Virus record (IMG/VR): IMGVR_UViG_2687453592_000007
Reading direction: 5' to 3' (one strand)
DNA length: 21,500 nt
Source of the DNA: an uncultured virus (IMG/VR IMGVR_UViG_2687453592_000007)
Taxonomy: Duplodnaviria > Heunggongvirae > Uroviricota > Caudoviricetes
Shown here: positions 1-21,500 of the stretch, piece after piece
Numbering within the stretch: position 1 is the first letter of the stretch
Layout of the letters: each line of letters starts with the position of its first letter
Translations under genes and position numbers: made by a program
Notes under the pieces: generated by a model
Databases searched by the model: none
What the model was told of the DNA's origin: nothing
The model's input: only the letters and a program-made list of their open reading frames with translations

Positions 1-154
1 CGCCAGGCCACTCCACATCGTCGCACAAGCGGTAGAGGTTGGTATCTGGGTGGCCAATTAACGCGAAGGCCTCCGCCTCCGTGTCAGCCCGCACGTAGCC
101 TTCGGGAGGGTTGGGCGTGGTGATGTCGGCGGCTATGCTGAAGACCCAGATCAT
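1..154 (-). CDS. Small hypothetical protein, runs off the left edge (MIWVFSIAADITTPNPPEGYVRADTEAEAFALIGHPDTNLYRLCDDVEWPG...)
   Basis: ATG at 154 with GGAGGA Shine-Dalgarno ~10 nt upstream; open frame to the window edge. Translated by hand, no family recognised. Confidence 0.5.
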   Translation of the reverse strand, partial: MIWVFSIAADITTPNPPEGYVRADTEAEAFALIGHPDTNLYRLCDDVEWPG

Positions 155-307
155 ATGGGGAGAGTCCTCCAGCGCCGTTAAGGAAGGGTTAAAGCGGGCG
201 AGGATCGCTCTCCCAGCAACAAGGACGCGTCTGCAACATTCTCGCACCGTTCCCCATATGTCCGCCTATGGCTGAAACGAATTTGCGTTTGCTTTCAAAG
301 CGTCTCG

Positions 308-356
308 GCGGATTGCAAATCCGTGTACAGGAGTTCGATTCTCCTACTCGCCTCCA
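308..356 (+). tRNA. tRNA-Cys(GCA) 3' half only (att-site fragment, not an intact tRNA)
   Basis: GCGGA-TTGCAAA-TCCGT anticodon arm, CAGGAGTTCGATTCTCCT T-arm, ends CTCGCCTCCA. No 5' acceptor strand or D-arm upstream. Confidence 0.85.
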
Positions 357-373
357 TTTACTTTCAAGCACTT
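310..373 (+). repeat. Left att core of element 1; 64-bp direct repeat identical to 7159-7222
   Basis: GGATTGCAAATCC...CTCCATTTACTTTCAAGCACTT is present at both positions, each immediately next to an integrase 3' end. Confidence 0.95.
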
Positions 374-424
374 GGCTCGACCACCCGCTTGCGCGGGGCG
401 CTCCGTTTACAGCGCCGTTTACAG
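362..424 (+). promoter_or_regulatory. Left att arm of element 1: IHF-like site (362-374) and two arm-type repeats CCGTTTACAG (403-412, 415-424)
   Basis: TTTCAAGCACTTG has one mismatch to the IHF consensus WATCAANNNNTTR. The 10-mer repeats at 12-bp period and recurs at the other end of the element. Confidence 0.7.
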
Positions 425-430
425 TTTTGT

Positions 431-1483
431 TCACGCTACACCCCCTTTCGCATGGGCAAGTTTGATCAGAACGGCATCGGTTTCGTCGGGAGAAACACGG
501 GCGTAATGCTCGATCACGTTCGCCGCGTAGCGGACCGACCAGCCCATGTGATTGGCGATCTCCGCGAGCGAGAGACCCGCATTCAACAGCCGCGTCGCGG
601 CCGTCCCGCGCGCATCGTAAAGGCGCAGGTCATCGGACAGCTTCGCCTTGTCGCGCCACTGGCGGACGCCCTCGGATGCCCGGTGAGGCGTGAGGGCATT
701 GCCTCTCGCGTTGGTCAGGATCAGCAGCCGACTGGCCGGGGTTGTGTCGATAATTTCGGCCAGCTCAGGCGTGATCGGGATATGGGCCAGCCGCTTGCGC
801 TTGTTCGTCCTGACGCGCAGGCGACGGCCGAGAGGAGTCTGCTCGACATGGGCTTGGGTCAGCTTGATCAGGTCGGCCGGGCGCAGACCGGTCTCGCAGG
901 CAGCGCAAAGAACGCGGCGCACCCATTCCGGGGCAACCGCGTTGAACGCGGCGCGGTCGGTCTGGGTCCAGACGATTTCCGAGCGGTCCACATCATAAAG
1001 CCGATGCAGCTTGTGACAGTAATGCTCGGTCAGCTTGCCCTCCTGCACCGCCCAATTCAGGATGCGGACAGCATGAGTGCCCGCCATGTCGTGCTGTTTG
1101 GGCGAGTGCTTCCAGAGTGCCCGCCAGGCATTCACTTCCCCGCGCGCGCCGCGCTCCTCGAAGATAACGGCAGGCGCGTCCTTGAAATGCTCGGCAAAGC
1201 GCAGCGCCCATTTGCGGATGTCCGCGCGGGACCTTTCGCCTTTGGGCATCGCGGTGCTGGACAGGAAGTCATCCACCATCCTGGGCGTCATGTAGTCGGC
1301 CGGTTGCGGTCGGGCGGCGGCGTCCGCGAAAGCCTGATAGAAGGCCGGATCGCGGGGCTTGCAGTATTCATCTTCCCAGAATTTCGGGCCTCCGCGCCAC
1401 GCATAGAAGTGAAAACGGCTCTTGCCGTTCGCCAGCTTCCGCCGGACCCGGTGCACGCCTTTGGGCAGGTCAGCTTGCGGCAC
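431..1483 (-). CDS. int: Tyrosine recombinase / phage integrase of element 1 (350 aa)
   Basis: Motifs ETGLRPADL, TNKRK, YDARGTAAT, HMGW, EHYAR; N-terminal arm-binding-like segment; adjacent to att. Confidence 0.95.
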   Translation of the reverse strand: MPQADLPKGVHRVRRKLANGKSRFHFYAWRGGPKFWEDEYCKPRDPAFYQAFADAAARPQPADYMTPRMVDDFLSSTAMPKGERSRADIRKWALRFAEHFKDAPAVIFEERGARGEVNAWRALWKHSPKQHDMAGTHAVRILNWAVQEGKLTEHYCHKLHRLYDVDRSEIVWTQTDRAAFNAVAPEWVRRVLCAACETGLRPADLIKLTQAHVEQTPLGRRLRVRTNKRKRLAHIPITPELAEIIDTTPASRLLILTNARGNALTPHRASEGVRQWRDKAKLSDDLRLYDARGTAATRLLNAGLSLAEIANHMGWSVRYAANVIEHYARVSPDETDAVLIKLAHAKGGVA

Positions 1484-1682
1484 GGCCTGCCCTCCACTTT
1501 TCGAGCGGCGTCATGTCCGGCGTAGCGGTATCGCCCGCCGCCACGGCTGTAATCAGGAAGCGCTTTCCATCGTTGGTCTCCACAACGATGGAAACCTGAT
1601 CATAGCCCGCAGCCTTCGCAGCTTCAAAAGCGGGTGTCAGGTCGGATTTTCGGATTGCGGCGGGACGGCGCTCCATCGTCAT
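1470..1682 (-). CDS. Small phage protein upstream of integrase (MTMERRPAAIRKSDL..., ~70 aa); possible directionality factor
   Basis: GGAGG RBS, ATGA overlap with the upstream ORF, 3' end overlaps int start. Function inferred from position only. Confidence 0.65.
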   Translation of the reverse strand: MTMERRPAAIRKSDLTPAFEAAKAAGYDQVSIVVETNDGKRFLITAVAAGDTATPDMTPLEKWRAGRAAS

Positions 1683-1828
1683 GCCTCCCCCAAACCGAGC
1701 GCGATCACGGCTATCTTGCCCGTGCGCGGGTCGATCTCGCCCCAACCCATCGGGATTTCGGCGCCGCAGCAGGCTTTGAGCACGCGCGCCACGTCTGCTT
1801 GGGTGAAGCTGTTCGGTTTGCAGGCCAT
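1679..1828 (-). CDS. Small phage protein (MACKPNSFTQADVARVLKA..., 49 aa)
   Basis: AAGGAG RBS before ATG at 1828. The FTQADVAR motif is typical of small int-adjacent alphaproteobacterial phage proteins. Stop overlaps the next start. Confidence 0.6.
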   Translation of the reverse strand: MACKPNSFTQADVARVLKACCGAEIPMGWGEIDPRTGKIAVIALGLGEA

Positions 1829-1975
1829 GTGCAGTTCTCCTTGCTGCGTTTCTATGGCGGAGAGAGGGGAGCGCCGGTTGGAATGGGAGCGTTGGCGAGA
1901 GTTACGCCAGCGAGACCTTGTATTCGCTCCCGCCCCCGAGAGCCGCTTGGACATGGATACTATCGACTTTGGCCA

Positions 1976-2581
1976 TCAGGCTTTGCCGCCTTCGAGCTCA
2001 TCCAACTCCGGCAGGTTGATCTCGCGCGCGGCATCCAGAACCTTCTTGCGCGCCAGGCTGAGGTTATAGAGTTGGAGGGACAGGGTTTCGCGTTGATCGA
2101 AGCCTTGCTTCAAGTCCGCAACCGCGCGCTCGATCTCCGACTTGGTGCCACCGTGCCAGGTGACTGAGAAGTTGGGGCCTTTCGTGATCTCCTCGATATC
2201 GGCGCAGGTCCAGACTTCGCGAGCGATCCAGATCTCCTCTTCCCAGACATCGAAGAGCCCGCGCGGAGGGTTCAACCAGGGCTTCGGACCAGGGTTATGG
2301 AAGTCGAACGGGCGCTGGATTTCGCCATGCTCGACCCGGGCGAATCCATTGCCCACAAAGGATTTGACATCCTGCGCTTTCAAACCGCCGCGGGTCAGGT
2401 CGAAATAGACCCGCATGCGGAGTGCATCGGACAGGGTGAAATCGGCCCACGAAAACACCGCCTCGTCGTCGGGGAAGCCGAAATTATCACCTTGAGCGAT
2501 GGGTAGAACGCCGCGACGGCGGCCCCCATCAAGCTCATTCCGCGTCCCCTCGGTGATTTTCAACAGATGGCTCTGGCGCAT
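1976..2581 (-). CDS. Hypothetical protein (201 aa), possible N-terminal DNA-binding region
   Basis: Long ORF co-oriented with the phage operon, protein-like composition; no family recognised with confidence. Confidence 0.7.
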   Translation of the reverse strand: MRQSHLLKITEGTRNELDGGRRRGVLPIAQGDNFGFPDDEAVFSWADFTLSDALRMRVYFDLTRGGLKAQDVKSFVGNGFARVEHGEIQRPFDFHNPGPKPWLNPPRGLFDVWEEEIWIAREVWTCADIEEITKGPNFSVTWHGGTKSEIERAVADLKQGFDQRETLSLQLYNLSLARKKVLDAAREINLPELDELEGGKA

Positions 2582-2753
2582 AGCTCTGGTCCCCCGCTTG
2601 CGTTTGCGAATATTGTTCGCAGACTATGGCAGTTCGCGCACGGTGTCCATATGCGAACTTTGTCCGCATCCTCCTCTGTCCGGTGCTTTGGCTACGCCGC
2701 AAACTGGCGGCAAGCGCCGGGCAGCCCGACGCGACGCGGCAGCGGTGCTCCAC

Positions 2754-3182
2754 TCAAGTCACCGGATAGCCGTCAAGGCCGGTGCAGGCCCTCCAGATTG
2801 AAGCGATGACGCGGCAATCATAGGACTGCGCCGCCGCTTCAAATCCCTCTGCATCTAGGTTGCCAGGGCTAACGAGGCTCCACGCCAAAGCCGTCAGAGC
2901 GGCGATGCCCTCCAGCGATGCAGGCTTGAGTGCCAGCATCATATCTTCGGCATCGTTCTCACGAGCCTCAGCGGCCAACGATCTCGGATCGTCCCAGTTC
3001 TCATTACCTGGAAGATCGGCCAGTTCGCGCCACTCTCGGCGGGCGCTGAGCCATTCGCGGTAGAGCGTGACCAAAGGGTCGACTGCACTCGCTTGGTCCA
3101 ACTGAGGCGCGTCAGCCAGGGCAACGCCAGAGCCAGGCAAGACCGCCAATGGGGCAGCGGCGAAGAAAGTCCGACGTTTCAT
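2754..3182 (-). CDS. Prophage hypothetical protein with twin-arginine-like N-terminus (142 aa)
   Basis: MKRRTFFAAAPLAVLP...ALA; ATGA overlap with 3179-3370. Confidence 0.8.
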   Translation of the reverse strand: MKRRTFFAAAPLAVLPGSGVALADAPQLDQASAVDPLVTLYREWLSARREWRELADLPGNENWDDPRSLAAEARENDAEDMMLALKPASLEGIAALTALAWSLVSPGNLDAEGFEAAAQSYDCRVIASIWRACTGLDGYPVT

Positions 3183-3370
3183 GCCCTCGCCTCCATCAGG
3201 CGGAGGGTGTGCCGCAGGGCCGTGCGCAGATAGCTGCGGGCCTCGCGTTCGCTCTGGGTGTACCGGCCGGGCCGCTCCGTGGCGTCGAGCGCGAGGGCGA
3301 GACAGTCGTGGATCTCATAAAGGCGGGCAGCAGGCAAAGCCGTGACGGCTGCCGGAAACGGGTTCGGCAT
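3179..3370 (-). CDS. Small prophage hypothetical protein (63 aa), first gene of the leftward operon
   Basis: GGAG RBS; divergent from the repressor; coupled to the next gene. Confidence 0.7.
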   Translation of the reverse strand: MPNPFPAAVTALPAARLYEIHDCLALALDATERPGRYTQSEREARSYLRTALRHTLRLMEARA

Positions 3371-3400
3371 TCTGGGCTCCGTTGATATGCGGTGGCGGTT

Positions 3401-3448
3401 TCGCTACAGTGTCTTCACGATAGCAACAAAATCGCTACTGTAAAGCGA
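3401..3448. promoter_or_regulatory. Putative operator region of the divergent switch
   Basis: TCGCTACAGT (3401-3410) and TCGCTACTGT (3432-3441) direct repeats plus an imperfect inverted copy ACTGTAAAGCGA, between the repressor and the leftward operon. Confidence 0.5.
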
Positions 3449-3469
3449 ATTGCACACGGTGAAGCGAAA

Positions 3470-3691
3470 ATGACACCCGCACAATGCCGAATGGCCAGAT
3501 CCGGCCTGTCCATGGGGGTCCGTGAGTTAGCGGAGGCTGCAGGCGTTTCAACCAACACGATCACGCGCTTAGAGAAGGGCGAGGCGCTGAAACCACGAAC
3601 GCTTGAGGCGATTCAATCGGCCCTTGAGTCCGCCGGTGTCGAGTTCATTCCCGAGAATGGCGGCGGACCAGGAGTGCGGCTTAGGAAATAG
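3470..3691 (+). CDS. XRE-family helix-turn-helix repressor (73 aa)
   Basis: MTPAQCRMARSGLSMGVRELAEAAGVSTNTITRLEKG...GVEFIPENGGGPGVRL is a classic alphaproteobacterial XRE pattern. Confidence 0.92.
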   Translation: MTPAQCRMARSGLSMGVRELAEAAGVSTNTITRLEKGEALKPRTLEAIQSALESAGVEFIPENGGGPGVRLRK

Positions 3692-3726
3692 AAATCTGAT
3701 CGGGTCCCACAAGTCAGATCGGGTAG

Positions 3727-4671
3727 CTATGCAGTCCACACGGGCCTGTCCCGCCAGTCGGTAGGAAACCCCATATTTGATCTATCCGCGTCTGATCTCT
3801 CCTCGATCAGCTCACGCAACCGGCTACGCAAAGTGCTATCCGTGCACTGCTGATCCATGAGATGAAGAAGAACCACAAAAACATTATAAATCCGATTGTC
3901 GTTCTGCCAATTTTGACCGTCGCACACCGCAACAAGGTCGCGTTTGAACCTTTTAATTTTAGGAAGCCGCTTGACTGTTCGGCGATTCCATAATCTTCCA
4001 TGGTGCGCACAAATATTACGCACATATGATAGAACCTGCAGGGTGCCTTCGACGATCTCTTTGGTGGGCAAGCCCAAGTCATGCCCTACCTTCGACTTGA
4101 TTGAATTGTCCTTTGTTGCTTGGAACCACTTTGAAAGCTCCCCAAGCGTCATCAATTCTGTAGCTGCCCAAAGCGGCGGAGAATAGGGGCTCGTGTATTT
4201 GCCCTTGTAGTGCACTATGAAGGTCTCTTCGGACTTATCCACTGCCCGAGCAAGACGGACGAGTTGTTCTGCGTGGCTCAACCCGTTGGAAAATAGTTCG
4301 TGATCTAGATGTGCATGGGGGCCGTAGGAATGCGACATATGGTAGGTCCAACGGGACCTCACATGAACCTCGACACGTTCAATCGCCTCAAGGACGATGA
4401 CGCGCAATCTACGATCAAAGACATATAGGTCAGTTACTGAAGAAAACGCTGTGCCGATATTAAAAATTTTACTGCGCGCGTCCGCCCCTTCAGCAACCTT
4501 TTCGAATGGCAGCCAATAGGCGCTTAGCCTGTAGTACCCAACTGTCTCAAGCCATTTTTTGGCGGCGCCGTGATCATCAACACTCATGCCTCTCTTTATT
4601 AGAAGCTGAAGTTGCTCATCAATATTGGTAGGCCGCTTAGTGAACTGCAACGTCGAAAGCAGGTCCCTCAA
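3727..4671 (-). CDS. Abi family protein (AbiD/AbiF, Abi_2-like) with HEPN RNase motif; start may be TTG at 4650
   Basis: EQLQLLIKRGM, VGYYRLSAYW, LYVFDRRLR, PPLWAATELMTLGELSKWF, HEPN motif RNICAHH; visibly more AT-rich than the flanks. Confidence 0.93.
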   Translation of the reverse strand: MRDLLSTLQFTKRPTNIDEQLQLLIKRGMSVDDHGAAKKWLETVGYYRLSAYWLPFEKVAEGADARSKIFNIGTAFSSVTDLYVFDRRLRVIVLEAIERVEVHVRSRWTYHMSHSYGPHAHLDHELFSNGLSHAEQLVRLARAVDKSEETFIVHYKGKYTSPYSPPLWAATELMTLGELSKWFQATKDNSIKSKVGHDLGLPTKEIVEGTLQVLSYVRNICAHHGRLWNRRTVKRLPKIKRFKRDLVAVCDGQNWQNDNRIYNVFVVLLHLMDQQCTDSTLRSRLRELIEERSDADRSNMGFPTDWRDRPVWTA

Positions 4672-4676
4672 ATAAG

Positions 4677-4730
4677 TAACCCCCCGGTATTGAGCTCGGC
4701 GTATCCGCCGGAAGCCTGGGGGGTGTTGTT
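4677..4730 (-). ncRNA. Candidate abiF-motif RNA (antitoxin/leader hairpin) upstream of the Abi gene
   Basis: ACCCCCC pairs with GGGGGGU, enclosing GCU-CGGCG(GAUA)CGCCG-AGC; lies between the promoter and the Abi start. Confidence 0.65.
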
Positions 4731-4737
4731 GCGAAGT

Positions 4738-4769
4738 TATCTACAGCAAGATGTACACCTTGTCAAGGT
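4738..4769 (-). promoter_or_regulatory. Sigma70-type promoter for the RNA/Abi unit
   Basis: TTGACA (4766-4761), 17-bp spacer, TAGATA (4743-4738). The palindrome ACCTTG-T-CAAGGT (4757-4769) overlaps the -35. Confidence 0.7.
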
Positions 4770-5078
4770 ACACGGTTCCGTCCGGTCCTCGCCGCCCGCA
4801 GCATCAAACTCCACTTAGGGACGGCACACACCGCCCTTAGATCTGCACATCGGCTGCTCGAAGACAGGCCGGGGCGTTTCCGCACCCCGGCCCGATGCCC
4901 GCCGCGCCCTGACGAAAACCCAGGCCGCGGGCTGTCGGGGTTCTTCGCCCACCATGCGGGACACTCACCGACTTGCCCCAATCGCGTTTGCGGACCCCTC
5001 CCCGCCAGGTGCGATCACCCCTGCCGCGTCAGAGCCGCCGCACGCGGCTCTGAGCATCCTTTTGGGCGGATCGCCGGA

Positions 5079-6188
5079 TCACGCGCCGGGGTTCTTGTAC
5101 CAGGCACGGTGATCGACGAACCCGGCCCCGAAATCGAGGCGCACCTTGAACTCGCTGGCATCGGTCTCGAAGCCGTCGCGGGTGAAGATCTGCGGCCCCG
5201 AAGCCCCGTCCAGATAGGCGTGCTGCAACGCATCGGGACGGCCCGGCAGGGCGGCGATGTACCAGGCCGCCGGGTCCGTCAGGTTGGCATCGGCCAGAAC
5301 CGTCAGCTTCTGCTGGAACGGGTTCACATCGTCGGCCGACGCGGCCGAGATTTCGGCCACCAGCCGTTCGGCCTGCGTTTCCAGCTCGGGCGGCACGATC
5401 AGAAGCGCGGGGTCCACCCGGATCGCCTCGCCCGCCAGCCCCTTCTGGCGACGCATCGCGGTGCGGGCGAGGGACAGCGAGCCGATGGAGAGGGCCGCGC
5501 CGGTCTCGGCCAGGTTGCCGTGATCGGCATGGAAGAGGGTCTTGCCATCCGACATGGCCGGACCCGCGCCGCCATTCGCCTCGAGGAGCCCGGCGAAGAT
5601 GCGCGCCTCGGTGAGCGCCGCACCCTGACCGAACAGCCGCGAGCTCTGCTCGAAAGCACGGAGGTCATCGTTCACGATGGCCTGGCGGGTCAGGGTGAAG
5701 ATCTTGCCATAGGTTTCCAGCACGAAGGCCTCGCCCGCGTCGGTGATCTGGCCTTGCCCGAACTCGCCGTTTTCCAGCACCTTCGCCAGTTCGACGCCGC
5801 CCGAGACGCGAACGGTGTTGATCGGCCGGAAATCCGGGGCCGAGACTTCGCGGGAGGCCTTCTTGATCTGCGACTCTGCGGCCTCGTAGGCCGCCAGCAG
5901 CACCTTGTTGGAGGCAATCGCCAAGGCCGTCTTGAAATCGTCGGCGCCCATCGCACCGCCCCACATCACGGCATGGCGCTGCCCCCGGAGGAAACTGCTG
6001 CCGGCCGACAGCCTCGCAAGGTCATCGAGCCGCATGTTCGCGAACTCCCGGCCGTGGGTCGGGACATGCCCGGACTGCATCCGCGCCAGAAGACCATCCG
6101 CCATCGCGTCGGCCCGAGACGGCGCTTCCTGACCGATGCCGATGGCGCAGGGGCGGATCGGCGGCTCGTTGCTGGCCATGAGCGCCAT
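5079..6188 (-). CDS. Phage major capsid protein (capsid part of a ClpP/scaffold/capsid fusion type)
   Basis: LAAYEAA, PDFRPIN, LAKVLENGEF, LETYGKIFTLTRQAIVNDDL, LFHADHGNL, LIVPPELE, KVRLDFGAGFVDHRAWYKNPGA. Frame open back to ~6280. Confidence 0.88.
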   Translation of the reverse strand: MALMASNEPPIRPCAIGIGQEAPSRADAMADGLLARMQSGHVPTHGREFANMRLDDLARLSAGSSFLRGQRHAVMWGGAMGADDFKTALAIASNKVLLAAYEAAESQIKKASREVSAPDFRPINTVRVSGGVELAKVLENGEFGQGQITDAGEAFVLETYGKIFTLTRQAIVNDDLRAFEQSSRLFGQGAALTEARIFAGLLEANGGAGPAMSDGKTLFHADHGNLAETGAALSIGSLSLARTAMRRQKGLAGEAIRVDPALLIVPPELETQAERLVAEISAASADDVNPFQQKLTVLADANLTDPAAWYIAALPGRPDALQHAYLDGASGPQIFTRDGFETDASEFKVRLDFGAGFVDHRAWYKNPGA

Positions 6189-6261
6189 GGCCTCGTTCGC
6201 GGCGACCCGGGCGATTTCCTTGGTGATCGCCGCCGCGTCGGTCTCCGGCAGAGCGAGACCC

Positions 6262-6562
6262 GCCAGGCGAGATTGGACGGCTCATGGATCATCAGATGCG
6301 CCGCGCGGTGCATGGCAATCTCGGCCGCCCCCATCACCAGGAGCGACGCGGCAGACGCCGCCACGCCCAACACTTCCACCCGGACCTGCCCGTGCCGGTC
6401 GAGCTGGGCCAGGATCGCGGCCCCGTCCGAGGCAATCCCGCCATAGGAATTGACGGCGATCACCACCGGCACGCCCGCATTGTCGTCCAGGAAGGCGCCG
6501 ATCCGGGGCGGGGTATTCTCGCCCTCGCCAATCGGCCCGTAGATATGAAGGGTTTCGGTCAT
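6262..6562 (-). pseudogene. N-terminal fragment of a ClpP-like prohead protease, out of frame with the capsid gene
   Basis: IYGPIG, INS-like VNSYGG, AASAAS (catalytic Ser), LMIHEP (His); similarity ends at NLAW and the Asp-bearing half is missing. Confidence 0.8.
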
Positions 6563-6666
6563 TCTGATACCTGAGCTTTGGGGAGCTGTTGCGGTTGCGC
6601 CGAGGGAGCGGCGGCGAGGCAGCTGCTGCTCGGCCGCTGGCTCTTCGGATTGGCAAGCCGTCTCAT
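6559..6666 (-). CDS. 35-aa linker ORF (MRRLANPKSQ...KAQVSE), possibly a deletion-fusion remnant
   Basis: ATGA overlaps at both ends (with 6663 stop and 6562 start); translated by hand. Confidence 0.4.
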   Translation of the reverse strand: MRRLANPKSQRPSSSCLAAAPSAQPQQLPKAQVSE

Positions 6667-7220
6667 GCCGCCACCTCGATTTCCGAGATATGCCGGAGGA
6701 ACGCGGTCTGATCGCGCGGCGCCATCGCCTCGAAAGAGGCCAGCGCGAAGGCTTTCAGCTCGGCCCGGTTGGCGAGCGAGGCCCAGAACCGGGCTTCCTC
6801 CATCCCGCGCAGGAACGGGGGCATGGGCGCCCCGGCCGCGCGCAGCACTGTGGCCGCCGTCATTTCGGCCTGCTCGGGCTCCAGCGACCGCAACGCCGCA
6901 TAGGCCAGCGAGGCCCGCTCGCGCGCCGTGAGCCGCACCATGGCCAGGAGGCGGAACCAGTCCCAGCCATCGAAGGACGCATAAGTCAGCGCATGGCCGA
7001 GAACCCGCGCCATCCGCTTATGCGCGGGCTTGATGTCTTTGGAGAGAAGTTTCGAGGAACGACTGCCGTTTACAGGCGCCTCGTAAGCGTTTGTTTTTTG
7101 AGAGGTCAGACCTGGGGGGCGTTTACAGGATTTGTCCGCGTTTTCCGTGTGGTCGGAAGGATTGCAAATCCGTGTACAGGAGTTCGATTCTCCTACTCGC
7201 CTCCATTTACTTTCAAGCAC
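6663..7220 (-). CDS. Phage/satellite hypothetical protein whose 5' end runs into the att core; start uncertain
   Basis: Protein-like region KPAHKRMARVLG...ARFWASLANRAELKAFALASFEAM...EIEVAA; frame open through the att arm and core up to TAA at 7223-7221. Confidence 0.7.
   Translation of the reverse strand: MLESKWRRVGESNSCTRICNPSDHTENADKSCKRPPGLTSQKTNAYEAPVNGSRSSKLLSKDIKPAHKRMARVLGHALTYASFDGWDWFRLLAMVRLTARERASLAYAALRSLEPEQAEMTAATVLRAAGAPMPPFLRGMEEARFWASLANRAELKAFALASFEAMAPRDQTAFLRHISEIEVAA
7065..7128 (+). promoter_or_regulatory. Right att arm of element 1: CGTTTACAG repeats (7067-7075, 7120-7128) flanking an IHF-like site (7084-7096, minus strand)
   Basis: Same 9-mer as at 404-412 and 416-424; AAACAAACGCTTA has one mismatch to WATCAANNNNTTR. 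Confidence 0.7.
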
Positions 7221-7222
7221 TT
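7159..7222 (+). repeat. Second att core (tRNA-Cys 3' fragment): right end of element 1 and left end of element 2
   Basis: Identical to 310-373; no 5' tRNA half upstream. Confidence 0.95.
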
Positions 7223-7267
7223 AGCGGGTTTCCGCGCTCCAGCGCGAAGCGGTGTCTAAGCAAGCGT

Positions 7268-8317
7268 CTAAACATTCCGTTTTTGTTCTGTTCGCCTTTT
7301 CGTGGCAAGGCCCTCGCCCGTTGAGGGCTTCTTCCGGCGAGCCTGGGCCTCTATGGCGCGCACGCGCTGCCGGATCTGCTGCGTGTAGTGCGCGACCATC
7401 TTGGGGCTTTGCCCCGTGACCGCGGCCACCAGCTCGTCAGTGCATCCAGCCTCGACCAGTTCGCACGCGGCATTGTACCGCCAACTGTGGATGTCGAAGT
7501 CCAGCGCCCCGATATCTTCCCGGATCTTGCGAATGGCCTGCGATGCTCCGCGATAGGACCAGCGGCTGGTTCCGCTTTGGTTCGTCAGCATGAACAGCGA
7601 CCGGCGCGGCGCCCTGTCCAGCGCCTCCTGGAGCGAAGGCACAATGGGCACCCAAAGCCGCTTGCCGGTCTTGTTCTGTTTGACCGTGATGCCCCCATCC
7701 TGGATATCGCCCCATTGCATTTCCAGCACATCGCCGATGCGCTGGCCGGTTCCGAGGCACAGCTCCATCAGCAGGCGCTCGCGCGCCCCCAGCGGCACGG
7801 CAGCACGAAAAGCGTCGATCAGGCTTTGCGGCCATGGCAGGCGCGGATCCGCATCCGCCTTCAGCAACGACACCCCCTTGGCTGGGTTATCGGTGCGCCA
7901 GCCAAGATCGATGCTATGCTCCATCAGAATGCGGATCACCTTCACCGCGTAGTTCGCGAAATACGGTTTCCCTGCGTTCTCATCGCGCAAGCGTATCACA
8001 TCCCGACGCTGGAGGTTTGCCGGGTTCAGCGGGCCGAACCGTTCGTCGATGAACGCCGTGAACTTGTCATAGTCCAGCGCCGTGCGGGGCTTCAGGTTCC
8101 GGTAACGCGGCGACTGGTGGTAACTGCGGATAAGAGCGGAAAAGTTCCTGCGCAGAACCTTGGCCTGCCCCTCTCCTTTCAGGATAGCAGCGTATTCGGC
8201 CCAGAACTCCGGGCTGCCGAAGTCCGACCCGATCTTTTGCGACGGCCACCCACGGCGCTGAAAATACAGACCATTTCGCTGCCAGTACACATATTTAGGA
8301 AGCTCTCGCTTCGTCAT
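7268..8317 (-). CDS. int: Tyrosine recombinase / phage integrase of element 2 (~349 aa from MTKRELPKYVY)
   Basis: GTGQRIGDVL, KQNKTGK, IHSWRYNAA, AHYT; adjacent to att. Confidence 0.95.
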   Translation of the reverse strand: MTKRELPKYVYWQRNGLYFQRRGWPSQKIGSDFGSPEFWAEYAAILKGEGQAKVLRRNFSALIRSYHQSPRYRNLKPRTALDYDKFTAFIDERFGPLNPANLQRRDVIRLRDENAGKPYFANYAVKVIRILMEHSIDLGWRTDNPAKGVSLLKADADPRLPWPQSLIDAFRAAVPLGARERLLMELCLGTGQRIGDVLEMQWGDIQDGGITVKQNKTGKRLWVPIVPSLQEALDRAPRRSLFMLTNQSGTSRWSYRGASQAIRKIREDIGALDFDIHSWRYNAACELVEAGCTDELVAAVTGQSPKMVAHYTQQIRQRVRAIEAQARRKKPSTGEGLATKRRTEQKRNV

Positions 8318-8471
8318 ACCGCATATCCACCCTATCGAACTCGGAAAGGACTTCCTGCTCCGTTTCAAGCTCGAACTCGATTCGTCTTCCCTCGATCACC
8401 ACCCGTTTGACAACCCGCCCTTCGGCCTCAAGGGCCCTCAGGTAATTCAGGGCCCGCTTCTCAGCCGTCAT
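8295..8471 (-). CDS. Small int-adjacent phage protein (MTAEKRALNYL..., 58 aa)
   Basis: GGGAGG RBS; overlaps int start; same position as 1470-1682 in element 1. Confidence 0.7.
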   Translation of the reverse strand: MTAEKRALNYLRALEAEGRVVKRVVIEGRRIEFELETEQEVLSEFDRVDMRYDEARAS

Positions 8472-8771
8472 GGCGTCCTCCCGGCTCGGCTCGTACTGCC
8501 GCGACGGCCCCAATGTCGCAGTATCCACGCTGCGTTGGCATGTGCAGATCGAGGGGCGGAAGCTGGTGGATGTCAGGCATCGGGTTTTCCTTCCTTCATG
8601 GCGCAATCGACCAGCTCGGCGATGGCGTTCCGTTCTACAGCCTGCGTTCCTGGGCTTTGAGCGCACGGACCTTCTGCCTCACATGAGCGGTGTAATGCGC
8701 AACCATCGCCATGGATTGGCCGGTGACGGATGCGATTTCCTCATCCGTCGGGTTAGAGGAACGAAGAATAC

Positions 8772-8996
8772 CTCGCCACTTGCTTCGAGCGCGACCGAAC
8801 CATCGGCTCCTGGCAGCCCAAGCGCGATGGCGAACGCAACGAGGCCCTCGACACCTTCGTCTACACCCACGCCGCCCTGTAAAGGCTGATCAGCATGGGG
8901 CTCCGGCTGAGCGAGAAGGTAGAGGGAGTAAAGAGGCCGGCACCGACAGTGAGAAGCGCACCATCACCGGTGCGCTTCCAGTGGATGAAACGGTGA
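8772..8996 (+). pseudogene. C-terminal remnant of a lambda GpA-type terminase large subunit
   Basis: Hand translation: FERDRTIGSWQPKRDGERNEALDTFVYTHAAL*RLISMGLRLSEKVEG...QWMKR*. RNEALD..VY is the GpA C-terminal motif; in-frame TAA at 8880-8882. Confidence 0.8.
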
Positions 8997-9013
8997 GAAC
9001 CCGTTCCCTCGAC

Positions 9014-11011
9014 TCAAGCGGCCACCAATGAGACAACACTCGTTGAGAGCGTCGACGCAGCGAAATCGCGCAGCAGCAGGGTGCGACGATCTCCGCCCCC
9101 GCCTTGCTGCTGGAGGGTTCGCTCCAGCGTCGGCAGGCGCTCATCTCTCTCCGCGTCCGCGAAGAAGTCCGAGAATGCCACGACCCGGCCTTCGCTGACA
9201 GCGACCGCTTCCTCGACGATAGCTCGTTCCATCGGACGCCCCCGGGCAACGAGCGCACGCAGCGCGGAGGGATCGGCCCTCTCAAGCGCGTCTTCGAAGG
9301 CGATCGCAAAGGTCGTCTTGAAAGGAATATCCGACAATCCGGCTCTTTCGGAGACGTAGGTCGAATAACTATCCTGCGGCGCGTCCGACAGAAATGAACG
9401 CAGACCGTCCTCGGAAGACAACCCAGACTCGAAGAGAAAGAGCTGCCGCCGCGCCATTGCTGTCGGTAGAGACAAAGTACTCGTGTCCTCGACACCGGTT
9501 GGCTGCGGCCTCGCGCGACGCAGCGCGCGCCCTTGATCCAGTTTTTGCAGTAGTAACCGGGTCACATCATCGGCCACGCCGTCAGCAATCGCATTGTTTA
9601 GAATGTCGCGCGCGTCGGCCGTGCGTCGCAGATCGTCGGCCAAAACCGTCGCAAGCTGGGTGCGCGCATACGGTTCTTCGGGGAACAGAGCCGTCGTCTC
9701 CCGCAGAAGGGCCGCCGCTTCTTCCGCTTTGCCGGAGTAAACCGACAGCACCGTAGCAAGCTGCGTGCGCCACTGGAGGTTTTCAGGAAAGCGCCGAACT
9801 GCTTCCCAACCGACAAGTTCCGCATCCGCAATGCGCCCAGCGGCCGCCAAGGCATCTCGCATAAGGGACCAGGCGAATACGTTCACTGGGTCGTAGTCAA
9901 AGGCCAAGGTCGCCAGAGATACGGCGAGCGCCCCGCGCTCGCCTCGTTCGTCCGGTGCCCCCTTCTCGATTAGCCGCATGCCAAAGTTGCAAGCCGTGCG
10001 CACGAGGTAAAAGACATCACCCGAAACGTCAGCGTAACGTTGCTGTCGGCGCATTATGGTTTCGATAGGCGTCCTAATCTGATCCAAGGGCTGCTCAACA
10101 GAGTTGAGGACAGGCTGCCACTCGCTCATTGGAACCGGCTCAGTCGAGAAAATGGTCCGCGATAGCGCTCGCTCGTTAGGATGAATATCGACATCCTCTC
10201 GCCACCAAGCGGCGACCGGAAATGTCGTCTCGGCGCCATTCGTGCGTCCCGACAACTCACGCTCTGCAGCCGTGATGGCGGCTTGGACGCGATCCGTCCA
10301 GAAGCCGGCATCCCGCGGGAAGTCACCTTCGAGAATGCGCCATTCTCGCTCGAAGGCCGCCGTGCCCGGCCGCTGTGTCACAGCCCAACGCGCAAGACCC
10401 TGAAGCGCAAAGTCCTCGTTCGCATCGAAGTCATCACCCAGCGGAAGGCGACGCAGACCGAGGAGCGCGATCCGCAAGTAGCTGGCGTCGTAACGTCCGG
10501 CGTCACCGCTCTCTGCACAGACTGATAGCCAGAGCGGCATCAGCCGGCGCGGCTCCAGGCCATGATCCGCCGCCACATCCTGGCTGAGCGCAAGGATCCG
10601 AAAATATTCGCGGCGCAGGTCGAGACCGCGATCCACGACAAAATTCTCGAAGAAGCCACTCCACAGAACGTAGCGGCGATGGAGGTCCGCAACCGTCTGC
10701 TCGGGCAACAACCGCCGAATGATGGTAACAAGCGTTACGAGTTTCGCCAGCTCGATGCGAAACGAACGGCCTTCCTGCTGCAGTAGCGTTGAACGGAACT
10801 CCTCTAGGAGCTCGGCGCAGCCACGGTCGAACCCGCGAACGACATCCGAGTCGCCCGTCTCCGAAGCAAGAATGGCGTCCACAGCGTCTTCGGGCTCAGC
10901 AGCCGAAAGCCGCCCAAGCGACGCCGTCCCATTTAGGAGAGCCCGAAGTGCGGCCTTCCCATTATCCCTTAGCTGGGCTTTCCATTTCTCCAAGGCTGAA
11001 GGCGTCACCAT
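9014..11011 (-). CDS. Large helical protein with TPR repeats (665 aa), unknown function
   Basis: TPR-like units DPVNVFAWSLMRDALAAAGRIADA, FPENLQWRTQLATVL...AEEAAALL, FPEEPYARTQLATVL; 2 bp from the upstream stop. Confidence 0.85.
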   Translation of the reverse strand: MVTPSALEKWKAQLRDNGKAALRALLNGTASLGRLSAAEPEDAVDAILASETGDSDVVRGFDRGCAELLEEFRSTLLQQEGRSFRIELAKLVTLVTIIRRLLPEQTVADLHRRYVLWSGFFENFVVDRGLDLRREYFRILALSQDVAADHGLEPRRLMPLWLSVCAESGDAGRYDASYLRIALLGLRRLPLGDDFDANEDFALQGLARWAVTQRPGTAAFEREWRILEGDFPRDAGFWTDRVQAAITAAERELSGRTNGAETTFPVAAWWREDVDIHPNERALSRTIFSTEPVPMSEWQPVLNSVEQPLDQIRTPIETIMRRQQRYADVSGDVFYLVRTACNFGMRLIEKGAPDERGERGALAVSLATLAFDYDPVNVFAWSLMRDALAAAGRIADAELVGWEAVRRFPENLQWRTQLATVLSVYSGKAEEAAALLRETTALFPEEPYARTQLATVLADDLRRTADARDILNNAIADGVADDVTRLLLQKLDQGRALRRARPQPTGVEDTSTLSLPTAMARRQLFLFESGLSSEDGLRSFLSDAPQDSYSTYVSERAGLSDIPFKTTFAIAFEDALERADPSALRALVARGRPMERAIVEEAVAVSEGRVVAFSDFFADAERDERLPTLERTLQQQGGGGDRRTLLLRDFAASTLSTSVVSLVAA

Positions 11012-11013
11012 GA

Positions 11014-11928
11014 TCAGATCCCGACTTCGCCAAAATCCGTGCGCCCCGTTTCTGTTCGCAGGGTATCAAGGTGACGACCGCGCGCGGCCTCTATGTCGGG
11101 AACATCCGCTCCCGACCATTTGGCTAGCCGCTTTACATGCCTCCAGGAATAATCGAAGCGGATGTGGAGGATCTCACGCACGCACGCCTTTTTCGGATTG
11201 CGCTCGCGCAGGTCCACCGTGAACCCATGGCTGGTCGAGCGCGGAACTGGAAAGAACGCCGGGTTGTTCTGGCACTCAAGAACCGTCGCCAAGGAGAAAC
11301 ACCGATCAACCCCCTTCGAATGAGCCTGCTTGATGACTTCGTCAGCGGTGTATTCCATAAGCGCAAACCTATACGGCTTATCCGGAACAAACGGGTAATG
11401 GTGGTATAATCCAAGACGGTCAATAATTCTTTGCAGCCAGTCCGCTTCCTTAAGATCGTCCGAAACCTCACTCTTGAATGCGGCAAACGAAGGGCGCTCG
11501 CCCGGATAATTCTGGAACTGATCCGTGAGCGCCGAGAGCCTGTGCTGATCGCCTGTCCGGAGGGCATCAACGAGGCTGTCGAAGTCGAGTCCCCCCCGAG
11601 GTTCTAAATGGCGGTCGATCCGCTCGAGGCGGATGATCTTTTGCACTGGCTCCACAGAAGCCGCAAGCAGTGCCAGATCGTTGGTCGCTACATCGAAGGT
11701 CGATGAGTTGTGGCCCCGCGCCAGCCCCTGAACGCTATCAACGAAGTAACTGTTGACCACCTTACGGATATCTTCTGATAGCGGTTTGTAGGTCTCTACG
11801 TCGTCCCGCCGCTGCTCAGAGACGTTTTCTTCGATCAGATAATTGCAGCCGACGCAGCTTTCGTCCACGTCGGATGCCCCGGCAAGGGAAACTGCCGAAG
11901 CAGTCAGTTCGGATCGATTGAACTGCAT
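11014..11928 (-). CDS. Hypothetical protein (304 aa), first gene of a two-gene operon
   Basis: GGGGAG RBS, long ORF with globular composition; no family recognised with confidence. Confidence 0.85.
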   Translation of the reverse strand: MQFNRSELTASAVSLAGASDVDESCVGCNYLIEENVSEQRRDDVETYKPLSEDIRKVVNSYFVDSVQGLARGHNSSTFDVATNDLALLAASVEPVQKIIRLERIDRHLEPRGGLDFDSLVDALRTGDQHRLSALTDQFQNYPGERPSFAAFKSEVSDDLKEADWLQRIIDRLGLYHHYPFVPDKPYRFALMEYTADEVIKQAHSKGVDRCFSLATVLECQNNPAFFPVPRSTSHGFTVDLRERNPKKACVREILHIRFDYSWRHVKRLAKWSGADVPDIEAARGRHLDTLRTETGRTDFGEVGI

Positions 11929-12057
11929 GCCGCTCCCCGAAATACAACCCTACATAAATTGGCGCCGGTGGGCCGGCGCCTCTATCCTCTATCTATTCGA
12001 CATCCGAGCCGATGAGAAGCCCATGCAGGTCGGCGGCTCTCCAACTGCTCGCCGAAG

Positions 12058-13435
12058 GCGCATCGCGGGGCACGCGCATCGGCAGGCCGAGCGCGCCGAG
12101 GATCACGACGACGAGCTCGGCACCATCCGCGCCCGGCTGAGATCGATCGAGGCCATCCTGAAGGACCGCAAGTCGCTGATCGGCCGGCGCCTGACGCATG
12201 CCAAGAATGCGGGCAACAGCGGCCCCATCGGCAACATGATCGAGCAGGCGCAACCGGGGCTCGCCCGGGCCTATGAGGATCTCGATGCCGATCCGCTGAC
12301 CGTCAACACGCTCTCGGGCACGCTGCGCTTTTCGACGGTCGCGGCCGAGGGCATGTCGCCGGTGGCCGAGCTGCGCGTCCAGCCCGAGCATCTGCGCGGC
12401 GATCTGCTGTCGAAGATCATGCCGGTCGCCTATGACCGCGCCGCGAAAGCCCCGCGCTGGGACGCCTTCCTCGAGGAGATCCTGCCCGACGCCACCGTGC
12501 GCGACTTCGTCCAGCGCTGGATGGGGCTCTCGATGACCGGCATCAAGATGCAGCGCCTGGCCTTCTTCTATGGCGGCGGCGCCAACGGCAAATCGGTGCT
12601 GGTCGACACCATCGCCCGGGTGCTGGGGCCCTATGCGGCGACGGCCCGGATCGAGTCGCTGACCGGCACCAACCGCCGCGGCGGCGGCGATGCCACGCCC
12701 GACCTGATCCCGCTGATGGGCGCGCGCTTCGTGCGGACCTCGGAACCCGACGAGGGCCAGCGCCTGCAGGAGGGGCTGATCAAGGAACTGACCGGCGGCG
12801 AGCCCCTGATGATCCGGGCGCTGCACAGCGATTTCCTGGAGTTCTCGCCGTATTTCAAGCTGACCATGAGCGGCAACCACAAGCCCGAGATCCGCGGCAC
12901 CGATGACGGGATCTGGCGCCGGGTGCTGCTGGTGCCCTTCGATGTGCAGATCCCCGAGGACCGCCGCGACCCGGAGCTGGCCAACAAGCTCTGGGACGAG
13001 GCGCCCGGCATCCTGAACTGGCTGATCGCGGGGCTGACCGACTTCCTCGAGGGCGGCCTGCGCCCGCCCGACCGGGTGCTCGAGGCGACGGCCGAGTATC
13101 GCGAGGAAAGCGATCCGGTCGGCGCCTTCCTGACCGAAAGCGCCATCGTCACCGGCGCCGAGGCCGATTTCATCTATTCGCGCGAGCTGATCGAGGCCTT
13201 CAACTTCTGGCTGGAGGATCGCGGCGAGACCCGATGGGGCGGGCGCACCGTATCGAACCGGCTCAAGCAGAAGGCCAGCCGCTGGCGCCATCCCCATACC
13301 GGCAAGAGCTTCATCCCGGCCAAGCGCGGGGCAACCGGCTATCGCGGCCTGCGCTTCACCGACGAGTTCGCGGCCCGGATGGCAGATCGCAGAGACCATG
13401 GCGGCGCCGGTGCGCCCGTCGACGAGCCGTTCTGA
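12058..13435 (+). pseudogene. Phage/plasmid P4-family primase-helicase (D5-like SF3 helicase), N-terminally truncated; left boundary approximate
   Basis: APRWDAFLEEI, Walker A GGGANGKS, IKELTGGE, SGNHKPEIRGTDDGIWRRVLLVPF; no credible start/RBS, and codon style changes near 12050. Confidence 0.85.
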
Positions 13436-13544
13436 TGCGCCGCACCCCGCACCCCGTTTCCGATCCATCGGAGGCTTCGGGCCGTCCGGCCGCCCCGGAT
13501 CACCGGCCCGACCGGCCCGAAACCGTCCCTCACGGCCTGAGACG

Positions 13545-14024
13545 AGGGCGACCAGCTTCAAGACCTTCTTCAAGGATATCGTGAAGGGCTCGGGCGATGC
13601 GGGGGACGCGATCTCGGCGCTGGCCGACCGGATGCTCGACGACCTGCTCGACCGCGCGATGAGCCCGCTCTCGGATGCCCTGGGCTCCACGTTCGACGGG
13701 CTGTTCTCGGGGCTCTTCGGCGGCCGCGCAAGCGGCGGCGGCGGGACCGTGACCCAACTCTTCCCCTCGGGCGGCCTTCCCGGCTTTGCCCGCGGCACCG
13801 ACAGCGCCCCGGGCGGGCTTGCCTGGGTCGGCGAGGCGGCCCCCGAGCTCGTCAACCTGCCCCGCGGCGCCCAGGTGATCCCGAACCACCGCCTGGGCAG
13901 CCTCGGCGGCGGCTCGGTCCGGATGGGCGATGTGCATGTCAGCGTGGCCCAGACCAATGCCGATCCGCGCCAGATCGCCGAGGCGGTGCGCCGGGTCTCC
14001 CGCGAGGAGGCGCAGCGGGTCTAC
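13545..14024 (+). pseudogene. C-terminal fragment of a phage tail tape-measure protein
   Basis: LFSGLFGG...GFARGTDSAPGGLAWVGEAAPELVNLPRGAQVIPNH is a typical tape-measure C-terminus; no start. Confidence 0.8.
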
Positions 14025-14025
14025 C

Positions 14026-14370
14026 CGGCTCGATGGCATCGTCTTCGAGAACCTGCCCTGGCAGGAGGTGCTGGCGCGTTATGACGGCCCGCAGGCGCTG
14101 TTCTATCTCGATCCGCCCTATTGGGGCGGCGAGGACGATTACGACAAAGGCCTCTTCGACCGCGACCAGTTCGCCGAGCTGGCCGAGCGCCTGGGTCGGA
14201 TCAAGGGCGCCTTCGTGCTGTCGATCAACGACCGGCCCGAGATCCGCGATCTGTTCGGCGCCTTCGTGATCGAGGAGGTGCGGCTGACTTACTCGGTCTC
14301 GAAGAGCGGCGCGACCGCCGCGCGGGAGTTGATCATCGCCAATCGCGAGGTCAGGGTGGGGCTCGTATGA
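14026..14370 (+). pseudogene. C-terminal fragment of a phage Dam-type DNA adenine methyltransferase
   Basis: RLDGIVFENLPW...LFYLDPPYWG...FVLSINDRPEIR...ELIIAN; the SAM-binding N-terminal half is absent. Confidence 0.88.
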
Positions 14371-14411
14371 GTTCCCCCGGCCCGGTCGGCGTTTAACCGG
14401 ATCTTGGGGGC

Positions 14412-14624
14412 GCCCGCGATCCGGTCAACCTGCTGCTCGTCAGCGCGTCGGCGGACCGCTCGAAAGACGCGCGCGGGCCGCTCGACTGGTTGCCGCCGGA
14501 TCCGGGGCTCCGCTGCCAGTATGTCCCGCGGTTCCGGCGGATCGCCGCGAGCTACGGCTTGGTGCAGTCCGCAGCCGAGGAGCGGGAACTGGTGGCGCTG
14601 ACCGGGCGGCTGTGTGGGACATAA
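14412..14624 (+). pseudogene. C-terminal fragment of a DUF1524-type HNH endonuclease
   Basis: Hand translation: RDPVNLLLVSASADRSKDARGPLDWLPPDPGLRCQYVPRFRRIAASYGL...; no start, upstream TAA at 14394. Confidence 0.7.
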
Positions 14625-14719
14625 GAGCGGGTAGCAGATGGGGTGGATGGCTCCCGCTCCCGGCGTCGCGATGCGCCATACTGCAGGTGTCAGAATCTGC
14701 AATTGAGAGGAGCCACCCC

Positions 14720-15739
14720 ATGCAAGTTACCACTGTCGGCCTCGACCTGGCCAAGAACATCTTTCATGTCCACGGAGTTACCGAGACCGGAGAGGTCGCC
14801 TTCAATCGGCCTTTACGCCGGGCGCAGGTGCTGGCGTTCTTCGAGCGACTGCCGCCCTGCCTCATCGGCATCGAAGCCTGCGCATCGAGCCACCACTGGG
14901 GCCGTGAGCTTACGAAGCTCGGTCATACTGTCCGGCTGATGCCGCCGATGTACGTCAAACCCTACGTGAAACGGGGCAAGTCCGATGCGGTCGATGCAGA
15001 AGCCATTTGCGAGGCCGTGACGCGGCCGACGATGCGGTTTGTCGAGATCAAGTCCGAGGACCAGCAGGCGCTTCTCTCCTTGCATCGCGCACGGGACTTC
15101 GTGGTTCGACAGCGCACTCAGTTGATCAACATGCTCCGAAGCCTGGCCGCGGAGTTCGGGATCGCCATCGCTCGGGGCGTCGCGCGGGCCATCGATTTTG
15201 CGAAAGGGATCATCGAGGGCAAGCAGTCCGGGTTCCCCGAGCTCGCCCAGGACGTTCTGCGGGTCCTCAGCCGTCAGCTGGTCGAGCTCCACAACCGCTT
15301 TCGCTGGTACGAGATCACGATGCGTATCCAGGCTCGTCTCAGCCGCCAGGCGCAACTCCTGCAGAGCATTCCCGGAGTTGGGCCGGTCACCGCCTCGGCC
15401 GTGGCCGCCACGATCGGATCGGGTCACCAGTTCAAGAGTGGGCGGGAATTTGCGGCGTGGCTTGGTCTGACACCGCGCAACCACTCCAGCGGTGGCAAGG
15501 AGCGCTTAGGGAAGATCACCAAGATGGGCGATCGGTATCTGCGTCAGCTTATCGTCGTCGGCATGACATCGCGTGTGCGGCAGGTCTCCAACCATCCGGA
15601 GCGTGCCGATCCCTGGCTGACGAAGCTGCTGCAGAGGAAGCCTGCCCGGCTCGCGACCGTCGCCATGGCGAACAAGACGGCGCGGATCATGTGGGCGGTG
15701 CTGACCAGGAACGAATCCTACCGACCTCACACAGCCTGA
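14720..15739 (+). CDS. IS110-family DEDD transposase/recombinase (339 aa)
   Basis: GLDLAK, GIEAC, KSDAVDA, IPGVG, AWLGLTP..HSSGGK; GAGGAG RBS. Confidence 0.97.
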   Translation: MQVTTVGLDLAKNIFHVHGVTETGEVAFNRPLRRAQVLAFFERLPPCLIGIEACASSHHWGRELTKLGHTVRLMPPMYVKPYVKRGKSDAVDAEAICEAVTRPTMRFVEIKSEDQQALLSLHRARDFVVRQRTQLINMLRSLAAEFGIAIARGVARAIDFAKGIIEGKQSGFPELAQDVLRVLSRQLVELHNRFRWYEITMRIQARLSRQAQLLQSIPGVGPVTASAVAATIGSGHQFKSGREFAAWLGLTPRNHSSGGKERLGKITKMGDRYLRQLIVVGMTSRVRQVSNHPERADPWLTKLLQRKPARLATVAMANKTARIMWAVLTRNESYRPHTA

Positions 15740-15960
15740 GACATACCGAAACAGCGAGATAGCAAGACCGACGATGTGATGGTGTACCCTTCAGCCGCAA
15801 CGATCAGGAAGCTCCGCCGAATGTCCCGGGCGAAATTGCCCGCAAAGCAGATAGGAACCTGATCTGCGGATCCCATCAGGGCCAGCGGTGTGAACCGCGC
15901 AAACAGGCCGGACACAAGACTGCTTCTGAAAAGGTGCGCGAGATCATTTACGACTTGCTA
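15740..15960 (+). ncRNA. Bridge RNA / seekRNA-encoding non-coding region of the IS1111-group element
   Basis: Two stem-internal-loop modules whose loop sequences match the target flanks and the IS ends (see findings). Confidence 0.8.
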
Positions 15961-16026
15961 TGCGGGAGCCATCCACACAGGTCATTCGGCGCCTCAAGTC
16001 CGAGCCGCCCGTGGATCACGGAAGCG

Positions 16027-16860
16027 GATGATGTGGATGGCCCCTGCTCCCCCGGCGTCGCGATGTGCCATAGTGCAGTTGTCATCGACTGCTGAGAGAG
16101 GAGCCACCCAATGACAGTCAATACGGTCGGCCTGGATTTGGCCAAGGATGTCTTTCAGGTTCACGGGATTTCCGCGAATGGGCGCGTCATTTTCAACAAG
16201 ACGGTGAAGCGCGCCAAGCTTCTGCAATTCTTCGAGGCCCTGCCGCCCTGCGTCGTCGGGATGGAGGCGTGTGGGTCCGCCCATCACTGGGGCCGCGAAT
16301 TGGGCAAGCTCGGTCACGACGTCCGGCTGATGCCTGCGGGCTATGTGAAACCCTATGTGAAGCGGGGCAAGACCGACGCGGTCGATGCCGAGGCGATTTG
16401 CGAGGCGGTGCGCCGACCCACGATGCGCTTCGTCGAACTGAAGACGGAAGATCAGCAGGCGATCCTGGCGATCCACCGCACCCGCGATCTTGTGGTCCGG
16501 CAGCAAACCCAGATCGTGAACATGATCCGCAGCATCTTGCGCGAATTCGGCCACATCCTGCCGACCGGAGTGGGCGCCATCCTCACCTTTGCCAAACGCC
16601 ACCTCGGCGGGGACCATCCCGACATGCCGGAACTGGCCAACGGTATTCTCGGGACGCTGTGCCATCAGCTGGTGGGCCTCAACACCCGGGTCGTCGGCTA
16701 CACCAGGATGATCGAACAGCACGCCATGATGACGGCAGATGCCCGGCGGCTGATGCGCATACCCGGGATCGGTCCGATTACCGCCTCGGCCATCATCGCC
16801 ACGATCGGCGATGCGAAACAATTCCGGACCGGGCGCGATCTGGCGGCCTGGCTGGGTCTG
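16027..16860 (+). mobile_element. Related but distinct IS1111-group element, right part deleted
   Basis: Left end GATGATGTGGATGGCCCCTGC resembles copy 1; no right IR or non-coding region. Confidence 0.85.
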
Positions 16861-16884
16861 TTCCACAACAGGCCCGCACAATAG
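16111..16884 (+). pseudogene. Truncated IS110-family transposase (257 aa)
   Basis: Homologous to 14720-15739 up to AAWLGL, then diverges; lacks the SSGG catalytic serine region. Confidence 0.92.
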
Positions 16885-17118
16885 AAATTTGACGTTTCCA
16901 GCTCAAACCGGAAGTTGAATGATTCATGACATACGACAGCTCAGAGGCTCATTAAATACCCGCTTCCTCTCCGCTATTGACTGCCTCGCCATTTGCAATG
17001 AACATCACAATATAACCAACGGAGAATTTAGCCATGTGATGCTGTCGCATGCTGGAGGCTTATGTCGCGACATTTGGCAGTTTACAATTTTGGCCGCAAC
17101 GAGAACGGAGTCGTCGGG

Positions 17119-17934
17119 ATGGTTTTTCAGTTCATCGTCATCGGCGCAGCGATTGCGACCATTTGGGCGAAGAATGCATACGCAACTGACAACCTCGTTT
17201 ACAGCGATGAGAGTTTCCTGCTTGAACTGGGCTATAATCCTGGAGCTGTAGACGGATTTGCGGATCAAAACACACATAGCGCGATTTCTAGCTCTCAGAT
17301 AGGGCGTGGATCGCTTGTAACCGGTGGCATGGATACGCAGGGGCGCCGGGCACTTGGCCAGGAGATTTTAGAATTTCGTGCGAAACAGGAACAGCATCCT
17401 CCAGAAATTCCGCAAAATCTTCCGAAGGAAACCTTACCTGAAACCATTCGCAGGGAGGTCGGCCACATATGGCTGTTTAGTGATTACCGCACACTTCCAA
17501 TTGGAATGAGCGCATTTTTGGGCCCAGGTCCTGGTGGCGATTGGAGCAAGCCACATCAGTCTTTAGTGTGGTATCGGGTTTATTCTTTGGATGCCTTTCA
17601 CTCGAATGGCGTTGCGGTTCCGCAATATCTAACCGGAGAAGAAAAAAGCCATCCCTTCAATGCGAATGGGATAGGCTTGAATGGACCTTATAGCGGCCCA
17701 GCCCCTGACTTGGCAATGGTATGTGTGGTACACGCTCCACGATCCGCACCAGCCAGGTTAGTCTACAGTTTGAGCTTTTGGCGAGCGGAGCCACTACGCT
17801 TCGACCCTACAACTGGCTCGAAAAGCTACGATGCCACCATAGGGCCCGAGCTTGGCTGGGCCGTTGGCTCAGACCCTTGCCAAAATGCGTTCCAGTCTCT
17901 TGACGCTGACACCAGGGCTGCTTTGCGCCACTAG
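17119..17934 (+). CDS. Putative exported protein with a degenerate peptidoglycan-binding domain (~271 aa)
   Basis: GGAG RBS, hydrophobic N-terminus ending AYA, LLELGYNPGAVDG...T..AI...Q...VTG motif; C-terminal domain unknown. Confidence 0.7.
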   Translation: MVFQFIVIGAAIATIWAKNAYATDNLVYSDESFLLELGYNPGAVDGFADQNTHSAISSSQIGRGSLVTGGMDTQGRRALGQEILEFRAKQEQHPPEIPQNLPKETLPETIRREVGHIWLFSDYRTLPIGMSAFLGPGPGGDWSKPHQSLVWYRVYSLDAFHSNGVAVPQYLTGEEKSHPFNANGIGLNGPYSGPAPDLAMVCVVHAPRSAPARLVYSLSFWRAEPLRFDPTTGSKSYDATIGPELGWAVGSDPCQNAFQSLDADTRAALRH

Positions 17935-18185
17935 GCTGGAAATTATTTTCTTTTTTGAGTTCTGAAAATTGGCTTCGCCAAAGCACGGCTTCCGAGCCAG
18001 ATGAGAGCAGAAAGATGGCCAGAAGAAGTGCAAGCCTGAGGAAACACTCACCTAACTGCAGCGGGTAGATGTTGGGTTTCACATGGCTGGTATATTTTTG
18101 ATAAATCCCAGAAGATGGTGAATGCACTCATTCACCGCTGGTATCCGTCAGGATGTGATAGAATGGCCGCACGAATGGCGGGCAA

Positions 18186-19073
18186 TCAGGAAGATTTATT
18201 TCGCCGCTTCCCCGCAATGGACTCCAATAGCTCCGGTGAGCTGGATGCAATTTCTTTTCCGATTCGCATCAAGTATATATTTATTCGGCGGATTCTATCC
18301 CGAGGCAACAGTGTCTCAGCAAGCAAGTCACGCCCCGCCTTCCCTACAAGAACTACCGCCAATTGCGGTAGCAAGGGCATCCAGAGTTCTGATTGGGGGT
18401 TGACCAAACCATTGGACCCACCGTTCCCGAGCCGCGCGACAGCGGCGCTCGATAGGATGAACGAATGATGTCTTTCACACCGAACCCATCGGACTGATCG
18501 CTCGTGTAGTAGTTTCAAAAATTGTTCCGAAGGGCGTAACGCGGCTTGAACTCGCGCTGAACGAGAAAGTAGCTCCTGCTGGGAGGGATCTTTTATTTTC
18601 TTAAGAAAGTTGCGACCCGCAGGAGTTAGATTAAATATATCCAAGGGCAAATTTTCCACGGCATCTTGCACCATCTGGCGTGTGCGGCTGGCTTGGTCAA
18701 ACTCCGGAATGAAATCCGGCGTTCTCTTTAACATCTCGGCAATAACTTCGCGCAGAGAGTGCTCAATTTTCCCTTCAAGCGTTGGAAGTTTTCCCTTTTC
18801 AAACGCAATCTTAAGCTCAGGGAGTAGCTCTCCTAGAAAGTTATCAATGGGACCGTAGTGGTTTCGCTCCACCTCGTCTGAAGGACGACCTTCGTTGTAA
18901 ATTGTATAGTAGTTTCGGCGCTGAAAGAACGTCCTAATATTTCGGATTCTCGGGTTATCGTATTCGCCGCTGCGAGTCTTCTTCGCGTACCACAGCTGCT
19001 GTTTTCCGGAGGCAAAGGCGCGCTGCAGAGCTTGAGGTATATAATGATGGCCTTTGCTGCGTTGATTCTTCAT
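18186..19073 (-). CDS. DUF4238 domain protein (~295 aa)
   Basis: N-terminal HHYIPQALQRAF, FFQRRNYY, VERNHYGPID, FILSSAAV, LWMPLLPQLAV, RRIN motifs. Confidence 0.85.
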   Translation of the reverse strand: MKNQRSKGHHYIPQALQRAFASGKQQLWYAKKTRSGEYDNPRIRNIRTFFQRRNYYTIYNEGRPSDEVERNHYGPIDNFLGELLPELKIAFEKGKLPTLEGKIEHSLREVIAEMLKRTPDFIPEFDQASRTRQMVQDAVENLPLDIFNLTPAGRNFLKKIKDPSQQELLSRSARVQAALRPSEQFLKLLHERSVRWVRCERHHSFILSSAAVARLGNGGSNGLVNPQSELWMPLLPQLAVVLVGKAGRDLLAETLLPRDRIRRINIYLMRIGKEIASSSPELLESIAGKRRNKSS

Positions 19074-19610
19074 CAAATCTGCCGCCAAGCATATTTTCGA
19101 GTGAATTCCTGAACTCGAGATGCTCACGATTCCGGAGGAATATATACGCCCGCATGTCAAAGTAAAGTAACTATCATTTTATTCTAAGGAAATTATTGAC
19201 ATTATGAAGGCCTAGGCATCCAGTCTTGGTATCTTCGGTAACGAGTAGGCGGCTGAATTTGGCGACGCAGGTCGCTGGTGCGTTGAAGATCAGTTCTCGG
19301 AAATCTCCACCTATGCTCGGTGAGGATCTTGAAAAGTAGCTTCTTGCCCAAAGTACCAGCGTCTGCCGGGTGGCCCGGGGAGATCTCAGAGGCCTGACTC
19401 GTCCGGTTCGGGGCTGCGACCGGCAACCCGCTGCACGAGGCACGAAGGACCGGTTTGGGCCGTGAGCGACGCCGCGCGAGGGGCGATCAGGCGCTTGCCC
19501 CTGCGGCGCGGCGAAGGTCGGGAACGAGCCTATTCCGTTGAAAAACGCGACTTGTCCGAAGGTCTGACCGTTGATTCAATATCGCTGCAACCGGCTCGAA
19601 ATACCCGCTG

Positions 19611-20297
19611 ATGGCTTACCTGTTCTTCCTCAAGGACATGGACCGCTTCATGCCGATCCAACCCACCGGCTTCGACCGTGTCTTCGGTGAGATCGGCCTG
19701 GAATTCCGCACCCTGCGCAATTGTACCTGGGAGAACTACAGCCATTTCAACGGGATCCTGAACGCCCTACGCAAGCCGATCGCAGATCAGGCCAAACTGG
19801 AACACGTCCGCCTTATCGACGCCCATTCCCTGCTGTGGCCATTCTCGACCCTGTTGGGGAGGGAAGCCAAGGGCGACTTGGCCAATGGTGAAAGGGCCGA
19901 CGCGCGACACCTCGGAGCCAGGGAAAAATCGATTGCCGACATTAAGTATTCGGTGGGCAAGACGGTCTTCAACTCCAACGGCCAGGTGATCCCTTCGACC
20001 GTCAAGAACAAGGAGCTGCATATGTCCGACGCCGAGTTGGACAAGCTGATCCGGGACCTTCTCACCATCCAGGAAGACCGCTGCGCCATCACCGGCCTGC
20101 CGTTCCAGTTCCGGGGCGCACAGACGGACGACAACATGCTGCCCTCCTTGGACCGCATCGACAGCAATGGGCACTACGCCAAGGAGAACCTGCAGTTGGT
20201 CTGCCGTTTCATCAACTTCTGGAAGCAGGCATCTGATGACGGTGAGTTCCGCAGGTTGGTTGGCGTCGTTCGTGGCGATGATATGGAAGGTGGATAG
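19611..20297 (+). CDS. Protein with C-terminal HNH-like nuclease motif, probably N-terminally truncated (228 aa)
   Basis: QEDRCAITGLPF...PSLDRIDSNGHYAKENLQLVCRFINFWK; no RBS, and the frame is open only a few codons upstream. Confidence 0.75.
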   Translation: MAYLFFLKDMDRFMPIQPTGFDRVFGEIGLEFRTLRNCTWENYSHFNGILNALRKPIADQAKLEHVRLIDAHSLLWPFSTLLGREAKGDLANGERADARHLGAREKSIADIKYSVGKTVFNSNGQVIPSTVKNKELHMSDAELDKLIRDLLTIQEDRCAITGLPFQFRGAQTDDNMLPSLDRIDSNGHYAKENLQLVCRFINFWKQASDDGEFRRLVGVVRGDDMEGG

Positions 20298-20397
20298 CAC
20301 GCACCGAAACTACGGAACGAAAAATACAGATACCAGATCGGCCCATTGCCGCCGTTGGCCGATGTCTAGCAATGCTGCGGTGCGGCCCGTCAGAGGA

Positions 20398-21500
20398 GAT
20401 GGGGTGGATGGCTCCCGCTCCCGGCGTCGCGATGCGCCATACTGCAGGTGTCAGAATCTGCAATTGAGAGGAGCCACCCCATGCAAGTTACCACTGTCGG
20501 CCTCGACCTGGCCAAGAACATCTTTCATGTCCACGGAGTTACCGAGACCGGAGAGGTCGCCTTCAATCGGCCTTTACGCCGGGCGCAGGTGCTGGCGTTC
20601 TTCGAGCGACTGCCGCCCTGCCTCATCGGCATCGAAGCCTGCGCATCGAGCCACCACTGGGGCCGTGAGCTTACGAAGCTCGGTCATACTGTCCGGCTGA
20701 TGCCGCCGATGTACGTCAAACCCTACGTGAAACGGGGCAAGTCCGATGCGGTCGATGCAGAAGCCATTTGCGAGGCCGTGACGCGGCCGACGATGCGGTT
20801 TGTCGAGATCAAGTCCGAGGACCAGCAGGCGCTTCTCTCCTTGCATCGCGCACGGGACTTCGTGGTTCGACAGCGCACTCAGTTGATCAACATGCTCCGA
20901 AGCCTGGCCGCGGAGTTCGGGATCGCCATCGCTCGGGGCGTCGCGCGGGCCATCGATTTTGCGAAAGGGATCATCGAGGGCAAGCAGTCCGGGTTCCCCG
21001 AGCTCGCCCAGGACGTTCTGCGGGTCCTCAGCCGTCAGCTGGTCGAGCTCCACAACCGCTTTCGCTGGTACGAGATCACGATGCGTATCCAGGCTCGTCT
21101 CAGCCGCCAGGCGCAACTCCTGCAGAGCATTCCCGGAGTTGGGCCGGTCACCGCCTCGGCCGTGGCCGCCACGATCGGATCGGGTCACCAGTTCAAGAGT
21201 GGGCGGGAATTTGCGGCGTGGCTTGGTCTGACACCGCGCAACCACTCCAGCGGTGGCAAGGAGCGCTTAGGGAAGATCACCAAGATGGGCGATCGGTATC
21301 TGCGTCAGCTTATCGTCGTCGGCATGACATCGCGTGTGCGGCAGGTCTCCAACCATCCGGAGCGTGCCGATCCCTGGCTGACGAAGCTGCTGCAGAGGAA
21401 GCCTGCCCGGCTCGCGACCGTCGCCATGGCGAACAAGACGGCGCGGATCATGTGGGCGGTGCTGACCAGGAACGAATCCTACCGACCTCACACAGCCTGA
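20398..21500 (+). mobile_element. IS110-family (IS1111 group) copy 2; right end beyond the window
   Basis: Matches copy 1 from AGATGGGGTGGATGG onward (offset 5761). Confidence 0.95.
20481..21500 (+). CDS. IS110-family transposase, same protein as 14720-15739
   Basis: Identical translation. Confidence 0.97.
   Translation: MQVTTVGLDLAKNIFHVHGVTETGEVAFNRPLRRAQVLAFFERLPPCLIGIEACASSHHWGRELTKLGHTVRLMPPMYVKPYVKRGKSDAVDAEAICEAVTRPTMRFVEIKSEDQQALLSLHRARDFVVRQRTQLINMLRSLAAEFGIAIARGVARAIDFAKGIIEGKQSGFPELAQDVLRVLSRQLVELHNRFRWYEITMRIQARLSRQAQLLQSIPGVGPVTASAVAATIGSGHQFKSGREFAAWLGLTPRNHSSGGKERLGKITKMGDRYLRQLIVVGMTSRVRQVSNHPERADPWLTKLLQRKPARLATVAMANKTARIMWAVLTRNESYRPHTA

Follow-up and report, generated by a model that had tools for sequence, protein, structure and literature searches.

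The window, by which we mean the whole 21,500-nt stretch of DNA analysed, contains a direct repeat in which 64 nt are identical between positions 310-373 and 7159-7222 on the plus strand; compared over 310-376 and 7159-7225 the two copies match at 66 of 67 nt, the sole mismatch being G at 374 against A at 7223. The repeat corresponds to the part of tRNA-Cys(GCA) that runs from the anticodon loop to CCA, plus 17 nt. ARAGORN found no whole tRNA in the window; the intact tRNA-Cys is located at another site of this genome, the matching locus L003. As expected of a tRNA-targeting tyrosine-integrase element, direct repeats made of part of a tRNA flank the segment and an integrase gene adjoins one of them, and we assign the copies as the left att core (attL, 310-373) and the right att core (attR, 7159-7222). 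G374 is then the first base specific to the element, and A7223 is derived from the target and creates a TAA on the minus strand (7223-7221) where the left copy has CAA, a difference that the sequence-only reading had described and that the repeat comparison confirms. Judged from these boundaries, the 6.85-kb segment 310-7223 between two tRNA-Cys 3' fragments is an integrative element at tRNA-Cys. Several elements with integrases stand here in tandem, and the DNA to the right of 7223 is therefore not plain host DNA but the integrase arm of a neighbouring element, whose own integrase (7268-8368, minus strand, from ORF and domain match) lies outside the element considered here.

The tyrosine integrase of the element (int; 431-1483, minus strand, matching PF00589 and phrog_1, with its stop TGA at 433-431) is 86-91% identical to the integrases of three related loci (L014, L029, and L030). 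It is the last gene of an early operon whose upstream part (1470-3370, minus strand) comprises ORFs at 3179-3370, 2754-3182, 1976-2581, about 1679-1831, and 1470-1682. Of these, the final pair overlap one another as well as int, and the small ORF before int is conserved at 63-90% in L014, L026, L029, and L030. Divergent from the early operon is an XRE-type helix-turn-helix regulator (3392-3691, plus strand, by domain match), with a promoter-like pair beside it at 3382-3444, and beyond it lies a cargo gene resembling the abortive-infection gene Abi_2 (3727-4671, minus strand), of low GC content (0.50). At the far end of the element is a gene that we call X (ORF 6663-7220, minus strand), followed by a 35-aa ORF (6559-6666, minus strand) found only in this genome's own copies, which is linked to X upstream and to a ClpP-like ORF downstream by the two ATGA overlaps (6663-6666 and 6559-6562) that had been noticed earlier. 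The supposed ClpP/capsid gene does not survive as one gene: it is a broken chimera derived from a protease/major-capsid fusion (5079-6562, minus strand), made of overlapping out-of-frame ORFs at 5966-6562 and 5079-6188, in which the ClpP-like N-terminus runs from 6562 to about 6262, the capsid part is ORF 5079-6188, and the two meet at a recombination breakpoint near 6260-6265. Domain searches with Pfam and PHROGs show that genes for TerL, portal, adaptor/connector, and head-completion proteins are absent from this element, and two further fragments with the same module of X, 35-aa ORF, and ClpP, both lacking int, are present elsewhere in the genome.

The end of int overlaps the start of another reading frame. 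An SD-like AAGGGGG (447-441) precedes a GTG (434-432) that overlaps the int stop codon as GTGA (434-431), just as the sequence-only reading had it, so that this start signal occupies 432-447 on the minus strand; its Shine-Dalgarno duplex energy is -12.0 kcal/mol, against a background median of -2.7. In the integrated state the frame from this GTG is an 81-aa ORF (189-434, minus strand) that runs through attL into the flanking DNA, and X is a 185-aa ORF whose first codon directly follows the TAA at 7223-7221 and which passes the right core in the same frame as that in which the bridging ORF passes the left core. The earlier claim that joining the ends on excision would yield one uninterrupted ORF was reproduced by a scripted joining of 434-310 to 7158-6663, which gives 621 nt and a single 206-aa ORF. 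Between the int stop and X there are no stops in the X frame against three and five in the other two sense frames, and only 3.6% of shuffles of this stretch are open. Codons 1-20 of the joined ORF come from the int-side arm of attP (375-430, minus strand), in which two CGTTTACAG repeats (404-412 and 416-424) are probable arm-type sites for the integrase. Two further CGTTTACAG repeats (7067-7075 and 7120-7128), read in two different frames, lie in the X-side arm (7053-7158, minus strand), which is open in the X frame and free of ATG, GTG, and TTG; indeed none of these codons occurs between the core and the first candidate internal start of X, Met 7013-7011, which we number position 0. Between int and X the minus strand shows no terminator-like site, and a weak promoter-like match (9 of 12) inside the core on that strand could, from its sequence, drive transcription independent of excision.

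Relatives were searched for with a 10-sequence alignment of X. X is encoded at 32 genome loci, 32 viral-collection loci, and 23 metagenome loci; among 400 sampled Rhodobacteraceae genomes, 45 (about one in nine) carry X. The paired att sites of the relatives are 9.6-10.8 kb apart, apart from a putative 28-nt non-tRNA repeat pair separated by 11.3 kb in L141, and at least ten different att sites are used, including tRNA-Cys (3' and 5' halves), tRNA-Glu, tRNA-Arg(CCT), tRNA-Arg(TCT), tRNA-Leu, tRNA-Thr, and tRNA-Phe. The usual content is X, a head-tail adaptor, TerL, a head completion protein, capsid, S78 protease, portal, a regulator, small genes, and int; all but one gene are co-oriented, with int last at one end and X first at the other, and no tail or lysis genes were found in the family elements. 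L014, for example, has PF05065, PF04586, and PF04860 matches, TerL domains, phrog_442, PF05521, and a PF00589 integrase at 19022-20074. Searches with Pfam and PHROGs revealed no tail or holin gene among the 14 ORFs of L014 or the 15 of the window, the small ORFs being unannotated, and with NCBIfam added they recognised no primase-replicase, TerS, or AlpA in either, while an XRE helix-turn-helix regulator is present. From this comparison of sequences, the element of the window belongs to a Rhodobacteraceae family of approximately 10-kb, tail-less, satellite-like integrative elements that encode a capsid.

The relatives allow the attP junction of the excised circle to be reconstructed repeatedly: 28 junctions were assembled in sets of 21 and 7, which represent at least ten att/arm types and come from related members rather than independent samples. 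The X frame is open all the way from the int stop to X in 20 of the 28 (16 of 21 and 4 of 7) and spans the core in 21, whereas only 1 of 56 control sense frames is open (0 of 42 and 1 of 14). Conservation of this frame in homologous elements, for which the sequence-only reading had asked for a test, is thereby upheld. In L035 the frame that spans the core starts at an ATG lying 49 nt past the int stop, to which a GTGA, a 17-codon ORF, and an ATGA lead in a chain. The probability of an open frame in shuffled sequence is 0.006-0.15 per locus. The core in this family is tRNA sequence, usually read antisense, and the distance from int stop to core, 57 nt in the window, ranges from 4 to 103 nt in relatives; where arms are related, their indels are multiples of 3. 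On the host side of attL, the continuation of the frame meets a stop within the length of the arm in 10 of 15 elements, and such stops occur in 0 of 17 X-side arms despite the lower GC content of the arm. The frame counts, the shuffles, and this attL-side comparison together lead us to reject chance as the cause of the open frame. The sequence-only reading had named frameshifts or stops across attP in homologues as evidence against itself, and its structural core withstands that test: conservation of the frame holds in 20 of 28 junctions, although in 7 of 28 attP contains stops and X begins downstream of the core on a start of its own. In six of these closed loci (L010, L011, L032, L052, L134, and L141), which are the ones scored, the ATG of X has a duplex energy of -6.9 to -11.4; in the remaining one, L138, a TTG scoring -1.5 is the earliest in-frame start that is open, followed five codons later by an ATG that carries no score. 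Since these relatives start X by themselves, X can function without the bridge.

The start signals of the core-spanning elements resemble that of the window. Of the 17 elements in the first set of 21 junctions whose frame spans the core, 11 have a start at offset -1, overlapping the int stop as (A/G)TGA, and the Shine-Dalgarno energy of the bridge start is -7.2 or lower in 15 of 17 (background 5th percentile -7.5, median -2.7), as scored with a generic 9-mer anti-Shine-Dalgarno sequence and not with one read from this genome. No Shine-Dalgarno sequence precedes the internal Met codons of X at -7 and 0 (every score is -5.6 or higher), and L029 and L030 have no ATG, GTG, or TTG at either position. 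As to translation of X from an internal start, which the sequence-only reading had named as counter-evidence, the internal Met codons lack a ribosome-binding signal, and 7 of 28 relatives do use a start belonging to X. The peptide encoded by attP behaves differently from X itself. Conservation of X, whose body of about 130 aa (6663-7052, minus strand) is all-helical, begins about 13 codons before Met 7013-7011. In the bridging region, substitutions are spread evenly over codon positions (for example 21/16/16 and 33/33/32) and GC3 is 0.53 against 0.85 in X proper, so that by these two measures the region looks like non-coding DNA. The extensions are rich in K, R, N, S, T, E, and Q, and many of them open with much the same M-N-(K/R/N)-T motif, but they are wholly different between att types because their sequence follows whichever tRNA strand is used. 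With the bridging peptide unconserved, selection seems to act on the open frame. Judged by these patterns, the attP-encoded peptide is without amino-acid selection, and conservation applies to an open path for translation rather than to a protein domain.

These observations suggest a sequence of events in which the regulator-controlled promoter would induce the small genes and int, and the element would then excise. After excision, transcription and coupled translation would continue over attP to reach X and the genes that follow it. In most members X has no start or ribosome-binding site of its own, and the frame of the SD-bearing start overlapping the int stop runs through the int-side arm, the core, and the X-side arm into X, a continuous frame that exists only in the excised circle; in the integrated state the same ribosomes would run out into the tRNA and host DNA, leaving X headless. 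The open frame would serve as a translational bridge, supplying ribosomes and probably guarding against premature termination. We consider it reasonably probable that such a bridge ties X and the operon downstream of it to excision, and we infer from the sequence an excision-gated switch for late genes. The fuller version of this reading we hold at somewhat better than even odds: ribosomes finishing int would restart at the overlapping codon and read the attP and tRNA stretch until they entered X, with which the structural operon begins, the peptide drifting while selection keeps the frame, the late genes could not be expressed before excision, and the family built this way would be widespread in Rhodobacteraceae. 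Among sequencing data, a DNA run of the same strain (X1) contains neither an attP nor an attB joint at the contig level, and low-depth contigs from three RNA runs of another strain (X8, X10, and X11) cover 6855-7205, the 5' part of X as far as the core, with strand, ends, and state not readable from them. In scans of viral and metagenome contigs, most matches were prophage cut-outs or contigs that end at the core, and no clean circle holding int, attP, and X was among them. The circular contig L031 has no tyrosine integrase match, and its X has a start of its own. In L097, int lies directly upstream of X with the core between them, but a TAA stands just before the core, an arrangement that could be a tandem junction.

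The pattern might instead arise if X were translated from its own internal start (Met 7013-7011, or the Met at -7 in relatives) regardless of excision, the open frame being untranslated and shaped by sites for the integrase and host factors. Gene callers begin the closest relative (P0002, 116 aa) at the equivalent of Met 7013-7011, as does the ESM Atlas record, and most relatives retain the Met at position 0; the lack of codon bias among bridging substitutions, the low GC3, the conserved blocks of the arms that are DNA motifs read in different frames, and the closed junctions all fit this account as well. It leaves unexplained, however, why the X frame is so consistently free of stops relative to the control frames, why an SD-bearing start lies over the int stop in frame with X, and why indels come in multiples of 3, and it sits poorly with Met codons that have no Shine-Dalgarno sequence, with the missing start codons of L029 and L030, and with protein conservation that begins well upstream of position 0. 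We therefore regard translation from an internal start as an unlikely explanation of the whole pattern. Less probable still, and in our view improbable, is that the attP-encoded N-terminal extension is a functional part of X, such as a regulatory or DNA-binding tail, so that X has two isoforms according to state. The long form is an intact ORF in 21 of 28 junctions, and its K/R/N/S/T/E/Q-rich composition and often shared M-N-(K/R/N)-T beginning would suit such a tail, but an extension that differs completely between att types, shows no excess of synonymous changes, and is absent from relatives with their own start is hard to reconcile with a conserved function.

A separate question is whether the switch still operates in the window. 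The element may be a decaying remnant that inherited the split-ORF geometry, which no longer controls anything, and we think this quite possible, if a little short of an even chance. It measures 6.85 kb where its relatives measure approximately 10 kb, it is missing TerL, portal, adaptor, and head-completion genes, its protease and capsid parts are out of frame near 6260-6265, and two further fragments elsewhere in the genome carry its X, 35-aa ORF, and ClpP module without int. Against decay, int, the early operon, the att cores (66/67), and the 206-aa joined frame are all intact, and a remnant in the window would in any case not conflict with the translational bridge as a mechanism of the family. 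Because the capsid gene is broken here, there is probably no working packaging module left for the switch to control in this copy, and the arrangement in the window, with the rest of that module absent, may be a relic.

Several known systems share parts of this arrangement. In Tn916, expression of the transfer genes depends on circularisation (Celli and Trieu-Cuot, 1998, as described in the review PMC5812530), and the likeness would lie in a module at the end of the integrated element without a promoter of its own. As in Tn916, the distal module here is co-oriented with int and directly across the joint, with no terminator found between them. Tn916 is a conjugative transposon with no tRNA att site, and the link described for it is transcriptional, whereas here an SD-started coding frame split by attP reads tRNA sequence and the genes downstream are for phage heads and packaging. 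The proposed bridge would carry the Tn916 principle over to translation, something not described for phage satellites within the literature searched; in that limited set, neither an attP-spanning gene of a structural module in satellites nor these Rhodobacteraceae elements are described. ICEKp1, ICEclc, and ICEEc1 show state-dependent promoter switching for int, and there too excision joins the ends and alters the signals upstream of an att-side gene; as far as the available text goes (PMC13023037), int is served in those elements by a promoter at the far end, whereas here X and the structural module would be served by translation from int.

The SSV-type integrases of archaea are closer in geometry, with attP inside a coding sequence that integration splits and excision restores, and an att site that is a tRNA gene fragment and is translated; in the accessible part of the source (PMC8371274), these recombinases are found only in archaea and the split gene is the integrase. 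Here, in contrast, int is intact in both states and the split gene is the next one, coupled to int. The integrases IntP/IntX of myxophage Mx8 reportedly have attP in their coding sequence, so that integration changes the 3' end of int; the likeness to Mx8 is that of a bacterial tyrosine integrase with attP in coding sequence and a protein end altered by integration. The att core of the window, unlike those of SSV and Mx8, does not lie inside the int coding sequence, as attP begins 57 nt after the int stop and int is complete when integrated. In gene content the family resembles the capsid-forming PICIs (cfPICIs), integrase-bearing islands with their own capsid, protease, portal, TerL, and adaptor/connector and without tail or lysis genes, in some of which capsid and protease are fused and whose median length is 14 kb (PMC10085698, in the portion available). 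L014 combines the same features, including an integrase at one end, no tail or holin gene, and its own packaging genes, while the window's copy retains of the last only the broken protease/capsid fusion. The cfPICI model further includes an AlpA/MerR/Stl-type regulator, a primase-replicase, and a small terminase, as well as induction and mobilisation by a helper phage that supplies the tails. The present elements differ from cfPICIs in their length (approximately 10 kb against the 14-kb median); they have an XRE regulator, and no AlpA, primase-replicase, or recognisable TerS was found in them with Pfam, PHROGs, or NCBIfam. The available text of the cfPICI paper (PMC10085698) contains no mention of Alphaproteobacteria and no attP-spanning gene.

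If the bridge operates as proposed, it would hard-wire the order of the life cycle, excision first and capsids afterwards, and the recombination product would itself be the switch, so no dedicated late regulator would be needed. It would tie late-gene expression to excision in capsid-encoding elements related to this one from a marine bacterium, although in the window the capsid gene is broken, and it would provide a bacterial example, involving a gene other than the integrase, of a gene split by integration. The attP arms and the tRNA sequence would then be selected solely for an open frame. The comparison also draws attention to a poorly described family of approximately 10-kb capsid-encoding islands whose hosts include culturable ones.

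Under the bridge reading, the ORF found upstream of X in the integrated state would be an accident of the flanking host DNA, which would explain why the called N-termini of X homologues differ so widely. Searches of Pfam, PHROGs, and NCBIfam with X gave no match, and the ESM Atlas returned 'hypothetical' clusters only. The AlphaFold2 model of the conserved 131-aa body is helical (pLDDT 79.6, pTM 0.46); it leaves out the extension and so is silent on it. Compared with the PDB by Foldseek, the model had a best E-value of 2, and a wide VIA-align search gave a best Z of 5.7, within the chance range for helical proteins. The small terminase (TerS), a candidate by position, was dropped because no family, fold, or name supports it. 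As a lead only, a phage sequence matches X at 53% identity over 39% of its length, upstream of a Paracoccus phage primase-polymerase.

The 6.85-kb integrative element at 310-7223 carries the two parts of a single reading frame at its opposite ends. At the integrase end, a GTG (434-432) overlaps the integrase stop codon TGA and is preceded by AAGGGGG, and its frame crosses the left core as an 81-aa ORF (189-434). At the other end, the ORF at 6663-7220 on the minus strand, here called X, opens directly after the TAA at 7223-7221 and continues through the right core in that same frame, with no ATG, GTG, or TTG between the core and Met 7013. Joining 434..310 to 7158..6663 by script yields 621 nt that form a single 206-aa ORF. 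The sequence-only reading had described both features, an integrase-overlapping GTG with an SD-like sequence opening a frame through the left core and one uninterrupted 206-aa ORF across the joined ends, and both are borne out.

The two cores (310-373 and 7159-7222) are identical at all 64 nt and extend to 67 nt with a single mismatch, 374 G versus 7223 A, which on the minus strand give CAA and TAA, respectively. They contain the part of a tRNA-Cys(GCA) gene from the anticodon loop to the CCA plus 17 nt, and ARAGORN detects no complete tRNA gene there. Four copies of the 64-mer are present in the window's own genome, and the one at C1:4082016 lies within an intact tRNA-Cys, so the window is one unit of a tandem array of elements. 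Because a near-identical integrase-proximal arm lies to the right of both the true tRNA and 7223, the 7223 A is target-derived and the 374 G element-derived, in agreement with the earlier assignment of the CAA to the element. The array at the tRNA-Cys locus (window 1-8400; C1:4082016 and C1:4113749, loci L003 and L004) runs from the intact tRNA through an integrase, a 44-nt second core fragment, another integrase, and the window's element to a fourth integrase (7268-8368), for which a search for a further core copy found none; it extends across the start of the record. The att core also contains CGTGTACAG (322-330 and 7171-7179), one mismatch from the arm repeat CGTTTACAG, and on sequence the core-type and arm-type sites of the window's integrase may resemble each other.

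X marks one end of a conserved element of Rhodobacteraceae. Relatives of X are encoded at 32 genome, 32 viral-collection, and 23 metagenome loci, and 45 of 400 sampled Rhodobacteraceae genomes have a match. Where both element ends were found, a tRNA-derived repeat lies 80-230 nt upstream of the X tblastn match (82-143 nt in 17 of the 18 elements resolved first), and a second copy lies just past an integrase 9.6-10.8 kb downstream; one locus, L141, has instead a putative 28-nt non-tRNA repeat pair 11.3 kb apart. The targets are tRNA-Cys, -Glu, -Arg(CCT), -Arg(TCT), -Leu, -Thr, and -Phe, with tRNA-Cys entered at its 3' half and, in two cases, at its 5' half in the other orientation; ARAGORN assigned no tRNA to three further cores. 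A typical member, L014, encodes X, a head-tail adaptor, a 76-aa protein, TerL, a head-completion protein, the major capsid protein, an S78 protease, a portal, small genes, and the integrase, with one regulator in opposite orientation before the integrase and no tail or lysis genes in its gene set. In gene content, the family matches the capsid-forming satellites (cfPICI) as excerpted from PMC10085698, but it is smaller and, set against that excerpt, lacks a recognizable AlpA, primase-replicase, and TerS. Our literature search, outside which the primary cf-PICI, Tn916, and Mx8 papers lie, returned no description of these Rhodobacteraceae elements and no structural-module gene spanning attP in a satellite. 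A relative of a different kind is L031, a 10,048-nt contig whose 55-nt terminal overlap makes it a 9,993-bp circle; as named from translations and gene order alone, it carries X, the adaptor, a 569-aa ORF where L014 has TerL, an ORF bearing an HNH-like cysteine/histidine motif, and other long ORFs. No tyrosine integrase was detected by tblastn with the two window integrases in L031, which may be a plasmid-like or differently integrating member.

The sequence-only reading had proposed comparing homologous elements across attP, the junction of the excised circle. We rebuilt attP by script for each att-resolved element from the integrase end, the integrase-side arm, the core, and the X-side arm, and counted stop codons between the integrase stop and the conserved KPxHK block of X. 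In the first set, 16 of 21 junctions had no stop in the X frame, against 0 of 42 for the other two sense frames, while shuffled segments were open with probabilities of 0.006-0.15 per locus. For a second set, fetched separately, the figures were 4 of 7 for the X frame and 1 of 14 for the control frames. Pooled, the X frame is open from the integrase stop to X in 20 of 28 junctions and spans the core in 21 of 28, although, as the elements are mutually related, we put weight on the diversity of att sites and arms and not on raw counts. Intact elements in culturable hosts whose frame crosses attP include those at tRNA-Cys in L014 (Epibacterium sp.) and L029 (Puniceibacterium antarcticum) and the one at tRNA-Glu in L013 (Aliiruegeria haliotis). 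In one element (L035), a GTG over the integrase stop begins a 17-codon ORF; the ATG of the long X frame overlaps the stop of that ORF, and the long frame then crosses the core. The host side of attL provides a natural control: continued into it, the same frame meets a stop within the length of the arm in 10 of the 15 elements whose flank was long enough (in two more it was too short), whereas the X-side arm has a stop in 0 of 17, despite its lower GC content. In a 1,737-nt metagenome contig (L097) that holds an integrase, a short tRNA-like core, and a diverged X in one piece, an ATG overlapping the integrase opens a frame in phase with X that is broken by a single TAA followed by GTG just before the core, the same arrangement as at 7223-7218 in the window.

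In most core-spanning elements, start signals are found at the integrase stop and not at the internal Met codons of X. Of the 17 elements in the first set whose frame spans the core, 11 have the start at -1 from the integrase stop, as (A/G)TGA; the offset is -5 or -11 in three and +6, +17, and +49 in the others. Scored with a generic 9-mer anti-Shine-Dalgarno sequence and not with one read from this genome, an SD-like duplex of -7.2 kcal/mol or below precedes this start in 15 of 17 (background median -2.7, 5th percentile -7.5 kcal/mol). None of 21 elements has such a signal at the Met codons inside X, at positions -7 and 0, and L029 and L030 have no possible start codon at these positions.

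A minority of elements solve the problem differently. All four tRNA-Thr elements, L010 (Marinovum algicola) and L011 (Rhodobacter capsulatus DSM 1710) among them, as well as L134, L138, and L141 have stops in attP, and beyond the core X carries a start of its own. With the same generic 9-mer, six of these starts, all ATGs, scored -6.9 to -11.4 kcal/mol: those of L134 and L141, those of L010 and L011, which lie 14-16 codons ahead of Met 0, and those of L032 and L052, which lie 8 and 10 codons ahead of the anchor. L138 first offers a TTG as an open in-frame start, scoring -1.5, with an ATG five codons later, outside the scored set. Since the integrases of L138 and L134 are 83-86% identical to those of elements whose frame crosses attP, the two solutions interconvert.

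The arms themselves hold short repeated motifs, each specific to an integrase type: CTGTAAAC four times in window-type arms (404, 416, 7067, and 7120; 11 matches window-wide versus 2.2 expected), GTGAAC/TGATAC in another type, and a tandem CTGTGCGG in the Thr type. The window's motifs fall in two different frames, which argues that they are DNA sites, most likely arm-type sites of the integrase. Between the motifs, arms have diverged to ~50% identity, the three codon positions being substituted about equally often (21/16/16, 33/33/32, and others; only one pair has a mild third-position excess, 11/11/19), and GC3 is 0.53 in the window's extension versus 0.85 in X proper. Related arms have nevertheless acquired no stop in the X frame, and their insertions and deletions come in multiples of three. 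From these patterns, we conclude that the extension is free in its amino acid sequence and that its conserved property is a path for translation without interruption.

The observed geometry, its conservation, the start signals, and the absence of constraint on the peptide suggest a mechanism whose excision, transcription, and translation steps we infer from sequence. A regulated promoter beside the repressor gene (the XRE regulator at 3392-3691, plus strand, which faces the early operon) would drive that operon on the minus strand (3179-3370, 2754-3182, 1976-2581, and two small overlapping ORFs), which ends in the tyrosine integrase (431-1483); a promoter-like pair lies at 3382-3444. After excision, the transcript would continue over attP, and no terminator-like site was found between the integrase and X. 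Ribosomes would restart at the codon overlapping the integrase stop and proceed into X and on through the overlapping genes that follow. With the element integrated, they would instead enter the antisense tRNA and flanking DNA through the 81-aa ORF, and X would be left with neither a start nor a Shine-Dalgarno sequence. More speculatively, continuous translation may shield the ~250-nt attP stretch from Rho-dependent polarity. A weak promoter-like match within the core could give transcription independent of excision. Contigs of the strain's own public DNA run contained no attP joint, viral-collection and metagenome contigs included no clean circle with integrase, attP, and X, and the public RNA runs are from another strain and were searched as contigs only. 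The same logic is described for Tn916, in which the transfer genes lack a promoter and come to expression only once circularization places them behind xis-int (PMC5812530, in excerpt), but here the link would be a reading frame. As in SSV-type archaeal elements, in the excerpted account of PMC8371274, attP is coding sequence; the split gene here is not the integrase.

X has no family match in Pfam, PHROG, or NCBIfam. Its homologues are 116 to 224 aa long and align only over the C-terminal ~130 residues, with conservation starting ~13 codons upstream of the Met often picked by gene callers, which is itself substituted in some homologues. An AlphaFold2 model is all-helical (pLDDT 79.6, pTM 0.46), and structure searches gave no convincing neighbor. 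By position it would suit a small terminase, a reading that none of these searches supports. Copies of X outside the window lie in two integrase-less remnants in the same genome (C1:383118-383507, L070 and L073; C1:424279-424650, L071 and L074), each made up of X, the 35-aa ORF, and the ClpP N-terminus; one is flanked on both sides by tRNA-Pro(CGG) genes. In the second copy of X in the genome, the match to the window starts precisely at the conserved N-terminal block and ends at ~6260; upstream of that block lies a different arm, which reads a tRNA-Pro in sense and is likewise open in frame. The sole homologue in a phage record, a hypothetical gene of Paracoccus phage vB_PmaP_KLEP18-1 (29424-29750), is a weak match to the C-terminal third of X at 53% identity; it belongs to the replication module and overlaps the beginning of the gene for a DNA primase-polymerase.

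The window's element shares both ends with the family but not its middle. Next to X on the minus strand lie a 35-aa ORF (6559-6666) and the protease/capsid gene, which the sequence-only reading took as one gene and which is not intact: a ClpP-like part (ORF 5966-6562, minus strand), of which only the first ~100 residues align, is out of frame with a capsid part (ORF 5079-6188, minus strand; phrog_4523 profile positions 292-644). Because homology to the second same-genome copy stops at ~6260 and homology to another strain's capsid contig at ~6265, this gene is a recombinant pseudogene. With the capsid gene broken and most packaging genes missing, the window's copy may be a relic. An abortive-infection-like Abi_2 gene (3727-4671; GC 0.50 versus 0.62 for the whole element), which separates the capsid remnant from the regulator, looks like defense cargo of the island. 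The capsid stretch 4856-6265 has a 99%-identical copy in a different context in the RNA-run contigs of the other strain, at a depth of 203-378 versus ~10 for other mapped pieces; this may reflect a highly expressed capsid gene elsewhere, though contig depth tracks expression poorly. Outside the element, the window carries three IS110-family transposase genes (14612-15739, 16111-16884, and 20448-21500); two of the copies are 100% identical over ~840 nt (14633-15469 and 20394-21230), and one is ~72% identical.

What the first reader, a model, noticed from the sequence alone, without database searches (positions are those of the whole stretch)
9014..11980. Intact uncharacterised two-gene operon (304-aa protein + 665-aa TPR protein): candidate new defence system
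Seen: two long intact ORFs 2 bp apart with a good RBS, surrounded by phage pseudogenes. A perfect 8-bp hairpin GGCGCCGG-TGGG-CCGGCGCC (11961-11980) lies in the leader. The 304-aa protein has enzyme-like motifs (RPSFAAF, RLGLYH, NPAFFP, GFTVDL, REILH). Inference: TPR sensor plus effector. The G-x-T...E-x-x-H ending is loosely reminiscent of ADP-ribosyltransferase-like folds, which is speculative.
Basis: partly seen in the sequence, partly recalled or inferred. Interest (0 to 1): 0.7.

Follow-up and report, generated by a model that had tools for sequence, protein, structure and literature searches.

The report
Toxin-like enzyme with TPR partner cassette
An intact, transcribed two-gene cassette that hops between proteobacterial chromosomes encodes a very divergent NAD-using, toxin-type enzyme and a large repeat protein that probably controls it; it is most likely a new toxin-antitoxin or anti-phage module, but its function is untested.

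Summary
Both ORFs are real genes. A (304 aa, 11014-11928, minus) and B (665 aa, 9014-11011, minus) lie 2 bp apart, are under purifying selection, and are covered by RNA-seq contigs that bridge their junction. Neither matches any Pfam, NCBIfam, PHROGs or PADLOC family, apart from sub-threshold TPR hits in B.

A is followed directly by B in 36 of 36 related loci that have close A copies and downstream DNA. No third gene recurs. Flanks differ everywhere and are mostly housekeeping. One genome shows a clean 3.6-kb insertion relative to an empty site in a congener.

Best reading (about 0.45): a toxin/effector plus controller module of a new sequence family. Defence-island enrichment was not seen. 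B's structure and A-B binding could not be computed. The hairpin exists but is no better than chance.

The parts
11014..11928 (-). Gene A, 304 aa. Cytoplasmic protein with a divergent ADP-ribosyltransferase-superfamily fold, closest to the SPN NAD+ glycohydrolase.
11629..11631 (-). Codon of Arg100 on the first core strand (97-103). Candidate R/H-motif residue that binds NAD.
   Evidence: Conserved in at least 90% of 68 sequences down to 23% identity. The strand assignment comes from the model. Equivalence to SPN His273 is inferred from the order of elements (passages), not from a superposition.
11173..11175 (-). Codon of Glu252 (R-E-I-L-H), at the start of a strand after a long loop. Candidate catalytic glutamate.
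   Evidence: Invariant in 68 of 68 sequences. Strand 253-255 follows the long loop 205-252. Equivalence to SPN Glu391 is inferred. The residue two positions upstream is Val, so there is no Q/E-x-E motif.
9014..11011 (-). Gene B, 665 aa. Partner protein, translationally coupled to A.
   Evidence: ORF. 148 or more homologues. Directly downstream of A in 19 of 19 genome-contig loci and in 17 of 18 genome-search loci with close A copies; the 18th contig ends. A-stop to B-start spacing is -17 to +14 nt in 36 of 36 measurable loci.
9506..9922 (-). TPR region of B (residues ~364-502).
   Evidence: Profile of 51 homologues against PDB: OGT TPRs, E 1.1e-9, residues 364-480/502. Sub-threshold Pfam TPR_19/TPR_14 hits. 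The N-terminal part (1-355) and C-terminal part (506-665) show no similarity to the TPR part or to any family.
9017..9025 (-). C-terminal V-A-A of B. Conserved -[LMVI]-A-A tail and candidate ClpXP (ssrA-like) degron.
   Evidence: 103 of 120 homologues end in AA and 12 in VA, against 9 AA and 1 VA among 323 flanking ORFs. [quoted passage not shown]
11933..11938 (-). GGGGAG ribosome-binding site of A.
   Evidence: Read from the sequence.
11961..11980 (.). Perfect 8-bp GC palindrome/hairpin in the 95-bp divergent region between A and the D5-type gene. Role open: operator, 5' stem or chance.
   Evidence: Not above chance. One wobble-compatible change in L025. RNA contigs stop before it.
8953..8978 (.). 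10-bp perfect inverted repeat with a 6-nt loop, 36 nt downstream of the B stop. Possible terminator between B and the convergent terminase remnant.
   Evidence: There is no T-run, and the X1 RNA contig runs through it to 8849.
8766..8993 (+). Context: remnant of a terminase large-subunit gene (last 76 of 604 codons), convergent on B.
   Evidence: tblastn with the intact terminase of L025: 76% identity over residues 529-604. Pfam GpA_ATPase/GpA_nuclease for the intact L025 gene.
7159..8368 (.). Context: left end of the carrier island. A 67-nt att repeat (3' half of tRNA-Cys) lies at 7159-7225 and a tyrosine integrase at 7268-8368 (-).
   Evidence: Direct repeat 310-376 / 7159-7225. Intact tRNA-Cys(GCA) elsewhere on the contig. 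Phage_integrase E 3.8e-16.

Best explanation
A and B form a self-contained, horizontally moving two-gene conflict module of a new sequence family.

A is a cytoplasmic enzyme with a very divergent ADP-ribosyltransferase-superfamily fold. It is most like the SPN type, which hydrolyses NAD+. Arg100 and the invariant Glu252 are the likely NAD-binding and catalytic residues.

B is made in fixed proportion to A through translational coupling. It is a large helical protein with a central TPR array and a conserved C-terminal -[LMVI]-A-A tail of the kind ClpXP recognises.

I propose that B binds A and keeps it off. B is kept short-lived, or is made so when its TPRs bind a foreign protein. Loss of B, after phage shut-off of host synthesis or after loss of the cassette, frees A. 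A then depletes NAD+ or ADP-ribosylates an essential target and stops growth. This would give abortive infection and/or addiction.

Shown here: the gene pair and its coupling, the fold resemblance, the TPRs, the conserved tail, transcription, purifying selection, patchy distribution and insertion polymorphism.

Inferred: catalysis, A-B binding, the degron, toxicity and any protection against phages.
For: Fold:
- The AF2 model has pLDDT 93.7.
- The best weak Foldseek rows are DarT1, NatT and SPN.
- Like SPN, A has an N-terminal helical part that aligns together with the core, and its conserved Glu sits at the start of a strand after a long loop.
- Glu252, Tyr193, Arg40, Arg283 and His286 are invariant, and Arg100 and His176 are at least 90% conserved, over 68 sequences down to 23% identity.

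Pairing:
- A is followed directly by B in 36 of 36 loci with close A copies and downstream DNA.
- The stop-to-start spacing is -17 to +14 nt, and 24 of 36 loci fall within -4 to +2.
- A and B distance matrices correlate at r = 0.97, with 0 of 2000 permutations as high, over 23 pairs.
- No neighbour family occurs in more than 3 of 38 loci.

Lability signal:
- 115 of 120 B homologues end in AA or VA, against 10 of 323 flanking ORFs.
- The same tail marks the ClpP-degraded antitoxin of the ART-toxin system CmdTAC, which also has the toxin gene first.

Selfish or accessory behaviour:
- The family was found in 2 of 61 relatives and in 19 of 401 genomes of the phylum sample, several of which carry 2-3 copies.
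- G066 has a 3.64-kb insertion between pgm and thrS. The same-genus G082 has these genes 185 bp apart, and they are also adjacent in at least 8 other genera.
- The two copies in the window's genus fall in different major clades.
- TA pairs lie nearby in 3 loci.
- In this genus the pair rides mobile elements with AbiD, DUF4238 or a Vsr plus m5C-methylase module.
- The pair stayed intact while the adjacent terminase decayed to 76 codons.

Expression: identical RNA contigs bridge the A/B junction while 12107-13975 is uncovered.
Against: - No residue-level superposition was available, so the Arg100/Glu252 assignment is inference. There is no Q/E-x-E motif and no evident S-T-S motif.
- No sequence model of a known toxin, antitoxin or defence protein matches A or B.
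- None of the 126 immediate neighbours in 38 loci is a bona fide defence gene. Most flanks are housekeeping.
- tblastn with A found nothing in 72,556 plasmids or 50,697 phage genomes.
- B is broken while A looks intact in L005, L007, L017 and L052. The reverse occurs once (L019), and both are broken once (L018). A strict toxin-antitoxin relation predicts the opposite bias. Two of the four are long-read MAGs in which frameshifts may be errors.
- B is far larger than usual antitoxins, and two thirds of it has no recognisable domain.
Confidence: 0.45

Rival explanations
1. Sensor-activated effector without toxin-antitoxin logic. B is a TPR receptor that recognises an invader's protein and then switches on an otherwise inert A (an NADase or ART). 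It would resemble TPR-bearing Avs/TIR systems but lack an NTPase.
For: Loci with broken B and intact A (L005, L007, L017, L052) are tolerable if A is inert on its own. B diverges faster than A between the window and L025 (84% against 93% identity; dS 0.69 against 0.20), as receptors in an arms race do. A TIR-plus-TPR two-gene anti-phage operon has been described (BcTir/Tpr, abstract). Rousset et al. propose that TPRs sense infection (passage).
Against: B has no STAND or other NTPase domain by Pfam. The conserved -AA tail is unexplained unless it only sets B's level. No defence neighbourhood in 38 loci.
Confidence: 0.2
2. Endogenous regulatory ADP-ribosylation. A reversibly or irreversibly modifies a host protein or nucleic acid under some stress, and B is its adaptor or regulator. 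This would be an accessory physiological switch, not a conflict system.
For: Most copies sit alone between housekeeping genes. The pair is expressed in ordinary culture RNA-seq. It is chromosomal, with no plasmid or phage copies found. Regulatory ARTs such as DraT exist (recalled). One distant A relative lies beside nitrogenase-like genes (L068).
Against: Patchy distribution: 2 of 61 relatives and 19 of 401 in the phylum. Different insertion sites everywhere, and an empty site in a congener. Multiple divergent copies per genome. No eraser gene (macro, ARH, NADAR) is linked. No DRAT match for the L068 protein or any other member.
Confidence: 0.15
3. The ART resemblance is only topological. A is not an NAD-using enzyme, and the pair has some other, unknown role.
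Confidence: 0.15
4. Exported effector with a TPR chaperone, as for type III secretion class II chaperones, or an interbacterial toxin with its immunity protein.
For: Many structural neighbours are secreted toxins (SPN, AvrPphF, Tne2, Rhs1-CT). B's TPRs weakly hit HrpB1/HrpK and SctY chaperone models below threshold.
Against: No secretion-system, PAAR/Rhs/VgrG or export genes recur beside the pair. No signal peptide or trafficking domain is evident in A, which keeps the same length (~300 aa) across the 150 listed of 676 relatives, with no fused forms. B is much larger than such chaperones or immunity proteins.
Confidence: 0.05

Closest known systems
SPN (Nga) NAD+ glycohydrolase with its immunity factor IFS, Streptococcus pyogenes
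   Different: No sequence relationship: PF07461 does not match. A has Arg100 where SPN has His273, and no E-x-E motif. SPN is secreted into host cells, whereas A shows no export signal. IFS is a small 161-residue protein, whereas B is a 665-aa TPR protein.
CmdTAC (PD-T4-9) toxin-antitoxin-chaperone anti-phage system
   Same: An ART toxin gene comes first and the neutraliser second. The neutraliser ends in LAA and is degraded by ClpP to release the toxin (PMC11618068, abstract and passages). 115 of 120 B homologues end in -AA or -VA.
   Different: PADLOC PD-T4-9 models do not match A or B. No SecB-like third gene recurs; one housekeeping-type SecB lies two genes away in 1 of 38 loci. B carries TPRs and is about 665 aa.
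DarTG
RES-Xre toxin-antitoxin pairs (NatRT, MbcTA)
   Different: No RES domain and no Xre/HTH antitoxin. The gene order is reversed (recalled).
BcTir/Tpr two-gene anti-phage operon
   Same: A two-gene operon in which an NAD-related enzyme is paired with a TPR protein and the two act as a complex against phage (bioRxiv 10.1101/2023.05.26.542521, abstract and highlights).
   Different: That system uses TIR and glycosidase domains, and there the TPR protein is itself the NADase. A is ART-fold, and B has no recognisable enzyme domain.

Membership tests
ADP-ribosyltransferase superfamily (fold level) | Split beta-sheet NAD-binding core shared by ARTs, NADases and Tpt1 | tested here: met
ADP-ribosyltransferase superfamily (fold level) | Active-site triad: R/H on the first core strand, S-T-S or Y, and a catalytic E at the start of a strand after the ARTT loop | tested here: inconclusive
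   Arg100 (at least 90% conserved) lies on strand 97-103. Tyr193 is invariant on strand 186-194. Glu252 is invariant before strand 253-255. No residue-level superposition could be obtained. There is no Q/E-x-E motif.
ADP-ribosyltransferase superfamily (fold level) | Binds and cleaves NAD+ | not testable with these tools
NADase_NGA (SPN family, PF07461) | Match to the family profile | tested here: not met
   No Pfam hit for A at E<=0.1. PF07461 found nothing in the six-frame search of the own genome, although the control genomes were also silent.
CmdTAC / PD-T4-9 | Sequence match to CmdT, CmdA or CmdC models | tested here: not met
   PADLOC gave 0 families for A and B at E<=1. The G004 copies also gave none.
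CmdTAC / PD-T4-9 | SecB-like chaperone as a third gene | tested here: not met
   No neighbour family occurs in more than 3 of 38 loci. SecB was seen near the pair once (L054).
CmdTAC / PD-T4-9 | Neutraliser ends in a ClpXP-type LAA tail | tested here: met
   Among 120 B homologues the endings are LAA 45, MAA 15, VAA 13, IAA 11, other xAA 19 and xVA 12. Function as a degron is not tested.
DarTG | DarT (DUF4433) toxin and macrodomain antitoxin | tested here: not met
   No Pfam or PADLOC match for A or B. Structural Z to DarT is only 2.0-2.3.
RES-Xre | RES domain toxin and Xre-type HTH antitoxin | tested here: not met
STAND/Avs-type TPR sensors | P-loop NTPase domain between the effector and the repeats | tested here: not met
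   Pfam finds only sub-threshold TPR families in B. The precomputed Pfam entries of 120 homologues list only TPR-type families, plus PF11846 and PF09613.
Known anti-phage defence systems (guilt by association) | Enrichment next to known defence genes | tested here: not met
   PADLOC on 126 immediate neighbours of 38 loci gave only housekeeping cross-hits. Defence genes are near the pair only in the window (AbiD 3727-4671, DUF4238 18186-19160) and in G004 (Vsr plus MTase_II).
Type II toxin-antitoxin module | Toxin neutralised by direct binding of a labile antitoxin | not testable with these tools
The structure of B could not be predicted. The pseudogene pattern does not favour this model.

The most novel reading that the evidence does not exclude
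A one-chain 'antitoxin plus chaperone plus sensor'. The TPR groove of B holds B's own hydrophobic C-terminal tail and hides its -LAA-type ClpXP degron. This is the job that the separate SecB-like chaperone does in toxin-antitoxin-chaperone systems. A phage protein that competes for the groove would expose the tail. ClpXP would then remove B and free an SPN-like, ART-fold NADase of a previously unrecognised family. That family is widespread (676 clusters at 50% identity).
Probability: 0.12. Interest if true: 0.8.

Novelty: new variant of a known kind. Interest (0 to 1): 0.6.

Why it matters
A represents a sizeable protein family: 676 representatives at 50% identity with E<=1e-3, and 192 with E<=1e-30. 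It has no Pfam, NCBIfam, PHROGs or PADLOC model. Its confidently predicted fold has almost no neighbours in the PDB other than distant ARTs.

If A is an active NADase or ADP-ribosyltransferase held in check by a TPR protein with a built-in degron, this would add a new branch to the ART toxins. It would also add a new way of wiring such a toxin to proteolysis and possibly to phage sensing.

The pair is small (3.0 kb), self-contained, expressed, and present as clean insertions. It is therefore easy to clone and test. It also shows how a cargo module outlives the prophage that brought it.

Tried and rejected
Family and sequence searches:
- Pfam, PADLOC, NCBIfam and PHROGs on A and B gave nothing but noise (FliD at E 0.11; unnamed PHROGs at E>0.1) and sub-threshold TPR hits.
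- The profile of A against PDB sequences gave only chance rows at E~1.
- ESM Atlas gave no named neighbour for A, and its own model of A is poor (pLDDT 0.34). For B it listed only TPR clusters.
- Foldseek against BFVD gave nothing at E<=1e-3.

The DraT idea:
- It was prompted by a distant A relative beside nitrogenase-like genes (L068).
- There was no DRAT or any other Pfam hit in 12 distant members or neighbours.

B's other domains:
- Searching B's N-terminal 355 residues among shorter proteins found only fragments of the same family.
- hhalign between B's N-terminal, TPR and C-terminal parts showed no similarity.

Wider collections:
- tblastn of A found no match in plasmids or phages.
- megablast of 8300-13500 against plasmids found only the 150-bp terminase remnant.
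- The metagenome scan with the broad alignment failed because there was no conserved stretch. It was replaced by the genome search.
- Earlier findings of this scan: four look-ups, nothing.
- Four paper searches listed no ART-plus-TPR pair. This is not proof that none is in print.

Other:
- The hairpin as a significant element was rejected on statistics.
- Rfam and ARAGORN found nothing in the window.
- RNA contigs do not cover 12107-13975 or the hairpin. Absence of cover in contigs proves nothing.
Full report
**1. The observation**

The two ORFs exist as described. A is 11014-11928 (-), 304 aa, and B is 9014-11011 (-), 665 aa; both start with ATG. The junction reads TGA-tc-ATG, a 2-bp gap. GGGGAG lies 4 nt before the ATG of A. 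The perfect 8-bp GC stem with a 4-nt loop is at 11961-11980.

The genes are not chance ORFs:
- A has 70 homologues and B has 148 or more in the 5.8-billion-protein collection.
- dN/dS is 0.18 and 0.11 for A (against L025 and L001) and 0.14 for B.
- Two RNA-seq runs of one study hold contigs identical to the window. They cover 8849-11913 and 9206-11937 and bridge the A/B junction, while 12107-13975 is uncovered in the same runs. Contigs show presence, not transcript ends.

The hairpin is real but unremarkable:
- The leader folds with z = -1.21, and 23 of 200 shuffles fold as well.
- The window holds 96 short inverted repeats.
- The RNA contigs stop short of the hairpin.
- In the one close relative (L025) the stem is kept through a U.G-compatible change, which is n = 1.

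**2. Where the pair sits in the window**

The window is a mosaic of mobile elements. A 67-nt direct repeat (310-376 and 7159-7225) is the 3' half of tRNA-Cys(GCA) plus 20 nt. The 4,132,586-bp contig carries an intact tRNA-Cys at about 4,082,000 and partial copies at 4,113,746, 11,848 and 18,697. Each copy in the window is followed by a tyrosine integrase (431-1483 and 7268-8368). This looks like a tandem array of islands, provided the record is circular.

The first island in the window carries an HTH gene, AbiD (3727-4671; Pfam Abi_2 E 7e-54; PADLOC AbiD E 6e-70) and a capsid gene.

The second island carries the pair. Its layout is:
- integrase;
- a terminase large-subunit remnant, only the last 76 of 604 codons, at 8766-8993, convergent on B;
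- B and A;
- a divergent D5_N/DUF5906/Pox_D5 gene;
- a methyltransferase fragment and three IS110 copies.

A DUF4238 gene (18186-19160; Pfam E 3e-15) lies further right. A single DUF4238 protein protects against T7 in Rousset et al. 2022 (PMC9122126, passage).

An IMG/VR contig (L025) is collinear with window 12088-8773. It has the pair (A 93% and B 84% identical) next to an intact 604-aa terminase. The pair therefore came in as prophage cargo and stayed intact while the phage decayed.

**3. What A is**

A matches no family in Pfam, NCBIfam, PHROGs or PADLOC and nothing in PDB by sequence profile. A profile search of 1.84 billion representatives finds 676 relatives at E<=1e-3 and 192 at E<=1e-30. 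The 150 listed are 129-415 aa long, with no fused forms.

AlphaFold2 with 44 sequences gives pLDDT 93.7 and pTM 0.90. Foldseek finds no PDB hit at E<=1e-3. Its best weak rows are DarT1 (E 0.1), NatT, SPN, pertussis S1 and Tpt1, mixed with arginine kinases.

SPN is described as an atypical ART with an extra helical subdomain, His273 as the R/H motif, no S-T-S, and Glu389-x-Glu391 at the end of a long loop (PMC3795565, passages). A has the same order of elements:
- four N-terminal helices;
- strand 97-103 with Arg100;
- strands 147-151 and 186-194, the latter with Tyr193;
- a 48-residue loop;
- the invariant Glu252 directly before strand 253-255.

Over 68 sequences down to 23% identity, the invariant residues are Arg40, Phe78, Pro146, Tyr193, Glu252, Arg283 and His286. 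Arg100, Glu102 and His176 are at least 90% conserved. I could not obtain a residue-level superposition, so the equivalences Arg100 = R/H and Glu252 = catalytic Glu are inference. The residue at -2 is Val, so A lacks the Q/E-x-E motif of the protein-modifying toxins. That leaves NAD+ hydrolysis or transfer to a non-protein target as likely as protein modification.

**4. What B is**

Single-sequence Pfam gives only sub-threshold TPR hits. The 51-sequence profile matches the TPRs of OGT at E 1.1e-9 over residues 364-480/502. Residues 1-355 and 506-665 match nothing. They are not detectably TPR-like and do not occur as a separate protein.

The striking feature is the C-terminus. 103 of 120 homologues end in -AA and 12 in -VA. 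The endings are LAA 45, MAA 15, VAA 13 and IAA 11, while the preceding residues vary. Among 323 flanking ORFs of the same loci, 9 end in AA and 1 in VA. More distant B proteins from other proteobacterial families often end in -AA, -VA or -RA.

[quoted passage not shown] It is degraded by ClpP to free the ART toxin CmdT (PMC11618068, passages). I therefore read B's tail as a candidate degron. This is inference.

**5. The pair as a unit**

- A is directly followed by B in 19 of 19 loci from the GTDB species collection. One of these has B cut by the contig end, and some are broken (see section 7).
- In a sample of 401 genomes of the phylum, 19 carry the family and several carry 2-3 copies.
- Of 20 regions fetched, the 18 with a close A (E<=1e-56) have B directly downstream in 17. 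The 18th contig ends 428 bp after A.
- Of the two distant A relatives, one is followed by an unrelated 535-aa protein with weak TPR hits (L069). The other has nothing comparable downstream (L068).
- The spacing from A's stop to the nearest B start is -17 to +14 nt in 36 of 36 measurable loci. 24 fall within -4 to +2, with forms such as ATGA, GTGA, TGATG and TAAAATG. This argues for conserved translational coupling.
- Distance matrices of A and B correlate at r = 0.97, with 0 of 2000 permutations as high, over 23 pairs. Shared descent also contributes to this.
- No neighbour family recurs in more than 3 of 38 loci among 289 ORFs. There is no third gene.

**6. Distribution and mobility**

- Only 2 of 61 relatives have the family: the own genome and one congener.
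- In the tree of A, the window's copy sits in an alphaproteobacterial clade (support 100/100). The congener's copy sits in the other major clade, on a long branch. This indicates separate acquisitions.
- In G066 the pair lies between pgm and thrS. The same-genus G082 has these genes 185 bp apart, and they are adjacent (126-487 bp) in at least eight other genera.
- Homology breaks at L055 ~8127 and ~11765. This is a 3.64-kb insertion holding just A, B and their own upstream region, with no mobility gene or obvious repeats.
- tblastn with A found nothing in 72,556 plasmids or 50,697 phage genomes.

**7. Is it a defence system?**

Flanks differ in every locus and are mostly housekeeping: rpoD/dnaG, mgtE, rpe/purB, gltBD, lptFG, petBC, prfA, thrS-infC and others. 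PADLOC on the 126 immediate neighbours of 38 loci returned only cross-hits of housekeeping paralogues: RpoD to MzaA, DnaG to RT_UG29, RlmL to mad2, SecB to PD-T4-9_C, and an ABC ATPase to mad3. So the guilt-by-association test is negative.

Toxin-antitoxin pairs lie within four genes in three loci: MazEF, Phd and BrnTA.

In the window's genus both copies ride mobile elements with defence cargo. In the window these are AbiD and DUF4238. In G004 (also recorded as an IMG/VR provirus, L071) the order is integrase, relaxase, A, B, Vsr (PADLOC 2e-31), an unknown 326-aa ORF, an m5C methylase (MTase_II 3e-59) and a serine recombinase. There A and B have GC3 of 0.55-0.58, against more than 0.8 in the flanks.

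The pseudogene pattern does not favour a strict toxin-antitoxin relation:
- B is broken with A intact in L005, L007, L017 and L052.
- A is broken with B intact in L019.
- Both are broken in L018.
- Two of the four B cases are long-read MAGs in which frameshifts may be errors.

**8. Explanation**

The best-supported reading (about 0.45) is a conflict module. An ART-fold enzyme (A) is controlled by its co-translated TPR partner (B). B's conserved ClpXP-type tail makes it labile, or conditionally labile. Release of A arrests the cell through NAD+ loss or ADP-ribosylation. This would serve abortive infection and/or addiction, and it would also explain why the pair outlived its prophage.

The main rivals are:
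- a sensor-activated effector without toxin-antitoxin logic (0.2), which fits the broken-B loci better;
- an endogenous regulatory ART (0.15), which fits the housekeeping flanks but not the patchy, multi-copy, insertion-polymorphic distribution or the lack of an eraser gene;
- a misleading fold resemblance (0.15);
- an exported effector with a chaperone (0.05).

**9. Novelty**

The pair belongs to no described family by any sequence test run here. By fold and architecture it is a new variant of the ART-toxin modules: SPN-IFS, DarTG, RES-Xre and CmdTAC. Four searches of the paper library listed no ART-plus-TPR pair. That is not proof that none is in print, and bioRxiv supplements could not be read.

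Noticed in passing
window 310-376 and 7159-7225; own genome C1 at ~4,082,016, 4,113,746, 11,848 and 18,697: A 67-nt direct repeat equal to the 3' half of tRNA-Cys(GCA). There is one intact tRNA-Cys and three partial copies on a 4,132,586-bp contig, and each window copy is followed by an integrase. This suggests a tandem array of up to four islands (about 32, 31, 6.8 and more than 7 kb) at one tRNA, if the record is circular. No fifth copy closes the island that carries the pair.
   Followed up: partly
window 3727-4671 (-): An intact AbiD/Abi_2 abortive-infection gene (Pfam E 7e-54, PADLOC AbiD E 6e-70). It lies in the neighbouring 6.8-kb island, which also has an integrase, an HTH gene and a phage capsid gene (5079-6188). 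The island resembles a satellite.
   Followed up: partly
window 18186-19160 (-): A DUF4238 protein (Pfam E 3e-15) in a low-GC stretch (about 50% GC at 17000-19500). A single DUF4238 protein is an anti-T7 system in Rousset et al. 2022. PADLOC v2 did not match it at E<=1e-3.
   Followed up: partly
window 14612-15739, 16111-16884, 20448-21500: Three IS110-family transposase copies. The first and third are 100% identical over the repeats found. The middle one is about 72% identical and shorter (257 aa).
   Followed up: no
window 13398-14370: A 228-aa ORF with a glycine-rich tail-protein-like sequence overlaps a C-terminal fragment of a D12 N6-adenine methyltransferase (profile positions 158-251 of 253). 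These are further prophage debris.
   Followed up: no
L053 (G138:C92) 6235-9822: A and B lie in the same reading frame, separated by one TGA and 6 nt. The genome search reported a 1196-aa open frame. This could mean read-through or a recent fusion or split.
   Followed up: no
L068 (G098:C57) 7003-8127 and L069 (G162:C33) 131-2625: Distant relatives of A (E 2e-20 and 2.5e-18) occur without a B-family partner. One lies beside nitrogenase-like Oxidored_nitro genes. The other is followed by a 535-aa protein with weak TPR hits.
   Followed up: partly
L070/L071 (G004:C2, also an IMG/VR provirus call) 4307-11729 in L071: A low-GC3 cargo block on an integrative mobilisable element. It holds A, B, Vsr, an unknown 326-aa ORF (a candidate restriction enzyme) and a 755-aa m5C methylase. 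It is flanked by an integrase plus relaxase on one side and a serine recombinase on the other.
   Followed up: partly
L061 and L062 (one genus): A LexA-like Peptidase_S24 gene (221-228 aa) lies directly downstream of B on the same strand in both loci. It may simply be the housekeeping lexA.
   Followed up: no
window 9014-11928 compared with L025: B has diverged much more than A between the window and L025 (dS 0.69 against 0.20; 84% against 93% identity). This hints at recombination within the cassette or faster turnover of B.
   Followed up: no

Follow-up and report, generated by a model that had tools for sequence, protein, structure and literature searches.

Predicted guide loops of an IS1111-group insertion sequence correspond to its insertion sites

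Introduction

Can the guides of an insertion sequence be read directly from its own DNA, and do they account for the places where the element is found? This question is raised by the non-coding tail that follows a transposase gene in the window, as the whole analysed stretch of 21,500 nucleotides is called here. In an initial annotation made from the letters alone, two modules of a bridge RNA or seekRNA had been read in this tail, the loops of the first matching the target and those of the second the ends of the element. In the passages cited here, the IS1111 group is marked by subterminal inverted repeats of 7-17 bp with short terminal extensions (PMC11208160) and by a longer non-coding region downstream of tnp and a transposase of 330-350 aa with a GL-P----S(t)G motif (PMC11187229), and its guide RNA is encoded downstream of the transposase gene (PMC11187229, PMC11208160).

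The Element and Its Family

The element, termed IS-A, is an IS1111-group member of the IS110 family with a DEDD transposase. Its parts and surroundings are as follows, a slash within a sequence marking the element boundary.

14630-14638, plus strand: left target half-site of copy 1, GGTAGCAGA, ending in the left junction trinucleotide AGA
14639-15979, plus strand: IS-A body, 1341 bp, the same in 7/7 full genomic copies
14639-14643, plus strand: left 5-nt terminal extension TGGGG, preceding the left subterminal repeat
14644-14657, plus strand: left subterminal inverted repeat TGGATGGCTCCCGC, a perfect 14-bp reverse complement of 15962-15975
14720-15739, plus strand: transposase gene, 339 aa (Pfam, NCBIfam, motif), open reading frame intact in 7/7 copies
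15962-15975, plus strand: right subterminal inverted repeat GCGGGAGCCATCCA, read directly in the sequence
15976-15979, plus strand: right terminal extension CACA, after the right subterminal repeat
15980-15982, plus strand: right junction trinucleotide of copy 1, GGT, followed by the right half-site CATTCGGC at 15983-15990
16029-16884, plus strand: IS-B, a truncated second IS1111-type element, ~72% identical to IS-A
20390-20399, plus strand: left target half-site of copy 2, TCAGAGGAGA, reading TCAGAGGAGA/TGGGG at 20390-20404
20400-21500, plus strand: copy 2 of IS-A, cut by the window end

The transposase combines the N-terminal DEDD/RuvC-like and the C-terminal IS116/IS110/IS902 domain of the IS110 family, with Pfam matches to PF01548 (E 5.6e-17, residues 6-142) and PF02371 (E 4.8e-26, residues 211-287), and its C-terminal part matches the solved ISCro4 and IS621 transposases. 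It scores 339.9 bits, at a cut-off of 140, against the equivalog NF033542 'IS110 family RNA-guided transposase', and the hallmarks of IS1111 are present, in line with the RNA-guided IS110/IS1111 family to which the initial annotation had assigned it. These hallmarks are the subterminal repeats, inset from the tips by 5 nt on the left and 4-5 nt on the right, the long non-coding part downstream of the gene (~240 nt, 15740-15979, vs 81 nt upstream, 14639-14719), the length of 339 aa and the motif GLTPRNHSSG in the translation. Insertion is furthermore site-specific and without conventional target duplication, as seen from the logo of flanks and from an empty paralogue. A literature search, which left ISfinder and the supplementary names of PMC11208160 uncompared, has returned no paper on IS-A.

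The boundaries of IS-A have been fixed on two grounds, namely because the flanks diverge just outside ...AGA/TGGGG on the left and CCACACA/NGN on the right, and because the paralogous empty site ATAGCAGACGTTCGAG (C1:3108811) equals the left plus right flank of the copy C1:1560895-1562251 with no gap. In this comparison, AGA is the only sequence shared. Copy 1 in the window reads ...GGTAGCAGA/TGGGG at 14630-14643 and CCACACA/GGTCATTCGGC at 15973-15990, and its flanks as well as the left flank of copy 2 had been given correctly before; in the genome copy 2 is complete and is followed by AGACATTCGCC.

Genomic Copies and Mobility

Seven full copies of IS-A and one without its 5' part are found in the genome. 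The full copies show no difference over 1341 nt and all their ORFs are intact; the sole variable base among them is that corresponding to 15980, G in three and A in four. Eight right and seven left ends are available, with six distinct right and five distinct left flanks, sets that are only partly independent, as four copy pairs share one exact flank and many sites lie in repeat families. Since the seven copies are identical, their ORFs intact and their flanks distinct in five left and six right cases, comparison of the copies suggests that IS-A is active.

The same copies could have been spread by segmental duplication and homologous recombination, the guides being relics of a former rather than signs of a current RNA-guided transposition. 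Such a history would be consistent with the shared exact flanks, which are the left ones of C1:26176 and 1003792 and of 31937 and 3942199, and the right ones of 27517 and 3936221 and of 38198 and 3065372 (all C1). It would also be consistent with the duplication of a 5.5-kb block containing copy 2 at 99.93%, and with four sequencing runs in which no circle junction, RNA start or RNA end has been called and no discrete RNA seen. However, each of the five left and six right flanks resembles the half-site predicted from the guides, the seven copies are identical with intact ORFs, and close relatives occupy many different guide-matching sites in other genomes, so that relic guides are considered very improbable.

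Contigs from two RNA libraries (sets X3 and X10) cover the tail and run on into a 'AGACGTTCGAT'-type flank; they could derive from DNA in the library and show neither RNA ends nor transcription. The whole element is present in run X1 (kind not given), and nothing has been recovered for IS-A from the raw poly-A RNA run X22. A simple scan has found no promoter-like or terminator-like site. When the right flank of copy C1:1002443 was searched in 40 relatives for an orthologous empty site, only paralogues of the repeat family were obtained.

Genomic Context

IS-B lies 46 nt from IS-A in the same target repeat and is cut off near 16860-16884, where low-GC DNA begins; four full copies of it occur elsewhere in the genome. 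Both elements insert into a structured ~170-nt repeat (window 14600-14638 and 15983-16060) of the form ...GGAGCGCC..GGCGCTCC CTGCCGATAGC[C/A]G[C/A]CGTTCGA ... GATCACGGAAGCGGCCGTTCATCC.... At least 22 unoccupied copies of this repeat are gathered in few clusters (C1 3-63, 2435-2486, 3059-3128 kb, and others), often just after stop codons, and the majority, with GCCGCC at the IS-A site, are unoccupied. Allowing up to 5 mismatches when searching for the target repeat gave too much noise for a census, and only members with up to 2 mismatches have been used.

The IS-B stump lies, together with ~3.5 kb of low-GC cargo, between two direct copies of IS-A (window 14639-21500; C1:3935341-3943549), and the cargo contains an ORF at 17062-17934, a DUF4238 protein at 18189-19160 (minus strand) and an ORF at 19611-20297. 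The duplicated 5.5-kb block, extending from 16008 to at least 21500, recurs at C1:3937809-3943300 beside an inverted IS-A. This bracketed cargo may reflect composite or modular movement.

Further upstream, a 67-nt direct repeat with one mismatch (310-376 and 7159-7225) looks like the 3' part of a tRNA, and ARAGORN finds no whole tRNA in the window. Each of its copies adjoins a tyrosine integrase gene on the minus strand (434-1483 and 7271-8368), and between or after them lie genes for an Abi_2 protein (3730-4671), a phage capsid plus Clp-type protease (5082-6562) and a D5_N/DUF5906 primase-like protein (11843-13432). These regions look like tandem integrative elements.

Structure of the Predicted Guide RNA

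Downstream of the transposase gene, a non-coding RNA with two stem-loop modules is predicted to be encoded at ~15756-15965, with the following parts.

15759-15768 with 15952-15961, plus strand: long-range helix closing the whole predicted RNA (MFE fold)
15802-15864, plus strand: module 1, predicted target-binding stem-loop (consensus fold and pair counts, 30 sequences)
15802-15808/15858-15864, 15813-15815/15854-15856 and 15827-15831/15838-15842, plus strand: outer stem, short stem and inner hairpin of module 1
15816-15825, plus strand: loop strand T, GCCGAATGTC, the complement of the right half-site GACATTCGGC as read on the top strand
15843-15851, plus strand: loop strand B, CAAAGCAGA, of the same sense as the left half-site, which would pair with the bottom strand
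15866-15923, plus strand: module 2, putative donor-binding stem-loop (consensus fold, pair counts, covariance model)
15866-15869/15920-15923, 15880-15883/15906-15909 and 15885-15889/15894-15898, plus strand: outer stem, inner stem and hairpin of module 2
15870-15877 and 15912-15919, plus strand: internal-loop strands of module 2, ATCCCATC and ACACAAGA

The outer stem of module 1 (GATCAGG with CCTGATC) and all four loop strands lie where the initial annotation had placed them and read as it had them, and strands T and B form the two sides of the internal loop of module 1. The fold is conserved. In a consensus built on 30 distinct tail sequences, 28 pairs have been obtained with 97.3% of cells paired, and two-sided changes have been observed in 12 of the 28 pairs vs 6.0 in shuffles, a value that none of 500 shuffles reaches. 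When the partners were slid by 1-3 columns as a control, 22-43% of cells paired. In helices 4 and 5 of module 2 no pair has changed on both sides, and their support comes from conservation alone. For the long-range helix, 7-10 of the 10 positions pair in 13 of 14 distinct sequence pairs (3/10 in L047), with compensatory changes from A-T to T-A. Searches of Rfam have given no match at gathering thresholds over the window, and none at E up to 10 over 14600-16050.

Module 2 of three relatives carries short insertions (L035:1296-1464, L056:2227-2395, L046:2279-2453), which amount to 37 nt directly after the ATCCCATC strand in the first two and to 43 nt before the ACACAAGA strand in the third. Two further matches of the RNA model have been noted in the genome: at C1:3913355-3913491 (minus strand, 97.7 bits) a diverged tail with its right end present, upstream of which BLAST has found no recognisable transposase gene, and at C1:2432677-2432820 (plus strand, 88.7 bits) a relative of IS-A, 94% identical, that is truncated within module 2.

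Loop Strands and Insertion Sites

From the loops of module 1, the left flank is predicted as AAAGCAGA and the right flank as GACATTCGGC, giving the joined target, written as AAAGCAGACATTCGGC or AAAGCAGACATTCG. The left flanks in this genome end in GTAGCAGA, ATAGCAGA (two sites), ATAACAGA and AGAGGAGA, and the right flanks begin with GTCATTCGGC, GACTTTCGCG, GACATTCGCC, GACATTCGCT, GACGTTCGAG and GACGTTCGAT. Within the window, the left flank of copy 1 matches CAAAGCAGA at 6/9 positions, a match equalled elsewhere in the tail. When the mononucleotides of the non-coding tail are shuffled, a right-flank match of at least 9/10 arises in 231 of 20000 cases, and one of at least 9/10 on the right followed by at least 6/9 on the left in 71 of 20000. 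The strong evidence for guides comes from outside the window, that is from the genomic ends, from related elements elsewhere and from the covariation of guides and flanks.

Loops and sites agree at many independent insertions. Relatives encoded at 79 loci of other genomes, mostly Roseobacteraceae, have been collected, their tails aligned and their loops tabulated against their own flanks. A logo restricted to elements with loops equal to those of IS-A has been derived from 20 distinct left flanks (A17, A10/T6, A19, G15, C19, A20, G20, A20) and 21 distinct right flanks (G21, A14/T6, C19, A12, T20, T21, C20, G18), and the resulting consensus, A(A/T)AGCAGA / G(A/T)CATTCG, is the target predicted from the loops. 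In five of those genomes, searched whole, all eight further left flanks end in AGA and four of seven further right flanks read CATTCG. The initial annotation had made its claim that the loops spell the target depend on whether other sites resemble it; in the logo they do resemble AAAGCAGACATTCGGC, and relatives with variant loops have correspondingly changed flanks. Its right guide strand, GCCGAATGTC, holds for the first eight positions and fails at positions 9-10 (GC), which are unmatched in the sites (C11 where G is predicted, then C9). The last base of strand B likewise appears not to be read. As judged from the logo, recognition would cover about 8 nt on either side, with an effective site of about AAAGCAG/ACATTCG.

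As a site finder, the exact predicted 16-mer has been rejected, no genomic site having fewer than 2 mismatches to it and only three having 2. Real IS-A sites carry 3-4 mismatches to it, mostly at unread guide positions. In genomes G041 and G042, close relatives of IS-A (L121, L126, L132, L150-L152) occupy a different repeat, ...CGGCCCTCT[G/C]C / CATTCG[A/G]GCCAGG...GCGCAGC..., from which it follows that the same guides exploit different host repeats in different genomes.

Covariation Among Relatives

Loops and sites also covary. TCCAGA is found in both guide and flank of L031 (loop CAATCCAGA, flank CTCTCCAGA) and CATTGG in both for L038-L040 (loop GACATTGGGC, flank GACATTGG..), and the loop and flank of L043 agree at 9/9 positions, both reading CGAAGCAGA. 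Three relatives are each retargeted differently, namely L062 (loops CTTTGCTGA and GCCGTTCGGC; flanks CTTTCCTGA and GCCGTTCGCT), L081 (loops GTTTGCGGA and GACAAAGCAC; flanks CTTTGCGGA and GACAAAGCGG) and L078 (left loop GTTAGTGGA, flank TTTAGTGGA), with left halves matching at 8/9 in all three and right halves at 8/10 in L062 and L081. For a permutation, flanks have been shuffled among 37 left and 38 right guide-flank pairs, identical combinations of guide and long flank within the set of collected loci being counted once. On the left 161/222 matches are observed vs a mean of 139.1 (reached in 0/20000 permutations) and on the right 208/304 vs 191.8 (reached in 5/20000), figures that overstate independence, as related elements share ancestry; the retargeted cases represent separate lineages. 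Misfits occur as well: the right halves of L073, L078 and L069 match at 3/10, 5/10 and 2/10, and the IS-B/L067 clade and Leisingera relatives carry a C three from the end of both same-sense guide strands, which in the IS-B/L067 clade conflicts with G at the left and A at the right junction of every site seen.

The reading extends to distant elements. A covariance model (R1) built from IS-A-type tail sequences aligns over its full length with the tails of two such elements, one annotated IS4321 (26.4 bits, E 1.3e-5) and one of the IS110 family on an E. coli plasmid (53.3 bits), and in both the nucleotides aligned to the four loop strands match the element's own flanks and ends. In the plasmid element, GCTTTGTT corresponds to the left flank GGCTTTGTTA, the complement TGAATAAACC to the right flank TGAATAAATC, and ATGGAAT and ATCTATG to the two ends; in the IS4321-annotated element, AAAACGGAA corresponds to the right flank TTCCGTTTT and ATAGATT to the right end.

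These data bear on the possibility that the likeness of loops and flanks is coincidental and that the transposase protein alone recognises the target. Seen from the window, with 6/9 in the left half and the joint pattern in 71 of 20000 shuffles, coincidence would have some room. Against it stand the joint variation of loops and flanks in relatives, a logo identical to the prediction, and two distant IS1111-family elements to which the reading rule also applies, which leaves coincidence scarcely credible.

Module 2 and the Ends of the Element

For module 2, the initial annotation had counted matches of 7/8 to each end. This stands for the left end, where the sole mismatch with ATCCCATC is a G-U wobble and AUCCCAUC pairs at 8/8 with G-U counted, and for the right end of the window's first copy, and it understates the genome, in which ACACAAGA matches at 8/8 in five of eight right ends. 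Ends and loops change together in IS-B (positions 4 and 5), L062, L078 and L081.

Whether module 2 guides at all may be questioned. A short seekRNA could act through module 1 only, with module 2 being structural or protein-binding and its likeness to the ends co-inherited. For ISEc11, an 82-nt RNA with the target matches alone is described as sufficient for movement, and the donor flanks had to match the target guides (passages cited from PMC11187229). Loop and ends are moreover inherited together, which makes their agreement among relatives weak evidence for donor recognition, and in the L067 clade the module 2 strands fit their own ends poorly, at 5/8 for both. On the other hand, ACACAAGA equals the right end in five of the eight genomic cases, AUCCCAUC matches the left end fully with its one G-U counted, and end changes accompany the loop changes just named. 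In the IS4321-annotated and E. coli plasmid elements, the same two loop positions again agree with the ends (7/7 in three strands, 6/7 in the fourth), and donor-binding nucleotides are reported in IS1111 bridge RNAs (Durrant et al., PMC11208160). Guidance by module 1 only is thus rated as unlikely, though worth keeping in mind.

Very probably, then, IS-A is an RNA-guided IS1111 element in which the loops of module 1 read the target and those of module 2 would read the joined ends. In module 1, GCCGAAUGUC would pair with the top strand of G-A-CATTCG and CAAAGCAG with the bottom strand of AAAGC-AG, and from the pairing of both strands the element would therefore insert at ~AAAGCAG^ACATTCG. In module 2, AUCCCAUC and ACACAAGA would pair likewise with the joined ends of the excised element (...ACACAAGA-TGGGGT...), the predicted circle junction being ...CCACACA-AGA-TGGGGTGG.... 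By analogy with published relatives, the RNA would be made, bind the transposase and direct recombination, and it is from ISEc11 and IS621 that IS-A may be called programmable.

The Core and the Junctions

A core dinucleotide GA with a tolerated mismatch had been proposed for IS-A, and the junction trinucleotides uphold its G and not its A as a shared base. Counting own copies that share a flank separately, the left junctions with data (n=34) are AGA 26, GGA 5, TGA 2 and CGA 1, and the right junctions (n=37) are GGA 11, AGA 10, GGT 8, AGC 3, TGC 2, GGG 1, AGT 1 and CGA 1, the middle G being the only invariant base. Most elements have A before it at the left junction, and at the right junction A or G precedes it; for the base that follows, target and donor each have a specification of their own. 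At the right junction, the third base follows the element's own T strand (31/38 vs 19.5 expected; 0/20000 permutations), and at the left junction it stays A, as the donor loop predicts. In seven elements with left data the last base of strand B is T instead of A and the left junction is still AGA. Empty paralogues of the target repeat carry GGA, CGA or GGT at the junction; AGA has been found there in three empty sites of this genome and in 0/12 loosely defined family members (3 clear) of two other genomes.

On these counts we lean, by a modest degree, towards a reading in which only the G would be common to donor and target, the left junction carrying the donor's trinucleotide (AGA) and the right junction the target's (GGA/GGT/AGA); this assignment draws on paralogous and not orthologous empty sites, because the element interrupts draft assemblies. 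The site reads CGAATGT-CT-GCTTTG on the opposite strand, with cleavage after CT, which is the geometry described for IS621 (PMC13626964). Somewhat short of an even chance is given to the wider proposal that natural junctions of this IS1111 clade record strand exchange, with one shared G, a left side from the donor, a right side from the target and the reciprocal product almost never seen. This would correspond to the top-strand exchange of IS621 on the opposite strand (CT-like core), with only the information of the first-exchanged strand surviving, and to an integration by single-strand transfer that is finished by replication. Single-strand transfer plus replication ('top-strand insertion') is proposed for one IS110-group element in the cited part of a 2025 preprint, and the near absence of the reciprocal product would fit it.

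Comparison with Known Systems

The transposase is related over its full length to that of elements annotated IS4321/IS5075, at 35% identity, and the RNA model of IS-A aligns end to end with the IS4321-annotated tail, whereas guides and target differ and the RNA similarity reaches only 26.4 bits. IS4321 and IS5075, of the IS1111 family, reportedly insert into the terminal repeats of the Tn21 family, a finding attributed to work by Partridge and Hall in 2003.

The IS1111 elements ISEc11, ISKpn4 and ISPa11, for which seekRNAs are described (Siddiquee et al., 2024, PMC11187229), resemble IS-A in the 339-aa transposase with the GL-P----SG motif, the long region downstream of tnp and the subterminal repeats. 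The order of the guide strands in IS-A, with the top-strand match 5' of the bottom-strand match, is likewise that published for the IS1111 family (PMC11187229, 'A seekRNA finds the target'). IS-A differs from these three in its target of ~AAAGCAG/ACATTCG and its marine Roseobacteraceae host, and in being known from sequence alone. It also has a clear second module matching the ends, in contrast to the short RNA reported as sufficient in the cited part of the seekRNA paper (PMC11187229).

In the bridge RNA of IS621 from the IS110 group, as described in the cited part of Durrant et al. (2024, PMC11208160; 8WT6 and others), there are one target loop and one donor loop. Each loop reads both DNA strands around a short shared core, as is predicted for IS-A, and the C-terminal domains of the two transposases are similar. 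Read on the opposite strand, the same-sense guide of IS-A lies 5' of the complementary guide, as in the layout of IS621. Unlike in IS621, the RNA of IS-A lies downstream and not upstream of the transposase gene, and the subterminal repeats are long; the 'core' of IS-A seems to need one invariant base, with donor and target often differing beside it.

Conclusion

IS-A is an ordinary addition to the known RNA-guided IS110/IS1111 insertion sequences and involves no new principle; the kind of system has already been described and exploited, and IS-A contributes a further member together with data on natural variation. As a worked example of annotation, it illustrates that sequence alone suffices to read the guides of an uncharacterised IS1111-type element, which can then be checked against the element's own insertion sites. 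Its Roseobacteraceae relatives constitute a natural retargeting series (AGC to TCC, CATTCG to CATTGG, CATTCG to CAAAGC), which maps the guide positions that are read to ~8 nt per side. Should the asymmetry of the junctions be confirmed, it would be relevant to the way in which these recombinases complete integration in the cell.
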